Source of the DNA: Acidobacteriota bacterium | GTDB lineage: Bacteria > Acidobacteriota > Blastocatellia > HR10 | Assembly (NCBI GenBank): GCA_030550025.1 | Contig: JAUQQC010000005.1 | Location: 138,857-202,856, forward strand | DNA length: 64,000 nucleotides | Reading direction: 5' to 3' | Part shown: positions 1 to 64,000 of the stretch, piece after piece | Layout: the number at the start of each line of letters is the position of its first letter | How positions within the stretch are numbered: position 1 is the stretch's first letter | Program-made: the position numbers and the translations under genes | Notes under the pieces: generated by a model | The model's input: the letters and a program-made list of their open reading frames with translations, nothing else | Told to the model about the DNA's origin: nothing | Database searches by the model: none

Positions 1-414
1 GAGCGTGCGAACCGGACGATGCCGGAAATCTTCGGCCCCGACCTCTTGCAGCACGCGAGCGATGCGCTCCTCAGCCTCTCGACCCAAGGCATAGAGGGCG
101 GCGTAGAACCTGAGATTCTCCTCGGCCGAGAGATCCTCGTACAAGAATGACGCATGCGCGAGGAGACCGATGCGCCGCTTCACGTCCGGCGTTGGGCGTA
201 GTTGACCGAAGACAAGGACTCGACCTGAGGTCGGCTTCAGCAAAAAAGCGGCCACGCGAAGAAGCGTAGATTTCCCCGCGCCATTGCCGCCGGTGAGGGC
301 CACGATCTCCCCGGGACCGAGGGCGAAACTCACTTGCCAGAGGGCGACGGTCTCCCCGAACGTCTTGCAGACGCCTTCAAAAACGAGCGCCTTAGAGCCA
401 AGGGTCTCACTCAT
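1..414 (-). CDS. ccmA: ABC transporter ATP-binding protein, CcmA-like heme exporter subunit (3' end outside window)
   Basis: Minus-strand frame from ATG at 412-414 translates MSETLGSKALVFEGVCKTF...LTGGNGAGKSTLLRVAAFLL (Walker A, ABC ATPase N-terminus). Frame stays open to position 1. Lies directly downstream of ccmE. Confidence 0.55.
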   Translation of the reverse strand, partial: MSETLGSKALVFEGVCKTFGETVALWQVSFALGPGEIVALTGGNGAGKSTLLRVAAFLLKPTSGRVLVFGQLRPTPDVKRRIGLLAHASFLYEDLSAEENLRFYAALYALGREAEERIARVLQEVGAEDFRHRPVRTL

Positions 415-462
415 TCGCGAGCACGCGGATCTCAACGATGATTCGTCGCGCGCGCCAGCAGA

Positions 463-885
463 TCACGTCCCCGGCGAAGCCGACGAGCCACCCCCTTCCG
501 CCGGTTCGTACTTGGACGCGCATTTGGCCTGCAGCTTCTGAGCGTGAAAGACGCCGTCCTCGCCCCATCGCCCTTCGACGAGCGCTTCCGCATGATCCAC
601 GAAGGTATCGGGCACAGGGTCTCGCCCCACGTAGATGACGGGCAAGGTCTCCGAGTCCTGCTCGAGCAAGAACTTCACGCGCCGCCCTTCACGCTGAATG
701 CTACCCGGAACGACGCGCCCGCCGACCCGTAGTCGCTTCTCCCGAACGTTCTCGCCCATGCGCTTCAATTCGGCGACCGTGATGTAATAGGTCTTGCTCT
801 CCTGCATGCCGATCACGGCCAACCACGCCAGTGCCCCAAGCAGGATCACAATAGCGACGGCGAATTTCACCTTCGGATTGCTCAT
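463..885 (-). CDS. ccmE: cytochrome c-type biogenesis heme chaperone CcmE (CxxxY variant)
   Basis: ORF track 140 aa. N-terminal membrane anchor KFAVAIVILLGALAWLAV, then RLRVGGRVVPGSIQREG...VKFLL as in CcmE. C-terminal QAKCASKY aligns to the heme-binding LAKHDENY region of E. coli CcmE, with Cys where His is expected. Confidence 0.8.
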   Translation of the reverse strand: MSNPKVKFAVAIVILLGALAWLAVIGMQESKTYYITVAELKRMGENVREKRLRVGGRVVPGSIQREGRRVKFLLEQDSETLPVIYVGRDPVPDTFVDHAEALVEGRWGEDGVFHAQKLQAKCASKYEPAEGGGSSASPGT

Positions 886-997
886 CGCCTTCCTCCTCGA
901 ACGACCCGATCACCGTGGAGCGGTGCGATGCCCCATCGCGCCACAGGAACAAGATACCGCAGAAGTTGTGCCGCGCGCCATGATGCTCGTGCGGCTT

Positions 998-2197
998 TCA
1001 CGCAGACGTCTCGGCATCGGCACGCAACGCGGCTTCAAGGGCGTGCTGAAGCGCGCGACGCTTGGCCTCATAGTCCGCCTCGGAGATCTCCCCGCGCTGC
1101 CGCTGAAGTTCGAGCACAAAGAGTTCCTCCTTCAACGCGTCCATCCGATGGGGAACGCGTGAAGGGGCGCCAGCCGGCTCCTCTTTCGCCCGCATCGCGC
1201 GCCCCTTCTGACGCCGCGCGGCGAGCACGCCGCTTGTGGCGAAGGCCACGGCCAACGCGGCCAGAATGATCCACTGCCACTTGGCGATCGGTCCCGCCAC
1301 GGCGCGGACCGATCCTCTGGTCCCTCCTTCCGACTCCTCTGCCAGAACATTCGGCGCCCGACCGCTCACGCTCACAGCGAGCTCCATCCCGGCGCGCGCA
1401 TCGTCAAGGACGTACACCGAGAGCCCCTGCTCCGATCCAAGCGGGCGAAAGCCCGGAGCCTCGACCTTCATCGGCTCAGGCACAAGCAACCGCACGCGCT
1501 CCACGTTCCAGGGAAGCACTTCGCGAATCTGCGCCCGTTCTTCCTCGTACGGGAGTTGCGTGACGACGAAGAACGGTGTCGTCCCCGGTCGCAGCGGATG
1601 CTCGATCCGCCACGTGCCGTCGCCCGCCGGCCGCGCGGCGATCGCTAGCGGCATCCCACTCTCGCCGATCACCGAGACGCGTTCGGGCCGCGCGTCTCCC
1701 GGCAGAGCGAACGCGAACATGCCTTCTGGACGAAAGAGCGTCACCGGCGGCTTCGTCTGATTCCGAACGAGGTACTCCCGCCCGACCAAGAGACGCCCTT
1801 GCACCGGTTGCACAAGATACGTGAGCCGCTCGACAGCATACGCCCCCCGTTCACGTGCTTCGTAGATGCGCAGCGTGACGGATGCGCTACCAGGGGAGAG
1901 CATCTCATGATAGTTGACGCCCTGATGCGTCACCCGCACCATCGCTGGCTTCGTCACCGCCGTCGAGAACGCGAACCGTCCCTGTGCATCCGTACGCGTC
2001 CTCTCCGCGACTTGCATCCCCTCCTCGAGCACGACCAGATGTACCTCGACGTCGGCGGCTGGCTTCCCCGTCGTACCGTTGATCACCGTGCCGCGCACCT
2101 CAGCCCATACGAGCATCGGCACGCCAAGAAAAATCAGCATCCCACCCCACCGGAGATACGGCCAGAGCGGCCGTTCATAATGATGCCGTCGGTCCAC
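998..2197 (-). CDS. membrane-anchored protein of unknown function: carboxypeptidase-regulatory-like beta region, C-terminal TM and SHOCT-like tail
   Basis: ORF track 399 aa. GTG start at 2195-2197 preceded by GGAGGGAGG. Motif GTVINGTTGKPAADVEVHLV...TDAQGRFAF, C-terminal TM WQWIILAALAVAFATSGVL, tail ELQRQRGEISEADYEAKRRAL. Confidence 0.6.
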   Translation of the reverse strand: MDRRHHYERPLWPYLRWGGMLIFLGVPMLVWAEVRGTVINGTTGKPAADVEVHLVVLEEGMQVAERTRTDAQGRFAFSTAVTKPAMVRVTHQGVNYHEMLSPGSASVTLRIYEARERGAYAVERLTYLVQPVQGRLLVGREYLVRNQTKPPVTLFRPEGMFAFALPGDARPERVSVIGESGMPLAIAARPAGDGTWRIEHPLRPGTTPFFVVTQLPYEEERAQIREVLPWNVERVRLLVPEPMKVEAPGFRPLGSEQGLSVYVLDDARAGMELAVSVSGRAPNVLAEESEGGTRGSVRAVAGPIAKWQWIILAALAVAFATSGVLAARRQKGRAMRAKEEPAGAPSRVPHRMDALKEELFVLELQRQRGEISEADYEAKRRALQHALEAALRADAETSA

Positions 2198-2227
2198 GAT
2201 CCTCCCTCCATGGTGCGCGCTCCCGCC

Positions 2228-2527
2228 TCAGTGCGGAGGCGAAACGCGCGCCGCGTCTTCCGATGAGAGCTTCTCCAATTCCGCGAGCACAGCGGCGATC
2301 TCGGCCTCCAAGGTCGCGCGCGCCTGCTCGTAATCGGCTTCCGAGAGCTTCCCCGCGCGATATTCGAAGCGCAAGTCCCTCAGATTCTCGAGCAGCTGCT
2401 CCTTCTTCTCCATCAGGACGGCCCATCGGTCCCTCATGCGCTCGACCTCCGACCCTTCCTCGAAGAAGACGTACATGAGCGTCACGAGCGTCAGAACGCC
2501 GCACAGGATCACGACGAGAATGGTCAC
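2228..2527 (-). CDS. small single-pass membrane protein with SHOCT-like C-terminal motif, translationally coupled to ccmH-like gene
   Basis: In-frame GTG at 2525-2527 preceded by GGGAGG and overlapping the upstream stop (GTGA). About 99 aa: TM MTILVVILCGVLTLVTLMYVFF, then charged tail with RAGKLSEADYEQARATL. The longer track ORF (to 2638) would overlap ccmH by 114 nt. Confidence 0.5.
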   Translation of the reverse strand: MTILVVILCGVLTLVTLMYVFFEEGSEVERMRDRWAVLMEKKEQLLENLRDLRFEYRAGKLSEADYEQARATLEAEIAAVLAELEKLSSEDAARVSPPH

Positions 2528-3051
2528 GAGGGTCCTCCCAATTCCTTCTCGATCTCCCGACGCACGCGCTCGCGCCACGCGGGATCCTCCAGAATCGGTG
2601 CACCTTCCACCGGCGCCATGGCGTGTCGTCGAGACCACCGCCGGAGCACCAGGGCGATGAGCACGAGTCCTCCAGCCGCCGCCGCAAACGGCGTGAGCCA
2701 GGCTGCCAGATTAAACCCCTGCGCCGGAGGAGCCGCCAGCACGGCCGTCCCATATTGCTGAATCATCGCCTGAATGGCCAGATCATCGCTCTCATAACGT
2801 CGCACGGCCTGTCGCAATGTCTCGATGGCCGGCCCGGAAAACGGACAGTTTCGATGATTGCACTCGACCAAAATCTGATTGCATCCGCAGAGGCAGAGGA
2901 GCTTCTTCCCGATGCGCTTGACCCGCTCCTCGAACATCTGCGCGGATTGTGCCCGCACCAAGTGCGGAGCGATGACGAGCGCTCCGAGAAAGAGGAGCCC
3001 GATCCATCGCCCGCGATGCCCTTCAATCGCCCTTCGCATACGCAACCTCAC
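2524..3051 (-). CDS. ccmH: CcmH/NrfF-like cytochrome c biogenesis protein with atypical Cys-rich motif
   Basis: ORF track 175 aa. N-terminal hydrophobic segment, Cys-rich KKLLCLCGCNQILVECNHRNC where CcmH has LRCxxC, then a TM (AAWLTPFAAAAGGLVLIALVL) as in CcmH. Start may be Met5 (3039). Confidence 0.6.
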   Translation of the reverse strand: MRLRMRRAIEGHRGRWIGLLFLGALVIAPHLVRAQSAQMFEERVKRIGKKLLCLCGCNQILVECNHRNCPFSGPAIETLRQAVRRYESDDLAIQAMIQQYGTAVLAAPPAQGFNLAAWLTPFAAAAGGLVLIALVLRRWSRRHAMAPVEGAPILEDPAWRERVRREIEKELGGPS

Positions 3052-5056
3052 GTTCCCGAGCCCGGGCGCGCTCGGAGACGGCGACCTTCATCGGCCGACG
3101 CCCGGGATATAACGCGACGAGCGTCCCCAAGAGCACGATCCCTCCACCAATCCACAACCACCGCACGAGCGGATTCACATAGGCATGGATGATCGGCATG
3201 CCCGTCTCCGAGTTCACTCCCGCGAAGTAGATATAGAGGTCCTCGCGCCATCCCGAATGGATCGTCACCTTTGTGAGCGGCTGCTCGCTCGCCGTGTAGA
3301 GCCGTCGCTCCGGCTCAAGCGTCGTGAGCCGTTCATCGCCCCGACGCACCTCGAGCGTGAGGCGCTCGTAGATATAATTCGGCGTCTCTCCCCGCGCCCG
3401 ATCCTTCAAGGTCACGGCATAGCGCCCCAGCTCCATCGTCGAGCCCACGGTCATCTCCATCTCGCGCTCTTTCTCGAAGGCCGATCCGGCGATCCCGATG
3501 GCCATCACGACGATGCCGAAATGCACAACGTACCCTCCATATCGTCGCGTGTTCCGCAGCACTAGTTCCAGAAGCGCGTGCGCCCACGTCCGCCCCGTCT
3601 GCGAGCGGATGACGCGCGCCCCCCGATAGAACTCGCTCACAATGGTCACGGTCACAAATGCCGAGAGTCCGAAGGCCAGAAGGGCATAAGGGTCTCGTAC
3701 GCCGAAGACGAAGAGAAGCGCGCCGGTCGCCGCCCCAATGAGCGTCGGATACGTGAAATTCCGCTTCAGGCTCTCCCACGACGTCCGTCGCCAGGCCAAA
3801 AGCGGCCCTACCCCCGTCAGCAACAGCAGAAGCAGAAAGATCGGGATGTTCACCCGATTGAAGAACGGCGGCCCGACGCTCACCTTGCTCCCGGTCACCG
3901 CCTCCGAGATCACCGGAAAGAGCGTCCCCCAGAGCACGGCGAAACAGGCCGCCAGCAACACCAGATTGTTGAAGAGGAAGGAAGACTCGCGCGAGAGCAC
4001 GGCTTCCAGTCGATGTTCGCTCCGCAAGTAGTCCCGACGACGGGAGAAGAAGAACAGGCACACGGCGAAGACCAGCAACAAGAATCCGGAGAACCAGTGC
4101 CCGATCGGCGATTGAGCGAACGCATGCACCGAACTCACCACGCCCGAGCGCGTCAGGAACGTGCCGAAGACGCAAAGTAAGAAGGTGATGAAGACGAGCC
4201 AGACGTTCCACACCTTGAGCATGCCCCGACGCTCCTGCATCATCACCGAATGGAGGAAGGCCGTCCCCGTCAGCCAAGGCATGAACGACGCGTTCTCAAC
4301 AGGATCCCATCCCCAGTACCCCCCCCACCCGAGGACGGCATACGCCCAGTGCGCCCCCATCAAAATGCCCAACGTCAGAAAGCCCCAGGCGATCATCGTC
4401 CACCGGCGCGTGACGTGAATCCATCGTTCTCCCGGCGAACGCATGATCAACGCCGCGAGCGCGAAGGCGAAGGGGACGGAGAAGCCCACATACCCGAGAT
4501 AAAGCGTCGGGGGATGCAAGACCATCTCCGGATATTGCAGCAACGGATTCAATCCGCGCCCGTCCGCCGGTACGAACGGACGCGTCGTCCCGTCGGACGC
4601 GATCTCCGCCAGAACGCGGAACGGACTCACGACGAAAGCATTCAGGATGAGGAAGAAGAGTTGAATCCCGGCCAGGATCACCCCGGCGAGCGGCCGCAAT
4701 TCTCCCTCCTCCCGGTGCTTCAGGAGCACGAAGAAGATATAACCGGAGAGAATCCAACTCCAGAAGAGGAGTGACCCCTCTTGCCCCGACCATAGCGCCG
4801 CGAATTTATACAAGAAGGGGAGATCACGATTGCTGTGATTCGCCACATAGGCGATCGAGAACTCGTCCGTGAGAAAAAGCCCCCACAGGCACGCCATCGC
4901 GACGCTCAACGTGGGGAAGATCACGACGCCCGCTCGCCGCGCCGTCGCCCGAAGGACGGGATGCTTCTTCAGATGGGCGACGATCCCGGCCAGGAACGCA
5001 TACGCACAGGTCGTCAGAGCCAACAAAACGGCGAAGGAGCCCAATGAGTCCATCAT
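3023..5056 (-). CDS. ccmF: cytochrome c-type biogenesis heme lyase CcmF
   Basis: ORF track. Start placed at ATGATG 5051-5056 with GGGGAGAGAGG RBS. About 677 aa polytopic protein with tryptophan-rich WWD motif WGGYWGWDPVENASFMPWL. Confidence 0.85.
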   Translation of the reverse strand: MMDSLGSFAVLLALTTCAYAFLAGIVAHLKKHPVLRATARRAGVVIFPTLSVAMACLWGLFLTDEFSIAYVANHSNRDLPFLYKFAALWSGQEGSLLFWSWILSGYIFFVLLKHREEGELRPLAGVILAGIQLFFLILNAFVVSPFRVLAEIASDGTTRPFVPADGRGLNPLLQYPEMVLHPPTLYLGYVGFSVPFAFALAALIMRSPGERWIHVTRRWTMIAWGFLTLGILMGAHWAYAVLGWGGYWGWDPVENASFMPWLTGTAFLHSVMMQERRGMLKVWNVWLVFITFLLCVFGTFLTRSGVVSSVHAFAQSPIGHWFSGFLLLVFAVCLFFFSRRRDYLRSEHRLEAVLSRESSFLFNNLVLLAACFAVLWGTLFPVISEAVTGSKVSVGPPFFNRVNIPIFLLLLLLTGVGPLLAWRRTSWESLKRNFTYPTLIGAATGALLFVFGVRDPYALLAFGLSAFVTVTIVSEFYRGARVIRSQTGRTWAHALLELVLRNTRRYGGYVVHFGIVVMAIGIAGSAFEKEREMEMTVGSTMELGRYAVTLKDRARGETPNYIYERLTLEVRRGDERLTTLEPERRLYTASEQPLTKVTIHSGWREDLYIYFAGVNSETGMPIIHAYVNPLVRWLWIGGGIVLLGTLVALYPGRRPMKVAVSERARAREREVAYAKGD

Positions 5057-5291
5057 TCGCACCTCTCTCCCCTGGAGAGCTGAAGGTAAATGGTACCCGC
5101 GCCCCTCCGGGAGCGTCAAGCACTGAAGCTCTCCGGGATCGGACCGAGCCCCATGGGATCGAAAAGGAAGCCGCCTCGCATCACCGGGTGAGTCTCACCG
5201 CGCGGCGAAATGGCGCAGGAGCCAGTCCTCCGAACCATGGAGGTCCGGAATGGCCTTCACGATGTCGGCGTCTCGGGCCCAATCCACAGGC

Positions 5292-6611
5292 TCAGTCGTA
5301 GTACTCCAAGCCGAGGTGAGTGATCAACTCCTCACCGCGCAGGTAGCGGAGCGTGTTCTTGAGCTTCATCAGCTGAATGAAGAGATCGTGCTCCGGGTAG
5401 AGGCCGGGCGCCGTCATCGGGCTCTTGAAGTAGAAGCTCAGCCACTCCTGAATCCCCCGCATGCCGCATCGTTGAGCGAGATCGAGAAAGAGCACCAGAT
5501 CCAGCACCAGAGGCGCTGCCAGGATGGAGTCCCGACAGAGGAAATTGATCTTGATCTGCATCGGGTAACCGAGCCAGCCGAAGATGTCGATGTTATCCCA
5601 CCCCTCCTTGTTATCGCCGCGCGGCGGGTAGTAATTGATGCGCACCAGATGAACGAAATCCTTATAGAGATCGGGATACAGCTCCGGTTGCAGGATGTAG
5701 TCCAGAACCGAGCGCTTCGACTCCTCCTTCGTGCGGAAGCTCTCGGGATCGTCGAGCACTTCCCCATCGCGATTGCCGAGGATATTGGTCGAGTACCATC
5801 CGCTCAGCCCGAGCAGGCGCGCTTTGAGCCCCGGCGCGATGATCGTCTTCAGGAGCGTCTGTCCGGTCTTCAGGTCTTTCCCCGCGATGGGGACGTTGTT
5901 CCGCTGGGCCAGCTCGATGAGCGCCGGGATGTCCACGGTGAGATTGGGCGCGCCGTTGGCGAACGGGACGCGGCAGCGCAAGGCGGCGTAGGCATAGATC
6001 ATCGAGGGCGCGATGTGCGGGGAATTCTCCTTGAGCCCGCGCTCGAAAGCTTCGAGCGAACCGTGCACCTCGGGCCTCGGCTCCATGTAGATCTCGGTCG
6101 AACCACACCAGATCATGACCAGGCGCGCACAGCGATGTCGGGCGCGGAACGTCTCAATGTCCTCGATGAGTTGCTCGGCCAGTTCGTGCTTCGTTCGTCC
6201 GGTCTTCACGTTCGGCCCGTTCAAGCGTCGCACGTAGGCTTGATCGAAGACGGCCTTCATCGGTTTGATCTCCCGCAGCTCCGACTCCAGGAGGGCGAGC
6301 AACTCCTTCTCCAGGACACCGGCATGCAGTGCCGCCTCATAGGCGTCGTCTTCGAAGATGTCCCATGCGCCGAAGACGAGGTCCTGCAGTGATGCGAGCG
6401 GCACGAAGTCTTTGATCTTCGGCACGCGCCCCTCGGTGCGTTTCCCGAGTCGAATTGTCCCCATCTGGGTCAAGCTCCCGATGGGTTTGCCGATGCCGCG
6501 GCGAATGGCGTAAACGCCCGCGATGAACGTCGTGCTCACGGCGCCCAAGCCAACGAGCAGCACGCCGAGCGTCCCCGTCGGCTCCGCGATCTTCACGCCC
6601 CTTTCGATCAT
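5292..6611 (-). CDS. myo-inositol-1-phosphate synthase
   Basis: ORF track. Start set to ATG 6609-6611 (MIERGVKIAEP...) preceded by GGGGGAGAGGA. 439 aa with full-length resemblance to inositol-3-phosphate synthase; the 72-aa upstream extension in the track looks non-coding. Confidence 0.8.
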   Translation of the reverse strand: MIERGVKIAEPTGTLGVLLVGLGAVSTTFIAGVYAIRRGIGKPIGSLTQMGTIRLGKRTEGRVPKIKDFVPLASLQDLVFGAWDIFEDDAYEAALHAGVLEKELLALLESELREIKPMKAVFDQAYVRRLNGPNVKTGRTKHELAEQLIEDIETFRARHRCARLVMIWCGSTEIYMEPRPEVHGSLEAFERGLKENSPHIAPSMIYAYAALRCRVPFANGAPNLTVDIPALIELAQRNNVPIAGKDLKTGQTLLKTIIAPGLKARLLGLSGWYSTNILGNRDGEVLDDPESFRTKEESKRSVLDYILQPELYPDLYKDFVHLVRINYYPPRGDNKEGWDNIDIFGWLGYPMQIKINFLCRDSILAAPLVLDLVLFLDLAQRCGMRGIQEWLSFYFKSPMTAPGLYPEHDLFIQLMKLKNTLRYLRGEELITHLGLEYYD

Positions 6612-6878
6612 CGTCCTCTCCCCCCTCGCGAAATACGGTTCACGGAATCCTCTTCTGTGAAGGGCCAGTATATGCCGAGGCGCGGTCGCGCGTCTCGCGC
6701 CGGCTTGCTCAAATTTCGCGCTCGCTTGCGCGTTCACGCGCTTCCGCGGCTCGCCCTTCGGCGAAGTTCCCGCGCACCTGACGCGAGCGCGATCTTGCGT
6801 GGTCTTGTTTTGCCGAAGGCTCTCCACGTATCATGAGAAGGTGATCGTTCAAACCGGAGATCTTCGACGAGGCGGCTG

Positions 6879-7865
6879 ATGAAGCTTCCCGACGGAACGG
6901 AGATTCGCACGCTGACGGTCTCGGCTTCCGAAGCGGGAGCGCGGCTCGATGTGTATCTGACGCGCGCTCTCGCGGAGCTGAGCCGCACGCGCCTTCAGGC
7001 CTTGATCGAAGACCAGGCCGTGCTTGTGAACGATCGTCCGGCCAAGCCGAGCTATCGCGTGCGCGCGGGCGATCGCATCGAGATCGAGCTGCCACCCCCT
7101 CCGACGTTGGAGCTGCGACCGGAGCCGATCCCCCTCACGATCGTGTACGAGGACGAAGACCTGCTAGTCGTGGAGAAACCGGCAGGGATGGTCGTCCATC
7201 CGGGAGCCGGCGTCTCCGGAGGGACGCTCGCCAACGCGCTCTGCTTCTACTTCCAGCAACCCTCCGTCGCCGGCGGAACGCTGCGACCGGGGATCGTACA
7301 CCGACTCGATCGGGAGACGTCGGGCCTCCTGGTCGTCGCCAAGAACGAGCGCGCGCACGAGGCGCTCTCAGAGCAATTCTCCCGACGCGAAGTGCAGAAG
7401 TTCTATCGGGCGCTCGTCATCGGACAGGTGACACCGCGCGAGGGGTGCATCGCCGCGCCCATTGGGCGTCACCCCGTTCACCGCACGATGATGAGCGTTC
7501 GTCCTCCGGGGCAGGGGCGCGATGCCCTCACGCTCTATCGCGTGCTCGAGACGATCGGAGACTTCTCTTTGTTGGACGTGAAGATCAAGACCGGGCGCAC
7601 GCATCAGATTCGCGTGCACCTCCACTCGCTGGGTCATCCCGTCGTCGGCGATGCCGTTTATGGGCGTGCGCTCTGGACGAAGGTCCGAGATCCGGTGCTC
7701 CGCCAGGCGATGGTGCAACTTGGCCGCCACTTCCTGCACGCGTATCGGCTCGGCTTTCGCCACCCGCGATCAGGGCGGAAGATGGAATTCACTTCCCCTT
7801 TGCCCGAAGAGTTGGAGGCGTTCCTCGCGCTCGCCCGCGCGCGAGCGGTGACCTCGGTGGCGTGA
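6879..7865 (+). CDS. rluD: RluA-family 23S rRNA pseudouridine synthase (RluD-type, S4 domain + catalytic domain)
   Basis: ORF track 328 aa. N-terminal S4-like region, catalytic motif HRLDRETSGLLVVAKN, C-terminal KTGRTHQIRVHL. Confidence 0.8.
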   Translation: MKLPDGTEIRTLTVSASEAGARLDVYLTRALAELSRTRLQALIEDQAVLVNDRPAKPSYRVRAGDRIEIELPPPPTLELRPEPIPLTIVYEDEDLLVVEKPAGMVVHPGAGVSGGTLANALCFYFQQPSVAGGTLRPGIVHRLDRETSGLLVVAKNERAHEALSEQFSRREVQKFYRALVIGQVTPREGCIAAPIGRHPVHRTMMSVRPPGQGRDALTLYRVLETIGDFSLLDVKIKTGRTHQIRVHLHSLGHPVVGDAVYGRALWTKVRDPVLRQAMVQLGRHFLHAYRLGFRHPRSGRKMEFTSPLPEELEAFLALARARAVTSVA

Positions 7866-7884
7866 GTGGCTTCCGAACGCCGGA

Positions 7885-9714
7885 TCACCGCGCCAGCTTC
7901 ACCTCCGTCCAATACCGATCGTAGAGCACGGTCGTCGGACCCAGGTCCTGCAAGTATTCGCTCCGGCGCAACACCTCGGGGGGGAGAGAGAAGATCGGAT
8001 GCCGTTGCAGCTCCGGACGCAGCCGCGGCCACGCCGAACGGTTGGGCATGAGGTACATGATCTCGTTCATGTTCTCGGCGGCGACGGTCGGGTCCAACAA
8101 GAAATTGATGAACTCATGGGCGAGATCGGGACGCTCGGCCGAGCGCGGGATGCAGAGATTGTCCACGATGAGCGTCGTCCCCTCGCGCGGGATCACGAAC
8201 TCGATGTTCGGATTCTCCCGACGCGCCTTGAGGATCTGTCCATCCCACGCTTGAGCGATCCACGCTTCACCGCTCAAAAGGAGTTGGTCGAAATTCGCAC
8301 TGTCGTAGGCGCGCACGAGCGGCTTCTGTCGGCGCAGCAGATCGCGCGCCTGTCGAAGCTGCTCCGGATCGGTGCTGTTCAGGGAATAGCCGAGAAGCTT
8401 CAACGCGGCGCCGAACACCTCGCGCATGTCATCGAGCATCACGATGCGCTCGCGCCATCGCGCCTCCCAGAGATCAGCCCAGCTCCCGATGGGGGCGGCG
8501 ATCTTGTCCTTCCGGTATCCGATGCCCGTGATCCCACGCGTATAAGGAAGCGAGTAGGTGTTCGTGGGATCGAATGGGAGACCAAGCGCTGAAGGGTCGA
8601 GATGTCGGAGGTTCGGCAGCCGCGTCAGATCGAGCGGTTGCAACAGGTTCTCCCGAATGAGGATGCGCACCATGTAATCGCTCGGGACGATGAGGTCGTA
8701 AGTGACCACGCCCGCCTGCAGCTTCGCCAGGAGCGCTTCGTTGGAATCGTAGGTCTCGATGTTCACTTTGACTCCCGTCTTCTCCTCAAAAGCGCGCACG
8801 ACGCGCGACGAGATATAATTGGACCAGATGAGCACGTTCAACGTCGCGCGCGGGCGCCGCGCGACGCTGTCGCCGAAGGCGAAGCCCACTAATCCCAACA
8901 GGAGGAGCCCGACCAACACCAGATGCGTGCGCGTCATCCCCCGCCGCTCGATGCGGAAGGCCAAGGCCATGAGCGCGAGCGTCACCAGAAGCAGGAGCGT
9001 CGAAATGGCGTTCACCTCGGGCGTGATCCCCGTCTTGATCATCGAATAGATGCGCAAAGGGAGCGTCGTCGCGCCGGCTCCGGCAACGAACGACGTGATG
9101 ACGTAGTCATCGAGCGAGAGGGTGAAGACCAAGAGCGCCGAGGCCGCGATCGCCGGAGCCAGAAGCGGCAGGGTGACCTTCCAAAAGACGCGCCACGGAT
9201 TGGCCCCCAGGTCCATCGCCGCTTCTTCCAATCGCGGATCGAGCGTGGCCAGACGCGCGCGCACGACGAAGAAGACGTAGGAGACGCTGAAGGCGACGTG
9301 AGCGATGAGGACCGTCAGCAACCCGAGCCGCAGACCGATCCAGCCGAAGAAGGTGACCGACGCGAATCCGACGACGATCTCCGGCACGACGATCGGCAAC
9401 ACAAAGAGCGTTTCCGAGAGCGAGCGCAGACGTCCGCGCCATCGCTCCAGCGCGAGCACGGCGCTCGTCCCCAGCGCCGTGGCGATGAGCGTCGTGAGCG
9501 CAGCTATCAGCAAGCTCGTGCGCAGAGCGTCGAGCATCGGCGGATTGCTGAGGGCCGCTTTGTACCACGTCCAAGTGAATCCGCGCCACACGGCCAGAAG
9601 CCGCGAGTCGTTGAAGGAGAAGACGGCCAGCACGAGGATCGGTGCATAGAGGAACAGATAGGTCGCCCCCATCCACACCGCGAGGATCGGCGATGTCCGG
9701 GCACGCGCACTCAT
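7885..9714 (-). CDS. potC: spermidine/putrescine ABC transporter permease PotC fused in frame to periplasmic polyamine-binding protein PotD
   Basis: ORF track 7885..10269. ATG at 9712-9714 (MSARARTSPILAVWMGATYLF...) overlaps the potB stop. About 259-aa permease part with EAAMDLGANPWRVFWKVTLPL, then no stop before MTRTHLVLVGLLLLGLVGFAFG and a 350-aa PotD/PotF-type binding domain (NVLIWSNYISSRVVRAFEEKTGVKVNIETYDSNEALLAKL). PotD part begins at the ATG at 8935-8937. Confidence 0.75.
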   Translation of the reverse strand: MSARARTSPILAVWMGATYLFLYAPILVLAVFSFNDSRLLAVWRGFTWTWYKAALSNPPMLDALRTSLLIAALTTLIATALGTSAVLALERWRGRLRSLSETLFVLPIVVPEIVVGFASVTFFGWIGLRLGLLTVLIAHVAFSVSYVFFVVRARLATLDPRLEEAAMDLGANPWRVFWKVTLPLLAPAIAASALLVFTLSLDDYVITSFVAGAGATTLPLRIYSMIKTGITPEVNAISTLLLLVTLALMALAFRIERRGMTRTHLVLVGLLLLGLVGFAFGDSVARRPRATLNVLIWSNYISSRVVRAFEEKTGVKVNIETYDSNEALLAKLQAGVVTYDLIVPSDYMVRILIRENLLQPLDLTRLPNLRHLDPSALGLPFDPTNTYSLPYTRGITGIGYRKDKIAAPIGSWADLWEARWRERIVMLDDMREVFGAALKLLGYSLNSTDPEQLRQARDLLRRQKPLVRAYDSANFDQLLLSGEAWIAQAWDGQILKARRENPNIEFVIPREGTTLIVDNLCIPRSAERPDLAHEFINFLLDPTVAAENMNEIMYLMPNRSAWPRLRPELQRHPIFSLPPEVLRRSEYLQDLGPTTVLYDRYWTEVKLAR

Positions 9715-10559
9715 CGTCCTCTCCTTGAGCGCGCCGTGCGCGAGGCGATCCACAGCAACGCCAGCACGACGACGACGAGCAGGACCGAGAGCGCTGAGCC
9801 CATCGGTTGATTCCGCTGCACGAACTGATTCTGGATGACCGTGCCGATCATCGCCGACTTCGCCCCGCCGAGCAAATCCGGCGTGATGAATGCCCCCAGG
9901 CTCGGGATGAACACGAGGACGATCCCCGTGATGATCCCCGGCCTCGTCAGCGGGAGCACAATACGCCAGAAGACCTGGCGGCGATTCGCTCCGAGGTCCA
10001 TCGCCGCTTCCATCACGCGCACATCCACGCGCTCCAGCGCCACATAAAGCGGCAGGATCATGAAGGGCAGTTCGCCATAGACCTGTCCGATCACCACGGC
10101 GAAGTCCGAGTAGAGAAGCCAGGAGATCGGACGCTCGATCACCCCCAGAGCGAGCAGCGTCGTATTCACAAAACCTTCCACGCGAAGCAGGAACATCCAC
10201 GCATATGTGCGCAACAGGAAGCTCGTCCAGAAGGGGAGAATCGAGAGGACCAGCAGCAGATTCTTCCACTTCGGATCAGCGCGCAGGGCGATGTAGTAGG
10301 CGACCGGATAGCTGACCACCAGGCAGAGCGCCGTCGTCACCGCCGCCAGGGCGAAGGAACGCCCGTAGACCCAAAGGTAAAGGGGGGCCATCGCCTGCCG
10401 ATAATTCCACAGCCCGAACGTCCACCGCACACCGCCGTAGAGGCCGCGTTCGGCGAAACTCATGACGACGATGAGTCCTAACGGGAGGAGGAAGAACAGG
10501 AGCAACCAGAGGGCAGAAGGGGCGAGCAGCAACCAACGGTTCGCATTCGTCTCCCGCAT
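9711..10559 (-). CDS. potB: spermidine/putrescine ABC transporter permease PotB
   Basis: ORF track. Start set to ATG 10557-10559 (MRETNANRWLLLAP...) just below the potA stop. Permease motif EAAMDLGANRRQVFWRIVLPL. Confidence 0.8.
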   Translation of the reverse strand: MRETNANRWLLLAPSALWLLLFFLLPLGLIVVMSFAERGLYGGVRWTFGLWNYRQAMAPLYLWVYGRSFALAAVTTALCLVVSYPVAYYIALRADPKWKNLLLVLSILPFWTSFLLRTYAWMFLLRVEGFVNTTLLALGVIERPISWLLYSDFAVVIGQVYGELPFMILPLYVALERVDVRVMEAAMDLGANRRQVFWRIVLPLTRPGIITGIVLVFIPSLGAFITPDLLGGAKSAMIGTVIQNQFVQRNQPMGSALSVLLVVVVLALLWIASRTARSRRGR

Positions 10560-10566
10560 TTCGTCC

Positions 10567-11658
10567 TCACCGAGAGAGGACGACGATGCTCTCGCGCGTC
10601 CAGCAGAGGAAGACGCGCTGCCCGTCACGGAAGGCGTCGGCTTTCGAGCCCGGGCGATTCGGCTCGGTCACGGTGACGTAGTGCTCCCCGACGCGCACGC
10701 GCCAATGCGTGGCTTCGCCCAGATACAGGCATTCCTCGATCACCCCCTCCAGTTGCACGAGATCGGTCCGGCGCAACGGGCGCGCGCGCAAGGCGATCTT
10801 CTCCGGGCGAATGGCCACCTGAGCCCGCGAGCCCTCGATTCGCCGCCCGTTAAGCGGGACCCGCACCGTGTGCCCGCACAGCCCCAGGAGCGCATCGCCG
10901 TTCTCACGGTGCAGGATCTCGGCCTCCAAGACATTGGCCGCCCCGAGAAAGGTCGCGACGAAGGCCGTCTCCGGACGCTCGTACACCTCGCGAGGCGTGC
11001 CGATCTGTTGCAGGCGTCCATCGGCGATCACGGCGATCCGATCCGACAGGGCCAGGGCTTCTTCCTGATCGTGCGTGACCAGGAGAAAGCTGATGCCGAC
11101 CTCGCGCTGCAAGCGCTTCAACTCGCGTTGCATCTCTTTGCGAAGTTGGAGATCGAGCGCCGCCAGCGGTTCATCCAGAAGCAGCGCTTCCGGCTCCAGC
11201 ACGAGCGCGCGCGCCAGGGCCACGCGCTGCTGCTCGCCGCCAGACAGCTCGTGCGGCCATCGCCGTTCGTATCCCGAGAGCCGCACCAACTCCAACGCCG
11301 CGGCAACCCGTCGCTCGATCTCCCGTCGCGAGAGCCGCTTCTGCTCCAGTCCGAAAGCGACGTTCCGATACACGTTCAGGTGTGGGAAGAGGACATATTG
11401 CTGGAAGACCGTGTGCACGCGCCGCCGATAGGGGGGGACGTCGGTCACGTCTTCACCGCCCAAATACACGCGCCCGTCATCCGGTCGTTCCAACCCGGCG
11501 ATCACCCGCAAGAGCGTCGTCTTCCCCGAGCCCGAAGGACCGAGCAACGTGAGGAACTCGCCGCGTTCGACTTCCAACGAGACCGCCTCAAGCGCTGTGA
11601 CCGCACCGTAGCGCTTGGTCACGCCCTCCACGCGAATCGCACTGGTTGCGGTCGCCAT
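10567..11658 (-). CDS. potA: spermidine/putrescine ABC transporter ATP-binding protein PotA
   Basis: ORF track 363 aa. Walker A GPSGSGKTTLLR, signature LSGGEQQRVALARAL, Walker B LLLDEPLAALD, C-terminal regulatory domain. Confidence 0.85.
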   Translation of the reverse strand: MATATSAIRVEGVTKRYGAVTALEAVSLEVERGEFLTLLGPSGSGKTTLLRVIAGLERPDDGRVYLGGEDVTDVPPYRRRVHTVFQQYVLFPHLNVYRNVAFGLEQKRLSRREIERRVAAALELVRLSGYERRWPHELSGGEQQRVALARALVLEPEALLLDEPLAALDLQLRKEMQRELKRLQREVGISFLLVTHDQEEALALSDRIAVIADGRLQQIGTPREVYERPETAFVATFLGAANVLEAEILHRENGDALLGLCGHTVRVPLNGRRIEGSRAQVAIRPEKIALRARPLRRTDLVQLEGVIEECLYLGEATHWRVRVGEHYVTVTEPNRPGSKADAFRDGQRVFLCWTRESIVVLSR

Positions 11659-11786
11659 CGTTCGTCTTCGGGGCTATAAAATAAACGAGTCGGCAGGTCC
11701 GGCGCAAGCCTCCGAAGATGCGAACACCGCGCGGCGGTGAGCGTTTCCTCGCCGAAGGCGCTGCGCGCGCTCGAAGCGGCTCTCTC

Positions 11787-12368
11787 TCAGGGGACGTCGC
11801 CGAAGGCCCCCTCGATCAGTTCGCACAAGATGTGGCCGAGCGTGATATGCGTCTCTTGAATGCGCGCCGTCTCTTCCGAGGGGACGACGAGCGGCACATC
11901 CACGAGCCGTCCGACCGGACCCCCGTCGCGCCCCAGCAGGCCAATCGTGCGCAGACCGAGCCGTCGCGCCGTCTCCACAGCGCGCACGACATTGGGCGAA
12001 CGACCGCTCGTGCTGATGGCGACGGCGACATCGCCCGGTTCCCCGAGCGCCTCGATCTGTCGGCTGAAGACGTCCTCGAACGAAGTGTCGTTGGCGATCG
12101 AGGTCAGAATGGACGTATCCGTCGTCAGCGCCAGAGCGGCGAGCGCTGGACGCTCCCGCCGATAGCGATTGACCAATTCCGCGGCCAGATGCTGCGCATC
12201 GGCCGCGCTGCCGCCGTTCCCGAAAAAGAGGACCTTATGGCCGGCGCGCAGCGCGGCGATCATCAGCTCGGCCGCGCGCGCCACTTCCTCGGCATGCGCT
12301 TCGAAGAAGCGCTCTTTCACGCGCACGGATTCGCGAGCCGAGGCTTTGATGCGTTCGACGGTCGTCAT
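11787..12368 (-). CDS. SIS-domain phosphoheptose isomerase (GmhA-like)
   Basis: ORF track 193 aa. [20 protein letters not shown] and [15 protein letters not shown] are typical of GmhA/DiaA SIS proteins. Confidence 0.65.
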
Positions 12369-12396
12369 AGCGAGCCCTCGCGCACGTGGTGCATGC

Positions 12397-14874
12397 CTAC
12401 CGGAAAATATCGCGCCAGGCGGCGACGCCCCCCCAATTCAGCCGCGCGCCCACGCGGAAATTGAGCTTCGGCGCGGGATAGCCGAAGACCTCCGTATACC
12501 GCTGATTCAACACGTTCTCAATGACGGCCACAAGCGTGAGGCGATCGTGCGGCCGAACGCTCAGGCTCACGTCCAGCTTCTGATACCCCGGATTCAGATT
12601 GCGATTCGGCAGAAGCATCGAGGGGCCGAAGAAGGGGTCCGAGAGGAACGTGCTCGTGTCACGGCGGCCGACGAACGATCCGACGACCGCCGCGCTCCAG
12701 CGCGAGCGCGCCCACCCTAGGAGCAGACTCCCCACATGGGGAGGGCGTTGAAAGGGACGCGCGCCCACCAGCGGCGCGAACGCGCCGATGGGAATGCCAG
12801 GGAACGCCGGATTGAAGGAAGGTCGTAACGCATCGCTGGAGAACGAGCGCAGAATCTTCGCATCCACGTAGGTGTAACTCCCGCGCGCCATGAGCCCGTG
12901 GCCGAGATCGGCCAGCAGCTCGACCTCCGCACCGCGCGCGCGAAACGTCTGCGCGTTCACGTTCGCCCCAAACGGCGTCGCCTGCGCGACTTCGGCCGGA
13001 ACCCCAAGCTGCACAAGCGCCGATCGCGAGAGGAATTCGATCACGTTCTCGAACCGATTGTGAAAGAGCACAAGCGACAGGCGCGCGTGATTCCACCCGA
13101 AGTTCTGATCCAGACCGACCTCGAAGCTGCGATTGCGCTCCGGTCCGATGGGCGCGATCCGAAAGCGCGCGATCAGCGCTTCGCCCGATTCCCCCAGGCG
13201 GCGCAGCACGGCGAAGAGCGACGATCCCTCCTGGAAGATGCTCGGCTCCTTGATGCCCGTGCCGAAATAGAACCGCAGCTTCATCTCGTTCCACCAGGAC
13301 GATGTCTCCCCGCGTCGCAGCACATACGCCAGCGAGACGCGCGGATTCGCGTCCACGCCGAACACAGCATTATCCTCGATGCCCACGCCCGCCGTCACAA
13401 ACAATCGCGCCACCCAATTATACTGGCCCTGGAGGAAGTAGCTGAAATTATTCCGCGCGACGCGTTGCGCGCCCGAACGACCGCGCTCGTTCTCGTAGCG
13501 AAAACCAAACGTGCCCGTGAACGCCTCCCCCACCGATACATCCGATTGCGCGAAGAGCGATTGTCGTACCGTGTCGGTCACGAACGTTTGCGGATAGACG
13601 CCGCCGAAGTCCAGGATCGCGCGCCCGCTCACGCGAAATCCGTTCCCCCCGACGATGGTGACCGGGGCGCCGAGATACACCGGGCCGAAGCCGAAGGGAT
13701 CAAAGGGTTCACCCGTCGGCGCCGGATTCGTGAAACGACTCATCGAATGGACCGAGGAGAAGCGGATCTGATTCTGCCAACGGCGCATCGCATGATGCCG
13801 TCCGCTCAGCACCACGTAAGTCTCGCGCCCGCGCATAGTGGAATCATCGGGAATGCCGTAGAAGTCGAGCGCATTGGGCACGCCGAGCGCCATCACCGTG
13901 TGACGGAGCACCAGGCGAACCTCCGACGCGACGCTCGGTTGCCAGCCGAAATTCCCGGCATACGTCCCGTTGTGGTAGGCGTGATGGGGAAGGTGATTGT
14001 CCGTGTCGTAGCGACTGAAACTCGAAGCGTAATCGAACGCGCGAGCCGCTCCGGATAAGGACACCTCCTGCCGCAGGCTGCGATAGCTTCCCCCTTCGAT
14101 GGCATACCCGAACACAGGGATGCGCGCGTGCTCTCGTCCGCGACGGGTGAAGATTTGGAGGACACCACTTGTGGCATCCGATCCATAGAGGACGCTGTTG
14201 GGATTTCGCATGACCTCGACCCGTTCGATTTGCGTCCCCACGAGCGTGGAGAAGTCGAAGAAGCCACCGATCTGATTGATCGGCGCGCCATCGAGCAACA
14301 CCTTAGTGAAGCTGCTGTTCCCCCCCCGCACGAAGAGGCTCGCCTGTCCCCCGCGTCCCCCAGTCTGCGCGACATGCAGGCCGGGGATGAGCCGAAGGAG
14401 CTCCAGGACATGCACCTTCGCCTGACGCCGGAAGTCGTCCTCTTCCACCACGGCGACCGAGGCGCCCAATTGCGCTCGCGGGACTTCGGTCCCCGTCGCC
14501 GTCACGACGATCTCCTCCCGCAACGGGCCAACCGAGAGCATGACGTCCAGGACGCGCACGGCATTCGCCGGCACGAAGACGTTCGAAATCGTGCGCGGCG
14601 CAAACCCCTCTCGTTCCACGCGAAGGTCGTAGAGGCCGCCGGCCAGTCCCGCAAACCGATAGCGTCCGCTCTCGTCCGCGCTCGCGCGCGCGACCTGCTG
14701 CCCATCCCGAAGGAGCACGATGGAAGCTCCGGGAAGGACGGCACCAAGTGGATCGGTGATCCGTCCCTCGAGCGCGCCACCGGGTGCGCGCTGCCCGGCG
14801 AAGACCGATGCGCACAGAAGAAGACCACCCAGGATCCATCCGACGCTCGAAAGCATCTGCCGATTTTTTCGCAT
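12397..14874 (-). CDS. TonB-dependent outer-membrane receptor with N-terminal carboxypeptidase-regulatory-like domain (probable cobalamin receptor by context)
   Basis: ORF track. Start set to ATG 14872-14874 ([17 protein letters not shown]...) with AGGGAG RBS, just below the upstream ATPase stop. Signal peptide, [19 protein letters not shown]...GRYRF domain, TonB-box-like EEIVVTATG, plug and beta-barrel, C-terminal aromatic residue. Confidence 0.8.
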
Positions 14875-14896
14875 CTCCCTCCTCCCTGACAAAAAT

Positions 14897-15760
14897 TCAG
14901 CGCTCCCGCTGGAGCACGAACTTCGGAGCGGACGCCGCTCCATTGGTGCGCTCACCCGATGGATTGCCGCCTCGATCAGGGATCGGCCCCACGAAGGTGA
15001 TCCGCGGCGCTCCGCTCAGTGGATGGCGATCCACGAGGAACTCCGCCTCGAAGGCCTGCCGGAGTCTCTCTTCAGTGAACACTTCATGAGGCGGCCCACA
15101 GGCGATCACCTGCCCATCCTTCAACAACAGCACGCGGTCGGCGAATTCGGCCACGAGATTCAGCTCGTGCGCGATGAAGACCGTCGAGAGCGCGCGCTCG
15201 CGCGTAATCCGTCGGATGAGCGCGAGCATCTCGACTTGAAAGCGCACATCCAGATTCGCCGTCGGCTCATCCAACAGCAGCGCGCGGGGTTCCCCGGCGA
15301 GAGCGCGCGCCAGGACCACGCGCTGCCGCTCGCCTCCGGAGAGTTCGGCAAGCTCCCGATCCTTGAATTCCAACGCGCGCATGAGGCGGAGCGCCGAGAG
15401 CGCGATCTGCCGGTCCCGCTCGCTCTCGAAGCCGAAGCCATTCGAATACGGGAACCGCGCGTGCAGGACGTATTCGAGCACGGTCATCGGAAAGCCGAGC
15501 TTCGGCTCCTGGAGGACGACGCCAAACCGTTGCGCCAACTCGCGAGGAGAGAAATGCCCAAGCGGCTTCCCCTCCCACAGAACCTCGCCTCGCTGCGGGC
15601 GCAGCAGCCCACGCATCAGTCGGAGCAGCGTCGTCTTCCCCGATCCATTCGGGCCGATCACGGCGACGAGTTCTCCCGAAGCGACGACGAGCGAGACGCC
15701 AGCGAGCACCGGTCGAGCGCTCCGTTCATAGGCGAACGTGACGTCGCGCACTTGGAGCAT
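14897..15760 (-). CDS. ABC transporter ATP-binding protein, FecE/BtuD family
   Basis: ORF track 287 aa. Walker A GPNGSGKTTLLR, signature LSGGERQRVVLARAL, Walker B LLLDEPTANLD. Confidence 0.85.
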   Translation of the reverse strand: MLQVRDVTFAYERSARPVLAGVSLVVASGELVAVIGPNGSGKTTLLRLMRGLLRPQRGEVLWEGKPLGHFSPRELAQRFGVVLQEPKLGFPMTVLEYVLHARFPYSNGFGFESERDRQIALSALRLMRALEFKDRELAELSGGERQRVVLARALAGEPRALLLDEPTANLDVRFQVEMLALIRRITRERALSTVFIAHELNLVAEFADRVLLLKDGQVIACGPPHEVFTEERLRQAFEAEFLVDRHPLSGAPRITFVGPIPDRGGNPSGERTNGAASAPKFVLQRER

Positions 15761-15763
15761 CGC

Positions 15764-16834
15764 TCATGCCCTCCGCAAAAGGAGGATGAAAAACGGCGCG
15801 CCCAGCGACGCCATCACCGCGCCGACGGGCAACTCGCGCGGCGCCAGCGCCGTCCGCGCCACCGCATCGGCGAGCACAACGAGAATCGCACCCGAGAGCG
15901 CAGCTGCCGGGATCACCAACCGATTGTCGCTCCCCCAGAGCATGCGCACAAGATGCGGCACCAAAAGCCCGACGAACCCGATTGCGCCGGCCACTGAGAC
16001 AATCGTCCCGGCCAGCAACGACGCCAGCAGATAAGCCGCCGTCTTCACGCGCTCCACGTCCACGCCAAGCACGCGCGCGTCCTCTTCCCCCACCATGAGG
16101 AGGTTCAACCGGCGCGCGTGCGCATACGCCACGGCGGCTGCCCCAAAGACGATCCCGAGGACGAGTGGGAGCAGACCGTTCCCCCCTCCGCTCAGATCGC
16201 CCATCATCCAGAAGGTGAGCCCGCGCAGATGCGGATTCGGCACCAGAGCGAGCACAAGCGCGACCGCTGACCACAGCAGCGTCGCCAAGATCAACCCGGC
16301 GAGGACGAGACGTTCGGTGGAGATCCCCGTCCGACCGCGGCTCAGTCCGTAGACGAGCGCCGTCACCAGCGCGGCTCCAGTGAAGGCGAGCAACGGACGC
16401 AGAAGCGGCAGCTCCGCAAAGCCTAGGACGGCGAAGATCGCGCCAAGCGCCGCTCCACCGGAGATGCCAAGCACATACGGTTCGGCCAGGGGATTCCGGA
16501 GCAGCGCCTGAAGCAAGACCCCAGCGACGGCCAGCGCCGCACCGGCTGCAAGCCCCAGCAGAACGCGCGGCCCTCGAATTCGCCACACGATCGTGTCCGA
16601 GACGGTCGGCTCTCCCGCGCCGCCGAATAGATGCGTCCGCAAGACCTCCGCCACGGCCTCGCGCGACACAGGCTCGCTCCCCATATGAAGGGCGGCCGTC
16701 GCGATGAGCAACAGCAGCAGCGCAAGCACCCCGCAGACGACGGCGACTTTCTTCGGCGTGGCTGGCCCGCGCTCAAAAAGCGAGCGCCCCAAGACACGAT
16801 GCGCTTCCACCATCGCCAAGCGGTAGCGGATCAT
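15764..16834 (-). CDS. ABC transporter permease, FecCD/BtuC family
   Basis: ORF track 356 aa polytopic membrane protein of the FecCD type (RLVLAGLILATLLWS, GAIGFVGLLVPHLVRML). Start overlaps the upstream stop. Confidence 0.85.
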   Translation of the reverse strand: MIRYRLAMVEAHRVLGRSLFERGPATPKKVAVVCGVLALLLLLIATAALHMGSEPVSREAVAEVLRTHLFGGAGEPTVSDTIVWRIRGPRVLLGLAAGAALAVAGVLLQALLRNPLAEPYVLGISGGAALGAIFAVLGFAELPLLRPLLAFTGAALVTALVYGLSRGRTGISTERLVLAGLILATLLWSAVALVLALVPNPHLRGLTFWMMGDLSGGGNGLLPLVLGIVFGAAAVAYAHARRLNLLMVGEEDARVLGVDVERVKTAAYLLASLLAGTIVSVAGAIGFVGLLVPHLVRMLWGSDNRLVIPAAALSGAILVVLADAVARTALAPRELPVGAVMASLGAPFFILLLRRA

Positions 16835-17754
16835 CGAAAGGCCTCCGGATGAAGGACGCGCGCCAGTTCCTCGACGCCCTCGATGAGCCGAGGCCCGGGA
16901 CGCATGAGCAGATCAGTGTGGATCGCATAGACGCGCCCACGCCGCAACGCCGGCGTCGTCTCAAGCTCCGGCCAGCGCATGTCCGCGAGCCGACGCGTAG
17001 TGCGCTCGCGCGAAGGGAGAATGATCACCTCCGGAGCGCGCGCGAGGACAGTCTCCAAACTGTAGGGCGTCCATTCCCGCTCGGCGTCGGCCGTGATGGA
17101 TTGACCGCCCGCCTGCTCGACGAGATCGGTCATGAAGGCGCCGCGCCCAGGGACGATCAACGGATCGCGCTGAATGACCATGAGGACGCGCGGCCGCGGC
17201 CGCCCGCGCACTCTCGCGCGAATGTCCTCCAGTCGAGCGCGCAGCGCGCGCACCACGCGCTCGGCCTCCTCGCGGCGCCCTGTGATCTCACCCAGGTTCT
17301 CGAGCGAACGCAGGACGTCCTCCACGCGATCAGCATTCACGACATAGAGGGGAACGCCAACCTCCTCCAATCTTCGGGCGAATCGCTCCAGTTGCGTCGC
17401 CGTCGAGATGATGACCAGATCCGGCCGCAGCGCCAGGATCCGCTCCAAACTCGGGTTGAGGACATCGCCGACCTTCTCCTTGGCGCGCGCAGCCGGAGGA
17501 TAATCGCAGTAGCTGGTCACACCCACGACGCGCTCCCCCAAATCGAGCGCAAAGAGCATCTCGGTGACGCTGGGGGCGAGCGAGATCAAGCGCTGCGGAG
17601 AGGGCGGAATCGCCACGCGCCGGCCGATCTCATCGGTGACGATCCGAAGCTCCGCAGATCGAGGCGCGCCCTCTTGTGAGGAGAGGGGACGACAAGCCCA
17701 CAAGAGGAGAAGCAGGATGGGGAGGAGAAGAAAAGCTCGCATTGACGTTGGCAT
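16831..17754 (-). CDS. periplasmic substrate-binding protein, BtuF-like (cobalamin/siderophore class)
   Basis: ORF track. Start set to ATG 17752-17754 (MPTSMRAFLLLPILLLLLWACRP signal peptide). RLISLAPSVTEMLFALDLGERVVGVTSYCDYP is typical of BtuF-like binding proteins. Sits directly downstream of the riboswitch. Confidence 0.75.
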   Translation of the reverse strand: MPTSMRAFLLLPILLLLLWACRPLSSQEGAPRSAELRIVTDEIGRRVAIPPSPQRLISLAPSVTEMLFALDLGERVVGVTSYCDYPPAARAKEKVGDVLNPSLERILALRPDLVIISTATQLERFARRLEEVGVPLYVVNADRVEDVLRSLENLGEITGRREEAERVVRALRARLEDIRARVRGRPRPRVLMVIQRDPLIVPGRGAFMTDLVEQAGGQSITADAEREWTPYSLETVLARAPEVIILPSRERTTRRLADMRWPELETTPALRRGRVYAIHTDLLMRPGPRLIEGVEELARVLHPEAFR

Positions 17755-17789
17755 CCCAGCGTCACCTCGCGCCAGTTTCTGCCACACGC

Positions 17790-18000
17790 GAGCGGGCAGG
17801 TCTCCTGACTGAGTCCCTGGCTCATCCGCGCGATGAGCAGGTCAGCGCCTTCCCAACCCCTTCGGGCCAGTGGCCTGAGTGCCGACCATGCGGGACATCA
17901 CAGTGGCGAGGGCCGTGCCGGATTCGCACCGGACTTCCCTATTCTCCCGAAGTACCCTCATGCCTGCAGGCCTTCGGGCACCCGCCGCGTTGTGAAAGAA
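17790..18000 (-). promoter_or_regulatory. cobalamin (B12) riboswitch
   Basis: Minus-strand RNA reads ...GGTGCCCGAAGG...AGGGAAGTCCGGTGCGAATCCGGCACGGCCCTCGCCACTGTGATG...GGCCACTGGCCCGAAGGGGTTGGGAAGGCG...TCAGGAGACCTGCCCGC. B12 box GCCACTG is the complement of 17901-17907. Directly 5' of the BtuF-like start. Boundaries approximate. Confidence 0.7.
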
Positions 18001-18284
18001 CCCATCAACAGGGGGAAAGCGTAGTACTCGAAGCGCAGGGATGTCAAGCTCGCAAAGAGCCGAAGGAGCGCGATTCGCCCACCGCCCGCAGTGAATCCCT
18101 CACGGCCGAGGCGACGGTCTACCATGACAGGAGCGAGCTCCGACGAGCCGCCCTGCTGCGAACGCCCTCGCGAGGATCGCTCATGCGGTGGGAAAAAAGC
18201 GGATTTACAAATTTCCCGAAACGGAATCTCCCGAATGGGCATCTAAGCGGGTGGTAGTGGAGATCAGAAGCGAGGAGGCGAACG

Positions 18285-19370
18285 ATGATCTGGGAGCGAA
18301 TCGGACAGGTGCTGGCACCGAGTGTGGCGGTGGATCTGGGGACGGTGAACACGCTCATCTACGTGCGGCATCGCGGGATCGTACTCGCGGAGCCGACGGC
18401 CATCGCTGTGGATCGCGCTGACGGTCGCGTCCTGGCCGTCGGGCGCGAGGCCATGCACATGTTAGGTCGCGAGCCGCGAGAGATCGCCGTACATCGTCCG
18501 GTGCGATCGGGCGTGGTGGCCGATTATGAATTGGCGGAGAAGCTGTTGCGAGGCTTGCTGGAACAGGCTCTGGGCTCTCGCTTGCGCTCGTGGGTCTTCC
18601 CACGCCTGGTGCTGGGCACGCCGAGCGTTTCCACTTATGTCGAACGGCGCGCGCTTCGAGAAGCGGCACATCAGGCCGGCGGCTTTCACACGATCCTCAT
18701 CGAGGATGGGATTGCGGCTGCGCTGGGCGCTGGAGCGCTCGCGCATAATGGCCAGGCGAGCCTCATCGTAGACATCGGAGGCGGGACGACCGACATCAGC
18801 CTCGTCACCACCTCGGGACTGATCGCCGCGTATTCCTTGAACGTGGCCGGCATCGCCATGGATCAGGCCATCAGCGACTACGTGCTGAAGCGCTACGGCA
18901 TGATCGTGAGCGAACAGATGGCCGAGGCGATCAAGATCACGCTCGGAGCAGCGCTTCCCCGAACCCCGACTCGGTCCATGCGCGTCGCTGGCAAGAATGT
19001 ACACACGGGAACGCCGTGTGAGATCACGCTCACCAGCGACGAGGTCTTCGCGGTCTTGAACGGGCTGGTGGAGACGATCCTTCAAGGAGTACGCCTGATG
19101 CTCGAGCGCATGTCGCCAGAGACAGCTGCCGATCTCTGTGCGACGGGCATCACGTTGACGGGCGGAGGATCGCTCCTTTGCGACCTGGATGCGCGGTTCC
19201 AACAGGAGTTTGGCATCCCTGTCTTCCGCGCGGAACATCCGTTGGAATCGGTCGCGCTGGGCCTCGGCTACTTACTGGAAGAACCCGTATGGCTTGAGCA
19301 TTTCCGATGCGAAGAAGAAGATGCCGAGTGGATGAACGAGGTGGAACCGATCTATGGCGCCGCGCGCTGA
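18285..19370 (+). CDS. mreB: rod shape-determining protein MreB
   Basis: ORF track 361 aa. Actin-like ATPase motifs VAVDLGTVNTLIY and LIVDIGGGTTDISL; RBS GAGGAGG upstream. Confidence 0.9.
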   Translation: MIWERIGQVLAPSVAVDLGTVNTLIYVRHRGIVLAEPTAIAVDRADGRVLAVGREAMHMLGREPREIAVHRPVRSGVVADYELAEKLLRGLLEQALGSRLRSWVFPRLVLGTPSVSTYVERRALREAAHQAGGFHTILIEDGIAAALGAGALAHNGQASLIVDIGGGTTDISLVTTSGLIAAYSLNVAGIAMDQAISDYVLKRYGMIVSEQMAEAIKITLGAALPRTPTRSMRVAGKNVHTGTPCEITLTSDEVFAVLNGLVETILQGVRLMLERMSPETAADLCATGITLTGGGSLLCDLDARFQQEFGIPVFRAEHPLESVALGLGYLLEEPVWLEHFRCEEEDAEWMNEVEPIYGAAR

Positions 19371-19400
19371 TCGTGTATGTGTGACGTCGGAGAAGATCAG

Positions 19401-19877
19401 CTATGGAGCGATCTCCAAATGGGGAGAGACGCGCTGGCGGGTGATGAGCAGATCCTCCTTATGCTTGATCATGTCCTCGCGCGTGTACCAGGCCAGTTCG
19501 AAATTCGGCCCCATGGTGATCGCGTCCTTGGGACACGCCTCTTCGCAGAACCCGCAGAAGATGCACTTCCCGTAATCAATGTCGTAGACGCGGGCGTAGC
19601 GGATATCTACGCCGATGCGCTCGGGATAAGGCCGCAAATCCTCCGCGGCCTCGATATAGATGGCATCGGCCGGGCAGGCGATAGCGCAGAGGAAGCACGC
19701 GACGCACTTCTCGCGCCCGTTCTCGTCTACATGCAAAATGTGCTGGCCACGAAACCGCCGTTCCAGCCGAACCGGCTCGTCCGGATATTGCGTCGTCACG
19801 CGATCCGGCAGATGGCGAAAGGTCGTCGCCAGTCCTTGCGCGATAGCCTTGACGACATCGAGAACTCGCATGCTCAT
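19401..19877 (-). CDS. nuoI: NADH-quinone oxidoreductase subunit I-like 2x[4Fe-4S] ferredoxin (NuoI)
   Basis: Start set to ATG 19875-19877 (MSMRVLDVVKAIAQG...) with GAGGAGG RBS. 158 aa with two CxxCxxCxxxCP motifs (CVACFLCAIACP, CIFCGFCEEACP) and YDIDYGKCIFCGFCEEACP as in NuoI. Confidence 0.8.
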   Translation of the reverse strand: MSMRVLDVVKAIAQGLATTFRHLPDRVTTQYPDEPVRLERRFRGQHILHVDENGREKCVACFLCAIACPADAIYIEAAEDLRPYPERIGVDIRYARVYDIDYGKCIFCGFCEEACPKDAITMGPNFELAWYTREDMIKHKEDLLITRQRVSPHLEIAP

Positions 19878-19947
19878 CCTCCTCGTCTCGCACTGAAGGG
19901 AGAATTCTATCAGAAAGGCCAACGGACGGGCCAGCAGGGGGGACCGT

Positions 19948-20457
19948 TCACGAGGGCGTCCGACGCGATCGCCAGGAGCGCAGGAGAACGCCCAGATGAT
20001 GCGCATGGCAGATGGCGACGGCCAGCGCATCAGCGACATCATGCGGCTCGGGAACCTCAGGGAGATCGAGAAGGGCGGCCACCATGCGTTGGACCTGAAG
20101 TTTCTCAGCGCGACCATATCCGACGGTCGCGCTCTTCACCTCCATCGGTGAATACTCGTAGACGGGCACGCCGGCACGCGCGGCCAAAAGCAGCACGACA
20201 CCACGCACGTGCCCGAGCTTGAGCGCGCTCTTGGGATTGATCGCGGCGAACGCTTCCTCCAAAGCGACGGCCTCCGGCTGCAGGCGCTCCAGGACCTTCT
20301 GAAGGCGTTCGGCGATGTAGAGGAGCTTCTGCGCGAAGGGGCGATTGCGCGGGGGGCGAATGGCCCCACTTTCGACGAGCCGATACGTCCGGCCATCCGT
20401 CTCGATGACGCCGTAGCCGGTCGTCTCGCTGCCCGGGTCCACGCCAAGAATTCGCAT
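19948..20457 (-). CDS. ruvC: crossover junction endodeoxyribonuclease RuvC
   Basis: Start set to ATG 20455-20457 (MRILGVDPGSETTGYGV...). 169 aa with RuvC catalytic regions including DVADALAVAICHAHH. Confidence 0.85.
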   Translation of the reverse strand: MRILGVDPGSETTGYGVIETDGRTYRLVESGAIRPPRNRPFAQKLLYIAERLQKVLERLQPEAVALEEAFAAINPKSALKLGHVRGVVLLLAARAGVPVYEYSPMEVKSATVGYGRAEKLQVQRMVAALLDLPEVPEPHDVADALAVAICHAHHLGVLLRSWRSRRTPS

Positions 20458-20566
20458 AGGCCGCGCTTTTGTTCCTCCTTTCCACAAAGAAGAGCCGATC
20501 GAAGGAGCATTCTACGCGAGGGGGGAAGTGGCGAGCAAGGGAAGCGTGACGGGAGATGAAGCGCAC

Positions 20567-20597
20567 TTGACTGCTTCGGCAACTATCGGACTATACT
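20567..20597 (+). promoter_or_regulatory. candidate sigma70-type promoter (TTGACT-19-TATACT)
   Basis: TTGACT at 20567-20572 and TATACT at 20592-20597, about 40 nt upstream of the 20640 start with GGGAGGACGGG RBS in between. Spacer is long at 19 nt. Confidence 0.3.
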
Positions 20598-20639
20598 CTC
20601 CCTCACACTTGGCGAGACTGAAATCGGGAGGACGGGCAG

Positions 20640-21140
20640 ATGAATCCGGCGCATGTACATTTGTTGCTCAATCACATTCCAGTCATCGGCATTTGGTTAG
20701 GCATCGTGCTCTATCTTGTAGCGCTCGCGAAGAAGCCGGAATGGCGCTCGCTCAGCCTGGGCGTCTTCGCGCTGATGGCTGTTCTGACGCTTCCCGCTTA
20801 TTTGAGCGGAGAACCGGCTGAGGAGTTGATCCGCGGCTTTCCGGGAGTCTCCGAAGCGACCATTGAGGAGCATGAGGAGGCGGCTTTACCCGCGCTCATC
20901 GCCACGCTCGTTCTCGGAGCGGTCGCGCTCGTGGGACTTGTGCGCTTTCGCCATGCGGAGTCATGGTCTCGGGGATATGGATGGCTCGTCCTCGCGCTCG
21001 CGCTCGTCGCGGGAAGCTTGATCGGTCGAACGGCGAATCTCGGTGCGCATATTCGGCATCCGGAAATTCGTTCGACGACTCCGGCGACGGCGCCCGAGCC
21101 GAGCGAACCTCGGGAGCATGAGGAACGAGAATCGCGATGA
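20640..21140 (+). CDS. hypothetical polytopic membrane protein
   Basis: ORF track 166 aa. Four predicted hydrophobic helices and an acidic C-terminal tail; no family recognised. Confidence 0.5.
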   Translation: MNPAHVHLLLNHIPVIGIWLGIVLYLVALAKKPEWRSLSLGVFALMAVLTLPAYLSGEPAEELIRGFPGVSEATIEEHEEAALPALIATLVLGAVALVGLVRFRHAESWSRGYGWLVLALALVAGSLIGRTANLGAHIRHPEIRSTTPATAPEPSEPREHEERESR

Positions 21141-21172
21141 CGGCCGCGCTCGGCGAGGGGAGGCGCGCCGGC

Positions 21173-22177
21173 TCATACGTGCAGTTCGATGATGTCCCCG
21201 TCCTCAAGCACGTGATCGCGATGGACGAGCTGACCGTCGAATTTTCCGGTTCCCCAGATGCGCGCATACTTCAGGCGCTCGACGAAGTCTCGATGGATTG
21301 CGCGCGCGATGTCAGCGACGGTGCTCCCGCGCTTGAGCACGAAAGGAGCGGTCAGGTCCGGCTTCTTCCCTGGCTCCTTCGTATAGACGCGGATGATCCC
21401 CAACAGGTCGTAGACTTCACGGCGAAGCGCTTCCAGATTCTCCCCCGTTTGAGCCGAGACCGGCAGCACGCGAAAGCGCTCGCCGAGCCATTCCCGCACA
21501 AGCCCCAAATTCTCACGCGCCCCGGGCAGGTCGAGCTTCGTGCCGAGGACCAGAGCGTTTTTGGATGCCGACGCCCGCCTGCCTTCACGTGCCAGGGGAG
21601 AATCGGCGGGCGCAGGCGAGCGGAGAGGGATGTTCGCCTGTTCCAGGAGAAGCAGCGTCTCTTCGATCTTCGTGAGCACATCATCGTCCGCGAGATCGAA
21701 CACGAGCAGCGCGGCATCGGCCTGACGCACGAGCGCCAGCATCCAAGGCTCGGTGTAGGAAGGCGCGAGCGGCGGCATGTCCACGAGCTGAATCTGCACG
21801 TTCTCGAACTCCATCATGCCGGGCATAGGCAACCGCGTCGTGAACGGATATTCGGCGATCTCGGGCGTGGCATGCGTCAAGCGAGCCAGGAGCGACGATT
21901 TCCCCGCGTTAGGCGGACCGACAAGCACGACTTGCCCGGCCCCCTCCTTCTCGACGTGATAGAAGGGCTTATGTCGGGCCGTGCTTGGCCGACGCCCCGC
22001 TTCCTGCCGGAGCTTCGCGATGCGCCGACGGATGTCGGCCTGCATCTTCTCGGTCCCTTTGTGCTTGGGGATAGTGGCGAGCATCTCTTCGAGCGCAGCG
22101 AGCTTCTCCTCGCGCGTCGTCGCCGCGCGAAACTTCCGCTCGGCCTCCAGATATTCCGGCGTCAGATTGGCCGGCAT
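21173..22177 (-). CDS. GTP-binding protein with C-terminal TGS domain (DRG/Obg-like)
   Basis: Start set to ATG 22175-22177 ([17 protein letters not shown]...) with GGAGAGGAGG RBS. G1 motif [19 protein letters not shown], and TGS-like C-terminus. Confidence 0.7.
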
Positions 22178-22296
22178 CGCGACCTCCTCTCCAGAGCCAA
22201 GCCGCTCATGGAACGCCTTTCCGGGCATATTATACCAAGCCGCATTACCGGGATGCCCTTTACATCCGGCCCGGACGCGGCAAAGGGGGGATGGGA

Positions 22297-23613
22297 ATGA
22301 ACGCACTCATCTCCAGCGCGCTGCAGGCGGCGATTCGGGAGAAATTCTGGTACGTCTCCGAAGACAGCCGGGGCACGGCGCGAACCTTCTTCGATAGCGG
22401 CGCCGGGAGCTTGGTGCTCAAGTCCGCGCATGCCGCGATCGAGTGCGCTTCGCGCCTCAGCTCCTACGGGGGCGGCGACTTCCCAGATTCGCGATGGGTG
22501 GATGAAGTCGTCGCCGAAGCGCGCGCGGCCGTCGCCGATCTGCTCAACGCGCCTTCGCCCGAACAGCTCTTCACCGGTGAATCGGCGACAGCTCTCTTGC
22601 GGCGACTCGCGGAAGCGATCCTTCCGGCGCTTCCGGATCGGAGCCGCATCCTCATCTCAGCGACCGATCACAACGCCAACGTGGACCCGTGGCGAACGAT
22701 GGCGGCCTCTCTGCCTTCGAAGCAGTTGGACGTTCAGCTCGTGCGTTTCGATCCAAGAACGGGCACCGTGGATCTCAACCATTTGGAGTCACTCGCCGAT
22801 GCTCGCGTGCGCGTCGTCGCCGTCTCTCACGCCTCGAACGTGCTGGGCGCAGAGAATCCCCTCGCAGAGATTCGCCACGTGCTTCACCGCGCCGCTCCCG
22901 AAGCGTGGCTCATCGTGGACGGCGTGCATTTCATCCCACATGGGCCTGTGGATGTGCAAGCCATCGGCGCCGATGCGTACGTCTTCTCCAGCTACAAGAT
23001 CTTCGCCCAGCGCGGATTGAGCTGGGCATACGCGGGCGAAGCGATCCTGCGGCTCCCACATTACAAACTCGCTCCGGCGCCTGAGCATCCGCCGCAGAGC
23101 TGGGAATGGGGGTTTCGGAACCCGGCAGATTTCGCGCCGATCATCGAGGTCGTCGAATATCTCGCGTGGTTGGGGCGTCAGTGTTTTCCGACTTCGACTC
23201 CGGAGATGCCGTCGGACCGACGCCGATGGGTGCGCCTGGGACAGCAGGCCATTCGCCAATATGAGCACGAACTAGTGCGGGCGATGCTCGATGGCGTGGA
23301 TGGAACGCCGGGGCTGCGCGCGCTCGAAGGTGTGACGCTCTACGGAATCAGCGAGCCGGAGTTCTCCCACTTGAAGGAGCCGACCTTCAGCTTCAACGTC
23401 CTCGGATGCTCGAGCCAAGAGGTCGTCGCATGGCTATGGCAGTGCCATCGCATCGCCGTGCGCGGTGGCGATCATTACGCCGTCGAGACGCACCGGCAGC
23501 TTGGCATTCGGGAGAGCGTACGAGCTTCGCTCGCCCACTACAACACGCTTGAGGAAGTGCGCGCCTTCCTCCAAGCCCTCGCCGAATTCCTCGCCCAGAG
23601 GAAGCGCCGATGA
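22297..23613 (+). CDS. class V aminotransferase / cysteine desulfurase-like PLP enzyme
   Basis: ORF track 22291..23613. Second ATG (MNALISS) has better RBS spacing after AAGGGGGG. Aminotransferase class V fold with putative PLP lysine in FSSYKIF. Confidence 0.7.
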
Positions 23614-23926
23614 AGCGCGCCGTTGACCGCCGGCGAGGTCCCAGCTCATGTTGCGCTGGCGCGGGAGGGAGCAGGACGAAGCTGCGTGGAAGATCGCCTT
23701 GACTTTCCTTCCCCATTCGTAATACCATGCCGAAGACGTGACGTGGGGAGGCGAGCGCATCGGTTATAGGGTGTGCCCACCGATACTCTCGGGTGGGTTG
23801 GCCCTCCCCCAAGGTGTCGCACCCCGTCGGCCCTGTACGGCGAGCAGCCGGACGGATGAAGAGCGCTGGCGACGACAGCTGGGTCCGAAGAGGGACCCTC
23901 AGCACGCATGATGGAGGCAGCCGCAG

Positions 23927-24610
23927 ATGAAGCGAAAGGCGATCAGCATACTGCTCCTGCTGCTCTCGGCGGCTCGCACATGGGACCTGAAGGCCGAGAC
24001 GCGCACTCGCTCCGCGATGGGTCGAAGCGCCCCTATAGGGGAAGTGATCGCCAATGGATCGGTGTTCCTGAATGGGGTGAGGGTGACCTCGGGAAGCACG
24101 GTCTTCAACGGTGGGAGTCTTCGCACCGCTCGCGAAGCGAGAGCGATCCTTGCGCTTCGAGCCGGAGCAGGAGTGATCGCGCTGTTGCCCGAGAGCGAAG
24201 TGCGCGTGCGAGAGGCAGGTCGCCGGTGGACGATCGAACTCGCGCAAGGGACGGTTCTGGTTCGTGCGCGAGGGGCGACGGAGGTCCTCTCCGGGCGTGT
24301 GCTCGTGCGCTCGCCACACGGGAATTGGTATCGCGTCGCCACAAGCGGCGAGGGCATCCGCGTGGACGCGCTAGAAAATCCGGTGAGGGTTCAGGCTGAG
24401 CGCGAAGAGTGGAGGCTCGCAGCCGGTCACTCGCTTCTCCTGCAGGGAGGAGCCGCGCAGGTCGCCCCTCAATCCCCACCGCCACGACGCGCGCGTCGAG
24501 CCGTCGTACTCCCAGCTCTTGTCGTCGGTGCCCTCGTCGTAACGCTAGCCCTAACGGTCGCCCGTGGTGAGCGATCGAAGGTCGTCAGCCCCGTAGCGCC
24601 GCAGCGGTGA
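23927..24610 (+). CDS. hypothetical exported protein with C-terminal membrane anchor
   Basis: ORF track 227 aa. Signal peptide MKRKAISILLLLLSAARTWDL, beta-rich middle, Pro/Arg linker and C-terminal TM VVLPALVVGALVVTLALTV. Confidence 0.5.
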   Translation: MKRKAISILLLLLSAARTWDLKAETRTRSAMGRSAPIGEVIANGSVFLNGVRVTSGSTVFNGGSLRTAREARAILALRAGAGVIALLPESEVRVREAGRRWTIELAQGTVLVRARGATEVLSGRVLVRSPHGNWYRVATSGEGIRVDALENPVRVQAEREEWRLAAGHSLLLQGGAAQVAPQSPPPRRARRAVVLPALVVGALVVTLALTVARGERSKVVSPVAPQR

Positions 24611-24616
24611 CGTGCG

Positions 24617-26003
24617 ATGGCTCTGCGCCTTCTCCGACCCAGACGCTCGAACGAACGAACGCGTCGGAGATTGCATCCGGCATCTCCTGAGCTGCTGGTG
24701 CGCCCTCGGACATCCCCGGAATCATTGTCAGAAACGGGCGTGGTCTTCGCGCTCTCTTCCCCCCGAGCCCGCGCGCTGTTTCTCCTGATTTGGCTCGCGC
24801 TGCTGGGCTATGGGGCACATAGCCTTGTGCGCGAATTCCGCGGGTATGCTTTGGCCTCGCTCTTTCAGGACGTCGAGGGATTGGCAGACGCATTACGGTT
24901 CACTCCGGTAGCGCCGGAACTGCACGAGCAGCTCGGGATGATCTACCTCCTTGATCCCGCGCACTTCGATCCGCCAAAAGCCGTGGCCCATTTTCGTCAG
25001 GCCGTCGCGCTCTCTCCTTACGATGTGCGATACTGGGTGGGATTGGGACGCGCCTTTGAAGCGAATGGCAAGTGGGAGCAAGCAGCGCGAGCGTATGAGC
25101 GGGCCATTGTGCTGGCCCCGCATCATTTTCGCCCTCGCTGGCTCTATGCCAATTTCCTGTTGCGCAGCGGGCGAACGGAGGCCGCAGTTGAGCACCTCTG
25201 GCCGCTTGTGGAGGCGGCGCCGGACGTCGTGGAGAATGTTTGCGATTTGATCTGGCACGTGCGCGAAGGGGATGCGACCGCGTTGCAACGTTTGGCTGAA
25301 GGACGTCCCTCATGGGTGGCGGTGAAGATCGGGGAATACCTTCTAGCGAGGGGGCGAGCGGAAGAGGCCATCGCCTTGTGGTGGAAGCTGCCACGATGGG
25401 ACGACGCGGCGCGCGAAGGCGGGCGACGCTTGGTGCGAGGACTCGTGCGCGCGCGGCAATGGGCGGAGGCCGAACGGGTCTGGCGCGAGTGGCTGCGCCG
25501 GGAACACGGGCGAGAGCCCACGACGACTTTCTGGAACGGCGATTTTGCGCATCCGGTCGTCGAAGGGGGATTGGACTGGCGGATCACCTCCTCGCGCGAA
25601 GTTGCGGCCGGCATTGATGAGAGCGTCGGGTATGGGGATGTGCGTTCGCTCGTTCTGGAGTTTCGCGGGCACGAGGGGGTGCGATATGCGGGCATCAGGC
25701 GCGAGATCGTGGTCGAACCTGCGACGCGCTACGTGCTTCGATTCGCGTACAAGACGCAGGGGATGCTCTCATCCAACGGACTGTACATCGAAATCGCCGA
25801 TGCCGAAGATGCGCACCGGATGCGCGTGCGGCGGGAATCGCTCGCCGCGAGCCCGGAGTGGGCGCTCGTGCACCTGGAATTCGTGACGACGGCCCAGACG
25901 CGCGCGGTACAACTGGTGCTCGGCCGCGAGCCGACGCATCCGCTCCACGACTACATTCGCGGGCGCGTCTGGTTCGACGCATTTACGCTCGTGCGGGCAT
26001 CCG

Positions 26004-26020
<17 letters not shown>
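24617..26020 (+). CDS. membrane-anchored TPR-repeat protein with C-terminal beta-rich domain
   Basis: ORF track 467 aa. TM ALFLLIWLALLGYGAHSLV, TPR-like helices (AVAHFRQAVALSPYDVRYWVGLGRAFEANGKWEQAARAYERAI), then ~150-aa beta-rich C-terminus. True start uncertain. Confidence 0.55.
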
Positions 26021-28426
<2,406 letters not shown>

Positions 28427-28434
28427 GGACGTTC

Positions 28435-28666
28435 ATGAGGGAGGGCTTTGGGATCAGGGGATTTGTGGGCTCGCATTTGGTGGGATTTCTGCTCGCGCAA
28501 CGGTGCGGGCGCTGGTCTTATGCGCGATCTCACTCGGGTGGAGAATCTGCACGCCGTGTGCGCGAAGGTGAGGCTCTTTGAGGCCGACGTCTGCGAGGCG
28601 GCGTGTGGGGAAGCGATCGTGGCCGACGTGCGAGCGGCCTCGCATGGAGCCAATGGTGCGAATTGA
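28435..28666 (+). pseudogene. remnant of an NAD-dependent sugar epimerase/reductase gene (N-terminal ~77 codons, frameshifted)
   Basis: Frame 1 gives MREGFGIRGFVGSHLVGFLLAQR (Rossmann GxxGxxG N-terminus), then a +1 shift near 28500 continues as GAGLMRDLTRVENLHAVCAKVRLFEADVCEAACGEAIVADV and stops at 28666. A full-length homologue would be ~300 aa. Confidence 0.35.
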
Positions 28667-28686
28667 AGTCCGCATGCGGGATTCAG

Positions 28687-29709
28687 ATGCGGGTGCTTGA
28701 TCCGGCGCCGCCAGAATTGTGGGATCGCGTGTGCGCGCGCTGCCCATACGCCACGTTCTTTCACACGCGGCTTTGGGCGGAAGCGATGGCAGCCGCGTTC
28801 CCGCAGCTTCGCATCGCGACGCGCGCCTATCTCTTCGAGGATGGGACGGTGGCTATTCTTCCGCTCATGCGGTATCGCGCGGGGCTCCGAGGCCTCCTGC
28901 GCGGCTATGAGTCGATGTTCCCGGGCGTCTACGGAGGCGTCATCGCCGAAGGGACGCTCTCCGAAGAACAGGTGCGCGCGATCTACGCGAGTCTGCGCGG
29001 GCCACGCACAGCGTGGGTGCGCGTATTCGGCAATCCCTATGCCCCGTGGGGGATCCCGGGAGCGTTTCGCCCGACGGTCCTCTTCACGCAAGCGCTGCGC
29101 TTATCGGGGGAGTTCAAGGATATTTGGCGCCAGTTCTCCCGAGGGAATCGCAGCAATATCCGAAAGGCGATGCGCAGCGGGCTGCAGGTGACGCTCGCCG
29201 AGAGCGAGAGCGATTACGCGGAGTACTACGCCGCGTATCACGATGCGCTTCGCCGATGGGGGGAGCGGGCGACCAGTCGCTATCCGTTCGCCGTATTTCG
29301 CGCCCTCGGCCGTTACGATGCGCGATGCGTGCGCTTGTGGCTGGTGCGAAAGTCCGGGGTGGTCGTCGGCGGAATTCTCGTCCTTTATCACAATCGGCAT
29401 GCCGTTTACTGGCACGGCGCTTTCGTCGCCGCGTTCTTCGAATATCGGCCGAGCAACCTCGTGCATGCCGAGGCCATTCGGGACGCCTGCGAGCGGGGCT
29501 ACGAATGGTACGATTTCAATCCGAGCGGTGGCCACACGGGTGTCGTGCGCTTCAAGCAGTCGTTCCATCCGCAGACGCTCTATTTCCACGCGGTGGAGAT
29601 CGAAGGTCCTCGGCTCTTTCACCTCTACGCGAGAGGACGCGAGCGCCTGCTCGCCGGCGCTTCTCGCTTATGGTCCGGCGATCGGGCAAAGGGGGATCAA
29701 GGCCTATGA
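28687..29709 (+). CDS. FemAB-like / GNAT-fold acyltransferase
   Basis: ORF track 28603..29709. Start set to the ATG at 28687 (MRVLDPAPPELWDR...). About 340 aa with FemAB/CelD-like resemblance (YAPWGIPGAF..., LYHNRHAVYWHGAF...). Stop overlaps the next start. Confidence 0.55.
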   Translation: MRVLDPAPPELWDRVCARCPYATFFHTRLWAEAMAAAFPQLRIATRAYLFEDGTVAILPLMRYRAGLRGLLRGYESMFPGVYGGVIAEGTLSEEQVRAIYASLRGPRTAWVRVFGNPYAPWGIPGAFRPTVLFTQALRLSGEFKDIWRQFSRGNRSNIRKAMRSGLQVTLAESESDYAEYYAAYHDALRRWGERATSRYPFAVFRALGRYDARCVRLWLVRKSGVVVGGILVLYHNRHAVYWHGAFVAAFFEYRPSNLVHAEAIRDACERGYEWYDFNPSGGHTGVVRFKQSFHPQTLYFHAVEIEGPRLFHLYARGRERLLAGASRLWSGDRAKGDQGL

Positions 29710-30311
29710 CCTGGAGAGATCTCCTCCGTCTCTGGCGTCGCGTGAAGGCGGATCTGGAACGCGCATATTATGAAGAGAAGCTCCGCGAGGAGCTTCGAGC
29801 GCGAGCGCCCGGCCTTCACCTTGGCCGTCACGTCACGATCGTTCGGCCGGATCGACTCATCTTGGGGGAGAACGTCATCATCCACGACCACTGCGTGCTT
29901 TACTGTGCGGGACAAGCGCCGGAGTATCGTCAAGGGGGGCGCATCATCATCGGGAATCACGTCGAGCTGGCCTGGGGATGCATCCTGCACGGAGGCGGGG
30001 CGCAGATCATTCTCCGCGATTTCGCAATCATCGGGGCCGGAGCCGTGCTCGTCTCGGAGATGTACAGCTACCGCGATCCGAGTCGGCCGGCTCGCTTTCA
30101 GACGAAGCTCATGGGCGACATCGTCGTGGAAGAGAACGCGACCATCGGCGCGAACGCTGTCGTTCTGCCCGGTGTCACCGTTGGTCGGAGTGCGATCGTG
30201 GGCGCCGGCGCGGTCGTCACGCGCGACGTCCCTTCCTTCTCGGTAGCCGTCGGCGTTCCGGCGCGCGTCATCAAGCGAATCGACGCCGTGGAGGCTACGC
30301 GCGATTCATAA
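29706..30311 (+). CDS. hexapeptide-repeat (left-handed beta-helix) acetyltransferase
   Basis: ATG at 29706 (MTWRDLLRLW...) overlaps the upstream stop. 201 aa with hexapeptide repeats IIGNHVELAWGCILHGGGAQIIL...IGANAVVLPGVTVGRSAIVGAGAVV. Confidence 0.75.
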   Translation: MTWRDLLRLWRRVKADLERAYYEEKLREELRARAPGLHLGRHVTIVRPDRLILGENVIIHDHCVLYCAGQAPEYRQGGRIIIGNHVELAWGCILHGGGAQIILRDFAIIGAGAVLVSEMYSYRDPSRPARFQTKLMGDIVVEENATIGANAVVLPGVTVGRSAIVGAGAVVTRDVPSFSVAVGVPARVIKRIDAVEATRDS

Positions 30312-30343
30312 GGTCACGCACCTTGGGTTGGCGTCTGACCCCC

Positions 30344-31873
30344 ATGCCCAAATTGGCGGCCGAATTCGAGTTCGGGCTTTCGGAGCGAGAACCGACGAGT
30401 GCGCTTCTTGTCCGAGCGGCACGCGGTGCGTTCTGGTCCTGGAGCGCGCAAGTCCTCAAGCAGCTTCTACAGCTTGCGATTATGGCGATTCTCGCGCGAT
30501 GGCTCACTCCGGCCGATTTCGGACGCCTGGCGATGATCGGCGTCGTGACGGGGTTCTTGAGCCTCTTCGGCGAATTGGGGATCGGCCCCGCTCTGATCCA
30601 GAAGCGCGAGATCGGGAGCGCGCACCTCTCGGCCGCCTTCTGGGGAAGCCTCGCAGCCGGTCTGGTGTTGATGTTCCTGCTGATGCTCGGCGCGCCGCTT
30701 ATCGCCAGCGTGTACGCGGACGCGCAGCTTGTGCCGCTTGCGCTGGCACTCGCCGCGAATTTCCCGCTGGTCGCTCTGGCGACGGTGCCGATCAACCTCC
30801 TGCAGCGAGAGCTCCAGCTTGGGCGGCTCGCTGCGGTGGAGCTGCTCGCGCTCGTACTTGGCGGCGCGGTCGCCGTGGGTCTGGCACTTCGCGGAGGGGG
30901 GGCATGGAGCTTGGTGGGACAAACGCTCGCGGCCTCAGGGGCGACGGCCATAGCGGCGTGGGGGGTGATCGCCGTTCGCGTCCAAGAAGTGGGGAGCCCC
31001 GTGAGCGTGGATCGCGGGGTCCTTCGAGATCTGTTTCGCTTCGGACGACCCCTCGTGGGGATCAACGTCCTGAATTACGTCGCTCGAAACGCGGACAATG
31101 CGCTCATTGGGAAGTTCCTGGGAGCGCAGGCGCTCGGGTATTATGCGCTCGCCTATCGGCTGCTGCTCTTCCCGCTGCAAAACCTCTCTTGGGCGCTCGG
31201 GCGCGCGCTCTTGCCGGCGCTGGCGCGAGTATCCGATCCCGAGCACGTGCGCCTCGCGTACCGGCGCATGGTTGAAGGGATCGCCATCGTGGCCTTTCCG
31301 ATGATGATCGGCATGGCCATTGTCGCTCCCGAAGTCGTTCGTCTCCTCTATGGGCCGCAATGGGAGCGCGCCATCTTCCTAGCACGCGTCTTCTGCGGCA
31401 TCGGAGCGTTGCAAGCGATTGGGACGACGATTGGGCCACTCTGTCTCTCCCAAGGGCGACCGGACGTCTTATTCCGATGGAATCTCATCTTCACGCCCGC
31501 GGTCGTCGGCAGCATCGCGCTTGGCCTTCGGTGGGGGATCGAAGGCGTCGCCCTGGCTTATGCGAGCACGAGCGCTGCCGCCTGGTACTTCTCGCACGCG
31601 CTCGCCAATCGGGTCATTGCGCTGCGGATGCGCGTCTTTCTGCGCGCGCTCGCGCCCGCCGCCGTGAGCACGCTCGTCATGGCCGTCGGGATCCTCTTCG
31701 CGCGGGTCTGGTTCATCCGTCCGCACATCTCGAGCGCTCTTGCGGCCTTAGCGTTGCACGTGGGCCTTGGTGCGAGCCTCTACGTTCTCGCGCTCAGCCG
31801 TCTCCGACCGAATGCGCTCGGTGAATTGCGCGAGCTCGTGCGCCTCTTCGTTCGGAGGAATCTGAGCGAATGA
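30344..31873 (+). CDS. wzx: polysaccharide flippase (Wzx / MOP superfamily)
   Basis: ATG at 30344 (MPKLAAEFEFGL...) in frame with track ORF 29978..31873. About 509 aa with ~12-14 TMs; typical MOP-flippase N-terminus. Confidence 0.7.
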   Translation: MPKLAAEFEFGLSEREPTSALLVRAARGAFWSWSAQVLKQLLQLAIMAILARWLTPADFGRLAMIGVVTGFLSLFGELGIGPALIQKREIGSAHLSAAFWGSLAAGLVLMFLLMLGAPLIASVYADAQLVPLALALAANFPLVALATVPINLLQRELQLGRLAAVELLALVLGGAVAVGLALRGGGAWSLVGQTLAASGATAIAAWGVIAVRVQEVGSPVSVDRGVLRDLFRFGRPLVGINVLNYVARNADNALIGKFLGAQALGYYALAYRLLLFPLQNLSWALGRALLPALARVSDPEHVRLAYRRMVEGIAIVAFPMMIGMAIVAPEVVRLLYGPQWERAIFLARVFCGIGALQAIGTTIGPLCLSQGRPDVLFRWNLIFTPAVVGSIALGLRWGIEGVALAYASTSAAAWYFSHALANRVIALRMRVFLRALAPAAVSTLVMAVGILFARVWFIRPHISSALAALALHVGLGASLYVLALSRLRPNALGELRELVRLFVRRNLSE

Positions 31874-31977
31874 GCGCCAGGGCGTGCACTGCGGGTTTCG
31901 CCCTTGCCGACTCCTTTCGTGCGAATTTACCCTCTATGCCTCTTGGCGTGAGGCAGGCGAAAGTGAGAGAGCAGCCT

Positions 31978-33153
31978 ATGGAGACCATCGTGACGGCGAA
32001 ACCGAAGACGTTTCCCATCCGCTTCGACCGCAACGAATGGGCAGGTGCGTTCGGGGACTTGGGCACGGACTTCCCGCTCGTCGTGGGCGTCACGCTCGTG
32101 GCCAATCTCGACAGCGCGAGCGTGCTCACCATGTTCGGCCTCATGCAGATTCTGACGGGATTGCGGTATCGCCTCCCGATGCCGGTGCAACCGCTCAAGG
32201 CAATGGCTACCATCGTGATCACGCAGAAGCTCGGCGGCTCCATCCTCTACGGAGCGGGATTGGCCATCGGCGTCATCATGCTGCTTCTCTCTCTGTCGGG
32301 GCTTATTGACTGGCTGGCACGGGTCATCCCCAAAAGCGTCGTGCGCGGGATTCAATTCGGGCTCGGTTTGCAACTGGCGCTGCTTGCCTTGCGGGAATAT
32401 GTGCCGGCCGACGGCCTCTCCGGATATGCGCTCGCCGCCGTGGGATTCAGTCTCACGCTCCTGCTATTGGGGAATCGGCGATACCCGGTGGCGTTGCTCC
32501 TGGTCCTGATCGGCTTCGCCTACAGCTTCGCATTCAAAATCCCCGTCTCTGCCCTCGTTCAAGGCGTTGGCCTGAATCTGCCGAAGGTTCACGTTCCTCA
32601 GTGGTCGGACATCCTGACGGGCTTTTTCCTTCTGGTGTTGCCGCAAATCCCCCTCTCGCTCGGGAACGCGATCCTGGCCACGCGACAGATCGTCGAAGAC
32701 CTCTTCCCCGAGCGCCGGGTCACGGTGCGACAGATCAGCCTCACGTACGCAGTGATGAACGTGACGAACCCATTTTTCGGCGGCGTTCCCACGTGCCATG
32801 GCGCCGGGGGGATTGCCGGACACTACGCCTTTGGCGCGCGCACGGGTGGTTCGGTGATCATCGAAGGTGCGCTCTATATGCTGCTGGGCCTCTTCTTCGG
32901 ACGGGGGTTCGACGCGATCGTGAAGATCTTCCCGCTGCCCATTCTGGGCATCATCTTGTTCTTCGAGGGCGTGACCCTTCTGCGCCTGGTGCGGGAGGGA
33001 GCCCCGTCTCGAGGCGACTGGATGACCATCTTGCTCGTTGGACTTCTGGCGGTCGGACTCCCCTACGGGTATCTCATCGGGATGTTCGTCGGCATCGTCT
33101 TCGCCTTCTTGATGAAGCGCGGTCTTGTCGTCCTGGAAGCTAAAGGGCTGTAG
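31978..33153 (+). CDS. putative sulfate/molybdate-type anion transporter (MOT-like)
   Basis: Start set to ATG 31978 (METIVTAKPKTFPIRF...). Polytopic membrane protein with NPFFGGVPTCHGAGGIAGHYAFGARTGG, which I recognise as the sulfate/molybdate transporter family signature. Confidence 0.55.
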   Translation: METIVTAKPKTFPIRFDRNEWAGAFGDLGTDFPLVVGVTLVANLDSASVLTMFGLMQILTGLRYRLPMPVQPLKAMATIVITQKLGGSILYGAGLAIGVIMLLLSLSGLIDWLARVIPKSVVRGIQFGLGLQLALLALREYVPADGLSGYALAAVGFSLTLLLLGNRRYPVALLLVLIGFAYSFAFKIPVSALVQGVGLNLPKVHVPQWSDILTGFFLLVLPQIPLSLGNAILATRQIVEDLFPERRVTVRQISLTYAVMNVTNPFFGGVPTCHGAGGIAGHYAFGARTGGSVIIEGALYMLLGLFFGRGFDAIVKIFPLPILGIILFFEGVTLLRLVREGAPSRGDWMTILLVGLLAVGLPYGYLIGMFVGIVFAFLMKRGLVVLEAKGL

Positions 33154-33238
33154 CCGAAGCGGGGGCCTCGGCAACGAGAGCGAGAATCGGCAAGACCTGG
33201 CGCTCGCGATGTTCGCTCGGATGCATCGGACGAACCCA

Positions 33239-34432
33239 ATGAAGAATATCGAGGACGCACGGCTTGTCGTCGCTGAGGTGAAGCCGGATTATCTGCCGCT
33301 GACGGAGACCTTCATCTACGAATACGTGCGCGCGCTGCAGCGCGTCCGCCCGATCGTCGTGGCCGAAGAGGTGAAACATCTGGAGCACTTCCCGGTCGAA
33401 GCGCTCGTCCGCGTACGTGCGCGGGGAATGACGGTAGGGGAGCGCATTGCGGATCGGTTGCAGGCCGCGCTGTTCGGATTTGAGAACGCGCGCGTCTACC
33501 GGTACTATGAGGCGCTGCGGCGTCTGCGCCCACATCTTGTGCACGCGCATTTCGGGCCGACGGGCGTCCTCCTGCTCGCCGCGACGCAGCGCCTGAAGGT
33601 GCCGCTCATCACGTCCTTTTACGGCTACGACCTCTCGGCGCTCGCGCGAGAGTCCGACTGGCGAGCGCGGTATCGTCATCTCTTCGCCCGCGGCGCGCTC
33701 TTTCTCGTCGAAGGCCCGCACATGCGCGAGCGACTCCTTCGGCTTGGATGCCCGTCGGAGAGGATTCGCCTGCAGCGCATCGCGATTGATCTCGACGAGT
33801 TCCCTTTCCGCCCGCGCGTTTGGCGCGAGGGGCCGGTTCGCCTGCTGCAGGTCGGGCGCTTGGTCGAGAAGAAGGGACACGAATACGCACTGCGGGCGTT
33901 CGCGCGCCTCCGATCGCGCGTTCGCGCGAGCGAGTTTTACGTTATCGGGGATGGGCCGTTGCGCTCGCATCTGGAACGGCTCGCCGAGGAGCTCGGCATT
34001 GCTGAGGCCGTACGATGGATGGGGGCCCTCCCGCGCGCGGCCTATCGCGAAGTGGCCGAACAATGCCATATCCTCGTGCAGCCGAGCGTCGTCGCCGCAA
34101 CCGGCGACGATGAGGGGGGAGCGCCGACGGTCCTCCTGGAGATGCAGGCCTCGGGCATGCCCATCGTCGCGACGCGCCACGCCGACATCCCCTATGTCGT
34201 TCGCGAAGGGGAAAGCGCTCGACTCGTCCCCGAGCGGGACGTTGCGGCGCTGGCCGATGCGCTTCTTGAGCTCATCGAGAATCGGGAGCGATGGCCGTCC
34301 ATGGCCGAAGCCGGCCGCACCTTCGTCGCCGAACGCCATGACATTCGTCGCGAAGCCCCTCGGCTGGAGGAGCTGTATTGGTCGGTGATCGAAGCGCCGT
34401 ATGCGGTCCCGTCCCTATCGGATGTCCCGTGA
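33239..34432 (+). CDS. glycosyltransferase family 4 (GT-B)
   Basis: ORF track 33125..34432. Start ambiguous (ATGs at 33209, 33221, 33239). C-terminal GT4 motifs EGGAPTVLLEMQASGMPIVATRHADIPYVV. Confidence 0.7.
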   Translation: MKNIEDARLVVAEVKPDYLPLTETFIYEYVRALQRVRPIVVAEEVKHLEHFPVEALVRVRARGMTVGERIADRLQAALFGFENARVYRYYEALRRLRPHLVHAHFGPTGVLLLAATQRLKVPLITSFYGYDLSALARESDWRARYRHLFARGALFLVEGPHMRERLLRLGCPSERIRLQRIAIDLDEFPFRPRVWREGPVRLLQVGRLVEKKGHEYALRAFARLRSRVRASEFYVIGDGPLRSHLERLAEELGIAEAVRWMGALPRAAYREVAEQCHILVQPSVVAATGDDEGGAPTVLLEMQASGMPIVATRHADIPYVVREGESARLVPERDVAALADALLELIENRERWPSMAEAGRTFVAERHDIRREAPRLEELYWSVIEAPYAVPSLSDVP

Positions 34433-34438
34433 GCATCT

Positions 34439-35815
34439 ATGCCGCGTCCAGTCTTGTTCATCGCGCTGGCTTTCCCCCCGCAAAACAGCAGCGGCACATT
34501 TCGCTCGGTGAAGTTCGTCAAATATCTCGGCGAGTTCGGATGGGAACCCATCGTCATCACGCTCGATTGGGCGCGCGTGCTCGCGCCGCAGGAGCGAGAC
34601 GAGGGGCTGCTCGACGACGTGCCTCCCGATCTACCCGTTTACCGACTCGCGCCCTTCAATCCGGTGCGCGCTCTTGGTGAACGTGTGCGGCGAAAGCTCC
34701 CGGTCGTCTCCCCTTCGGGAGGCGAGGTTGGCCCCGTCACCTATTCCGAGGTCTGGAATGAAGAGCCGCCGCGCTCGTGGGGCTATCGGTTGCTGCGCGC
34801 GCTGTATCACTTCGGCTTGGCGCCTCTTGGCGATGAGCATTTCTATTGGATATGGCGAGCGCTGCCCACGTGCGCGCGGATCGCACGCCGGCATCAAGTG
34901 GAGGCGATCTTTGTCTCCGTGAGCCCGTGGACCTCAGCCATGCTCGGCGTTTGGCTCAAGCGGTGGCTCCATCGGCCCCTCGTCCTGGATTTCCGCGATT
35001 ACTGGACGCTCTGGCCGATCAAAGCGCGACGTCCCGTTCGCGATCGCCTCGACGCTTGGGCGGAGCGATGGGTCGTGCGCGCGGCCGATCGCCTCATCTG
35101 TGTGCACGAAGCCATGGCCGAGGACTTCGCACGACTCGTTCCGGAGACGGCCGCGCGCTCGGCGGTCATCCCGAACGGATATGATGCGGAGGATTTTCGG
35201 ACGATCGCGCGCGTATCCCCTGAAGCCGGCACGCCGACGACGCTTGTGCATGCGGGCATGGTGTGGGGGGATGCCGCCGCACCTCTCCTGGACGCCGTCG
35301 CTTGGCTCAAGGAGCAAGCGCCGGCGTCATGGCGAGTGCATTTCGTGGGTGGATTGCCTCCGTCGAATCTGCGCTTCGTGCGCGAGCGTGGATTGCAGGA
35401 GGTGGTGGCGATCGAGCCGCGCACGACGCATCGCGAAGCGCTGGCGCGCATGGTCGCGGCCGATGTCCTGATTCTCCTTATCACCAGCCATGAGGGGGGG
35501 AAGAAGTGGCTCCCCGGAAAGCTCTTCGAGTACATGGCCGCCGGACGTCCGATCCTCGCCGTGACGCCGTCGGGACTGGCTTCGGCGTTGATCGAAGAGG
35601 CCGGAGTCGGCACGAGTGTGGATCCTCGAGAGCGCGAGCGATTGCGCGCGCTGCTACGGGATGCGGCCCTTGACCCCGAAGGCTTCGCGCGCCAGTTTTA
35701 TCGCCCGCAGGAGGCGGTCATCCGCCGTTACGAGCGGCGCGCGTTGACGCGCCGCTTGGCCGAGATATTGGAGGAGATCGTTGATCGCTCTCGCGCGAAG
35801 ACGCGCTCGCCATAA
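34439..35815 (+). CDS. glycosyltransferase (GT-B, group 1-like) with atypical N-terminal region
   Basis: ORF track 458 aa. C-terminal half has GT-B features (KLFEYMAAGRPILAV); N-terminal ~180 aa not recognised. Confidence 0.6.
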   Translation: MPRPVLFIALAFPPQNSSGTFRSVKFVKYLGEFGWEPIVITLDWARVLAPQERDEGLLDDVPPDLPVYRLAPFNPVRALGERVRRKLPVVSPSGGEVGPVTYSEVWNEEPPRSWGYRLLRALYHFGLAPLGDEHFYWIWRALPTCARIARRHQVEAIFVSVSPWTSAMLGVWLKRWLHRPLVLDFRDYWTLWPIKARRPVRDRLDAWAERWVVRAADRLICVHEAMAEDFARLVPETAARSAVIPNGYDAEDFRTIARVSPEAGTPTTLVHAGMVWGDAAAPLLDAVAWLKEQAPASWRVHFVGGLPPSNLRFVRERGLQEVVAIEPRTTHREALARMVAADVLILLITSHEGGKKWLPGKLFEYMAAGRPILAVTPSGLASALIEEAGVGTSVDPRERERLRALLRDAALDPEGFARQFYRPQEAVIRRYERRALTRRLAEILEEIVDRSRAKTRSP

Positions 35816-36950
35816 TGCGCCGGACGGCGAAGGGATTCGCGTTGTTCACGTTTCGCCCACGTATTTTGGCGAGCGTTCGATCCTCGGTGGAGGAGAGCGC
35901 TACGCGACCGAACTGGCGCGGGCGATGGCTCGGCTGACGCCCACACGGTTGGTGAGCTTCGCCACGTGCGCGGACGAGCGGGAGCCGGTGGTGGCTGAGA
36001 CGTCGCTTGAAGTGCGCCTCTTTCGCCCTTTCTGGTACCCGCGTGGTCAGCGAACGAATCCCGTCAGCGTCCGATTCCTCACGGCGCTCGCCGATGCCGA
36101 CGTCATCCATTGCCATCAATTCCACGTCGTCGCGACGACGCTCGCGATCGCGTATGCCCGAGCGACGGGCAAGCGCGTCTTCGTCACGGACCTGGGCGGA
36201 GGGGGATGGGATCTCTCCTATCGCTTCGACACGGGGCGATGGGTGGACGGCTTCCTCCACCTCTCCCACTTCTCCGCGCGACGGTTCGCGCGGTACGAGG
36301 GGAAGAATCGCATCGTCTTCGCCGGTGTGGACGTCGAACGATTTCGTCCCCTGCCTGGGCGCACGTATGAGACGGTGCTCTATGTCGGGCGGCTGCTTCC
36401 GCACAAAGGGATCAATTATCTCATCGAGGCCGTAGACGCGACGATCGAGCTGCGCGTGATCGGCCGGCTGTGGGAGCCACAGCTCGGTGCGACGCGCAGC
36501 GCGGAGTATCTGGAACTGCTGCGGACGCTAGCGCGGGGCAAGCGCGTGCGCTTCATCTTCGATGCCGATGACGAACGGCTGGTGCGCGAGTACAATGCGG
36601 CGCTCGCGGTGGTCCTTCCCTCCGTGTACACGGACGTGTTCGGGGCGCAGCATCCGACTCCGGAGCTGTTCGGATTGACCCTCCTGGAGGCCATGGCGTG
36701 CGCGACGCCGGTGATCGCGACGGCGGTGGGCGCGCTGCCGGAGATCGTCGAGGAAGGGGTGACGGGATTTCTCGTCCCCCCGAACGACGTGCGCGCGCTG
36801 GCCGATCGCCTTCAGTGGCTGCGGCGACATCCCCAAGAGGCGCGCCGCATGGGAGAGCGAGGGCGCGCGCGCGCCCTGGAGCGGTTCACTTGGGAGGCCG
36901 TCGCGCGCCGCTGCCTGGCGATTTATCGCGAGGTGCTCCGCACCGGATGA
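35781..36950 (+). CDS. glycosyltransferase family 4
   Basis: ORF track 389 aa. GT4 motifs FGLTLLEAMACATPVIATAVGALPEIVEEGVTGFLV. Overlaps the previous gene by 35 nt if the ATG at 35781 is used. Confidence 0.7.
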   Translation: MIALARRRARHNAPDGEGIRVVHVSPTYFGERSILGGGERYATELARAMARLTPTRLVSFATCADEREPVVAETSLEVRLFRPFWYPRGQRTNPVSVRFLTALADADVIHCHQFHVVATTLAIAYARATGKRVFVTDLGGGGWDLSYRFDTGRWVDGFLHLSHFSARRFARYEGKNRIVFAGVDVERFRPLPGRTYETVLYVGRLLPHKGINYLIEAVDATIELRVIGRLWEPQLGATRSAEYLELLRTLARGKRVRFIFDADDERLVREYNAALAVVLPSVYTDVFGAQHPTPELFGLTLLEAMACATPVIATAVGALPEIVEEGVTGFLVPPNDVRALADRLQWLRRHPQEARRMGERGRARALERFTWEAVARRCLAIYREVLRTG

Positions 36951-38191
36951 AGAGCGCACCAATGCGCATCGTGCACATTGCCACGCATGGGGAGATTGTC
37001 GGCGGCACGGAGACGTATGCTGCGGACCTGCATCGGCTCCTGGAGCGAGAGGGACATGAGATCACACTGCTTCACGGCTTGGCCGTCGCGGAACGACCTC
37101 GAGCGATCACGCCTGCGCGCGTCCATGTCCCCGCCCTGCGACCGGATGCCGGGCCGTGGCCGCGACGCGTTGCCGACGTCCGCCGGATCGTGGAGCGGCT
37201 CGCCCCTGATGTCATCCTCGCGCACGATGTGGAGGAGGCCGATCTGCTCCACCTTCTCGCTCAGCTTCGCCCCACGATCCCTTTCGTCCACGTCCACAGC
37301 CGCTACGTGTGTCCGGGACATGGGAAATTCTATGCGCGCCAGAAGCGCGTTTGCCCACGCCCCTTCGGACCGTATTGCCTCATCGCCCCGTATCTTCACG
37401 GGTGCGCGACGCGCCGACCGTGGCGCCTTATGGCCGATGTGCGCACGACACGACGCTGGATCGAAGTCGCGCGCGAGCTACCGCGCGTGCTGGTGGCGAG
37501 CCAGTATATGAAGCGCGAGCTTGTGGCCGTCGGTCTGCCTGAAGATCGGATCGTCGTGAATCCCATTTTCGTGCAGCCCGCGCTTGTGGGGGAGGAGCGC
37601 GCGCTTCCAGAGTCAGCAGTCCCCTCGGCCCCTCTGCCCATGGTTCTCTTCTGCGGACGTCTGTACGCGCACAAAGGCGCTGACCTTCTCCTCCGCGCGT
37701 TGGAGTTGGTCACGCCTGCCGTTCGCGCCGTCTTCATCGGCGAGGGGCCGGAGCGCGCACGATTGGAGCGCTTGGCCGCGCGCGTGCCAACGCGGCATAC
37801 CGTCTCCTTCCTCGGATGGCTCGATCGCCCGTTCATCTTCCACCTCTATCGCCGCGCTCACGCCGTCGTCGTCCCGTCGGTTTGGCCCGAGCCCTTCTGT
37901 CGCGTCAGCGCCGAGGCGATGTGGCATGGGACGCCGGTCATCGCCTTTCGCGTCGGAGCGCTCCCGGAATGGGTGCGCGACGGCCAGACGGGAGTGCTCG
38001 TCGAGCCCGGAGATGTTCGCGCGCTAGCGGCGGCCATCGAACGTGTGGTGACCGACAGCGAGCTGATGATCGCGCTGCGCACTCGCGCCCGGGAATTCGC
38101 CGAGGAGATGTTCGCCTCCTGGCGCCATCTGGAACGTCTGATGCGCGCTTTCGAAGACGCGAGACGGGAGTGGGCGAGCGCCACCTCTTGA
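36947..38191 (+). CDS. glycosyltransferase family 4
   Basis: ATG at 36947 (MKSAPMRIVHIATHG...) overlaps the upstream stop (ATGA). GT4 motifs PEPFCRVSAEAMWHGTPVIAFRVGALPEWVRDGQTGVLV. Confidence 0.75.
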   Translation: MKSAPMRIVHIATHGEIVGGTETYAADLHRLLEREGHEITLLHGLAVAERPRAITPARVHVPALRPDAGPWPRRVADVRRIVERLAPDVILAHDVEEADLLHLLAQLRPTIPFVHVHSRYVCPGHGKFYARQKRVCPRPFGPYCLIAPYLHGCATRRPWRLMADVRTTRRWIEVARELPRVLVASQYMKRELVAVGLPEDRIVVNPIFVQPALVGEERALPESAVPSAPLPMVLFCGRLYAHKGADLLLRALELVTPAVRAVFIGEGPERARLERLAARVPTRHTVSFLGWLDRPFIFHLYRRAHAVVVPSVWPEPFCRVSAEAMWHGTPVIAFRVGALPEWVRDGQTGVLVEPGDVRALAAAIERVVTDSELMIALRTRAREFAEEMFASWRHLERLMRAFEDARREWASATS

Positions 38192-38205
38192 GGTGCGAAA
38201 GGAAG

Positions 38206-39378
38206 ATGCGGATCCTCATCCTCTGTCCCGACTATCCGCCGAAACGAAGCGGGCTGGCGGATCACACGCGGCATCTGGCCGAACATCTTCGCCGACTTGG
38301 CCGAAACGATGTCCTCGTGCTCACAACGCGCGATTCGGGAGAGCGAACGGCAGCGGCAGAGGAGGAGACAGAAGGGATCATCGTGCGCCGGGTCATCGCG
38401 CGGTGGGGATGGCGCGGCCTCGCGACGCTCGCGCGAGAGATCGCCCGCGCGGCACCGGATTGGATCCTCACGCCCTACGTGCCGCATGCCTATGGGCGAG
38501 GGGGGATCAACCTGGCCCTCCCTCTCGCGCTCGTTCGAGAGCGGCTCCGAGGCCGACGCATGCTGCTTCTGGTCCATGAGCTCTACGCCGACCTCTCGCT
38601 CTTCCCCCTCCGGCATCTGATCGCAGCGCTTGTGCAGCGCGCGATGTTCTGGCTCGCCGTCATCGCCGCGCGCGGCATCGTCGTCTCCATCGAACCCTGG
38701 GCGATGTGGCTTCGCCAAGCGTGGCCGATCCGATGGACGTGCGCGCGAATCTTTCACCTGCCCAGCCCCTCCAACATCGAGCCGGTGCCGACTGACCGCG
38801 AGCGCGCGCGCCGAGAATTCGGCATTCGAGAGGAAGAGATCGTCCTCGTGTTCTTCGGGACTCTGCATGTCTCGAAGAAGCGTGCGTGGCTCCTTCGGAG
38901 CGTGGAGGCGCTCTCGGCTCAAGGGATTCCGGCGCGCTTGCTTCTGATCGGGCCGGAATCGCAAGAGCTCCTTGCGCTCGCTCCGGCGGAAGTGCGGAGG
39001 AGGATCCTCGCCCTCGGATATGCGGATGCGGCGACCGTCTCGCGCGCTCTGCAGGCGAGCGACATCTTCCTCCTCCCGTTGAGCGATGGCGTCTCGACGC
39101 GACGCTCCTCGCTCATGGCGGCGCTCAGTCACGGGCTTCCGGTCGTGGGGACGTCGGGGCGATTGACCGACGAGCCGCTCGCACGCTCAGGAGCACTCCT
39201 TCTCTCGCCCGCCGATGATCTGGACGCATTCCTGCGACACGTCCTCACCTTGGCCGAAGACGCCGAGCGGCGTCGGCATCTCGGCGAACGCGGGCGCGCA
39301 CTCTATCGCGAGCGCTACAGCTGGCCCGTCGTCGTCGAACGCCTGCTCGCCATTTTGCGCGACCTCGAAGGGGATTGA
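38206..39378 (+). CDS. glycosyltransferase family 4
   Basis: ATG at 38206 (MRILILCPDYPPKRSGLADH...) with GAAAGGAAG RBS. GT4-like C-terminal domain SLMAALSHGLPVVGTSG. Confidence 0.75.
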   Translation: MRILILCPDYPPKRSGLADHTRHLAEHLRRLGRNDVLVLTTRDSGERTAAAEEETEGIIVRRVIARWGWRGLATLAREIARAAPDWILTPYVPHAYGRGGINLALPLALVRERLRGRRMLLLVHELYADLSLFPLRHLIAALVQRAMFWLAVIAARGIVVSIEPWAMWLRQAWPIRWTCARIFHLPSPSNIEPVPTDRERARREFGIREEEIVLVFFGTLHVSKKRAWLLRSVEALSAQGIPARLLLIGPESQELLALAPAEVRRRILALGYADAATVSRALQASDIFLLPLSDGVSTRRSSLMAALSHGLPVVGTSGRLTDEPLARSGALLLSPADDLDAFLRHVLTLAEDAERRRHLGERGRALYRERYSWPVVVERLLAILRDLEGD

Positions 39379-39483
39379 CGCGCGCGGGAGGGCCGGCGCG
39401 GCAGAGCGATCGCGAGCGTTCGCTTGACGCAAGCGAGGGCGCGACCTACAATGTCCCTCTCGCGCGGCGAGGAGAAGACGCGT

Positions 39484-40887
39484 ATGGCCGAGACGCTCCT
39501 GGAGAAGGTTTGGCGTTTGCATACGGTTCGAGAGTTGCCGTCCGGGCAGACGCAATTGTTCATCGGCGTGCACCTCATTCACGAAGTGACGAGCCCGCAA
39601 GCATTCTCAATGCTGCGGGAGCTGGGTCTGAAGGTGCGCTTCCCCAATCGCACGTTCGCGACGATCGACCACATCGTCCCCACGGATTCACAGGCGCGGC
39701 CTTTCGCCGATGAATTGGCTGAGCAGATGACCGTCGCGCTGATGAAGAACTGCCGGGATTTCGGCATCACCCTCTTCGATCTCGGAAGCGGACGACAAGG
39801 GATCGTACACGTCATCGGGCCTGAGCTGGGGTTGACGCAACCGGGGATGACGATCGCCTGCGGCGATAGCCACACCTCGACGCATGGAGCGTTTGGCGCG
39901 CTCGCCTTCGGCATCGGGACGAGCCAAGTGCGCGATGTCTTGGCGACGCAATGCCTGGCCATGAGTAAGCCCAAACTGCGGCGCGTCGTCGTCGAAGGGA
40001 CGTTGCCGCGCGGCGTCTATGCCAAGGATATCATCCTGGCCATCATCCGACGGCTCGGCGTGAAGGGGGGCGTGGGATACGCGTATGAATATGCGGGCTC
40101 GACCATCGAGGCGATGACGATGGAAGAGCGCATGACCCTCTGCAATATGACGATCGAGGGTGGGGCACGCATCGGCTACGTCAATCCAGATCGCACGACA
40201 TTCGAATACTTGCGCGGACGGCCCTTCGCGCCGCAGGGCGAGGCCTTCGAGCGCGCCATCCAATGGTGGCAGCAGATCGCGTCCGATCCTGGCGCTCACT
40301 ATGATGATGAGGCTCACTTCGACGCTTCGGCGCTGCAGCCGATGGTGACCTGGGGGATCAATCCCGGGCAATCCGTCGGCGTGAGCGAACCGATTCCCAA
40401 CCCCGAAGAGGTACCTGAGGCCGAGCGCGCGGCCTACTGGGAAGCGCTCGAATTCATGTCCTTCAAACCTGGGCAGCTCATGCTCGGGACGCCGATTGAT
40501 GTCGCCTTCATCGGCTCGTGCACGAACTCGCGGTTGTCGGACCTACGCGTGGCGGCCGAAGTCGTGCGCGGCCGCAAGGTCGCGCGCGGCGTGCGCGCTC
40601 TGGTCGTGCCGGGATCGGAAGCCGTCGCCCGCGCTGCTGAAGCCGAAGGGTTGCATGAGATCTTTCAAGAGGCGGGCTTCGAGTGGCGCAAGCCGGGCTG
40701 CTCGATGTGCCTGGGCATGAATCCCGATCGGCTGCGCGGCCGCGAGATTTGTGCCTCTTCGAGCAATCGGAATTTCAAAGGGCGTCAAGGGAGTCCAACC
40801 GGGCGCACCCTGCTCATGAGTCCGGCGATGGTCGCCGCGGCCGCTATCGCGGGCGAAATCGTAGACGTTCGGGAGATGTTGCGATGA
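39484..40887 (+). CDS. leuC: 3-isopropylmalate dehydratase large subunit
   Basis: ATG at 39484 ([15 protein letters not shown]...). Aconitase-family Cys ligand regions [11 protein letters not shown] and [11 protein letters not shown]. Confidence 0.9.
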
Positions 40888-41477
40888 CATCGGCCGTCAT
40901 TCGCGAGATCGTCGGTCGAGGAATTCCGCTGCCGGGCGATGACATAGACACGGATCGGATCATCCCGGGACGCTTCCTGCGCAGCGTGACCTTCGAGGGT
41001 TTGGAGGCACACGTCTTCGAGGACGACCGACAGCAGAATCCGAACCATCCGTTCAATCAGCAGAAGTATCGCGGTGCATCCCTGTTGATTGTGGGGCGCA
41101 ACTTCGGCTGCGGCTCTTCGCGCGAGCATGCCCCGCAAGCCCTCATGCGATGGGGCATTCGCGGCCTCATCGGCGAATCGTTCGCCGAGATCTTCTTCGC
41201 CAATTGCACGGCCATCGGCATCCCGTGCGTGACCGTCTCGGCCGAGGATGCCCGCTGGTTGCAGGAGATCGTCGCCGCGCACCCTGAGCTGGAGCTTCAC
41301 CTCAACTTAGAGACGATGACCGTGCGCGCGGGCGCTCGCACGATCGCCGCGTGGATGCCCGAAGGCGTCCGGCGACAATTCCTCGAAGGAACTTGGAACT
41401 CAACGTTCGTCCTGCTGGAAGCCGGAGAGGCCATCGAACGCACCGCCGCCCGGCTCCCCTATCTGACGGGATTTTGA
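40884..41477 (+). CDS. leuD: 3-isopropylmalate dehydratase small subunit
   Basis: ATG at 40884 ([28 protein letters not shown]...) overlaps the leuC stop (ATGA). 197 aa LeuD. Confidence 0.9.
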
Positions 41478-41738
41478 AACCGCGAGCCGTTCGCCCGTAC
41501 GCGGAGAGGGGATCCGCCTGAAGTGGGAAGGCGACCCCCCTTGATCTGACGATCATAGAGGAACGCCCCCACGATCGAACTCCCTCGGATGAGATCCCCG
41601 AACGCCTCCTCGACGTCCACCGGCGCTGAACTCCCGAGACGATGCCCATTGGCCTCTGCTCGAGGCATCCCACGCCTCGCTGCGTTCGCCCCTCTGGACA
41701 GGGAGGGAGATCGCGAGTTATCATTTCGCCCTTTGACG

Positions 41739-42161
41739 ATGGGCGCTGTGTGTGACACATCGGGCGAAGAGCGCGAACTCCAACAGTTGCGACACCGGTT
41801 GGAGCGAAACACGTGGCTTGTGCTCGCGGCCATGTTGCTCATGGCGGCATGGACGAAGGAACCGAGGGTCGTCCTTGGCGTGGCGCTGGGTGGGGGATTA
41901 GGCTGGGCGAACTACGAGTGGCTTTCGGCGAGCACGCGGACGCTCTTCGCCTCGATGGGAGCATCGGGGAAAGCCTCCCGTCGAGCGATCCTCTGGTTTG
42001 GTCTTCGCGTCCTGGTCATCTGGGGTGCCATTGGGCTCCTCTTCTGGAGCCGGCTGGTTGATGTCCTCGCGTTGGTCGCCGGATTCTGCGCCTTCGTCGT
42101 CGCCGTCATGGTGGAGGTCGGACGCCGCATCGGCCTCCTCATCCTGGGCAGAGGGGAATGA
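41739..42161 (+). CDS. small membrane protein, AtpI/AtpZ-like (by position upstream of atpB)
   Basis: ORF track 41589..42161. ATG at 41739 chosen (MGAVCDT...); 3-4 hydrophobic helices. Assignment rests on position and size only. Confidence 0.4.
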   Translation: MGAVCDTSGEERELQQLRHRLERNTWLVLAAMLLMAAWTKEPRVVLGVALGGGLGWANYEWLSASTRTLFASMGASGKASRRAILWFGLRVLVIWGAIGLLFWSRLVDVLALVAGFCAFVVAVMVEVGRRIGLLILGRGE

Positions 42162-42164
42162 GCG

Positions 42165-43010
42165 ATGTTTCTTCTGGCCGTTCAACCGGAAGCGGGGCCG
42201 GCGCATCATGTTCCGGCCATCGTCGAATGGGTTAACCAGGTTTTCGGTCCCACCGTCTATCGCTGGCAACAGGCGCTCATGCCCAGAGTCTACGGGCTCT
42301 TCGGTGCCGAATGGCATGGCGATCCGAATCTCCCGATTCCGACGCACATCGTCATGTTCTTCATCGCTGTGTTGCTGAGTACCGCGGGCCTTCGACTCTT
42401 GCTGGGGCGGCTCTCATTGGAGAATCCAAGTCCGCGACAACAAATGTTCGAGTTGCTCTTCAGCGGCTTGCGCAACCTGATGCGGGAGAACATCGGCCCG
42501 CACGGATTGAAGTACTTCCCTGTGATCGGAACCTTCGCCGTCGTCATCGGCGTATGCAATCTCATGGGGCTCATCCCGGGGCTCGTCGCGCCGACGGCCA
42601 ATTATAACGTTCCGCTCGCGCTCGCTCTGATGTCGTTCCTCTACTACAACTACATTGGCCTCAAGGAGAACGGGCTGGTCGAATACCTGCGCCATTTTGC
42701 CGGGCCGGTCCTGGCGATCGCGCCTTTGTTCTTCCCGGTCGAGATCGTGAGTAACTCGGCGCGGATCATCTCGCTCTCGATGCGTCTGTTCTGGAACATC
42801 TTCGGGGATGAGACGTTGGCGAGCGTCTTCAGTCAGATCGTCGCTTGGGGCGTGCCCGTGCTGCTGATGCCGCTCGGCCTCTTCGTCGCGCTCATGCAGA
42901 CGTTCATCTTCGTCATGCTCTCGATCATCTACATCGGCGAGGTGACGCATCACGCGGAGGCGAGCACGATCTCGCGCGTCGAACTCCAGGAGGAGGCGGC
43001 CCACGCCTGA
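42165..43010 (+). CDS. atpB: F0F1 ATP synthase subunit a
   Basis: ORF track 281 aa. Polytopic; conserved Arg region ISLSMRLFWNIFGDE matches the subunit a LSLRLFGNMxAGE motif. Confidence 0.85.
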   Translation: MFLLAVQPEAGPAHHVPAIVEWVNQVFGPTVYRWQQALMPRVYGLFGAEWHGDPNLPIPTHIVMFFIAVLLSTAGLRLLLGRLSLENPSPRQQMFELLFSGLRNLMRENIGPHGLKYFPVIGTFAVVIGVCNLMGLIPGLVAPTANYNVPLALALMSFLYYNYIGLKENGLVEYLRHFAGPVLAIAPLFFPVEIVSNSARIISLSMRLFWNIFGDETLASVFSQIVAWGVPVLLMPLGLFVALMQTFIFVMLSIIYIGEVTHHAEASTISRVELQEEAAHA

Positions 43011-43219
43011 CGCGAGGGGAGAGCGAAGGATAGACGCACCGGTGACGATGTCTTTCGCTCTCCGCTTGAGGCGGGGAGGGGGCCGGGGCTCGAAAGCGTT
43101 CGCGAGATTCGATGCCGTCTGGAGCTTTCGTCGGAAGAGGGGGACGAAAGTATACCGGGCATCGAAGGACTCATATGCCCCGCGCGACCCGAAACATCAC
43201 ACACTCCGAAGGAGGAGGC

Positions 43220-43534
43220 ATGAAGACGCACCTGACGAAGTGGACGTGGAGCATCGGTTCGCTTCTGTTCTTCGCCGCTCCGGTATGGGCGCAACAGGGC
43301 GGGGCGGGCGTTACCGATACGACATTCAAATACATTTCGGCTGCCTTCGGCATGGCGATTGCGGCGGCCGCCGCCGCTTACGCGGACTCGCGTGCCATCA
43401 GCGCGGCGTGCGAAGGCGTGGCGCGTAACCCGGGGGCCGGCGGACGCCTCCAAACGCTCATGCTCATTGGCGTCGTATTCATTGAGACGCTCGTGCTCTT
43501 CACGCTCGCTGTCATCTTCCTGAAGGTGGCGTGA
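43220..43534 (+). CDS. atpE: F0F1 ATP synthase subunit c with N-terminal signal-peptide-like extension
   Basis: ATG at 43220 with GGAGGAGG RBS. 104 aa: extension MKTHLTKWTWSIGSLLFFAAPVWAQQ, then c-subunit hairpin with GVARNPGAGGRL loop and carboxylate in LIGVVFIETLVLF. Confidence 0.85.
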   Translation: MKTHLTKWTWSIGSLLFFAAPVWAQQGGAGVTDTTFKYISAAFGMAIAAAAAAYADSRAISAACEGVARNPGAGGRLQTLMLIGVVFIETLVLFTLAVIFLKVA

Positions 43535-43543
43535 GAGAATCGC

Positions 43544-43583
43544 ACCCTCCACGCGGCCCTTCGGATCGCGTGGAGGGTCTTCC
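43544..43583 (+). terminator. GC-rich hairpin downstream of atpE (candidate intrinsic terminator or attenuator)
   Basis: 12-bp perfect inverted repeat ACCCTCCACGCG (43544-43555) / CGCGTGGAGGGT (43567-43578) with an 11-nt loop, 10 nt after the atpE stop. Trailing tract TCTTCC is only weakly U-rich. Confidence 0.45.
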
Positions 43584-43644
43584 ACGGGCGAGTCCGTCGC
43601 CATGACGCGATCTCGCCCGTTTTCGATCCTCGGGAGGAAGGGCG

Positions 43645-44592
43645 ATGAACAGCTTGCCGAAGAGAGATGTCTCACAAGGACGGCGCCTGTTATTGCTTGG
43701 TCTTGGCGCTCTTCTTCTGCTTATGACCATCCGCCTTCCTTCTCCAGCCCTCGACGAAGGATATGCCCACCCGGAGATGCTGGTCGAGACCGAATGGCTC
43801 GCTCAGCACGTGAATGATCCTAACGTTCGCATCGTGGATCTGCGTTCGGCCGAGGCGTATGCTGAAGGGCACATCCCGAATGCCGTCCATCTCGATCAGC
43901 GCGCACTTCGGGATACGGAGGATCGGCTCCTGTACGTCCCGCCCCCAGAGCGATTCGCGATGTTGATGAGTGAACTCGGCATCGGCGATCGCACGCGCGT
44001 CGTCGCGTACGATGACCTCGGAGGACAAGCAGCCGCGCGACTTTGGTTCGTCCTCGATTATTACGGGCATCCGACGTGCAGCCTCTTGAACGGCGGGTGG
44101 CAGAAGTGGGTGAAAGAAGGGCGTCCGCTGAGCCGCGAGATGCCGCGCTTTGAGAAGGCGGAGTTTCACATTCGGATGAATCCGCCAACGATATGCACGG
44201 CGCCGGAGTTGGCGAGCAAGCTTCGCGCAGACGCCGTCGTCATCATTGACGCTCGATCTCCAGAAGAATACCGAGGTGAGCGCGTCCTGGGAGCACGAGG
44301 GGGACACATTCCGGGTGCCCTCAATGTGGAGTGGCGGATGAATTTGACCGAAGGCGATGTGCCGGTCTTCAAATCAGCGGCCGAATTGCGCCGCCTCTAC
44401 GAATCGCTCGGCGTCACTCGGGACAAGGAGATCATCACATACTGCCAGGGCGGAGGGCGCGCCGCCCACACGCTCTTCGTCCTGCGCTTGCTCGGATACA
44501 CGAAGAGCCGCAACTACTACGGATCGTGGCAGGATTGGAGCGCGCGGCCGGAGCTCCCTGTTGAGAAGCCGAAGTCGCCGGAACCTCGGTGA
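43645..44592 (+). CDS. thiosulfate sulfurtransferase (tandem rhodanese domains), secreted
   Basis: ORF track 315 aa. Signal peptide; two rhodanese domains with active-site Cys loop ITYCQGGGRAAH. Confidence 0.8.
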   Translation: MNSLPKRDVSQGRRLLLLGLGALLLLMTIRLPSPALDEGYAHPEMLVETEWLAQHVNDPNVRIVDLRSAEAYAEGHIPNAVHLDQRALRDTEDRLLYVPPPERFAMLMSELGIGDRTRVVAYDDLGGQAAARLWFVLDYYGHPTCSLLNGGWQKWVKEGRPLSREMPRFEKAEFHIRMNPPTICTAPELASKLRADAVVIIDARSPEEYRGERVLGARGGHIPGALNVEWRMNLTEGDVPVFKSAAELRRLYESLGVTRDKEIITYCQGGGRAAHTLFVLRLLGYTKSRNYYGSWQDWSARPELPVEKPKSPEPR

Positions 44593-44662
44593 GGCGAGGT
44601 CGCCAGCGCGTCCACGGCATGAATCGTCCTGAGTCAGAGACGCCGCTTTTCCGGCTCTCTCA

Positions 44663-44692
44663 TTGCCTGACGCGAAGAGGCGAGAGTATACT
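44663..44692 (+). promoter_or_regulatory. candidate sigma70-type promoter (TTGCCT-18-TATACT)
   Basis: TTGCCT at 44663-44668 and TATACT at 44687-44692, about 60 nt upstream of the KAS start; RBS AGAGGGGGAATGGG follows. Confidence 0.35.
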
Positions 44693-44751
44693 TGAGCCCG
44701 CAAGGCGAGCAAGAGCGGGGGCGTCGGATACTCAAGAGGGGGAATGGGCCT

Positions 44752-46023
44752 ATGTGGCGCGCACCGATCGTTCCCCGTCGCGCGGTCATCACCGGGATCG
44801 GCTGCTTGAGTCCGAACGGCATTGGACGGCAGCAATTTTGGGATGCGTTACGGGAGGGGCGGAGCGGCGTCGGGCGGATCACGCGCTTTGATGCTTCGGA
44901 CTTACCCGTACAGATTGCTGCTGAAGTCAAAGGGATTGACGTATACGAGAGCATCCCTGCGAAAGAGCGCCAGCATTTGCCGCGCGTCGTCCCCATGGCG
45001 CTCTGGGCCGCGCGTGAAGCTCTGGAAGACGCCGGGATTCATCCCGAAGACCTTCCGCTTGAGGAGCGGCGGCGCATGGCCGTGATCCTCGGCAGCGGAG
45101 GCGGAGGGCTCGAATTCACCGAGCGGCAATACCGCTACTACTTCGCCGGCGAAGCGAAGAAGGCGAGCATCTACACGATCGCCAGCTCTACGATCGGGAC
45201 GCTCTCGAGCGAACTCTCAACGGCATTCGGATTGCGCGGGATGAGTCACGTCATCTCGACCGGCTGCGCGAGTGCGATCGACGCCGTCGCCTATGCCGCT
45301 CAGGCCGTGCAGCTAGGGCGCGCCGATGTCGTGATCACCGGTGGCGTGGACGCTCCGCTCTCGCACGGCATCCTGATGGCCTTCTGCGGCATGCGCGCGC
45401 TCACGGCCTCGTGGAATCATGCGCCTGAGCGTGCCTCGCGCCCCTTCAGTCGAGATCGCGACGGATTCGTTCTGGGCGAAGGGGCGTGGATCTTCATCGT
45501 GGAAGAGCGAGAACGCGCGCGGCGGCGCGGAGCGACGATCTACGCCGAAATCCTCGGCTATGGAGCGACCTGCGACGCCCATCACCGCGTGCGCGTGGAC
45601 GAAAGTGGCGAAGAGCCGGCGCGCGCCATGCGACTGGCACTGGAAGAGGCCGGCCTCTCTCCCACGGACGTTGGGTACCTCAACCTGCACGGGACCTCCA
45701 CGGTGCTCAACGACCGGATCGAGACGCGCGCTGTGAAACTCGCCTTCGGCGAGCACGCGTACCGCATTCCGATGAGCGCGACGAAATCCCTGATCGGCCA
45801 CCCGCAAGGCGCATGTGGGGCGGCGGGATTGGCAGCAGCGCTTCTGGCCGTGCACGAAGGGTTCATTCATCCGACGATCAATCTCGACGAGCCGGATCCC
45901 GAATGCGATCTCGATTACGTGCCGCATCGGGGTCGGAAGGCACGCGTGCGCGTGGCCCTAGTCAATTGCCTGAGCTTCGGATCCAAAAACGCCGCGCTCG
46001 TCGTGGGCAAGGATGAAGAATGA
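44752..46023 (+). CDS. beta-ketoacyl-[ACP] synthase (KAS I/II type)
   Basis: ATG at 44752 (MWRAPIVPRRAVITGIGCLSP...). Active-site Cys in HVISTGCASAIDAV, His motifs YLNLHGTSTVLND and TKSLIGHPQGACGAAG. Confidence 0.8.
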   Translation: MWRAPIVPRRAVITGIGCLSPNGIGRQQFWDALREGRSGVGRITRFDASDLPVQIAAEVKGIDVYESIPAKERQHLPRVVPMALWAAREALEDAGIHPEDLPLEERRRMAVILGSGGGGLEFTERQYRYYFAGEAKKASIYTIASSTIGTLSSELSTAFGLRGMSHVISTGCASAIDAVAYAAQAVQLGRADVVITGGVDAPLSHGILMAFCGMRALTASWNHAPERASRPFSRDRDGFVLGEGAWIFIVEERERARRRGATIYAEILGYGATCDAHHRVRVDESGEEPARAMRLALEEAGLSPTDVGYLNLHGTSTVLNDRIETRAVKLAFGEHAYRIPMSATKSLIGHPQGACGAAGLAAALLAVHEGFIHPTINLDEPDPECDLDYVPHRGRKARVRVALVNCLSFGSKNAALVVGKDEE

Positions 46024-46739
46024 GCATGAGAGGCCTTCCCGATTTCTCCCGACGCGCGACGGCGCGAGAATGGATGGATGATCCGGCCACCCCATTTGAA
46101 GACGTCGCGGCGGCGCTTCGGGATTTGGAACGCATTAACGTCGTCCTGCGCGTGAGATCGGCGCTCGCGCGCCATCTCTTTCCGCGGATCGAGCGGCTCG
46201 GGCGCTCTCCGGTGCGCATCCTGGATGTGGCGACGGGAGCAGCCGATATTCCTCGCGCGATCGCGGCATGGGCGCGAGGGCGAGGACGGCGCGTGGAGAT
46301 CGTGGCGCTCGATCTCGGCTGGTCCGTCCTCCAATACGCGCGACGCACGATCGAAGGGTATCCGGAGATTGTGCTCGTGCGCGCGGACGCGCGGCGCTTG
46401 CCTTTCCCCCGTGACGCTTTCGACTTCGTCATCGCGACCGAATTCCTCCATCATCTGGAGGACGAAGAGATCCTCCCTTTTCTGCAACGCCTCGCGGAAC
46501 TCGCGCGCGAAGCTTTTCTCATCAACGACCTGCGGCGACATCCCGTCGCGTATTACGGATTCCGCGCGTTCTCGCGCCTGTTCCTGCGCAGTCGGCTCGT
46601 GCGCCACGACGGCCCGATCTCCATCCTCCGAGGGTTCACCGTGCGGGAAGGCGAAGCGCTGAGACGGAGGCTTGGCCTGCGCGCGTTCTCGCTCCACCGC
46701 CACTTCCCATATCGCCTCGTCCTCATCGGTGAGCGATGA
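46020..46739 (+). CDS. class I SAM-dependent methyltransferase
   Basis: ORF track 239 aa. Start overlaps the KAS stop. Rossmann-type SAM-binding region VRILDVATGAADIPRAIAAW and acidic loop DFVIATEFLHHL. Confidence 0.7.
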   Translation: MSMRGLPDFSRRATAREWMDDPATPFEDVAAALRDLERINVVLRVRSALARHLFPRIERLGRSPVRILDVATGAADIPRAIAAWARGRGRRVEIVALDLGWSVLQYARRTIEGYPEIVLVRADARRLPFPRDAFDFVIATEFLHHLEDEEILPFLQRLAELAREAFLINDLRRHPVAYYGFRAFSRLFLRSRLVRHDGPISILRGFTVREGEALRRRLGLRAFSLHRHFPYRLVLIGER

Positions 46740-47893
46740 GTTGGGACGTCTTGATCATTGGGGGAGGACCGGCAGGAGCCGTGGCGGCCGCCGATCTGGC
46801 TCGGCGCGGCTATCGCGTGGGTGTGCTCGAACGCAAGCGCTTCCCACGCGCGAAACTCTGCGGAGAATTTCTCGCGCCAAGAGGAGTTGCGCTCCTTCAG
46901 TCGGTCGGCCTCTTGGCCCCTCTCCTTCGACTCGGGGCACACGTCGTGCGAGAGGCCGCGTTCGTTTCGTCTCGGGGCCACCGCTACCCCCTCCCCTTAT
47001 CTCGATTTCCCGACGATGTGGGATTTGGTCTCGGGATCCGCCGCGCGACGCTCGATCCCCTTCTGCTCGAATACGCGCGAGCGTGTGGCGCCGAAGTCTT
47101 GGAGCAGGTGTGCGTGACCGAGGCGATCGCGTCAAGCGGACGAATCGTCGGCGTGCGCGCGCGCATGCTCCCTGTGGGGAGGCGCGTGACGTTCCTCGCC
47201 TCCGTCGTCATAGAGGCCAGTGGGAGAGTACGCGCGCTCGAGCGGCCCTCTTGCTCCCCGAAGTCGGAGAGCGGCTCGCGATTCTTCGCATTTCAGGCAC
47301 ACGTGTCTGGGATCGAGGGCATCGGCGAGGCCGTCGAGCTGTACTTCTACCCCTCCGGATATGGCGGCCTCGTGCGCCTGGAGGGCGATCTCCACAACCT
47401 CTGCGGCCTCACGACACAAGAGGTGATGCGCCGCGCTGGGAACAGCTTCGAGCGGCTGCTCGCGCTGACGCTCCGGCAGAACCCACGAGCCCGAGAGAAG
47501 CTTCGGAACGCGCGGCTCGAGGGTCCGCTCACAGGCTGCGGACCTTTACGCTTTGGCCTCAGCGCTCTCCCCCGCACGCATATGGCGATCGGCGATGCAG
47601 CCGCGCTGATGGATCCGTTCTTCGGTCAAGGCATCTCCAATGCCATGGAGAGTGGGCTTCTGGCCGCCGCGCTCGTGGATGCCGCCTTCCGCGAGGGCGA
47701 TTTGACGACGCTCGCGTCGCGCTATGCGCGGGCCTTTCGACGACGATTCGCCAGAACATGGCGCGCCGCTGCACTGTTGCGTCCGGCCGCCTTGCACGGC
47801 GACATCGGCGATCGCATGCTCGCGCAACTCCCCGAGCGTGCGCTCGCGCAGCGCCTGTTGCTCCGCCTCATCTTCGGACGCAGAATCGGCTGA
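46736..47893 (+). CDS. FAD-dependent oxidoreductase (geranylgeranyl-reductase-like)
   Basis: ORF track 385 aa. N-terminal dinucleotide-binding motif DVLIIGGGPAGAVAAADLARRGYRVGVLER. Start overlaps the methyltransferase stop. Confidence 0.7.
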   Translation: MSWDVLIIGGGPAGAVAAADLARRGYRVGVLERKRFPRAKLCGEFLAPRGVALLQSVGLLAPLLRLGAHVVREAAFVSSRGHRYPLPLSRFPDDVGFGLGIRRATLDPLLLEYARACGAEVLEQVCVTEAIASSGRIVGVRARMLPVGRRVTFLASVVIEASGRVRALERPSCSPKSESGSRFFAFQAHVSGIEGIGEAVELYFYPSGYGGLVRLEGDLHNLCGLTTQEVMRRAGNSFERLLALTLRQNPRAREKLRNARLEGPLTGCGPLRFGLSALPRTHMAIGDAAALMDPFFGQGISNAMESGLLAAALVDAAFREGDLTTLASRYARAFRRRFARTWRAAALLRPAALHGDIGDRMLAQLPERALAQRLLLRLIFGRRIG

Positions 47894-47898
47894 GCACA

Positions 47899-49098
47899 TC
47901 ACGCCCACCGCTTGCGCAGGCGGAGCAGACGTTCGGCCGCAGCATCCAGGGTCGCCTCGGTCTTGCAGAAACAGAAGCGGACTTGCTGACGGCCCCTCTC
48001 CGGATCTTCGTAGAAGCTGCTCCCAGGGACGACGGCGACGCCGATCTCTCGCACCAAGTAGTGGGCGAATGTCACATCGTCCTCGAAGCCGAAGCGGCTG
48101 ATGTCGGTCATGATGTAGTAAGCCCCGCGCGGCTTGTAGACGCCGAATCCCGCGGCTTCAAGCGCGCGCAGCAGTCGGTCGCGCCGCGCCGTGTACTCGG
48201 CCGCGAGCTGTTCGTAATATGAACGCGGGAGGCGAAGAGCAATGGCTCCCGCCTCCTGCAGCGGCGCCGCTGCGCCCACGGTGAGGAAGTCATGGACCTT
48301 GCGGATCGCCGAGGTGATCTCCGGTGGCGCGATGGCGTAGCCGACGCGCCAACCGGTCACGCTGTAGGTCTTCGAGAGGCCGTTGATCGTGATCGTTCGT
48401 TCCCGCATCCCGGGAAGCGTCGCGATGGCGATGTGCTCCGCCCCGTCGTAGAGGATGTGCTCGTAGATCTCGTCGGTGATGGCGATGACATCCCACTCCT
48501 GACAGAGGGCAGCGATCTGCTCCAACTCCTCCCGCGTGAAGACCTTGCCCGTGGGATTGTTTGGCGTATTGATGACGATCGCCTTCGTCCGCGGAGTGAA
48601 GGCGGCGCGCAGCTCATCCGGATCGAAGCACCAATCGGGCGGATAGAGGGGGACGTATCGCGGCCGCGCCTCGGCGAGGATCGCGTCAGGTCCGTAGTTC
48701 TCGTAGAACGGCTCGAAGATGATGACTTCATCGCCCGGATCAACGATGGCCATCATGCTGGCGATCATGGCTTCGGTCGAGCCACAGGTGACGGTGATCT
48801 CTCGCTCCGGGTCCACCTCCAGGCCGAGATACCAGCGCACCTTCTCGGCGATGGCTTCGCGGAAGGCGCGCGCCCCCCAGGTGATGGCGTACTGATTGAT
48901 GTCGGCGCGGATCGCTTCGATGGCGGCTTGCTTGATCTCCTCCGGGGCCGGGAAATCCGGGAACCCTTGAGCGAGATTAATGGCGTCGTACTCCATGGCC
49001 AAGCGCGTCATCTCGCGGATCACCGACTCCGTGAACCGCTCCGTCTTCCGCGATGTCTTCCTCCTCTGGATCCGTTCCATGAGCGCGCGCTCCTTCAC
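47899..49098 (-). CDS. class I/II PLP-dependent aminotransferase
   Basis: ORF track 399 aa. Aminotransferase I fold with PLP-lysine region NGLSKTYSVTGWRVGY. Start overlaps the Lon-like stop (ATGA). Confidence 0.8.
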   Translation of the reverse strand: MKERALMERIQRRKTSRKTERFTESVIREMTRLAMEYDAINLAQGFPDFPAPEEIKQAAIEAIRADINQYAITWGARAFREAIAEKVRWYLGLEVDPEREITVTCGSTEAMIASMMAIVDPGDEVIIFEPFYENYGPDAILAEARPRYVPLYPPDWCFDPDELRAAFTPRTKAIVINTPNNPTGKVFTREELEQIAALCQEWDVIAITDEIYEHILYDGAEHIAIATLPGMRERTITINGLSKTYSVTGWRVGYAIAPPEITSAIRKVHDFLTVGAAAPLQEAGAIALRLPRSYYEQLAAEYTARRDRLLRALEAAGFGVYKPRGAYYIMTDISRFGFEDDVTFAHYLVREIGVAVVPGSSFYEDPERGRQQVRFCFCKTEATLDAAAERLLRLRKRWA

Positions 49099-51557
49099 GC
49101 GGGATCGGAGGTTCTGAGCCGGCGCCGAACGCGCGTGCGGCGCGCTTCGGTTTCCTGCTGGCCCTCCTGCTCCCCCTCCTCCTCTTCGGCTTCCTTCGCT
49201 TCGCGGGCCAGCTCGCGCAGACGCTTGTCCACCAGATAGTTCACCGTCCCTTCGGGGAACTGTCCGTCCTCATCCCGCTCCCCGGCAGGCAAGCCTGTGA
49301 ACAGCTCCAGCGCTTCGTCTACCGTCTGGATGGCATAGATGTGGAATTTCCCCTCGCGCACGGCCTCGACGACCTCTTTGCGCAGCATGAGGTTCTTCAC
49401 ATTCTGATGCGGGATGACGACGCCTTGGTCGCCGGTCAATCCCTTCGCTTTGCAGACGTAGAAGAAGCCCTCGATCTTCTCGTTCACGCCGCCGATGGGC
49501 TGGATTTGTCCCTTCTGGTTGATGGAGCCCGTGATGGCGAGATTCTGCTTGAGAGGGACGCCCGCGAGACTCGACAGTAGTGCGAGCAGCTCGGCAGCCG
49601 ATGCGCTGTCGCCTTCCACTAGCTCGTACGACTGCTCGAATCCGAGGCTCGCGGCCAAGCTGAGTGGTTTGTCCTGCGCATAGCGCGCCCCCAGGTATCC
49701 GCTCAGGATGAAGACGCCTTTATCGTGGATGCTGCCGCTCAAGCGCGCGCGCCGTTCGATGTTGATGACCCCCTCGCGCCCCATGAAGGTCTGGCAGGTG
49801 ATCCGCGAGGGCTTTCCGAATGCATAATCGCCCAGATGAATGACGGCGAGGCCATTGATCTGCCCCACGACGGCTCCCTGCACGTCCACGAGGATGTCGC
49901 CGCGCGCGATCATCTCCAGGACGCGCTCCTCAATACGATTGGAGCGGAAGATCTTCTCCTCGATCGCACGCTCGACGTGCGCGCGCTCGATGTAGAAGCT
50001 CCCTTCTTGTTCCGCCCAGTAGTTTGCCTCACGCACGATGTCCGAGATCTCCCCAAACCGCGTCGAGAGCTTCGTCTGATCCTCCGCCAGCCGCGAACTA
50101 TATTCGATGATCGCCGCCACGGCATTGCGATCCAGGTGGCGCAGCCCCTCTCGATCGCAACAGGATTTGAGGAAATAGGCATATTGGGCGAGATTCTCCG
50201 GCGTGCGATCCATCTGGGTGTCAAAGTCGGCCTTCACCTTGAAGAGCTTGCGGAAGTCTTCGTCGTAGATGTAGAGGAGATAATGCAAGAGCGGGCTGCC
50301 AATAAGGGCGACTTTCACGTCCACCTTAATCGGCTCCGGGCGCAAGCCTGTGGCGCTCACAAGCCCATAGTGCGTGGCCACGTCCTCGATGCGGACCTCC
50401 CCGGTTTCGAGAGCGCGCTTGAGGGCATCCCACACAAAGGGGTATCGCAGGACATCCATAGCTTCGACGACGAGGAACCCGCCGTTGGCGCGCAGAAGCG
50501 ATCCCGCTTTGACCTTGGTGAAATCCGTCACGAGCGCGCCCAACCGCACTTCGCGCTCGATCGTGCCGAACATGTTCGTGTACGTGGGATTCGGCTCGAA
50601 GACGATGGGGGCGCCACGTGTAGCGGAATTGTCCACGAGCACGTTCACCTGATATTCGACGAAACTCGCCCGCTCATCGAGCCGAAGTCCGTGGGGTTCG
50701 ACCGGAGGCCGCGGGCGAAACTTCTCGCGCTCCTGCAAGACGTTCTCCTGCACCTCTTCCAGATAGTCGAGGATCTCCGGGTAATTGGCGTATTTCAGCC
50801 GCAGACCGTCAATGAGCCGTTTCACGACGAACAGGAGCGTCCACCGCTCTAATTCCTCCGTCTTCTCGCGCGCCTCGCGCTCCATGGTGCGCACGCGATC
50901 GAGCAGCTCGGCGACTTGCTCATTGAACTGCTCCATCTTCTGCCGCACCTGCTCTTTGGTCGTTTCATCGAGCGCCTCGTATTCCTCTTGCGTGAGGGGC
51001 TTCCCGTTATGGATGAGGACGGTCATGATCCCCGCAGGCGTGACGCGCAGTTGAATGCCCTCGCGGCTAGCCCGTCGCTCCAGCTCTTCAAAGAGAGCGG
51101 CGCTCTGTCGTTGATACTCGCGCATGATCCCGGCCTGCTGCTCCTGGTACTCCTTGCTTTCGAGCGCTCTCGGGATTTCTCGCTTGAGCTGCTCGACGAG
51201 CCCCTCCATATCGCGCTTCAACTGCCGCCCCATTCCGGCCGGCAAGTAGAGGGCGCGTGGCCGATCCGGATCGCGGAAATTCTGCACCAGGCAGATATCG
51301 CCCGGCACAGGCCGATCTCGGGCGATGTCCTCCAGCATCGCGTGCATCAGGCTCGTCTTGCCTGTCCCCGGCGGTCCCGTGAGGAAGAGATTGTATCCAT
51401 GGCTCCTCATCCGCAGGCCGAAGTGAATGGCCGAGACGGCGCGCTTCTGCCCGATGAACCCCTCGGGAGGGGGCAGATGTTCGGTCGTCTCGAAATCGAA
51501 AGCATTCGGATCACACGCGCGATATACTTCCTCCGCCGAAAGGCGTCGCCACGCCAT
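49095..51557 (-). CDS. Lon-like ATP-dependent protease (AAA+ domain with long insertion + Lon proteolytic domain)
   Basis: ORF track 820 aa. Walker A LFLTGPPGTGKTSLMH, large helical insertion, C-terminal Lon protease domain with Ser region EGDSASAAELLALLSSL and downstream Lys, acidic tail. Confidence 0.75.
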   Translation of the reverse strand: MAWRRLSAEEVYRACDPNAFDFETTEHLPPPEGFIGQKRAVSAIHFGLRMRSHGYNLFLTGPPGTGKTSLMHAMLEDIARDRPVPGDICLVQNFRDPDRPRALYLPAGMGRQLKRDMEGLVEQLKREIPRALESKEYQEQQAGIMREYQRQSAALFEELERRASREGIQLRVTPAGIMTVLIHNGKPLTQEEYEALDETTKEQVRQKMEQFNEQVAELLDRVRTMEREAREKTEELERWTLLFVVKRLIDGLRLKYANYPEILDYLEEVQENVLQEREKFRPRPPVEPHGLRLDERASFVEYQVNVLVDNSATRGAPIVFEPNPTYTNMFGTIEREVRLGALVTDFTKVKAGSLLRANGGFLVVEAMDVLRYPFVWDALKRALETGEVRIEDVATHYGLVSATGLRPEPIKVDVKVALIGSPLLHYLLYIYDEDFRKLFKVKADFDTQMDRTPENLAQYAYFLKSCCDREGLRHLDRNAVAAIIEYSSRLAEDQTKLSTRFGEISDIVREANYWAEQEGSFYIERAHVERAIEEKIFRSNRIEERVLEMIARGDILVDVQGAVVGQINGLAVIHLGDYAFGKPSRITCQTFMGREGVINIERRARLSGSIHDKGVFILSGYLGARYAQDKPLSLAASLGFEQSYELVEGDSASAAELLALLSSLAGVPLKQNLAITGSINQKGQIQPIGGVNEKIEGFFYVCKAKGLTGDQGVVIPHQNVKNLMLRKEVVEAVREGKFHIYAIQTVDEALELFTGLPAGERDEDGQFPEGTVNYLVDKRLRELAREAKEAEEEEGEQEGQQETEARRTRVRRRLRTSDPA

Positions 51558-51663
51558 ATCAGCTCACCCTCCTTGTTCGCATATGGCTACCCGATGAGCG
51601 AATAAGCTTACACGAGACGGCGGGGAGAACGAAGCCCAAAACAGAGGCGGTGCGCGGAGATGA

Positions 51664-51693
51664 TTGACCGGTGCGCGTCGTCGCGTCTACAAT
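51664..51693 (+). promoter_or_regulatory. candidate sigma70-type promoter (TTGACC-18-TACAAT)
   Basis: TTGACC at 51664-51669 and TACAAT at 51688-51693; predicted start site ~51700, only a few nt before the ATG at 51707. Confidence 0.4.
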
Positions 51694-51706
51694 TTCCCCT
51701 CGCAGT

Positions 51707-52531
51707 ATGGATCGCATGGACCTACTACTTGTGGGCGCGCTGATCGCGTATGTCCTCGCGTTTCTCCAGCTCGTGGTGAGCGTGTGGTGGGATGAAGCGG
51801 GTCTCCGAAGAGGGCTCCTCCTGCTCTCCATAGGTGCAGGGCTCGGAGGGCACACCGTGTGGCTCGTGCGCGCGGCGCTGCAGTTCGGGCATCTGCCGAT
51901 CATCAGCACGCAAGAGGTCTTCGCGTTCTTGGCGTGGGCGATCGCCGTCTACTACCTCATCCTGCGGCGAACTCACCGTCGGGCCGATGTGCTGGGGCTC
52001 TTTGTGCTACCGATCATCGCGCTCTTCGTGCTGGTGGCGCTGGTCTCCACGGGCTTCAAGCTCCTGCCGGAGGAGTTGGAAGATGTCCTGCGCATGCCCG
52101 CGTTGCCTCTGCACATTGGCTTCATGATGCTCGCCTATGCCGGCTTCCTCCTGGCCTTCCTCGCCGCGCTGATGTACCTGTTGCAAGAGCGCGAGCTGAA
52201 GCGCAAGCGGTTGGGCGCCATCTATCGCTATTTCCCATCCCTCTCCGCATGCGAGGCACTCGGTCACCGATCGCTCCTTTTTGGATTCCTCATGCTCACG
52301 CTCGGGATTGGGACGGGGATCATCCTGCTGCATCGGAGTGACCCGATCTTCTGGCGGGGCGACCCGATCATCGTGCTCGCGTTTGTCACCTGGCTCTTCT
52401 ATCTCGTCGTCGTGCACTATCGTCTGGCGGCGGGCTGGCGCGGGCGCCGCGCGGCGATGCTGCTGATCGTGGGGTTCTTGGCGACGGCCGCGACGTTCGT
52501 GAGCGCTCGCCTCTTCGGACACATCTTATGA
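51707..52531 (+). CDS. CcsA/HemX-like cytochrome c assembly family membrane protein upstream of hemA
   Basis: ORF track 51671..52531. ATG at 51707 (MDRMDLLLVGALIAY...) chosen because the GTG at 51671 lies inside the predicted promoter. 8 predicted TMs; Trp-rich helix FAFLAWAIAVYY. Confidence 0.65.
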   Translation: MDRMDLLLVGALIAYVLAFLQLVVSVWWDEAGLRRGLLLLSIGAGLGGHTVWLVRAALQFGHLPIISTQEVFAFLAWAIAVYYLILRRTHRRADVLGLFVLPIIALFVLVALVSTGFKLLPEELEDVLRMPALPLHIGFMMLAYAGFLLAFLAALMYLLQERELKRKRLGAIYRYFPSLSACEALGHRSLLFGFLMLTLGIGTGIILLHRSDPIFWRGDPIIVLAFVTWLFYLVVVHYRLAAGWRGRRAAMLLIVGFLATAATFVSARLFGHIL

Positions 52532-53832
52532 CGATCGTCCTCGTGGGATTGAATCACCGCACGGCACCCGTCGAGGTGCGCGAGCGCCTGGCGTTCGCCG
52601 AGGAGGAGTTGCCGCAGGCCCTGCGGCAACTGGTGGATGGCACGACGATCACCGAGGGCTTGATCCTCTCCACGTGCAACCGCGTCGAGGTGCTCGCCGT
52701 GACGCCGCGAGCCGAACGCGCGGCCGTCGAGCGCATTCGCGCCTTCCTCTGCGAGTGGCATCGCGTTCCGCCGGATGCCTACGAAGCCGCGCTCTACCGA
52801 TATGTGGATCGCGACGCCGTGCGACACGTGTTTCGCGTCGTGGCGAGCTTGGATTCGATGGTCCTCGGGGAGCCGCAGATCTTCGGACAGGTGAAAGAAG
52901 CGTATGCGCAGGCCGTCGCTGCGGGCACCGTGGGCAAGACCTTACATCTGCTGCTGCCGCGCGCCTTCTCCGTGGCCAAACGGGTGCGTACGGAGACGGC
53001 CATTGGGACCGCCACCGTCTCGGTCAGCTCCGTCGCTGTGGAACTGGCGCGGAAGATCTTCGAAGACCTCGAAGGACGAACGGTCCTGCTCATCGGAGCG
53101 GGCAAGATGGCCGAGTTGACCGTGCGGCATCTTCTGGCTGCCGGCGTCCGAAATCTGCTCATCAGCAATCGCACGCAGGAGCGTGCCGAGCGGCTCGCGG
53201 CCCAATTCCCAGCGGAAGTGCTCTCGCTCGAAGCCCTCCCAATCCATCTGGCACGGGCAGACATCGTCATCTGCTCGGTCGGCGGAACCGACTACGTGCT
53301 TCGGCGCGAGCAGGTGGCCGCCGCCATGCCCGTGCGGCGCAATCGTCCTCTGTTCCTCATTGACATCTCCGTCCCGCGCATGATCGAGCCAAGCGCAGGT
53401 CAGCTGGAGAACGTCTTCCTCTACGACATTGACGACCTGGAACAAATCGTCCGCACGAATTTGGAACATCGCCGATATGAGGCGGCGCGCGCCGAAGTCA
53501 TCGTGGATCACGCCGTGGAAGAGTTCATGGCGTCGCTCCGTCGCTTAGAAGTCGGCCCGCTGATCGCGGCTTTTCGCCGCCGCTTGGAAGAGATCGCTTA
53601 TGGCGAATTGGAGCGCCATCGGCGGTATCTCGGTCCGCTCACCCCGGAGCAGGAGCGCGCGCTGCGCCATCTGCTCGAAGGCATCGTCAACAAGTTCGCC
53701 CATCCGGCGATCGCGCGATTGCATCAAGCGGCTCGTGAAGGGACGCTGCGCTCGGAAGAGCTGAACCTGCTCGAGCTGTGGGGGGATATCGTGGATGCGC
53801 GAGAGCGCCGGTCGTCGTCCTCATCGGAGTGA
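52528..53832 (+). CDS. hemA: glutamyl-tRNA reductase
   Basis: ORF track 434 aa. MTIVLVGLNHRTAPVEVRERL, catalytic Cys in STCNRVEV, NADPH-binding LLIGAGKMAEL. Confidence 0.9.
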   Translation: MTIVLVGLNHRTAPVEVRERLAFAEEELPQALRQLVDGTTITEGLILSTCNRVEVLAVTPRAERAAVERIRAFLCEWHRVPPDAYEAALYRYVDRDAVRHVFRVVASLDSMVLGEPQIFGQVKEAYAQAVAAGTVGKTLHLLLPRAFSVAKRVRTETAIGTATVSVSSVAVELARKIFEDLEGRTVLLIGAGKMAELTVRHLLAAGVRNLLISNRTQERAERLAAQFPAEVLSLEALPIHLARADIVICSVGGTDYVLRREQVAAAMPVRRNRPLFLIDISVPRMIEPSAGQLENVFLYDIDDLEQIVRTNLEHRRYEAARAEVIVDHAVEEFMASLRRLEVGPLIAAFRRRLEEIAYGELERHRRYLGPLTPEQERALRHLLEGIVNKFAHPAIARLHQAAREGTLRSEELNLLELWGDIVDARERRSSSSSE

Positions 53833-53838
53833 TCCCAG

Positions 53839-54768
53839 ATGAAGCGTTCGTCCTTCGTCATCGGATCGCGCGGGAGCGCGCTCGCACTTCGTCAAGCGGA
53901 GATCGTTCGCGCGCGACTCGCCGCCCACTATCCGCACCTCACGCTCTCGCTGAAGATCATTCGCACCAGCGGCGATCGCATCACGGACCACCCCCTCGCG
54001 GCGTTCGGCGGCAAGGGACTCTTCATCAAGGAGCTGGAAGAAGCGCTGCGGGCGAAGGAGATCGATCTCGCCGTCCACAGCTTGAAAGACGTGACGGCTG
54101 AGCTTCCCGAAGGGCTTCATCTGGCGGCCATCCTCGAGCGCGAGGATCCGCGCGATGCCCTCGTCACGCGGACGGGAGAGGGGACGGTGTACGCACTTCC
54201 CGAAGGTGCGATCGTGGGCACAAGCAGCGTGCGCCGTCTGGCGCAGTTGCGCGCGCTGCGCCCCGATCTCGACATCCGCCCCTTGCGCGGGAATGTGGAT
54301 ACGCGCTTGCGAAAACTCGACGAGGGGCAGTATGAGGCGATCATCCTGGCTGCGGCCGGGCTTGTGCGCCTCGGTCTGGACGCGCGCATCGCCGAGCGCA
54401 TCCCCACCGAGGTGATGATCCCGGCCATCGGGCAAGGGGCGATCGCCGTGGAGACGCGCGTTGAGGATGAGGAGATCAACGCGTTGCTGGCGCCGCTTGA
54501 TCATCCGCCGACGCGCGCGGCGACGATGGCAGAGCGCGCGTTCTTGCAACGGCTCGGGGGAGGATGCCACGTTCCAATCGCCGCGTATGCCGAGATCGCT
54601 CCGGACGATCCCGCTCAACTCCTTCTGCGCGGGATGATCGCGAGCCCCGACGGCGCGCGCCTGTTGAAAGCCGAGGCCACCGGCCCCATGATGGAGGCCG
54701 TCGCCCTCGGGTATCACCTCGCCGAACGCCTCATCGCCGAAGGCGCCCTCGCGCTCCTTCACGCGTGA
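53839..54768 (+). CDS. hemC: hydroxymethylbilane synthase (porphobilinogen deaminase)
   Basis: ORF track 309 aa. IGSRGSALALRQAE N-terminus and cofactor-binding Cys region GGGCHVPIAAYA. Confidence 0.9.
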   Translation: MKRSSFVIGSRGSALALRQAEIVRARLAAHYPHLTLSLKIIRTSGDRITDHPLAAFGGKGLFIKELEEALRAKEIDLAVHSLKDVTAELPEGLHLAAILEREDPRDALVTRTGEGTVYALPEGAIVGTSSVRRLAQLRALRPDLDIRPLRGNVDTRLRKLDEGQYEAIILAAAGLVRLGLDARIAERIPTEVMIPAIGQGAIAVETRVEDEEINALLAPLDHPPTRAATMAERAFLQRLGGGCHVPIAAYAEIAPDDPAQLLLRGMIASPDGARLLKAEATGPMMEAVALGYHLAERLIAEGALALLHA

Positions 54769-54769
54769 A

Positions 54770-56134
54770 TCAGCGTCCCAGAGCGTAGCGGAGCGCGAAG
54801 AGGACGGAGAAGAGATAAAGGAACCAATGGACTTCGCGCCCCCGTCCGGCCGCCAACTTCACCAGTGCATAGGAGATGAAGCCGAAGGCGATCCCATCGG
54901 TGACGCTCAACGAGAGCGGCATCGTGATCATCGTCAAGAAGGCGGGGATCGCTTCCGTCATCTCCTCCCACGGAATGCGCGCCGCTTCCTTCATCATGAG
55001 CGTACCGACGAGGATGAGGGCAGGAGCGATGACCGGATAGAGCGTCGCCCCTTGAGGGGTGTGATACCCCCCACCGATCATCCGCACGAGGGGGTAGAAG
55101 AAGAGCGAGAGCAGAAAGAGCATGGCCGTCACCAGATTCGCCAATCCCGTTCGCCCGCCAGCGGCCACCCCCGTCGCGCTCTCAATATAGGCGGTGACCG
55201 TCGAAGTCCCGAGCACGGCCCCCCCCACCGTACCGACCGCGTCGGCCAGAAGCGCCTGGCGAGCGCGCGGCAACACGCCATTGCGCAACAAGCCCGCTTG
55301 TCCGGCGACCCCCACTAGAGTCCCCACCGAATCGAAGAGCGCTAGGAAGAAGAAGACGAAGATTGCCTCCAGCATCTGCGGCCGCAGCGCACCGAGCACA
55401 TCTAGCCGAAACAACGTCGGTGTGAGCGAGGGCGGACGACTGATGATCCCATGATACTGAACGAGCCCGAAAAGGAGCCCGACGGCCGTGGTCACCAGAA
55501 TCCCCCACAGCACTGCCCCGCGAATGCCGCGAGCGAAGAGCACCGCCATCGTCGCGAGCCCGAAGAGGGAGAGCAGGACGGGTGGCGATTTCACCTCCCC
55601 CAGGGTCACCAATGTCTCCGGCGACGCGACGATCAACCCCGCCCAGTGCAGGCCGATCGTGGCGATGAGTAATCCGATGCCTGCGGCGATCGCATGCTTG
55701 AGCGATGCCGGAATCGCGGTGATGAGCCGCTCGCGCAGTCCGATCCCCGCCGTGAGGATGAAGACGATCCCGGCCAGAGCGACGGCGCCCAAGGCGATCG
55801 TCCACGGCACGCGCATCCCCAGGACGACCGTGTAGACGAAGAAGAAATTGTGACCCATGGCCGGGGCTACAGCAATCGGATAATTGGCCCAAAAGGCCAT
55901 GAGCAGCGTCGCCCCCGCGCTCGCCAAACACGTCGCCACGAGCACAGCACCGAAATCCATTCCCGCAGCGCTCAAGACGGCCGGCTGAACGAAGATGATG
56001 TAGGCCATCGTCAGGAAAGTCGTCACGCCGGCGAGCATTTCCGTTCGCACCGTCGTCCCCTGCTCGCTCAGATGGAACCATCGCTCCAGAAGCGCGAGTC
56101 CCAGACCTCCCGCCAAACGCGCCTTCGGTTGCAC
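54770..56134 (-). CDS. AzgA-type purine permease (NCS2 family)
   Basis: Track ORF 54770..56953 trimmed to GTG at 56132-56134, 6 nt after CGGGAGGGGGAG. ...LLERWFHLSEQGTTVRTEMLAGVTTFLTMAYIIFVQP is the AzgA N-terminal hallmark; ~454 aa. Confidence 0.75.
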   Translation of the reverse strand: MQPKARLAGGLGLALLERWFHLSEQGTTVRTEMLAGVTTFLTMAYIIFVQPAVLSAAGMDFGAVLVATCLASAGATLLMAFWANYPIAVAPAMGHNFFFVYTVVLGMRVPWTIALGAVALAGIVFILTAGIGLRERLITAIPASLKHAIAAGIGLLIATIGLHWAGLIVASPETLVTLGEVKSPPVLLSLFGLATMAVLFARGIRGAVLWGILVTTAVGLLFGLVQYHGIISRPPSLTPTLFRLDVLGALRPQMLEAIFVFFFLALFDSVGTLVGVAGQAGLLRNGVLPRARQALLADAVGTVGGAVLGTSTVTAYIESATGVAAGGRTGLANLVTAMLFLLSLFFYPLVRMIGGGYHTPQGATLYPVIAPALILVGTLMMKEAARIPWEEMTEAIPAFLTMITMPLSLSVTDGIAFGFISYALVKLAAGRGREVHWFLYLFSVLFALRYALGR

Positions 56135-56227
56135 GTCGTCTCCCCCTCCCGCGTCCTCTCGCCATCTCACGGCAGAGCGAGTATAGTACACAGCGTTCTG
56201 CGAGATTTTCAACGAGGGAGGGGAGCG

Positions 56228-57220
56228 ATGCGAACGCGACAGCTCTCGCATGGAGCGATCCGCATCCTGATCGCTCTCGGAATCCTGCTGGCCTTCGTGC
56301 ATGCGGCGCGCGCGGAAGTGCACCGGTTCAAGCCGACGATCGGCTATCCCACATTCGCGCGGCGCGAACCGGTCTTGCGCCTCCGTCCGGGCGACATCGT
56401 TGAGACGGAGACGCTCTGGGGAGAATGGTACGAGCGCCCCGGGGGGAAATGGCCGGGCGAGGTCGGTCCCTTCTATATCGAAGGGGCGACACCCAACGAC
56501 ACGCTTGTGGTGAAGATCCTGCGCCTCAGGCCCAATCGCGACATCGCCATCTCCACCCATAATCCGACCTTCGGCCTGCTGGCCGCCGATCGGTGGACGC
56601 CGATGCTGACCGATCCAATTCCCGCCCGGCGCTTCGTTTGGCGGCTCGATCGGGAGCGGATGACGGCGACGTTGGAGCTGCCCGGCAGTCGAATGAAACG
56701 GATCGAGGTCAAGCTCTCCCCCATGCTCGGACGCGTGGCTGTTGCCCCTCCAGGCGAAGAGTCGTTCGATGGACTGTGGCCGGGGAACTTCGGCGGCAAT
56801 ATGGACGCACCTGATGTGCGCGAGGGAACGACCGTGTACTTGCCGATCTTTCACGAGGGCGCGCTCTTTTACTTCGGCGACGGGCACGCGCTTCAGGGGG
56901 ACGGGGAGATCTGTGGCTCTGGATTGGAGACGACCATGGAGGTCACTTTCCAATTCGACCTCATCAAGGGGAAGAAGATCGCCTGGCCGCGCTTGGAAGA
57001 CGACGAGTTCATCATGGTGGCCGGGAGCGTACGGCCGCTCGTGGATGCCGTGCGCATCGCGTGCGTGGAGTTAGTCCGATGGCTCGTCGAAGACTACGGC
57101 TTCGAGAAATGGGAAGCCTTGCAGATCGTCTCGCAACTGGCGGTGCTGCGCGTGGCCAACGTCGTGGATCCGCACTACACGGTCGTCGCGAAATTCCCGA
57201 AGAGATACCTCCCGCGGTGA
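56228..57220 (+). CDS. acetamidase/formamidase-family protein with signal peptide
   Basis: ATG at 56228 with GGGAGGGGAG RBS, in frame with track ORF 55694..57220. Signal peptide MRTRQLSHGAIRILIALGILLAFVHAARA; family assignment from overall resemblance, moderate certainty. Confidence 0.55.
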   Translation: MRTRQLSHGAIRILIALGILLAFVHAARAEVHRFKPTIGYPTFARREPVLRLRPGDIVETETLWGEWYERPGGKWPGEVGPFYIEGATPNDTLVVKILRLRPNRDIAISTHNPTFGLLAADRWTPMLTDPIPARRFVWRLDRERMTATLELPGSRMKRIEVKLSPMLGRVAVAPPGEESFDGLWPGNFGGNMDAPDVREGTTVYLPIFHEGALFYFGDGHALQGDGEICGSGLETTMEVTFQFDLIKGKKIAWPRLEDDEFIMVAGSVRPLVDAVRIACVELVRWLVEDYGFEKWEALQIVSQLAVLRVANVVDPHYTVVAKFPKRYLPR

Positions 57221-57239
57221 TCGCGCCACGATGGCGCCG

Positions 57240-58427
57240 TTATCGTCGCGCGGGGCGAAGCGCTTCGCGAAGCACCCGCGCGATCCGCACGACGTCTTTC
57301 TCCCGCAGCTCGGGATATAAGGGGAGCGAGAGGACCGTCCGCGCGCACGCTTCGGCGACGGGAAAATCGCCCGGGGCATATCCGAGATGCCGATATGCCG
57401 GCTGCAAGTGTAACGGCACAGGATAATGCACGGCCGCCCCGATCCCCTGCTCGTTCAGCGCTTGTCGAACGCGATCCCGATCGGGAACGCGGATGACGAA
57501 GAGGTGATAGACGTGCCGCGCATAGGGCATCTCTTCGGGGAGCGTGATCTCCTCCACGTCCGAGAGCTTCTGCCGATATAAAGCGACCAACTCCCGCCGC
57601 CGCTCATTCCATCGGTCGAGATACCGAAGCTTCGCGCGAAGGATGGCCGCTTGCAAGGCATCGAGCCGATAGTTGAACCCTTCTTCGAGATGCCACGGCC
57701 CATCGCCACGCCCGTTGTTGACGAGGCAGCGCAGCCGCGCCACCCACGCGCTGTTCCGCGTCACAACGGCTCCGGCCTCCCCATACGCGCCGAGATTCTT
57801 GCTCGGATAAAAGCTGAAGCAGCCGATGTCGCCCAGGCTCCCGGCCTTGGCCGATGGTGAATTCGCTTCGCCGCAATATTCTGCTCCGTGCGCTTGTGCG
57901 GCGTCTTCGACCACGCGGAGATTATAACGGCGGGCCAGCTCCAGGATCGGTCGCATATTGGCCATCTGACCATAGAGATGAACCGGCACGATCGCTTTCA
58001 GCCGCCGCCACGTCGTCCGATTCACCAAGTATCCGATCCGCTCATTGAACGCGTACTCGCGCTCGATCTTCTCCACGAGTTTCGCGACATCGAGCGTGTA
58101 AGAGCGCGGCTCAATATCCACGAAGACCGGGCGCGCGCCCGTGCGCGTGATCTCGGAGACGGTCGCGATGAAGGTGAAGGGAACGGTGATGACCTCATCG
58201 CCCGGCCCAATGCCGAGCACGAGCATCGCCAGATGCAGGGCGGCCGCCCCTGAGGCCGTCCCCACCGCGTGCGGGACACCACAGTAGGCGGCCCATTCGC
58301 GCTCGAAGCGCGCCACCTCCTCTCCCAGGACGAATTGCCCAGACTTCAGAACACGCTTGATCGCCGAATGGATACGCTTTCGGATGGCTCGGTGCTGCCG
58401 CCGAAGGTCAACGAGTGGGATTCGCAA
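57240..58427 (-). CDS. DegT/DnrJ/EryC1/StrS-family sugar aminotransferase
   Basis: Track ORF 57240..58493 trimmed to TTG at 58425-58427, 5 nt after GGAGGAG, giving N-terminus (M)RIPLVDLRRQH typical of the family. PLP-lysine region CFSFYPSKNLGAYGEAGAV. Confidence 0.75.
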   Translation of the reverse strand: MRIPLVDLRRQHRAIRKRIHSAIKRVLKSGQFVLGEEVARFEREWAAYCGVPHAVGTASGAAALHLAMLVLGIGPGDEVITVPFTFIATVSEITRTGARPVFVDIEPRSYTLDVAKLVEKIEREYAFNERIGYLVNRTTWRRLKAIVPVHLYGQMANMRPILELARRYNLRVVEDAAQAHGAEYCGEANSPSAKAGSLGDIGCFSFYPSKNLGAYGEAGAVVTRNSAWVARLRCLVNNGRGDGPWHLEEGFNYRLDALQAAILRAKLRYLDRWNERRRELVALYRQKLSDVEEITLPEEMPYARHVYHLFVIRVPDRDRVRQALNEQGIGAAVHYPVPLHLQPAYRHLGYAPGDFPVAEACARTVLSLPLYPELREKDVVRIARVLREALRPARR

Positions 58428-59532
58428 GGCGCTCCTCCACACGCTCGACGGGACGATAGAGCGTGTCGCGCTGCTGCGGACGGAATCCGGCATCGGTGAT
58501 CAAGCGACGGATCTCGGCTTCGCTCACGGAGATGCGCAGCACGCCCGCGGCCGTGACGACGTTCTCCTCGATGATCGTGCTTCCGAAATCATCCGCGCCG
58601 AACCGCAATCCAACCTGCGCGACCTTCAGGCCTTGCGTCAGCCAGGAGACCTGCAGATGGTCCACATTATCAAGGTACAGGCGCGAGACGGCAAGCAGCT
58701 TCAAATACTCCACGGCCGTCGCCTCCAACCATCCCCCTTTACCCAACTCGGTGTTCTCCGGCTGATACGTCCAAGGGATGAAGGCCGTGAAGCCGCCCGT
58801 CTCGTCCTGCAGCGCGCGAATGCGTTCCAGATGCTGGGCGCGATGCCAGAGCGATTCCCCGAATCCGATGACCATCGTCGCCGTCGTCGGCAAGCCCTCC
58901 TCATGAGCGATGCGCATGACGGTGAGCCACTCCTCGGCCGTCGTCTTCCGACCAATCCGACGACGAATCTCATCGTCCAGGATCTCCCCCCCACCGCCTG
59001 GGATCGAACCCAAGCCCGCCGCCTTCAATCGGCGGATGACCTCGCGGATGGAGAGCTTAGAGACACGCGCAATATGCACGATCTCCGTCGGAGAGAAGCA
59101 ATGCAGGTGAATCCGATATCGCTCTTTGATCGCCCGCAGGAGGTTCTCGTAGTAGTCGATCTTCAAATACGGGTTCAACCCCCCTTGCATCAAAATGCCC
59201 GTTCCGCCCAAGGCGATCGTCTCCTCGATCTTCCGAAACAGCTCCTCCAGCGGCAGCACATATCCCTCGAGCGAACCCGGCGGCCGATAGAACGCGCAGA
59301 AGTGGCAGTATTGAACGCAGATGTTCGTATAGTTCACGTTGCGATCAATGATGTAGGTGACCACGCCGCTGGGATGTTTCCGCCGTCGGACGAGATCCGC
59401 CGCCATGCCGAGCGCGATCACATCATCCGATTCCAAGAGCCGGACGGCGTCCTCCATCGCGAGACGCTCGCCCGAGAGCGCCTTCTCCAAGATTGGGCGA
59501 ATCTTCCGCGATGCCTTCCACAGATCGCCCAT
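58408..59532 (-). CDS. radical SAM enzyme of the MqnC/MqnE/CofH family (futalosine-pathway type)
   Basis: ORF track 374 aa. Radical SAM cluster motif NYTNICVQYCHFCAF (CxxxCxxC). Cannot separate MqnC, MqnE and CofH by eye. Confidence 0.7.
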   Translation of the reverse strand: MGDLWKASRKIRPILEKALSGERLAMEDAVRLLESDDVIALGMAADLVRRRKHPSGVVTYIIDRNVNYTNICVQYCHFCAFYRPPGSLEGYVLPLEELFRKIEETIALGGTGILMQGGLNPYLKIDYYENLLRAIKERYRIHLHCFSPTEIVHIARVSKLSIREVIRRLKAAGLGSIPGGGGEILDDEIRRRIGRKTTAEEWLTVMRIAHEEGLPTTATMVIGFGESLWHRAQHLERIRALQDETGGFTAFIPWTYQPENTELGKGGWLEATAVEYLKLLAVSRLYLDNVDHLQVSWLTQGLKVAQVGLRFGADDFGSTIIEENVVTAAGVLRISVSEAEIRRLITDAGFRPQQRDTLYRPVERVEERLANPTR

Positions 59533-59595
59533 CGCTCTCCCTCCGAATAGGCCATTACCTTACGGCATCCGCGCGCTCCCCGTCAACGGCGCATC

Positions 59596-60753
59596 TCATC
59601 GGACGGGGATGTAATCGAGCAGGCCCACGTCCCAATAGGTGCGATATTCCCCCGCCTCATAGAGGCGGACGAACTCGTTCATCCGTTGCAGCAGCGTCGT
59701 GATGAAATACCCGGGCAGCGCCTCCGGATGCGGGAATCCATACCCCACGTAGCTCCGGATGATGAGGCTACGCTCAGTTCGGGGTAGCGCTTTCACGTTC
59801 TCGGCGAACGCCGCGAACGCGTCGTTCTGAAGCAGATAGTATTCGACGTTCGAGACGTAGAAGACCGAGACCGTCTCGCCCAAGCGGCGCACGTAATCCC
59901 CAATCGCCCGCAGCGCCTTCGGACCGGCGAAGTCTCCCGTCACCGGGATGATGCGATCCTGCTCGTGCAACTGCTTGAGGAATTGGAAGCGCTCCTCCGT
60001 GGCGAGGAAGTTGCGCGGCCGTCCCCTCAAATCGGTCTCCAGAAGGAGCTGCCGCAGCGTGGGGAATTGCCGCCAGGAGCGGCGGAAATGAGTCTCATAG
60101 CGGATGTCGAGTCCATCTTCGTAGAAGTTCCGCGCCATCTCCTCGATGCGTCCCCGATCTTCCGGAGTCAGGGGCACACCGAATTGCCGCTCGATCAACG
60201 CATACGCGCGCTCCAATGTCATCCGGAAGTAACTCGGATCCGGTGGCGTCGCGTCCATCAGCTGGACGAGATCGGCGATCGAGGCTTGCGTCCATCGCTC
60301 CGCGCTCTCGCGCAGCGGTCGGCCAAGCCACAGCGCCAAATACTCGGCGCGAGTGCGGGCCAGCGCGAAAAGAGCTTTGTAGAAGAGATGCTGCAGCCGA
60401 TTATCGCGCCGGATGTCCAGGATGAATGCGTAGCTCGGACGGACGGCCGCGATGTAGGTGAAATTTTGCTCGGGACCGACGCCGATATATACCCCTCCGC
60501 GCACGTTCAGCTCGTCGAGCTTCTGCAGGACCTTCTGATAGCCCAGTTCGTTCGAGACCAAGTTATCGCTGGGGAAGTACCCGCCTTCTTCCGAGAGCTG
60601 CGCGATGAGCTGAGCGAACGCGGGGACGCGCGGGCGAACGGCGACGCGAGGCGTGCAAGCCGCCAGCAACAGAAGCAGCGAGAGCAAGACGCCGAAGACT
60701 CGACGAGGTCGCCCGATGGCGAAATGTCCGCGATCGGATGCGCACGTCATCAT
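59596..60753 (-). CDS. hypothetical lipoprotein
   Basis: ORF track 385 aa. Signal peptide with lipobox-like LLLLAACTP; no family recognised; start uncertain. Confidence 0.5.
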   Translation of the reverse strand: MMTCASDRGHFAIGRPRRVFGVLLSLLLLLAACTPRVAVRPRVPAFAQLIAQLSEEGGYFPSDNLVSNELGYQKVLQKLDELNVRGGVYIGVGPEQNFTYIAAVRPSYAFILDIRRDNRLQHLFYKALFALARTRAEYLALWLGRPLRESAERWTQASIADLVQLMDATPPDPSYFRMTLERAYALIERQFGVPLTPEDRGRIEEMARNFYEDGLDIRYETHFRRSWRQFPTLRQLLLETDLRGRPRNFLATEERFQFLKQLHEQDRIIPVTGDFAGPKALRAIGDYVRRLGETVSVFYVSNVEYYLLQNDAFAAFAENVKALPRTERSLIIRSYVGYGFPHPEALPGYFITTLLQRMNEFVRLYEAGEYRTYWDVGLLDYIPVR

Positions 60754-60838
60754 GCCAAAGAATCTATCCGGGGCGCGCCTTTAGAGCAAGGGAGTCCCGG
60801 ACATGCGCCCCATCTTCGAGCGTCGCGTTCCAGGGCGC

Positions 60839-61870
60839 TCACATCGGCGCCATCTCTTGCTCCGCCCTCTTGACCAAGGCTGCGATCTCGCGCACCTGTT
60901 CGACGAGCTCGCGGAACATGGGAAGGGTGAGCGACTGCGGTCCATCCGAGAGTGCGCGATCGGGATCCGGATGCACCTCGATCATGAGCCCATCGGCGCC
61001 AACGGCGACGCCTGCGCGCGCGAGGGGGATCACCTTATCTCGACGTCCCGTCCCGTGGCTGGGGTCCACGATGATGGGGAGATGGCTGACGCGCCGCACA
61101 GCGGGCACGATCGAGAGATCGAGCGTATTGCGCGTGTGTTGCGCGAATGTGCGTACGCCGCGTTCGCAGAGGATGACGTTGTAGTTGCCCTCGGCCATGA
61201 TGTATTCAGCGGCCAACAACAATTCCTCCAGCGTCGCCGACATCCCTCGCTTCAGGAGGACGGGAATGCGCGCCTGCCCGGCCCGACGCAGCAGGCTGAA
61301 GTTCTGCATGTTGCGCGCGCCGATCTGCATGATGTCGGCGTACCGCTCGACCAAATCCGCGCTCTCGTGATCAATGGCCTCGGTCACGATCTTCAAGCCG
61401 AAGCGGGCGCGCACCTCGGCCAGGATCTTCAACCCTTCTTCGCCGAGCCCCTGGAACGAATACGGCGACGTGCGCGGCTTATATGCCCCACCGCGAAAGA
61501 ACTTCACGCCGAGCCGACTCACCCACTCGGCGACCGTCATCGTTTGCTCGTAGCTCTCGACGGCGCACGGCCCAGCGATGATGGCCAGCTCATCGCCGCC
61601 GATCGTCGCCTCTCCCACGCGCACGATGGTCTTCTCGAGTTTGATCTCGCGGCTGACGAGCTTATACGGTTTGGAGACAGGCACGGCCTCGATGACGCCG
61701 GGCATCCCTTCGAATAATCCCGGATCGAGTGGACCCGGATTGCCGGTGATCCCAATGGCCGTGCGCTGCGCGCCCGGGATGACGTGAGCGCGAAACCCCA
61801 ACTGCTCGACCTTTCGGACGACCGCCGCGATCTGCTCATCGGTCGCCCCTGCCTGCATGACGACGAGCAT
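60839..61870 (-). CDS. aroG: 3-deoxy-7-phosphoheptulonate (DAHP) synthase, type I-beta with N-terminal ferredoxin-like regulatory domain
   Basis: Start placed at [13 protein letters not shown] (Met59 of track ORF 60839..62044). 343 aa. Regulatory domain then KPYKLVSRE...[21 protein letters not shown]...[10 protein letters not shown]...[12 protein letters not shown], closely resembling the Thermotoga-type enzyme as I recall it. Confidence 0.85.
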
Positions 61871-61913
61871 CGCCAACTCTCCCCTCGTCTCTTCGCGCGC
61901 TTCGAAATGTCCG

Positions 61914-62354
61914 CTATTGCGACGACGCGCCTTCGGAAGGCGACGCCGACTCGTCGGCGCTCGGGGTCGGCTCCTCGACCGCCGATTCGGACGCGAGCCA
62001 GGATTCCCCACGCGCTCGCTTCTCCTCGTAGAGGAGATCATCAATGCGCGCCGCGCGCGCGATCGTCTCGTCGTAGTGGAAGACCAACTCGGGGATCGTC
62101 TTCAGATGGAGACGCGGATAGAGCTGCCGCCGAATGAACGCGGCGGCGTGATTGAGCCGCTCAACGGTCTGCCGGGACTCCTCGGGCGTCCCGAGCGTGC
62201 TCACGTAGACCTTCGCATGGCGGAGATCACGGCTCACCTTCACATGGGTGATCGTGACTAGGCCGAGCTGCGGATCCTTCAGCTCATAGCCGATAATCTG
62301 ACTCAACTCCTCCCTGAGCAGCTCGCCGATGCGTTCCGGGCGATAGCGTTTCAT
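61914..62354 (-). CDS. rbfA: ribosome-binding factor A
   Basis: ORF track 146 aa. [17 protein letters not shown]...[22 protein letters not shown] typical of RbfA, with acidic C-terminal tail. Immediately downstream of infB. Confidence 0.85.
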
Positions 62355-62365
62355 ACCCCCTCCCG

Positions 62366-64000
62366 TCAGAGCGTGGGCGCGACCTTCTCGATCACATAGG
62401 CCTCGATCACGTCACCCTCTTTGATGTCATTGAATCGCTCTAGCCCGACGCCGCACTCGAAGCCCTCCTTCACCTCGGTCACGTCCTCCTTGAAGCGACG
62501 AAGCGAGGCGATCGTTCCCTCGTAGACGACCACATGATCGCGAATGACGCGGGCGTTGGCGTTGCGCCGGAGGACGCCGCTCTGAACGAAACATCCGGCG
62601 ACATTGCCGACTTTGGCGATGCGGAAGACTTGTCGCACCTCGGCGCGCCCGAGGATCACCTCCTTCTCCACCGGCGCGAGCAACCCGAGCATCGCGTTGC
62701 GGATGTCCTCCTCGACCTTGTAAATGACCGAGTAGAGGCGGATCTCCACGCCCTCCTGCTCGGCGACCTCCCTCGCGCGCGGTTCCGGACGGACGTTGAA
62801 GCCCACAATCAGCGCCGAGCGATGCATATCGCGGGAAGCCGCCGCGAGCAAGACATCCGATTCGGTGATCGCGCCGACGCCCGCGCGGATGATATTGATC
62901 TTGACCTTCTCGCTGGGGAGTTTCTCCAGCGTCTGCCGCAAGGCTTCGAGCGATCCCTGCACGTCGGCCTTCAGGATGATCTGCAACTCCTTGACCTCGC
63001 CCGCTTGCAGCCGCTGATAGAGCTGCTCAAGCGGCGTCACCGCGGCCGCACGCGCTCGGGCTTGTCGCAGCTCCAGCTGTCGCGCCGAGGCGATGCGCTC
63101 GGCCGTCGCCTGATCTTCGACGACCATCAGCTTATCGCCCGCTTGCGGGACGGCCTCCAATCCCAAGACCTCCACCGGACGCGACGGTCCCGCCTCCGAC
63201 ACCATCCGTCCGCGATCATCCACAAGCGCGCGCACGCGCCCATACGTCGCGCCGACGACGAACCAATCGCCCACGCGCAACGTCCCTTGCTGCACAAGGA
63301 CCGTGGCCACCGGACCGCGCCCGCGATCGAGCTTCGCTTCCAAGACCGTGCCTATCGCCTTGCGATGCGGATTCGCCTTCAGCTCCAACAAATCCGCCGT
63401 GAGAATGATCATCTCCAAAAGGGCGTCGAGATTGATCCGACGCTTCGCTGAGACTTCGACCATAACCGTATCGCCGCCCCAACCGTCCCACAGCAGTCCA
63501 TGCTCGGCGAGCGCTTTCTTCACCCGCTCGGGATTGGCTTCGGGCTTGTCGATCTTATTGATGGCGACGAGGATGGGCACGCGCGCAGCCCGAGCGTGCT
63601 CAATCGCTTCGATCGTCTGCGGCATAACGCCGTCATCGGCGGCGACCACCAGCACGACGATGTCCGTCACCTGCGCACCACGGGCGCGCATCATGGTGAA
63701 CGCCTCATGCCCGGGGGTATCCAGGAAGACGATCTCCCGCTGCCGGGTGGGATCATCGGGATCGGGCACGGAGACGACATACGCGCCGATGTGTTGAGTG
63801 ATGCCGCCGGCTTCTTGTTCGGCCACGCGCGTCTGTCGGATGGCATCCAGTAGCGTCGTCTTTCCATGATCCACATGCCCCATGACCGTGACGACCGGCG
63901 CTCGCGGGACGAGGACCTCTTCCTCACCCGACTGGATGAGGCGCTCCAGCTCCTGCTCCTCGATCAGCTCCTCAAAGGAAGTGAAGGAGACGTCGTAGCC
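62366..64000 (-). CDS. infB: translation initiation factor IF-2 (C-terminal ~540 codons; N-terminus outside window)
   Basis: Track ORF starts at [13 protein letters not shown] (G1 motif), but the same frame stays open upstream to the window edge (...[24 protein letters not shown]). G domain motifs DTPGHEAF and NKIDK, then IF-2 C-terminal domains. Confidence 0.85.

Follow-up and report, generated by a model that had tools for sequence, protein, structure and literature searches.

A five-cysteine CcmH variant encoded directly after ccmF accompanies a cysteine-type CcmE in an Acidobacteriota ccm operon

The window, by which we mean the whole 64,000-nucleotide stretch of DNA analysed here, carries on its minus strand a ccm operon that begins with ccmF (positions 3023–5119, minus strand). 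The ccmF product, the heme lyase, is recognised by CcmF_C (245.8 bits), Cytochrom_C_asm (137.9 bits), and TIGR00353 (457.7 bits), and the 3′ end of its gene overlaps the start of the gene of interest, which we call ccmH* (2524–3051, minus strand). The ORF list, Pfam, and an AF2 model compared by Foldseek all describe ccmH* as encoding a CcmH-family protein of 175 residues. Translation is taken to start at a GTG at 3051; an alternative ATG at 3039 corresponds to the start of the closest homologue, P0001. A look-up of the exact protein sequence returned no record.

Two genes of less familiar type follow. Gene X (2228–2527, minus strand) has a GTG start that overlaps the stop codon of ccmH* (GTGA) and encodes a small membrane protein with one transmembrane helix and a coiled coil containing RAGKLSEADYE. 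Its product matched no family in Pfam or NCBIfam and was defined from its sequence and from its conservation after ccmH* in Acidobacteriota and Chloroflexota. Gene Y (998–2197, minus strand; 399 residues) was assigned from a match to Pfam PF13620 at 32.6 bits and from conserved synteny, and its product combines a signal peptide, a CarboxypepD_reg-like β-sandwich, a transmembrane helix, and a cytoplasmic tail containing GEISEADYE. The two genes share a motif of the G-K-L-S-E-A-D-Y-E type, and the X products of other lineages additionally carry zinc ribbons. Beyond Y lie a Cys-type ccmE (463–885, minus strand), identified by Pfam CcmE at 86.9 bits and by phmmer alignment, and the 5′ part of ccmA (1–414, minus strand), an ABC ATPase gene that runs off the start of the window and whose translation reads MSETLGSKALVFEGVCKTFG...GGNGAGKSTLL.

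The operon order, ccmF-ccmH*-X-Y-ccmE(Cys)-ccmABC(D), is the same in the closest public relative, a Blastocatellia MAG with 88% identity. There, at locus L203, the homologous operon continues with ccmA-ccmB-ccmC and a 49-residue ORF. An unrelated Acidobacteria MAG has the arrangement ccmE-F-H*-X-Y-A-B-C, followed by a 45-residue ORF and then ferrochelatase. Passage from ccmF to ccmH* is also seen at L081, L203, and L204, where the X-Y pair occupies positions 10539–12127, 10513–12044, and 10478–12221, respectively. X and Y are found after ccmF as well in Cys-type loci that lack CcmH (L096, L117, L120, L150, L160, L172, L184, and L191). As a candidate role, X and Y may be CcmI-like partners in apocytochrome handling. 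No CXXCH-containing ORF of 100 residues or more is present in the 64-kb window despite the ccm operon; the cytochrome substrates are encoded outside the window.

The assignment of ccmH* to the CcmH family draws on several kinds of comparison. Residues 31–145 align to positions 16–127 of the 143-position Pfam profile PF03918 with a score of 62.9 bits, against a gathering cut-off of 25. An AF2 model built from 20 homologues (pLDDT 81) predicts a three-helix periplasmic bundle like that of P. aeruginosa CcmH (2HL7) and of the N-domain of E. coli CcmH (2KW0). When the model was compared with the PDB by Foldseek, these two structures were the best matches (for 2HL7, TM 0.71 and rmsd 2.1 Å over 72 columns) and the only ones at probability 1.00, with the remainder at noise level. 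A direct phmmer search of CcmH* against PDB sequences gave no meaningful match and a profile search was needed; the family profile recovers 2KW0 and 2HL7 by sequence as well, with E about 5e-7. The gene also adjoins ccmF and encodes a membrane anchor, as expected of a subunit of the CcmF/H heme lyase. Together, the Pfam profile, the predicted fold, and the position directly after ccmF identify the product of the ORF as a true CcmH. The sequence-only reading had called the protein CcmH-like while allowing that alignment might place it outside the family; the profile alignment and the structure prediction both put it inside.

The sole NCBIfam match of CcmH* is to TIGR03147, the profile for NrfF, a CcmH paralogue of the same Pfam family, and one could ask whether CcmH* is NrfF or another CcmH paralogue specialised for an unusual heme-binding motif. 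We consider this highly improbable. The match reaches 23.8 bits, far below the cut-off of 159.2, the gene is found within a complete general ccm operon (ccmF-H*-X-Y-E-A-B-C-D), and the window holds neither nrfA nor a CXXCH ORF of at least 100 residues. Identity as NrfF was rejected on the basis of this score and the absence of any nrf context.

What sets CcmH* apart from canonical CcmH is the loop between helices 1 and 2, where the canonical redox motif L-R-C-x-x-C is not matched. The minus-strand translation of 2839–2907 is KKLLCLCGCNQILVECNHRNCPF, and the place of LRCxxC...ADS is occupied by the cluster C53-L-C55-G-C57-NQILVE-C64-NHRN-C69 (2845–2895, minus strand), which we delimited from the translation, from conservation among homologues, and from alignment with 2KW0 and 2HL7. 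The sequence-only reading had placed this cluster at 2840–2905, within one or two bases of the segment translated here, and had counted five cysteines in 18 residues; the cluster is real, but C53, C55, C57, C64, and C69 span 17. It was also correct in setting the site apart from the two-Cys LRCxxC, as the loop reads L-L-C-L-C-G-C.

How the canonical cysteines map onto this loop depends on the alignment register. In the HMMER register against 2KW0 and 2HL7, canonical Cys1 corresponds to C53 and Cys2 to C57, with a one-residue insertion. In the ungapped register, Cys2 falls on the near-invariant G56 between C55 and C57, and the Ser of the canonical ADS motif falls on C64; the four-Cys CcmH of Anaerolineales (C-PV-C-x7-C-x4-C) matches this register exactly. 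Either way, Cys1 is canonical and Cys2 is displaced or duplicated, with two added cysteines to follow, and the loop is a variant of the canonical redox motif and not a loss of it. Relative to canonical CcmH, CcmH* has x-C-x-C-G-C for LRCxxC, Cys64 for the Ser of ADS, and an added fifth cysteine, whereas the first cysteine of the motif and a downstream Y-G-x-x-[LV]-x-A-P-P are common to both.

The membrane-spanning elements are shared as well, with canonical CcmH likewise having a signal/anchor and a C-terminal transmembrane helix. In CcmH* the N-terminal hydrophobic signal/anchor, WIGLLFLGALVIAPHLVRA, covers about residues 15–34 (2950–3009, minus strand), judging from the alignment of N-termini and from a long N-terminal helix in the AF2 model. 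The C-terminal transmembrane helix is predicted at about residues 115–137 (2641–2709, minus strand; AF2 helix 115–144); after it come RRWSRR and a cytoplasmic helix that is likewise conserved, DPAWRERVRREIE. Residues W118, P121, R137, R138, and W139 are conserved in the homologue alignment, and the positive-inside rule would place the tail in the cytoplasm. The aligned N-termini of CcmH* homologues have no conserved twin-arginine motif, and the idea of CcmH* as a Tat-exported cofactor protein was rejected on this ground. A covalent heme (CXnCH) motif inside the cluster was rejected too, as the C-x6-C-x-H spacing is a misfit and the His is missing from other sub-types.

All five cysteines are invariant across the 20 nearest homologues. 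Searched exhaustively with HMMER, 1.84 billion cluster representatives (50% identity) yielded 6370 matches at E<1e-3, with 111 at E<1e-30. Among the best 150 of these 6370 representatives, C-x-C-x-C-x6-C-x4-C is present exactly in 126, and about 148 have a five-Cys variant. Of the 126 representatives with the exact motif, 115 keep G56 and 96 keep N65; residue 66 is a His in 110 of them and a Met in another 10, together 95% of the main subfamily, and the motif of that subfamily reads [LM]-x-C-x-C-G-C-x6-C-[N]-[H/M]-x2-C. A Vicinamibacterales-type set has C-x-C-x2-C-x7-C-x-C (100/120 homologues), and a Chloroflexi/Dehalococcoidales/Ignavibacteria/Actinomycetota-type set has C-x-C-x-C-x6-C-x(1,4,5)-C. 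A gap of two residues between Cys2 and Cys3 turns this part of the motif into C-G-x-C, a classical CxxC. The general signature can be written C-x-C-x(1-4)-C-x(6-8)-C-x(0-10)-C and extends over Acidobacteriota, Chloroflexota, and other phyla. Conservation across the three homologue sets rules out the cluster as a product of chance or a local quirk, and these alignments mark the five cysteines as a family signature. The possibility raised earlier, that two of the cysteines would map onto the canonical pair with the others non-conserved, is not what the survey of homologues returned: C53 and C57 map roughly, and the other three are equally conserved.

Vicinamibacterales-type sequences often carry the five-Cys CcmH domain as a C-terminal extension of CcmF. 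ORFs of about 820–850 residues with this CcmF–CcmH fusion were seen at L085, L098, L100, L107, L113, L128, L134, L151, L153, L198, and L201. A different situation was observed at Gaiellales/Actinomycetes loci (within L045–L080), where CcmH-family proteins have a canonical MCPxC and both ccmF and ccmE are absent within 10 kb; these ORFs, measured stop-to-stop, often run to 300–460 residues.

The strongest correlate of the five-Cys motif is one that the sequence-only reading had not noticed, namely a Cys-type CcmE. The CcmE of the window has C122-ASK-Y126 (nt 508–522) instead of HxxxY. By phmmer, AKCASKY aligns on AKHDENY of E. coli CcmE (His130...Tyr134; 8CE8, 1SR3) and on TKCP of the D. vulgaris protein (2KCT), which identifies the window ccmE as the Cys-type that defines System I*. 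We sampled the pairing of CcmE and CcmH from both sides. On the CcmH side, 80 genome loci were collected and counts were limited to loci also holding ccmE. A CxxxY CcmE accompanies five-Cys CcmH at 13 of 13 genome loci, plus L081, the four-Cys CcmH of Anaerolineales at 5 of 5, and the three-Cys CcmH of Thermincola/Bacillota at 2 of 2, whereas canonical LRCxxC CcmH (Rokubacteria, Binatia, delta-proteobacteria) occurs with HxxxY CcmE at 7 of 7. On the CcmE side, a metagenome scan for KCPSKYE, which covers CPSKY-E motifs with TCN serine codons and misses those with AGY-Ser, gave 115 loci with a CcmE match, nearly all with a readable CPSKY. A CcmH domain is present at 19 of these 115 loci and is multi-Cys at all 19, canonical at none. 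When the samples are pooled with L081, Cys-type CcmE goes with extra-Cys CcmH at 40 of 40 loci and His-type CcmE with canonical LRCxxC at 7 of 7; for this pairing (40/0 vs 0/7) a naive Fisher test, applied to loci that are not phylogenetically independent, gives p = 1.6e-8.

The coupling is one-way in that many Cys-type systems, close CcmF relatives included, are without any CcmH. In a rough neighbor-joining tree of CcmF, drawn without support values, the His-type/canonical systems fall among those of the Cys type, indicating that CcmH type tracks CcmE type and does not reflect one simple split. We hold the CcmH identity of the ORF, together with the coupling to CcmE type, with high confidence.

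The partial forms are of some interest in themselves. The four-Cys CcmH of Anaerolineales (L057, L059, L063, L072, and L075) keeps CPVC and adds C-x4-C, and appears to stand midway between canonical CcmH and the five-Cys form. The CcmH of Thermincola/Bacillota (L038 and L040) has C-x3-C-x6-C, is paired with a Cys-type CcmE (VKCPSKY), and has the equivalent of C64 in the window but neither C55 nor C69. Both resemble CcmH* in their Cys-type CcmE partner and in having a cysteine at the position of C64; the Anaerolineales protein differs from CcmH* in its intact CxxC, its adjacent ccmG-like gene, and its lack of an inserted C55.

It could be argued that the extra cysteines form structural disulfides that stiffen the loop, for instance in thermophiles, that CcmH* otherwise functions canonically, and that the link to CcmE comes from shared operon ancestry. 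The closest relatives of the window sequence are indeed hot-spring MAGs (HR08, HR10), the canonical pair can be matched to C53 and C57, and the co-occurrence counts carry no phylogenetic correction. However, mesophilic lineages from soil and peat (Terracidiphilus, Vicinamibacterales) conserve the signature just as well, one of five cysteines is necessarily left unpaired, and the forms in which Cys4 and Cys5 are adjacent (CC) or one residue apart (CxC) suit structural disulfides poorly. The nesting in the CcmF tree, which carries no support values, also speaks against shared ancestry as the source of the CcmE link. We judge this explanation improbable and, like specialisation of the NrfF kind, less likely than either a redox relay or a metal site.

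A second feature that accompanies the five-Cys form is the loss of a neighbouring ccmG. No ORF for a WCxxC thioredoxin was found anywhere in the 64-kb window, nor a ccmG or thioredoxin gene in its ccm operon or in those of the Blastocatellia and Acidobacteria MAGs. None of the 18 five-Cys loci from genomes and none of the 19 from metagenomes has an adjacent ccmG-like gene (0/37 in total), as compared with an immediately downstream ccmG-like WCxxC gene at 5 of 5 four-Cys Anaerolineales loci, all of which keep CPVC, and a ccmG-like gene (NFWASWCxxC) next to ccmH at 3 of 7 canonical loci carrying both ccmH and ccmE. The earlier remark that ccmG is absent from the locus therefore holds in comparative terms. 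In samples of this small size, it is the C64/C69 pair that goes with Cys-type CcmE, and the inserted C55 that goes with the loss of neighbouring ccmG.

CcmH* belongs, as the CcmH subunit, to a variant System I of the kind with Cys-type CcmE known as System I*. In the canonical pathway, reducing or holding the CxxCH of the apocytochrome is the task of CcmH, whose mixed disulfide with the apocytochrome is resolved by CcmG (Scheme 2 of PMC3884852); a system without CcmG accordingly needs some other resolving thiol. Modelling has placed the CxxC of CcmH beside the WWD/P-His site of CcmF, the point at which holoCcmE delivers heme (PMC10663686). CcmE type and lyase must also match, given that E. coli CcmE H130C binds heme and fails to pass it to E. 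coli CcmFH (cited in PMC9084895).

Our leading reading, in which our confidence comes close to even without exceeding it, is that the cluster is an expanded periplasmic thiol-disulfide relay centre at the heme-lyase active site, co-adapted to Cys-type CcmE. CcmH* keeps the predicted three-helix periplasmic domain, the membrane anchor, and a presumed partnership with CcmF, its active-site loop has been rebuilt, and the expanded centre would adjoin the heme-attachment site of CcmF. C53 together with C57 (or C55) would act on the CxxCH thiols of the apocytochrome as canonical CcmH does, reducing or holding them. C55, as part of a C-G-C or C-G-x-C element, would act with C64, which takes the place of the conserved Ser of the canonical ADS motif, and with C69 as intramolecular resolving or relay thiols. 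These relay thiols would perform the role that CcmG has in the canonical pathway, combining the roles of CcmH and CcmG in one protein, and they may in addition shield the heme-binding cysteine of CcmE from dead-end disulfides or resolve such disulfides. On this reading, CcmH* probably takes over the resolving role of CcmG. Any overlap with CcmG/DsbE/ResA would be functional only, in resolving the CcmH–apocytochrome mixed disulfide: sequence and fold are unrelated, and CcmH* has neither a thioredoxin fold nor WCxxC. Three observations favour the redox relay. The motif falls exactly in the canonical redox loop, a two-residue gap between Cys2 and Cys3 yields a classical CxxC, and a ccmG-like gene is adjacent at none of the five-Cys loci but at all of the four-Cys ones.

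Other features sit less comfortably with a relay. Five is an odd number for disulfide pairs, and the gap between Cys4 and Cys5 can be 0 (CC), 1 (CxC), or up to 10 residues, a variability that is awkward for a Cys4–Cys5 disulfide and more typical of metal-thiolate ligands. The His or Met at position 66 of the main subfamily is likewise a pattern typical of metal or heme ligands. These points raise the possibility that the five cysteines, together with His/Met66, bind Zn, Cu(I), or Fe in a periplasmic metal-thiolate site that shapes the loop into a knuckle, in which case CcmH* would serve the heme lyase as a structural or chaperone subunit and not as a thiol reductant. CxC and CC elements with variable spacers resemble the motifs of metallothionein, of the Hsp33 zinc site (CxC...CxxC), and of Mac1 (CxCx4CxCxxCxxH). 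CcmH* matches no metal-binding family in Pfam or NCBIfam at E<0.01. The AF2 model has a short β-hairpin (E51-53 / E59-60) that carries CxCGC at the tip and leads into a second loop with cysteines, and the odd number of cysteines points towards a metal site. On the other hand, export without a conserved twin-arginine signal makes a pre-assembled cofactor unlikely, metal sites with cysteine ligands are uncommon in periplasmic proteins, and no Ccm component is known to use any metal besides heme iron. The Vicinamibacterales and Chloroflexi sub-types do not conserve the His/Met position, and the loss of adjacent ccmG is better explained by a redox role. On balance, we regard the metal site as the main alternative, a serious one but less probable than the redox relay. 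The sequence-only reading had likewise offered a thiol-redox and a metal-binding arrangement side by side.

The Ccm variant found in Desulfovibrio and in archaea, System I* (Allen 2006; Goddard 2010; both to the extent that they are recounted in PMC3601427 and PMC9084895), was originally defined by the absence of CcmH. A later review states that this absence does not typify the variant, as CcmH is present in about one-third of such bacteria, and makes no mention of its motif (PMC3601427). The many Cys-type systems without CcmH seen here agree with that figure. The window operon is like System I* in having a CcmE with CxxxY for HxxxY and in having no ccmG within the operon, the same two traits (no adjacent ccmG, and a Cys-type rather than a His-type CcmE partner) by which CcmH* departs from canonical CcmH at the level of the operon. 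It differs from System I* as defined in that it has a CcmH, which is always multi-Cys where sampled, followed by the conserved genes X and Y. In a bolder version of the redox relay, CcmH* would be a mechanistically distinct active-site module, required specifically for dealing with cysteine-linked holo-CcmE, that resolves CcmE-Cys adducts or disulfides at CcmF and replaces CcmG, and that constitutes with X and Y a third flavour of System I. We think this bolder version doubtful and would not expect it to prove correct. A point against the redox relay itself is that several close System I* relatives are without CcmH (PMC3601427), which implies that CcmH* is not indispensable for the chemistry of Cys-type CcmE.

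Open-access full text yielded no account of a CcmH with multiple cysteines or of a link between CcmH and CcmE type, which is not proof that none exists. Neither the family nor the pathway is new; what appears to be undescribed is the architecture of the active site, together with its distribution and its coupling to Cys-type CcmE. The databases annotate five-Cys proteins simply as CcmH, and thousands of entries under that name are not canonical. If there is a five-Cys flavour of System I, this annotation is the reason that it has gone unrecognised, and such a third flavour would be widespread, reaching across Acidobacteriota, Chloroflexota, and others.

System I biogenesis still raises the questions of how CcmE releases its heme and how the thiols of the apocytochrome are handled at the active site of CcmF/H. 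System I* is puzzling, because the thioether between heme and cysteine is expected to be hard to break and because the system had been taken to work without CcmH or CcmG. The present survey adds that where Cys-type systems do have CcmH, this CcmH has a conserved multi-Cys centre at every sampled locus, with the five-Cys form going along with loss of neighbouring ccmG. C55, C64, C69, and H66 are residues that can be mutated for testing the chemistry, and the four-Cys and three-Cys forms provide natural intermediates. Acidobacteria and Chloroflexi are major phyla of soil and sediment with many multiheme cytochromes, and they appear to mature these cytochromes by way of an uncharacterised ccmF-H*-X-Y module.

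Apart from the ccm operon, one further ORF of the window can be mentioned. The longest, at 7885–10269 on the minus strand, has 794 codons and contains an ABC-transporter permease region and a periplasmic solute-binding region, and looks like a permease/binding-protein fusion. Its homologue at L203 is called as 609 residues (BPD_transp_1 + SBP_bac), and the N-terminal 185 residues of the window ORF are probably untranslated.

Follow-up and report, generated by a model that had tools for sequence, protein, structure and literature searches.

The stretch of DNA analysed here (64,000 nt in full, the window) carries a potA-potB-potCD operon on its minus strand, with potCD as the last gene. The genes and the ribosome-binding site of this locus are the following:

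10567..11658, minus strand: potA, the first gene of the operon, encoding an ABC ATPase with a C-terminal TOBE_2 domain (Pfam ABC_tran and TOBE_2)
9711..10628, minus strand: potB, the first permease subunit (Pfam BPD_transp_1), given as the mechanical ORF from the GTG at 10628
9718..9726, minus strand: Shine-Dalgarno-like AAGGAGAGG, as read from the sequence, ending 4 nt 5' of the potCD ATG
7885..9714, minus strand: potCD, a single ORF of 609 codons plus stop that comprises a permease, an anchor (TM7) and a binding domain

The potCD frame runs from the ATG at 9714 to the TGA at 7887-7885, and translation of the minus strand gives 609 codons with zero internal stops. Although the mechanical six-frame ORF reaches farther upstream (7885..10269), the ATG at 9714 is the sensible start; it overlaps the potB stop (TGA, in the sequence ATGA), and AAGGAGAGG ends 4 nt upstream of it. 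For potB, translation probably begins at the ATG at 10559 (MRETNAN...), directly past the potA stop. The potA product scores 365.1 bits against the potA subfamily model TIGR01187 of NCBIfam, above its cutoff of 355.6, and 379.8 bits against the PotA equivalog, which is under the cutoff of 482. The potB product likewise stays under the equivalog cutoff of its NCBIfam model (PotB, 253.6 bits versus 348). No free potD paralogue was found in the window. A promoter and terminator scan of positions 7600-12000 returned zero promoter-like sites and one terminator-like site, fewer than in shuffled controls.

The potCD product can be subdivided into the following parts:

8941..9714, minus strand: PotC permease domain (aa 1-258) with six transmembrane (TM) helices, from hydropathy and AlphaFold2 (AF2) helices
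8872..8940, minus strand: cytoplasmic turn (R258-G-M-T) and predicted seventh TM helix (TM7, aa 262-281, THLVLVGLLLLGLVGFAFG), from hydropathy, AF2 and alignment
8935..8937, minus strand: internal in-frame ATG (Met260), preceded by GAGCGGCGGGGG, where the signal-peptide-like segment begins
8845..8871, minus strand: variable, low-confidence periplasmic linker (aa 282-290, DSVARRPRA), modelled by AF2 as a coil (pLDDT below 50 for residues 283-287)
7888..8844, minus strand: PotD/PotF-type substrate-binding domain (aa 291-609), from the NCBIfam PotD model, PDB matches and Foldseek

Both halves are recognized by profile searches. In Pfam, BPD_transp_1 is matched at aa 85-255 and SBP_bac_8 at aa 306-572, while the PotC and PotD models of NCBIfam cover aa 12-258 and aa 287-608, respectively. 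The scores of the latter two miss their cutoffs (PotC: 238.9 versus 326; PotD: 235.4 versus 582). The PotC half aligns with E. coli PotC (PDB 8y5f_C) over fusion aa 14-261 (E=2.3e-53). It contains an EAA-type coupling motif (LEEAAMDLGANPWRVFWKVTLP, aa 162-183), and the scoop-loop residues are kept, with Y223 and K227 aligned to Y219 and K223 of E. coli. The PotD half is matched in the PDB by VcPotD1 (7xjm, E=8e-69) and by 1pot (E=5e-65), and its predicted fold agrees with solved PotD structures in Foldseek, where target-normalised TM-scores of 0.89-0.92 to 7xjm, 1pot and 8y5i_E were obtained. In the Foldseek comparison against the PDB, only this half was matched, and no fused chain of transmembrane domain (TMD) and substrate-binding domain (SBD) occurred among the top 50 listed. 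The AlphaFold2 model of the whole product, built from an alignment of 118 sequences, has a mean pLDDT of 82.9. The third-position GC content in the single frame is 0.85 in the PotC part, 0.90 at the junction and 0.80 in the PotD part. The in-frame fusion of PotC and PotD that had been described in the initial annotation is thus borne out by 609 codons without a stop, by the detection of both domains and by the occurrence of the same architecture in at least 119 full-length homologues (see below).

The junction reads ...LALMALAFRIERRG-MTRTHLVLVGLLLLGLVGFAFGDS..., exactly as it was quoted earlier. The alignment with E. coli PotC, a protein of six TM helices (PMC11414716), stops at fusion aa 261, past TM6 and the basic turn and just before TM7. 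As the C-terminus of PotC is cytoplasmic, a hydrophobic segment between the two halves is topologically required. Such a segment is predicted by each of the approaches on which the topology is based, namely hydropathy, charge bias and AF2 secondary structure. The Kyte-Doolittle profile displays the six permease segments and a seventh at aa 263-281 (19-residue mean 2.16), directly preceded by the short basic turn ERRGMTR. In the AF2 model, TM6 (helix 232-258) is followed by a 3-residue turn, the TM7 helix (262-280), a low-confidence coil (281-290) and then the first PotD strand (291-296). In 120 aligned proteins, the median length of the uncharged TM7 span is 22 residues (range 17-28), and the mean number of Lys and Arg residues is 3.2 in the 10 residues before the span and 1.8 after it. 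When searched with phmmer, the E. coli PotD precursor aligns from residue 7 onward with fusion aa 264-608. The alignment takes in the signal peptide of PotD, and TM7 therefore corresponds to the former signal peptide. It had been proposed from the sequence that this peptide could act as an extra TM segment placing the binding domain outside the membrane; the prediction of a seventh helix between the halves by hydropathy and AF2, together with the phmmer alignment and the bias of the basic residues, supports a topology in which the binding domain is predicted at the outer face.

A former signal peptide may also still be cut. In this case, signal peptidase I would cleave after FA-x-G (FA-x-G | G/D, aa 278-282), so that potCD would encode a precursor from which a periplasmic PotD is freed 1:1 with a PotC carrying an extra helix. 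The homology of TM7 to the PotD signal peptide speaks for this option, as does the motif at its outer end: F278-A279-x-G281-G282 (FAxGG) is conserved at about 87-93% in the 120 Blastocatellia-type homologues and offers small residues at -3 and -1. Some distant fusions even have lipobox-like motifs in the linker (LGLAAC in P0125, SLAGC in P0168). However, the uncharged span (median 22) and the continuous predicted helix of 19 residues exceed typical cleavable h-regions. In other acidobacterial fusion types, FAxGG is replaced by Pro/Trp-rich interface motifs (VPLIARTWP, GPLTWRRW, SPLWWPTL) that lack a peptidase-like site. Cleavage is therefore not the general reason for the retention of the fusion. 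The characterised TMD-SBD fusions, such as OpuA, also remain intact (PMC7673798). Taken together, cleavage of TM7 is considered unlikely. A similarly low probability is given to two related proposals, in which potCD would serve as a polyprotein device (a cut at FAxG|G yielding one free PotD per PotC) or in which, in the many Blastocatellia genomes with potCD alone, PotCD would form a homodimer with two receptors and an ATPase encoded elsewhere. The favoured reading is that of an uncleaved TM7 by which the receptor would stay attached to the permease.

A second way to obtain a free PotD would be its translation, additionally or mainly, from the internal ATG at 8937, as a secreted protein with its own signal peptide. 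This start had been left open in the initial annotation on account of the G-rich run ahead of it, and the in-frame ATG is indeed situated exactly at the beginning of the signal-peptide-like segment. The G-run, however, directly abuts the ATG, whereas the start of potCD is preceded by an AAGGAG-type site at about 4-12 nt, with AAGGAGAGG ending 4 nt upstream; before the ATG at 8937, no AGGAG-type site was found at proper spacing. Furthermore, a Met is present at column 260 in just 8 of the 120 aligned homologues, any Met within aa 255-266 in 35 of the 120, and the scanned region (7600-12000) holds no promoter-like site. As Met260 is not conserved and a ribosome-binding site of the AGGAG type is missing, separate initiation is unsupported. 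The frequency of the Met and the position of the G-run rule it out as a conserved feature, and its use in this organism would be very improbable.

In a search space of 5.8 billion proteins, an identical protein of 609 aa (P0001) was found on an independent public contig. In addition, 118 further full-length homologues (about 590-640 aa, 52-92% identity) carry both Pfam domains; those that are named belong to the Acidobacteria, Acidobacteriota or Blastocatellia. In homologues at 81-92% identity, the frame is likewise uninterrupted. Relative to the homologue with 91% identity (L001), 102 codons of potCD differ synonymously and 57 non-synonymously, and indels are absent; for the junction, the respective numbers are 9 and 7.

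The arrangement of the genes was also compared in genomes. Here, one genome per species was scanned, 80 loci were kept, and for each it was checked whether the frame stays open from the PotC match to the end of the PotD match. The two genes are fused in one frame in 27 of the 80 kept loci, so that the related pot loci, with which a comparison had been suggested, are not uniformly separate. The fused loci are mainly acidobacterial (Blastocatellia, a Terriglobia MAG, Vicinamibacteraceae, group 11 and other Acidobacteriota), with the Blastocatellia as the closest ones; an Ignavibacteriaceae MAG (L053) and a Verrucomicrobiota MAG (L057) are the non-acidobacterial representatives. Separate genes were observed in 52 of the 80 kept loci, among them Nitrospira, Chloroflexi, Planctomycetota, Burkholderiales and one Acidobacteriota MAG (L020). 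Two of the 52 (L042 and L064) were counted as separate only for a stop that fell within the PotC match or right at its beginning. One frame break was encountered, in a long-read MAG (L077). Apart from two, the loci other than the fused ones are non-acidobacterial. In these, potC and potD are adjacent and in the same frame with one or a few stops between them, although the shared frame of nearly all separate loci reflects a bias of the search ranking rather than biology. In the split loci, PotD begins with a usual signal peptide of the lipoprotein or Sec type (e.g. ...LSSCGQG in Nitrospira and ...AQAADE in Collimonas). As a separate observation, many Blastocatellia genomes have a potCD that stands by itself, with neither potA nor potB within 4 kb.

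The open ORF, the continuous third-position GC, the identical protein and the conserved homologues together demonstrate that potCD is neither a chance ORF nor a read error. It is hardly credible that the fusion results from an error of sequencing or assembly, or from a mutation of the potC stop in one strain: same-frame split potC/potD pairs are common in other phyla, so that a single-base error could mimic a fusion, and a frame break does occur in the related long-read MAG, but the identical protein comes from an independent contig, the frame is also open in over 100 diverged homologues drawn from many assemblies, the GC content by codon position is continuous across the junction, and the junction differs from that of L001 by synonymous and non-synonymous changes without indels. 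The potCD gene is a genuine gene fusion that has been maintained in evolution, and not an assembly artefact.

The fusion is not restricted to the acidobacterial family. When 1.84 billion cluster representatives were searched exhaustively with phmmer, the best 150 matches included about 21 clusters (at 50% identity) in which PotC and PotD are fused, with identities down to 31-35%. All of these have a hydrophobic linker segment (17-residue Kyte-Doolittle maximum 1.9-3.3) with basic residues ahead, yet the linkers of the distant clusters are unrelated in sequence and length. Named members comprise the RefSeq entry 'MULTISPECIES: extracellular solute-binding protein [Clostridium]' (including C. 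botulinum), proteins from Oscillospiraceae/Ruminococcaceae (751 aa) and proteins from Verrucomicrobia. The fusions from Clostridium (P0122, 614 aa), Oscillospiraceae (P0150 and P0273, 751 aa) and Verrucomicrobia (P0126 and P0271, 617 aa) share the order PotC-hydrophobic linker-PotD and match the query in a single stretch over aa ~10-606. They differ from it in their identity of 31-45%, in their unrelated linkers (53-92 residues projected) and in their generic annotation. A presumed fusion from Acetoanaerobium noterae, seen as a single tblastn piece, was rejected after inspection of its ORFs, which revealed two genes in the same frame with stops between them; single-piece tblastn matches are therefore not acceptable as fusions. 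All in all, hundreds of proteins in the databases retain this arrangement, an ordinary variant that has already been catalogued. The PotC-PotD architecture has probably recurred by repeated loss of the potC stop.

The name potCD is already in use for MCAP_0200 of Mycoplasma capricolum (PMC3177781). The PotCD of the Mollicutes (NCBIfam NF043073, 'spermidine/putrescine ABC transporter permease/substrate-binding protein'; MMSYN1_0195) likewise combines the permease and the substrate-binding protein in one polypeptide and likewise follows potA and potB. Its model, however, has 1021 positions against the 609 aa described here, and the potCD product matches it with 244.4 bits in two stretches, missing the cutoff of 1250. 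The Mollicutes PotCD does not belong to this orthologous family and is probably an independent fusion. In the literature searched, which was limited to a searchable library, no description of a Pot fusion outside the Mollicutes was found. The view that such fusions are not usual for Pot systems holds in so far as they are the minority form, but the fusion is not novel, given the Mollicutes family (NF043073) and its presence in many lineages, including the RefSeq proteins of Clostridium.

Tethered binding domains have been well studied in OpuA and GlnPQ. OpuA (OpuABC from Lactococcus lactis), GlnPQ and OpuF share with the present system that they are type I importers with the SBD fused to the TMD. 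OpuA, a TMD-SBD fusion with an anchoring helix, provides the precedent for a membrane-tethered receptor (PMC7673798). However, OpuA and GlnPQ belong to unrelated transporter and substrate-binding protein families (for glycine betaine or amino acids), and no permease or substrate-binding protein model or PDB chain of OpuA or GlnP was among the matches listed for the potCD product. The resemblance is architectural only. Moreover, OpuA and GlnPQ are homodimers with two or four SBDs, whereas here a PotB/PotC heterodimer is expected. Since its TMD is heterodimeric and only PotC is fused, one SBD is expected per complex.

Also among the closest known systems is the spermidine-preferential ABC importer PotABCD of E. 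coli (PDB 8Y5F-8Y5I; PMC11414716), with which the locus shares the gene order potA-potB-potC-potD, the domain families and the TOBE-bearing PotA. They differ in that PotD in E. coli is a separate, secreted periplasmic protein whose signal peptide is cleaved, while in potCD it is joined to PotC via the seventh TM helix. The following course of events may be proposed. The fusion would most likely have originated through loss of the stop that separated potC from potD, two neighbouring genes in the same frame. PotC would end in the cytoplasm, and the old signal peptide of PotD would be retained as an uncleaved seventh TM helix (aa 262-281) that returns the chain across the membrane. From there, the linker of about 10 residues would tether a complete PotD-fold receptor at the outer face. 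The protein would assemble as PotA2-PotB-PotCD, a type I ABC importer in which every complex has a single, covalently tethered binding domain. Finally, the tethered domain would capture a polyamine-like substrate and dock on PotB/PotC in the manner of free PotD in E. coli. This reading as a whole (a maintained fusion with an uncleaved TM7, a PotD-fold receptor outside and a PotA2-PotB-PotCD complex for a polyamine-like substrate) is considered highly probable.

With regard to the substrate, eight residues of E. coli PotD contact spermidine, four acidic and four aromatic (PMC11414716). In the alignment with this list, six of the eight are kept (W34, Y37, W229, D168, E171 and D257). The remaining two are changed: E36 is replaced by N299 and W255 by I516. 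W255 has been called critical for the binding of spermidine (PMC11414716). Judging from these residues, the substrate of potCD is likely polyamine-like, and its substrate preference may differ from that of E. coli PotD. As the equivalog cutoffs for PotC, PotD and PotB are missed, these proteins are putative orthologues of their E. coli counterparts, and the substrate derived from this relationship is putative as well. The most likely function that we infer for the locus is that of a PotA2-PotB-PotCD importer with one tethered receptor.

For annotation, the gene should be described as one potCD ORF (permease and substrate-binding protein), without splitting it and without a frameshift flag. To name it only 'extracellular solute-binding protein', as is done in many database entries, should be avoided. 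Beyond annotation, the importance of the finding is small. The acidobacterial PotCD family would represent a natural case of a type I importer in which a heterodimeric TMD carries one tethered receptor; the principle of tethering is already established. As such, PotCD could be used as a comparison system for the effect of tethering on uptake kinetics in dilute, oligotrophic habitats.

A fused potCD homologue stands alone in many Blastocatellia genomes (loci L004-L006 and L008-L016 among the related genome loci kept by the scan). At these loci neither potA nor potB lies within 4 kb of the fusion. Two examples are:

L013:3863-5773, stand-alone potCD homologue
L004:3956-5833, stand-alone potCD homologue

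In both of these loci, which were inspected for their surroundings, a divergent ExbB/TonB cluster is located upstream of potCD, while an M16 peptidase and a UbiE methyltransferase follow downstream. Genes for the partner permease and the ATPase must lie in another part of the genome, unless the stand-alone PotCD functions in a different way, for example as a homodimer.

Several of the potCD-carrying MAGs (L002, L003, L005, L012 and L014) are titled 'uncultured Clostridia bacterium'. Their potCD loci are 52-81% identical to those of the window and of the Blastocatellia MAGs, and the titles look like taxonomic mislabels. The organism names in such records are unsuitable for inferring the distribution of the fusion. 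In a Blastocatellia long-read MAG (L077:4001-5825), the PotC and PotD parts are found in different frames, and the first query residue of the domain that the PotD match covers is 107. An indel error or a pseudogene is the probable explanation.

In the window itself, two starts were considered for potB, of which the ATG is the more plausible:

10628, minus strand, GTG start of the mechanical ORF, giving a 62-nt overlap with the end of potA
10559, minus strand, alternative ATG start (MRETNAN...), directly past the potA stop

Elsewhere in the window, a riboswitch was detected, with a receptor-like ORF farther downstream on the same strand and other genes in between:

17778-18000, minus strand, cobalamin riboswitch, matched over its full length by Rfam RF00174 at 100.4 bits (E=6e-24)
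12397..14955, minus strand, CarboxypepD_reg-like/TonB-dependent-receptor-like ORF

In some distant PotC-PotD fusions from the protein database, the hydrophobic helix linking the two halves ends in a lipobox-like motif (LGLAAC in P0125, SLAGC in P0168 and LKSCSG in P0145). These motifs hint that the three fusions originated from lipoprotein PotD genes and that they might still be substrates of signal peptidase II.

Follow-up and report, generated by a model that had tools for sequence, protein, structure and literature searches.

A cobalamin riboswitch precedes genes for a putative corrinoid importer and a BtuB-like receptor in an uncultured acidobacterium

In E. coli, the btuB transcript carries no other uptake gene, and neither btuCED nor btuF, which are found elsewhere, has a riboswitch. 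The btuB leader of E. coli and Salmonella (RF00174, Cbl-I) has an aptamer with B12 box and P6 extension and exerts OFF control over the gene for the B12 outer-membrane receptor by occluding the ribosome-binding site via L5-L13. Cobalamin riboswitches are known to be read out through this kissing loop (PMC9600662). Clusters of btuBFCD regulated by B12 elements are known from comparative genomics (Rodionov/Vitreschak 2003) and were used by Zhang et al. 2009 (PMC2667541). In these clusters, inner- and outer-membrane uptake genes stand together behind a B12 riboswitch, and the riboswitch rather than sequence alone assigns their function. At the protein level, E. coli BtuB (1NQE/1NQH) and B. thetaiotaomicron BtuB1-3 (8BLW, 8BMX, 8P98) have a TonB box, a plug and a 22-strand barrel. 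Oar/SusC-type transporters carry a PF13620 domain ahead of the TonB box, plug and barrel; in a survey of TonB-dependent transporters, 28% of the total had this architecture (PMC6434023).

We analyzed a locus within a 64-kb stretch of DNA from an uncultured Blastocatellia-like acidobacterium (hereafter the window) that shares features with each of these systems. In contrast to the E. coli btuB leader, the riboswitch here heads btuF-btuC-btuD-receptor as one unit, and the locus differs from the known btuBFCD clusters in gene order (F-C-D-B), in its host and in the N-terminal domain of its receptor. The account that we consider very probable is that a class-I-type (AdoCbl-type) cobalamin riboswitch leads a corrinoid import operon, which it would switch OFF at the level of translation via a proposed L5-L13 kissing loop. 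The features of the locus are listed in Table 1.

Table 1. Features of the locus in transcript order (positions are those of the window)
Feature	Coordinates	Strand	Evidence or remark
Putative sigma-70-type promoter	18018..18047	(-)	read from sequence; promoter and transcription start predicted
-35 TTGACA	18042..18047	(-)	followed by 18-nt spacer
-10 TACGCT	18018..18023	(-)	3′ of the 18-nt spacer
Cobalamin riboswitch aptamer with P6 peripheral extension	17778..18000	(-)	RF00174 match by cmscan
Aptamer loop L5, CCCUCG	17907..17912	(-)	cmscan alignment
B12 box GCCACTG (GCCACUG in RNA)	17868..17874	(-)	sequence and cmscan alignment
Expression platform	17752..17776	(-)	local fold and five-genome alignment
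Candidate P13 hairpin stem CUGGCG / CGCUGG	17770..17775 / 17756..17761	(-)	MFE fold
Candidate P13 loop CGAGGUGA	17762..17769	(-)	holds Shine-Dalgarno
btuF Shine-Dalgarno GAGGUG	17763..17768	(-)	inside P13 loop
btuF AUG	17752..17754	(-)	3′ end of expression platform
btuF-like periplasmic corrinoid-binding lipoprotein, 307 aa	16831..17754	(-)	PF01497 Peripla_BP_2, 1.4e-39
btuC-like ABC permease, 356 aa	15764..16834	(-)	PF01032 FecCD, 3e-85
btuD-like ABC ATPase, 287 aa	14897..15760	(-)	PF00005, 1.1e-32
TonB-dependent corrinoid receptor, 825 aa	12397..14874	(-)	PF13620, PF07715, PF00593
CarboxypepD_reg domain	14536..14772	(-)	PF13620, 8.9e-18, residues 35-113
TonB box EIVVTAT	14494..14514	(-)	residues 121-127
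gmhA, sedoheptulose-7-phosphate isomerase	11787..12368	(-)	PF13580 SIS_2; NF010546 8.8e-70

A first-pass annotation of this DNA had pointed to cobalamin-riboswitch elements, including the B12 box, upstream of the btuF-like gene, and had named a covariance-model search as one check. That search fully supported the claim: cmscan aligned the sequence to all of RF00174 (model positions 1-189 of 189, untruncated) with a score of 100.4 bits against a gathering score of 31.5 (E = 6.2e-24), and this was the sole Rfam match in the whole window. The alignment contained the conserved core, namely the B12 box, the GGGAA / GGUG..AAUCC T-loop-like segment and a C-rich L5, which reads CCCUCG where the consensus is CCCCCG. 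A second copy of GCCACTG, at 17901..17907, belongs to the P5/J5 segment. The P6 extension (P7-P11 region) was aligned with high posterior probability over model positions 80-158. Because presence of this extension defines the Cbl-I (AdoCbl-selective) subclass, the aptamer falls into that subclass by sequence, and AdoCbl may be its preferred ligand. Riboswitch orthologues in four relatives scored 94.6-101.4 bits with the same model.

Upstream of the aptamer, the TTGACA hexamer noted in the first-pass annotation is indeed on the minus strand, but one nucleotide away from the position given there (18042..18047, not 18043..18048). Together with TACGCT it would form a promoter. A consensus promoter scan did not report the pair because the -10 element agrees with the consensus at only three of six positions. 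The pattern TTGACA-N17/18-TAnnnT was kept in five related Blastocatellia-like genomes, and in a five-genome leader alignment TTGAC of the -35 element and TA...T of the -10 element were invariant whereas neighboring bases varied. Neither reading of the sequence nor a terminator scan found an intrinsic terminator (hairpin plus U-tract) in the leader; terminator-like sites in the region as a whole (7 found, 5.4 ± 3.0 expected) were not in excess. Folding of the whole leader was no better than that of shuffled sequences (z = -0.8).

Folding of the expression platform, which had also been proposed at the outset, placed the btuF Shine-Dalgarno sequence (SD) within the loop of a local hairpin and in a stretch complementary to L5. 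This candidate P13 hairpin is the minimum free energy (MFE) fold of the local 22-mer (-6.9 kcal/mol), and its loop could form a duplex of 5-6 bp with L5 (-7.1 to -11.3 kcal/mol). The complementarity between L5 and the SD is not statistically distinctive, as 18% of the platforms did equally well after shuffling, reaching 6 nt. Positions 17752..17799 were 100% invariant across the five aligned leaders, and the interval between the 3′ strand of P1 and the AUG was unchanged in genomes whose flanks and coding sequence have diverged. Being invariant, the platforms of the close relatives provide no covariation. At distant loci, the L5 and L13 variants were only partly compensatory; receptor-proximal platforms there have G-rich loops (GAGGGG or GAGGGC) beside the SD, with a C-rich L5 opposite. 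The lack of a leader terminator, together with an SD in a hairpin loop complementary to L5, leads us to infer translational OFF control.

Directly downstream of the riboswitch, the btuF-, btuC- and btuD-like genes and the receptor gene are co-directional on one strand and tightly packed, as previously claimed. The btuC start overlaps the btuF stop by 4 nt (ATGA), the btuD-like gene starts 3 nt past btuC, and the receptor gene follows the ATPase gene after 22 nt, overlapping it only if an unlikely GTG start at 14955 is used; we chose the receptor start codon from the N-termini of homologues. The description of this group as a single four-gene unit holds for the four packed genes but may stop one gene short. 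Because gmhA begins 28 nt past the receptor stop with no terminator in between, the unit possibly comprises five genes. In all close relatives gmhA adjoins the receptor gene (gap 10-28 nt), and no conserved terminator between the two genes was found in these genomes. The gene order thus suggests that gmhA may be a fifth co-transcribed gene.

The Peripla_BP_2, FecCD and ABC ATPase proteins, encoded by adjacent or overlapping genes, make up the set expected of a BtuFCD type-II ABC importer. The binding protein has the lipobox LLWAC, and its counterparts in the relatives are likewise 307 aa long. Among NCBIfam models, BtuF ranked second for this protein (NF002894, 3.6e-39; 134.5 against an equivalog cutoff of 234). 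For the permease, the BtuC models NF007081 and NF003001 ranked first (about 1e-64) but below cutoff (219 vs 461 and 216 vs 334, respectively). The ATPase matched heme and corrinoid ABC ATPase models at about 1e-67 to 1e-69, also below their cutoffs (BtuD, 139 vs 281; corrinoid ATPase model, 226 vs 537). All four operon proteins scored below the equivalog cutoffs of the NCBIfam BtuF, BtuC, BtuD and BtuB models, and the B12 specificity of the ABC importer rests on the riboswitch and the context.

The receptor consists of a signal peptide, a CarboxypepD_reg domain, a TonB box, a plug, a 22-strand barrel and a short C-terminal helical tail. Its best NCBIfam model was TonB-B12 TIGR01779 (1e-44); this match (153 bits vs cutoff 599.7) and that to NF007926 (103 vs 836) are below cutoff, although these two were the top-ranked receptor models. 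An AF2 model of moderate quality (pLDDT 74) had E. coli BtuB as its top Foldseek PDB matches (target-normalised TM 0.85-0.90), ahead of the B. thetaiotaomicron BtuBs (0.77-0.83), consistent with a predicted BtuB-like fold of TonB box, plug and 22-strand barrel. In sequence, too, E. coli BtuB was the best PDB match (E 5e-21, plug region), but identity to the E. coli and B. thetaiotaomicron BtuBs was just 14-18%. Compared with these proteins, the receptor adds about 80 aa of CarboxypepD_reg domain before the TonB box, its barrel is about 100 aa larger, and its C-terminal tail has no final aromatic residue. The placement of this domain ahead of EIVVTAT was confirmed by the PF13620 match. Its absence from E. 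coli BtuB was confirmed as well, because the alignment begins only at receptor residue 121, where EIVVTAT pairs with BtuB residues 7 onward. The term SusC-like, by contrast, was justified for the N-terminal domain and not for the rest of the protein. We rejected membership in the SusC/RagA family, since TIGR04056 scored 79 bits against a cutoff of 368 and the operon has no SusD-like gene. The domain order is that of Oar-type transporters; the receptor differs from Oar/SusC-type proteins in having no SusD-like partner and in its corrinoid rather than glycan or protein context. Pfam and NCBIfam searches found no gene for a BtuG-like lipoprotein next to the receptor gene.

The riboswitch-btuF-C-D-receptor(-gmhA) layout was kept in five related Blastocatellia-like genomes. 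It occurs in relatives whose receptors are 79-90% identical to this one and also in a relative at 56% identity. Across Acidobacteriota, a riboswitch was located upstream in 79 of 80 species-level loci carrying the receptor family, and in 71 of the 80 it was directly upstream of the receptor gene; we confirmed these riboswitches with Rfam at 11 of the loci. Receptor orthologues of about 50% identity have the riboswitch directly upstream and lie within cob/btu clusters (cobU-cobT-cobS-cobC-btuF-btuR / btuC-btuD-cobQ). Because many receptor loci are inside such cobU/T/S/C-btuR-cobQ salvage clusters, a corrinoid as the receptor substrate is well supported by genomic context. Tandem cobalamin riboswitches were observed at 25 of the 80 related loci.

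In the mechanism that we propose, transcription would be driven by TTGACA-N18-TACGCT, which precedes the aptamer by about 10-20 nt. With a corrinoid bound to the aptamer, L5 would kiss the downstream hairpin loop CGAGGUGA. Since the btuF SD is within this loop, ribosome binding would thereby be blocked. Repression could pass to btuC and btuD by translational coupling across the 4-nt overlap and the 3-nt gap, and loss of ribosome protection, through polarity or mRNA decay, could repress the receptor gene, and perhaps gmhA as well. Under B12 shortage, the SD would be free and the receptor, binding lipoprotein, ABC permease and ATPase would all be made together. A translational switch at btuF is not sufficient to account for control of the receptor gene, located 2.9 kb downstream with a strong SD of its own, GGGAGGAGGGAG.

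This distal gene bears on a rival mechanism, in which control by the same riboswitch over the same operon is chiefly transcriptional, through premature, probably Rho-dependent, termination or destabilisation of the mRNA within the leader or the first part of btuF. One leader must govern all four or five genes, including a distal receptor gene with its own strong SD, and a transcript-level effect would be simpler. In addition, the upstream riboswitch copies at related tandem loci bear hairpins followed by U-rich tails, indicating that this lineage uses termination-type platforms. The leader studied here, however, has no hairpin plus U-tract between aptamer and AUG, the gap of about 25 nt being filled by the SD hairpin. 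Predominantly transcriptional control, which is compatible with our preferred explanation, is conceivable but rather unlikely. Alternatively, the receptor gene and gmhA could be expressed mainly from their own promoter inside or after btuD, so that only btuFCD would be riboswitch-controlled and the inner- and outer-membrane components would not form one unit. A promoter-like TTGTCA-N18-AAAAAT is found at 14892..14863, and the 3′ end of btuD (14917..14900) has a hairpin followed by TGAATTTTTG; two close relatives retain the hairpin with a single compensatory change. We regard this arrangement as improbable: the TTGTCA site is conserved in no relative and its -10 element would fall downstream of the conserved receptor ATG, HR08 and L006, with gaps of 2-40 nt, lack the hairpin, and terminator-like sites occur only at chance frequency. 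Furthermore, the receptor gene nearly always has its own riboswitch directly upstream elsewhere in the phylum, so its B12 control appears to be selected for, and here the operon leader appears to be the only possible source of that control.

It could also be argued that the transported substrate is heme, a siderophore or some other metal chelate, with the riboswitch only linking transporter expression to B12 status. All four proteins are under the BtuF/C/D/B equivalog cutoffs, the ATPase is marginally closest to a heme ABC ATPase model, and for the FecCD and Peripla_BP_2 families assignment from sequence is difficult (PMC2667541). Nevertheless, B12-specific models ranked first for the receptor and permease and second for the binding protein, the closest solved structures are those of BtuB, and orthologous receptors are encoded in the salvage clusters and associated with riboswitches as described above. 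A non-corrinoid substrate is therefore highly improbable, and we retain the view that the operon serves corrinoid import.

The riboswitch is genuine but ordinary: the receptor family is under B12-switch control throughout Acidobacteriota, and both riboswitch-controlled btuBFCD units and CarboxypepD_reg-bearing receptors are well known already. The gain is mainly one of annotation and leaves the current understanding of riboswitches or B12 transport unchanged. It identifies the B12 uptake system of this uncultured bacterium, in which generic calls of "TonB-dependent receptor" and "iron complex ABC transporter" should read corrinoid importers. It also lends support to a picture of the Acidobacteriota, abundant bacteria of soils and hot springs, as corrinoid scavengers with a distinct, N-terminally extended BtuB-like receptor, one that structural work and uptake assays could reasonably target.

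A broader reading, to which we give about an even chance, is that these receptors constitute an uncharacterised, phylum-wide BtuB-like lineage with a CarboxypepD_reg domain, a conserved helical C-terminal tail that is non-aromatic, and no BtuG, nearly always riboswitch-controlled, in about a third of species by two tandem riboswitches, and that in the lineage studied here the receptor has become part of a single btuFCD-receptor-gmhA transcript. If true, these receptors would fit neither the enterobacterial nor the Bacteroides BtuB paradigm, and the transcript would tie LPS heptose synthesis to B12 status.

A search of the whole 64-kb window with Rfam 15 returned a single match at the gathering threshold, RF00174 (Cobalamin), at 17778..18000 on the minus strand. 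The match scored 100.4 bits (E = 6.2e-24), where the gathering score is 31.5, and spanned model positions 1-189 of 189, with the conserved core and a P6 peripheral extension visible in the alignment. The cobalamin riboswitch that the first-pass annotation had recognized upstream of the genes was thus confirmed as a full-length covariance-model match. The -35-like TTGACA that it had placed at 18043-18048 was also present, but one base away from that position. When five leaders were aligned, TTGAC of the -35 hexamer and TA...T of a -10 hexamer 17-18 nt downstream were invariant while the adjoining bases varied, which supports a putative promoter whose transcripts would begin immediately 5′ of the aptamer.

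Features of the riboswitch-led locus and its immediate neighbors (window coordinates)
Feature	Position	Strand	Basis or remark
mreB	18285..19370	+	upstream, divergent from operon
TTGACA (-35)	18042..18047	-	read from sequence
Loop L5 of the aptamer, CCCUCG	17907..17912	-	RF00174 alignment
B12 box, GCCACUG	17868..17874	-	RF00174 alignment
btuF-like, Peripla_BP_2	16831..17754	-	PF01497, 1.4e-39
btuC-like, FecCD permease	15764..16834	-	3e-85; ATG overlaps btuF stop
btuD-like, ABC ATPase	14897..15760	-	PF00005, 1.1e-32; 3 nt beyond btuC
TonB-dependent receptor	12397..14874	-	ATG 14874, 22 nt after ATPase stop
gmhA	11787..12368	-	28 nt past receptor stop, then polyamine-type ABC transporter

Four minus-strand ORFs come directly after the aptamer. 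Their domain matches bear out the earlier reading as BtuF-, BtuC- and BtuD-like proteins and a TonB-dependent receptor, their overlap and short gaps agree with the tight spacing described, and the description was correct in all checkable respects. The btuF start at ATG 17754 gives a protein of 307 aa, as long as those of all relatives, that carries the lipobox LLWAC; a Shine-Dalgarno (SD) sequence, GAGGUG, lies 8 nt upstream. The receptor start was assigned on the basis of homologue N-termini and the GGGAGGAGGGAG SD. In NCBIfam, the top models were B12-specific for both the receptor (TIGR01779, 1e-44) and the permease (about 1e-64), and the BtuF model (3.6e-39) was second to a PGF-CTERM-anchored binding-protein model (2.4e-43) for the binding protein, all of these matches being below the equivalog cutoffs. 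The ATPase was equally near heme and corrinoid models. Under NCBIfam thresholds the receptor is not a BtuB equivalog.

The receptor consists of a PF13620 CarboxypepD_reg domain (8.9e-18, residues 35-113), a TonB box (EIVVTAT, 121-127), a Plug and a barrel, in that order. Its top PDB match by sequence was E. coli BtuB, and this alignment begins only at query residue 121, indicating that the N-terminal domain, as the first-pass annotation had claimed, is present in the receptor and has no counterpart in E. coli BtuB. TonB-dependent transporters have two prevailing architectures, and the one with such a PF13620 extension made up 28% of the transporters surveyed (PMC6434023). The domain had been called SusC-like; membership of the receptor in SusC/RagA was rejected, as its 79 bits fall short of the cutoff of 368 and a SusD partner is missing. 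At the other end, the receptor family (12397..12429 on the minus strand of the window, and the homologous proteins P0001-P0040) lacks the aromatic residue with which outer-membrane barrels usually end. A short conserved tail extends past the last strand (…FRxGxKxTxGG), reading GGExGWWK or GGEGWR except in the clade of the window, where it has 11 residues, and the AlphaFold2 model predicts a short helix at residues 816-824. A terminator-like hairpin at the 3′ end of the gene (12412..12428) was attributed to chance: it lies within the codons of this conserved tail, has only four U and is not conserved in structure.

The closest receptor homologues (79-90% identity) came from MAGs labelled Blastocatellia and from "bacterium HR08/HR10". 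In the four relatives analyzed in detail (L001, L004, L006 and L008), an RF00174 match of 94.6-101.4 bits is followed by btuF-btuC-btuD-receptor-gmhA. At about 50% identity there are hundreds of Acidobacteriota proteins of ~820 aa with the same three-domain architecture, many of which the JGI pipeline already names "vitamin B12 transporter". For a survey of the family, each GTDB species was represented by a single genome; of the 349 related loci, the best 80 were analyzed with an nhmmer profile built from nine Rfam-confirmed riboswitches and tblastn of btu and cob proteins. Among these 80, a single cobalamin riboswitch lies directly upstream of the receptor gene in 46 loci, two tandem riboswitches do so in 25, and a riboswitch heads an operon that includes the receptor in 8, five of which have the F-C-D-receptor order of the window; the remaining locus is cut off at its 5′ end. 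Rfam confirmed the riboswitch matches in 11 loci (83-107 bits). B12 control of this receptor thus appears near-universal among the best 80 loci, which is the strongest argument that the receptor belongs to the regulated unit.

In the window's lineage, the source of this control can only be the operon leader, and the conserved gene layout and the regular association of the receptor family with a riboswitch uphold the claim that inner- and outer-membrane components form one riboswitch-led unit. A separate control point at the btuD-receptor junction (14863..14917), whether a promoter or a terminator, was rejected. Although a promoter-like match and a hairpin were both detected there, the former lacks conservation and would coincide in part with the conserved start codon of the receptor, and the latter is retained only in the two closest relatives. 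This hairpin (14900..14917, minus strand; GUGCUCC-AGCG-GGAGCGC and then UGAAUUUUUG) is located at the 3′ end of btuD just ahead of the receptor SD, and shows one U·G-to-C-G change in the two relatives that retain it; HR08 (L001) and L006 lack it. It may have arisen by chance or play a minor part in processing or stability. Beyond the receptor, gmhA (LPS heptose pathway) has its own SD and begins 10-28 nt past the receptor gene in the window and all close relatives, with no conserved terminator in the interval; it may be read through from the B12-regulated operon.

The five aligned leaders do not differ anywhere from the P1 3′ strand to the AUG (17752..17799), and the coding sequence diverges right after the start codon, a strong sign that the putative expression platform is under constraint. 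This identity left no covariation for analysis. No hairpin with a U-tract, as in an intrinsic terminator, was found in the leader, and terminator-like sites across 11500..18400 were at chance level (7 versus 5.4 ± 3.0 expected). The 25 nt between aptamer and AUG contain a local 6-bp hairpin, a candidate P13 (CUGGCG/CGCUGG, -6.9 kcal/mol), whose 8-nt loop (candidate L13), CGAGGUGA, holds the btuF SD. With regard to a possible sequestration of the ribosome-binding site, this loop is complementary to L5 over 5-6 nt (CCUCG:CGAGG; duplex -7.1 to -11.3 kcal/mol), but the complementarity was equalled by 18% of shuffled platforms, which is not significant, and whole-leader folding was uninformative (z = -0.8). 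In 90 distinct riboswitch platforms L5 was nearly invariant, mostly GCCCCG, and its few variants were only partly compensated in L13; in distant loci GCCCCG almost always stood opposite GAGGGG or GAGGGC loops adjoining the SD. An alternative AUG-enclosing hairpin from MFE folding, UGACGCUGG-GAUG-CCAACGUCA, was rejected because it is broken in HR08 and L006.

An L5-L13 kissing loop is the standard read-out of ligand binding in cobalamin riboswitches (PMC9600662). Because of the shuffle result, we only tentatively infer that it may form here. The lack of a terminator, the position of the SD in an L5-complementary loop and the standard geometry led us to propose, tentatively, a translational OFF switch acting on btuF. 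Repression would be carried on to btuC and btuD through translational coupling and could extend to the receptor gene via polarity or decay. A serious alternative is that control acts in part at the transcript level, for example by Rho-dependent termination; this would account more simply for regulation of the distal genes.

Several loci place the receptor in cobU-cobT-cobS-cobC-btuF-btuR / riboswitch / receptor-btuC-btuD-cobQ clusters. This context, the riboswitch association, the top B12 models for receptor and permease (BtuF being second) and BtuB as the top PDB sequence match together point to corrinoids as the substrate. The AlphaFold2 receptor model (pLDDT 74, pTM 0.72) was nearest E. coli BtuB in Foldseek, with a target-normalised TM of 0.85-0.90 versus 0.76-0.78 for Cir and 0.77-0.83 for Bacteroides BtuB1-3; the predicted structure alone is not decisive, since E-values were close among TonB-dependent transporters. 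The most fitting description of the receptor is that of a BtuB-like corrinoid receptor belonging to an acidobacterial subfamily with a CarboxypepD_reg N-terminal domain.

Annotation of B12 transporters has made use of riboswitch-controlled btuB and btuBFCD units since 2003 (PMC2667541 and references therein). The finding holds, its interpretation was correct, and it is a routine instance of a well-known regulatory arrangement. Mildly interesting points outside the finding proper are the possible co-transcription of gmhA, the tandem riboswitches in Terriglobia and an apparently phylum-wide BtuB-like lineage with the N-terminal domain and an odd C-terminal tail. Our literature search, of limited extent, found no earlier description of an acidobacterial B12 receptor subfamily with a CarboxypepD_reg domain.

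Tandem riboswitches are frequent ahead of the receptor in Terriglobia. The 25 loci with them, among 80 species, are L020, L021, L022, L025, L028, L032-L037, L043-L045, L047, L048, L056, L058-L060, L062, L069, L074, L076 and L087; a 2022 survey listed only 26 AdoCbl doublets in total (PMC9481103). Both copies are full-length and lie within ~700 nt upstream of the receptor gene (for example, 5331-5507 and 5716-5903 in L020), separated by 78-384 nt with no btu or cob gene in between. After the upstream copy comes a terminator-like hairpin ending in a U-rich tail, and after the receptor-proximal copy an SD-sequestering hairpin, CUCUUCCGAGGGGAAGGAG. Six loci whose receptor and riboswitch are clearly acidobacterial (L012, L030, L064, L070, L078 and L087) belong to MAGs with the labels Clostridia, Saccharimonadales, Limnocylindrales, Verrucomicrobiia or Aquilonibacter, probably through mis-binning of contigs or incorrect taxonomic labelling. 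Downstream of the receptor gene, one Acidobacteriota MAG carries two group II intron copies (L036, 10388..13147; Rfam D1-D4 and domain V-VI matches on both strands) and a Candidatus Angelobacter MAG has an Acido-Lenti-1 sRNA match ~3 kb away (L029, 11578..11623; 46.8 bits). In HR08, two additional genes (L001, 2324..3701; 112 and 341 aa, no Pfam match on record), absent from the window and the other relatives, lie between mreB and the riboswitch promoter.

The remaining window contains housekeeping genes, hemA and hemC, and an exopolysaccharide/O-antigen cluster; no B12 (cob) genes were found elsewhere in the 64 kb. The cluster is long and co-directional (24617..39378, plus strand) and encodes a TPR protein, a Wzy-type ligase/polymerase, a FemAB-like acetyltransferase, a Wzx-type flippase and four GT4 glycosyltransferases, with a MOT1-type molybdate transporter gene embedded at 31870..33153.

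Follow-up and report, generated by a model that had tools for sequence, protein, structure and literature searches.

A conserved, folded RNA element in the spacer between atpB and atpE is the sole new thing in the acidobacterial ATP synthase locus described here, which lies in a window (the whole stretch of DNA analysed) of 64 kb. The two features singled out in a first-pass annotation, a split atp module and a c subunit carrying a signal peptide, are ordinary and already documented in kind, since the acidobacterial gene order has been published and the c subunit of Aquifex aeolicus provides a precedent for the signal peptide. As a whole, we are confident that the locus is a Blastocatellia-type atpI-atpB-atpE unit with the remaining atp genes presumably at a distance, a c precursor predicted to be cleaved, and a spacer RNA that probably operates on the atpE mRNA (Table 1).

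Table 1. Features of the atpI-atpB-atpE locus (positions are those of the window)
Feature	Position	Strand	Basis or remark
Promoter-like site TGGACA-N18-TATCAT	41695-41724	+	15 nt upstream of atpI start
atpI-like gene (AtpI/UncI family; 'sI' sensu Koumandou & Kossida)	41739-42161	+	140 aa; PF03899 ATP-synt_I, E 3e-8, residues 21-116
atpB, F0 subunit a	42165-43010	+	281 aa; PF00119 ATP-synt_A, E 2.6e-44
Stem-loop directly after atpB stop (core arms 43016-43030, 43051-43063)	43011-43070	+	Inverted repeat I2; in spacer MFE fold
Conserved structured RNA element, 81 nt, atpE leader	43103-43183	+	Covariance model R1, 101.4 bits
Shine-Dalgarno sequence of atpE, GAAGGAGGAGG	43208-43218	+	Read directly off the sequence
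atpE, subunit c precursor	43220-43534	+	104 aa; PF00137 ATP-synt_C, E 1.5e-12
Putative signal peptide of the c precursor, MKTHLTKWTWSIGSLLFFAAPVWA, 24 codons	43220-43291	+	Predicted signal peptidase I site between VWA and QQ
Predicted mature c subunit, 80 residues plus stop codon	43292-43534	+	PF00137; alignment with E. coli and other c subunits
Terminator-type hairpin without U-tract	43544-43578	+	Arms 43544-43555 and 43567-43578, 12 nt each, 100% complementary; 11-nt loop
Rhodanese gene, two-domain, next gene 3' of the module	43645-44592	+	PF00581, E 3.8e-44

The atpB-atpE spacer is unusually long (209 nt versus about 50 nt in E. coli) and harbors two predicted structures. The covariance model R1 describes the 81-nt element as an unbranched hairpin (0 branch points), in which P1 (UUCGAUGCC/GGCAUCGAA) is followed by a bulge and then by UGG/CCG, an internal loop with A opposite AUA is invariant, P2 (GCUUUCGUC/GACGAAAGU) is capped by the loop GGAAGAGGGG, and the 3' tail, GGACUCAUA, is conserved. 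R1 found exactly one match per locus (51-102 bits in 21 distinct sequences); every one of these lies in the atpB-atpE spacer on the + strand, and the best match elsewhere reached 17.5 bits. In the alignment, 93.5% of the cells were paired as compared with 42-48% in slid controls, and compensatory changes were observed at 10 of the 21 base pairs among the 21 distinct sequences, which are partly closely related and amount to an effective number of 2.6 in the model. The stem-loop behind the atpB stop codon showed 17 predicted pairs in an alignment of eight sequences, seven of which stay paired through two-sided changes. R1 did not detect the element in L023-L028, which are more distant acidobacterial loci. 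Rfam 15 gave no match at E<=10 for 43090-43225 and 42950-43700, permissive Rfam scans of the spacer in the window, L020 and L022 returned chance-level matches only with none common between loci, and the whole window at gathering thresholds contained only a cobalamin riboswitch (17778-18000). No description of an acidobacterial atpE RNA motif was found in a literature search. The element probably acts on the stability or translation of the atpE mRNA; our best guess is that the spacer structures and the 3' hairpin would bracket a stable, well-translated atpE segment, which may yield many c subunits per a subunit. In E. coli, a roughly tenfold excess of subunit c is needed and is met by a very efficient start of atpE translation.

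Instead of such a passive role, the element could be a DNA site (an operator or promoter for atpE) or an RNA sensing a ligand or a protein, a reading that we rate as rather unlikely. Its unpaired invariant stretches (UGGAGC, GUAUACC, the loop GAAGAGGG and the tail CUCAUA) are typical of binding sites, but a DNA site is disfavored by the many G-U pairs, which would be A-C mismatches on the opposite strand (13-18 sequences at three positions), and by the restriction of R1 matches to the + strand. The distance from the end of the element to the atpE start codon is 36 nt in the window and 33-36 nt in 15 of the 21 distinct sequences (for L004, L010 and L014 through alignment with close relatives), and in several of those the tail can pair with the SD-AUG region, a geometry that would suit a binding or sensing role. 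Riboswitches of the Na+-I class govern ATP synthase genes in some bacteria (PMC9337991). Against a sensor, the hairpin has neither a multi-stem junction nor a pseudoknot, no known riboswitch model matches it, and the tail-to-start pairing is unaccompanied by covariation; in several lineages the CUCAU tail could base-pair with AUGAG of the start codon region, but this remains speculative, considering that the flanks do not covary. A sigma-54 or sigma-70 promoter formed by TGGAGC...GTATACC was rejected because the two boxes are 26-28 nt apart and the variation between them only preserves base pairs, and CsrA-type GGA loops were discarded as the GGA of the tail is missing in L019, L030 and L033. 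An ATG at 43171 inside the element, where GAAGGACUCAUAUG resembles a Shine-Dalgarno sequence with a start codon, is replaced by ACG, AGG or ACU in relatives. A passive stability or translation element is the reading that we favor. The bolder proposal is doubtful that the element and the stem-loop after atpB form a cis-regulatory RNA class not described before, which would be specific to Blastocatellia-like Acidobacteria and would actively tune c synthesis (for example as a sensor of an ion, a nucleotide or a protein partner that gates the atpE ribosome-binding site 36 nt downstream). If true, the structured RNAs known from the a/c gene junction of ATP synthase operons would number two, the first being the cyanobacterial ATPC motif, which we take to be Rfam RF01067. 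ATPC likewise lies between the genes of subunits a and c, but it was described from Prochlorococcus and Synechococcus as a three-stem junction, with no function given in that paper (Weinberg et al. 2007, PMC1950547), whereas the acidobacterial element is a single irregular hairpin; the ATPC model of Rfam gave no match to it at E<=10. Irrespective of its action, the spacer RNA is a tangible addition, described by a covariance model and represented by 21 examples, and has a possible role in the a:c subunit ratio.

The three genes of the module had been named atpI-like, atpB and atpE in the first-pass annotation, and Pfam matches to PF03899, PF00119 and PF00137 bear these names out. They are adjacent on one strand with no atpF behind them, as in the split atp loci of Acidobacteria; the atpI-like stop codon lies 3 nt ahead of the atpB start, atpE starts at 43220 and not at 43221, and the module is flanked in the window by leuCD upstream and the rhodanese gene downstream. 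The atpI-like protein is 46-81% identical across L001-L007, and subunit a is 67-100% identical across 18 related loci, with the context of the stator arginine, SMRLFWNIFGDE, conserved. A search confined to the Walker-A signatures of alpha and beta (GDRxTGKT and GGAGVGKT) detected none in six frames of the 64 kb, and no alpha/beta Walker motif occurred within +-10 kb of the module in L001-L007. The promoter-like site is the sole sigma-70-like match in 41300-43900 (10 of 12 positions), and CTGGACA and TATCATTTCGCCCTTTG are invariant in L001, L002, L003 and L005, in which the intergenic flanks are not alignable; judged from its sequence, the site is a putative promoter. We propose that the window derives from a thermophilic acidobacterium of Blastocatellia type and that 41695-43578 is its atpI-atpB-atpE transcription unit, which encodes the membrane half of one F1Fo ATP synthase and is probably transcribed from this conserved site as far as the GC-rich hairpin that lies 10 nt beyond the atpE stop codon. 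The genes of b', b, delta, alpha, gamma, beta and epsilon would be found far away at another locus, as they are in cultured Acidobacteria. A single enzyme with genes at two loci is suggested by analogy with published genomes of other acidobacterial classes.

Such an arrangement is nothing peculiar to the window but the usual one in the phylum. The order leuCD-atpI-atpB-atpE-rhodanese-KAS is kept in five close relatives, and the stand-alone module was present in every related assembly examined, comprising Blastocatellia and more distant relatives (identity to the window of 100% for L008, 94% for L001, an uncultured Blastocatellia, and about 90% for HR08 and HR10). A metagenome scan with an AtpB alignment supplied 11 loci, mostly of one clade, and the wider diversity came from single look-ups. 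In the more distant loci with a downstream flank, unrelated genes (MFS transporter, nuo, Band_7 and others) follow atpE and atpF never does, in agreement with the earlier statement that the module ends after atpE and with the published split between c and b in Acidobacteria (Koumandou & Kossida 2014, PMC4154653). According to that study, cultured Acidobacteria show the order sI-a-c; b'-b-delta-alpha-gamma-beta-epsilon and possess c subunits of 101-104 aa (Koribacter, Acidobacterium, Solibacter), and its Table S1 gives Koribacter as 'sI-0A-0C; 0B'-0B-ID-IA-IG-IB-IE' with 3030 intervening ORFs. The same table lists the (I-)sI-a-c plus b'-b-delta-alpha-gamma-beta-epsilon split for Candidatus Koribacter versatilis (Acid345_1298-1300), Acidobacterium capsulatum (ACP_0280-0283) and Candidatus Solibacter usitatus. 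These organisms share with the window a PF03899-type AtpI and a 101-104 aa c subunit with an M-[KR]-hydrophobic-A-x-A-Q extension; the window differs in its class (Blastocatellia), its leuCD/rhodanese flanks, the absence of a PF09527 'ATPase_gene1' in front, and a c identity of 35-44%.

PF00137 matched the c precursor with 48 bits (cut-off 24) only at residues 39-101, leaving about 38 residues ahead of the domain. The protein has the helical hairpin of subunit c with a polar R-[NQ]-P loop (ARNP at residues 68-71, RNP loop 69-71) and a carboxylate in the middle of helix 2, the ion-binding Glu at precursor residue 89 (mature 65) within FIETLVLF; a second carboxylate, Asp, is found at precursor residue 56 (mature 32). 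The best PDB matches were the c-rings of Bacillus pseudofirmus, Spirulina and PS3, all two-helix, and solved c-rings align to precursor residues 34/38-100 only, so that residues 1-33 are uncovered; the extension is also missing from the aligned c subunits of E. coli and Dictyoglomus. It comprises a basic n-region (K2, K7), hydrophobic residues 8-19, and P21 (-4), V22 (-3) and A24 (-1), that is, by sequence rules, the n-region, h-region and A-x-A-type site of an Aquifex-type signal-peptide c subunit. Of 120 homologues, 114 have a [TVAL]-x-A cleavage site, with Q directly behind it in 105, and the A-P-x-x-A-Q motif was about 80-90% conserved, while the entropy was 1.77 bits in the h-region versus 0.7 bits in TM1 and TM2. 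A variable h-region beside a conserved cleavage motif is the pattern of a removable targeting signal. Based on these sequence rules and the Aquifex precedent, we infer a Sec-type signal peptide of 24 residues that would be removed after VWA. The first-pass annotation had described a signal-peptide-like extension of about 30 residues; its nature stands by sequence criteria, and its length is revised to 24 residues followed by a 13-residue polar tail. Its statement that extended c subunits had been reported is right: in Aquifex aeolicus, the signal peptide at the N-terminus of subunit c was reportedly studied experimentally by Zhang, Marcia, Langer, Peng and Michel (FEBS J 2013; 280:3425), such experiments being confined to Aquifex.

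Cleavage being predicted, the hydrophobic N-terminal segment might instead be retained and form a further transmembrane helix, so that subunit c would have three helices and the rotor ring would be unusual, and its roughly 15 hydrophobic residues after the Lys residues could indeed act as a signal anchor. This is quite improbable: the segment is short and ends in Pro at -4 and small residues at -3 and -1, with Q next, at a site shared by nearly all homologues; it is far less conserved than TM1 and TM2, yet the cleavage motif is kept; to judge from solved two-helix c-rings, an additional helix per protomer would lie on the ring surface facing subunit a; and the Aquifex extension is termed a 'signal peptide' in the title of Zhang et al. 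2013. That the start codon of atpE is mis-assigned is hardly credible. An internal start at Met45 (MAIAAAAAA), raised in the first-pass annotation as a possible objection, lies near the beginning of the Pfam domain, and the ATG at 43112 is in frame with atpE without an intervening stop (a 140-aa ORF), but a strong Shine-Dalgarno sequence ends 1 nt ahead of the ATG at 43220, with a purine-rich equivalent ahead of the aligned start codon in all relatives, and none precedes Met45. Moreover, residues 1-44 remain coding and keep the properties of a signal peptide in relatives with identities as low as 47%, with frame-preserving indels. The start at 43112 was rejected for want of conservation as an ORF: the ATG itself is not conserved, L006 meets a stop, L019 reads the same nucleotides in another frame, and the stretch evolves through compensatory base-pair changes rather than codon-like substitution. 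As the window comes from a metagenome contig, the short module could also be an assembly artefact, or a spare or decaying partial copy beside a complete atp operon elsewhere (for example of N-ATPase type), which is very improbable. Published N-ATPase loci run atpD-C-Q-R-B-E-F-A-G with beta and epsilon first (PMC4154653), or beta-epsilon-I-R-a-c-b-alpha-gamma with atpR and without delta (Dibrova et al. 2010, summarised in PMC4154653), and no such order and no flanking beta, epsilon, alpha or gamma genes occur here. A spare copy is countered by the complete acidobacterial genomes, in which the a and c genes of the sI-a-c locus are the only ones listed (PMC4154653 Table S1), and decay by three genes that are all intact, with 46-100% protein identity. 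A misassembled junction hiding atpF and the F1 genes, another objection foreseen earlier, was not borne out: assemblies made independently in different projects (JGI, NCBI and ENA MAGs, and Logan assemblies) show identical junctions without atpF, and the recurrence of the stand-alone module in every related assembly examined rules against an artefact.

The c subunit would be synthesised as a 104-residue precursor whose Sec-type signal peptide enters the membrane N-in and takes the polar N-terminus of the mature protein, a tail of 13 residues, across to the periplasmic side. A subsequent cut by signal peptidase I after VWA would leave an ordinary two-helix c subunit of 80 residues, with its RNP loop and Glu65, for assembly of the rotor ring, in which AtpI may assist. 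E. coli shares the first three genes in the same order in atpIBEFHAGDC and runs straight on into atpF, whereas the window module stops there. The E. coli c subunit has 79 aa and no signal peptide, in contrast to the 104-aa precursor of the window, and is inserted through a YidC-only route. As a tentative generalisation, insertion of the rotor subunit by the signal-peptide route is probably the habit not just of Aquifex but of an entire phylum that is abundant in soils and hot springs. The module of a and c only and the pre-protein form of c are confirmed as the rule across Acidobacteria, so annotators should neither flag such loci as truncated nor trim the c-subunit start; otherwise little is changed. 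Na+ coupling was considered for this c subunit, as Asp occupies the position of I. tartaricus Gln32 and Glu-Thr stands at 65-66, but Leu and Phe replace Thr67 and Tyr70 of Na+ rings; the Asp32/Glu65 pair is also known in proton-coupled mycobacterial rings, and the sequence makes no case for Na+ coupling.

The N-terminal extension of the c subunit also occurs in Geothrix and two Aquificae (sequences from the PMC4154653 supplements, aligned here). Like the window, the Aquificae split their operon between c and b (PMC4154653), and Aquifex aeolicus likewise makes its c subunit with an N-terminal signal peptide of the cleavable type. In Sulfurihydrogenibium and Hydrogenobaculum, the c subunits have the same kind of extension at 28-32% identity to the c subunit of the window, and differ in an additional C-terminal tail (FTGIF..KAGF) that is missing in the window.

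At the 3' end, the perfect 12-bp hairpin after atpE and the rhodanese gene behind it were found as first described. The 60 nt after the atpE stop codon folded at -31.7 kcal/mol (z = -3.4), and none of 200 shuffles was as stable. The stem of 12 perfect pairs fits an intrinsic (Rho-independent) terminator, but UCUUCC and no U-run follows directly, and the consensus terminator scan missed the hairpin because it lacks a U-tract. For the same reason, its effect on transcripts, whether to end or to stabilise them, may come about in a non-canonical way. A strong stem-loop after the atpE stop codon was present in 13 of 13 lineages folded, with unrelated sequences, and those of L020, L023 and L027 carry a U7-8 tail.

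The atpI-like, atpB and atpE genes lie downstream of leuC and leuD, with 3 nt between the atpI stop and the atpB start, and the next gene encodes a two-domain rhodanese. Walker-A signatures of the alpha and beta subunits were absent from the 64-kb window in a motif search of all six frames. The ORF and Pfam assignments, the hairpin 3' of atpE, the rhodanese and the Walker-A search therefore confirmed the first-pass annotation, which had described F0 a and c genes without F1 genes nearby and a perfect 12-bp stem hairpin behind atpE. Corrected in detail were the atpE start, which is 43220, and the hairpin, which has no U-tract.

Features of the atpI-atpB-atpE module, its flanks and related loci (bare coordinates refer to the window)
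Feature	Position	Strand	Remarks
Putative promoter, TGGACA-N18-TATCAT	41695-41724	+	sole sigma-70-like site in region
atpI-like, 140 aa	41739-42161	+	PF03899 ATP synthase I chain, E 3e-8
atpB (subunit a), 281 aa	42165-43010	+	PF00119, E 2.6e-44
Stem-loop right after atpB stop	43011-43070	+	17 predicted pairs; seven with two-sided pairing-preserving changes
Conserved irregular hairpin, 81 nt	43103-43183	+	covariation; once per locus
atpE Shine-Dalgarno	43208-43218	+	
atpE (subunit c), 104 aa	43220-43534	+	PF00137, E 1.5e-12, residues 39-101 only
Subunit c helix 1	43340-43400	+	precursor residues 41-60
Perfect 12-bp inverted repeat	43544-43578	+	11-nt loop
Two-domain rhodanese	43645-44592	+	next gene after module
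Cobalamin riboswitch aptamer	17778-18000	-	RF00174, 100.4 bits
Called 64-aa ORF	L020 9780-9974; L021 4824-5018		Pfam-negative
Perfect hairpins 3' of atpE	L025 6333-6430; L022 10332-10409		44 and 34 bp
nuo/Mrp-type neighbourhoods	L023 1-4436 and 6851-12312; L025 1-3619; L027 6432-12309		

An AtpB scan of species-representative genomes yielded seven loci. The nearest come from an uncultured member of the Blastocatellia (a MAG, 94% identity) and from HR10 and HR08, two MAGs of hot-spring origin (~90%). A metagenome scan added ten further loci and the contig Ga0209289_100016, which matches the window at 100% identity. The order leuCD-atpI-atpB-atpE-rhodanese-ketoacyl synthase was kept entire in five close relatives, and in the seven genome-scan loci the 10 kb on either side of the module contained no F1 Walker motif. 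In a wider comparison of contigs carrying c-subunit homologues down to 50% identity, atpB and atpE were adjacent in all loci looked up, and atpI preceded atpB wherever the upstream flank was present, sometimes with a PF09527 gene ahead of it. Where the downstream flank was present, atpE was followed by unrelated genes (MFS transporter, oxidoreductase, nuo on the opposite strand, Band_7 or NTP_transf_3). The recurrence of the stand-alone module across relatives' contigs excludes a misassembled junction, in keeping with the earlier view that the module ends after atpE. In more distant acidobacterial lineages an atpZ-I-B-E module directly adjoins complex I (nuo) or Mrp-type antiporter genes, and in these regions of L023, L025 and L027 long Proton_antipo_M genes flank it on both sides.

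The split presumed here has been published for cultured Acidobacteria. Candidatus Koribacter versatilis carries sI-0A-0C (sI = pfam03899) and 0B'-0B-ID-IA-IG-IB-IE separated by 3030 ORFs, Acidobacterium capsulatum carries I-X-0A-0C and 0B'-0B-ID-IA-IG-IB-IE separated by 743 ORFs, and the first part in Candidatus Solibacter usitatus is I-sI-0A-0C (Table S1, PMC4154653); their c subunits measure 104, 103 and 101 aa, respectively (PMC4154653). The module called "truncated" thus represents what is documented as normal for the phylum: observation and interpretation were right, and the finding itself is ordinary acidobacterial gene organisation with a c precursor of a type already studied in Aquifex.

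For atpE, a strong Shine-Dalgarno sequence, GAAGGAGGAGG, precedes the ATG at 43220, and sequence inspection revealed none ahead of the internal Met45, near MAIAAAAAA, which had been named as a possible true start. A longer in-frame ORF from 43112 was rejected as atpE, being unconserved in relatives. Residues 1-24 of the product, MKTHLTKWTWSIGSLLFFAAPVWA, begin with two lysines and no acidic residue, followed by a hydrophobic core and a predicted cleavage context with Pro at -4, Val at -3 and Ala at -1, after which the protein continues with QQGGAGVTDTTFK into the first transmembrane helix. Among the 120 best c-subunit matches (47-99% identity, about 100-115 aa), 118 have at least 55 residues ahead of the RNP loop and 114 a [TVAL]-x-A site within the first 45 residues, with Gln next in 105. 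Mean column entropy was 1.77 bits in the signal-peptide core, 0.70 in TM1, 0.68 in TM2 and 0.33 in the loop, while A20, P21, A24 and Q25 were each ~80-90% conserved; such a variable core with a conserved cleavage motif shows the pattern expected for a removable targeting signal. Solved c-ring chains (69-82 aa) match only precursor residues 34/38-100. These sequence features uphold the proposed signal peptide, although at 24 residues rather than the ~30 claimed, and we infer that the c precursor would be cleaved in this lineage. A signal peptide enters the membrane N-in, and c subunits are known with the mature N-terminus outside; cleavage at the periplasmic face would leave it there, and the predicted topology fits the established orientation. 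Aligned with published sequences, this c subunit shares its extension with those of Koribacter, Acidobacterium, Solibacter, Geothrix and two Aquificae, whereas the E. coli and Dictyoglomus c subunits lacked it. Together with the Aquifex aeolicus signal peptide, reportedly studied experimentally by Zhang et al. in 2013, this bears out the earlier remark on extended c subunits in other lineages.

Helix 1 is alanine-rich, AFGMAIAAAAAAYA, where c subunits usually carry GxGxGxG. The best PDB match was the c13 ring of Bacillus pseudofirmus, an alkaliphile with an AxAxAxA motif in this ring, and by analogy the helix may point to a large c ring. A second carboxylate beside Glu65 is supplied by Asp at precursor residue 56 (mature 32), a position occupied by Asp or Gln in relatives.

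At the 5' end, five relatives keep the block around the promoter-like site invariant in a leuD-atpI spacer that is otherwise unalignable, which suggests a promoter and, for atpI, a leader that is very short or absent; the atpI ATG at 41739 has no Shine-Dalgarno. At the 3' end, the hairpin was more stable than all 200 shuffles (z = -3.4). Folding of 60-120 nt past the atpE stop gave a strong stem-loop in all 13 lineages, with between 9 and 44 pairs; z-scores were -2.5 to -16 in 12 of them and -1.0 in the exception, L002. The sequences are unrelated, and this retention of position without sequence conservation speaks for a hairpin that marks where the transcription unit ends, be it as terminator, 3' stabiliser or both. 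A U-run of seven or eight follows the stem in the lower-GC L020, L023 and L027, forming a canonical intrinsic terminator, and is missing in the window and close relatives. The long hairpins of L025, whose stem consists of repeated TTTGCGA units, and L022 look more like repetitive extragenic elements than plain terminators. The rhodanese beyond is probably a periplasmic sulfurtransferase, because its N-terminus, MNSLPKRDVSQGRRLLLLGLGALLLL, resembles a signal for twin-arginine (Tat) export; the more distant locus L033 likewise has a rhodanese behind atpE.

The new part of the finding, a modest novelty, is a previously unreported structured RNA in the atpB-atpE spacer, which at 209 nt in the window and 201-402 nt across the clade is long for an a/c junction. 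The stem-loop after atpB may serve for processing or attenuation between the two cistrons. The 81-nt element occurs at the equivalent site in L001-L016, L019-L022 and L029-L036, more conserved than much coding sequence, and the pattern TGGAGC...ATACCNGG matched once per locus, on the + strand only and always between atpB and atpE. In a structure proposed by hand from 20 distinct sequences, P1 is followed by a bulge, a helix of three pairs, an internal loop with invariant A/AUA, and P2, which is capped by a GAAGAGGG-type loop; paired cells reached 93.7% vs 41-48% with slid partners, 9 of 21 pairs showed compensatory changes, and none of 500 shuffles attained the observed covariation score. Realignment with R1, a covariance model built from that alignment, gave 10 of 21 compensatory pairs for 21 distinct, partly closely related sequences (effective number 2.6 in the model). 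R1 returned one match of 51-102 bits per locus against 17.5 bits for the next best anywhere in 456 kb, and found L033, outside its seed, at 80 bits; the more distant L023-L028, with spacers of 89-183 nt, gave none. Frequent G-U pairs and strand-specific matches argue for an element acting as RNA rather than a DNA palindrome. Three divergent representatives had no match among Rfam 15 families even at E<=10; at gathering thresholds, RF00174 was the sole Rfam family matched in the window. The nearest known analogue, the cyanobacterial ATPC motif, shares the position between the a and c genes but forms a three-stem junction instead of a single hairpin (PMC1950547). The ORF called inside the spacer of L020 and L021 overlaps the element and is probably spurious.

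The element ends 33-36 nt before atpE in 15 of 21 distinct sequences (twelve measured; L004, L010 and L014 placed by alignment with close relatives) and 69-97 nt before it in the other six. Subunit c is required at roughly tenfold excess over subunit a. Tentatively, we favour a reading in which the stem-loop behind atpB and the element on one side, and the 3' hairpin on the other, would enclose an atpE segment that is stable and translated efficiently. Less probable is a sensing riboswitch or a protein-binding leader, and other roles are conceivable. In several lineages the SD-AUG region is a possible pairing partner of the conserved tail, or, as in L020 and L033, a local anti-SD hairpin covers the SD; no covariation was found for either pairing.
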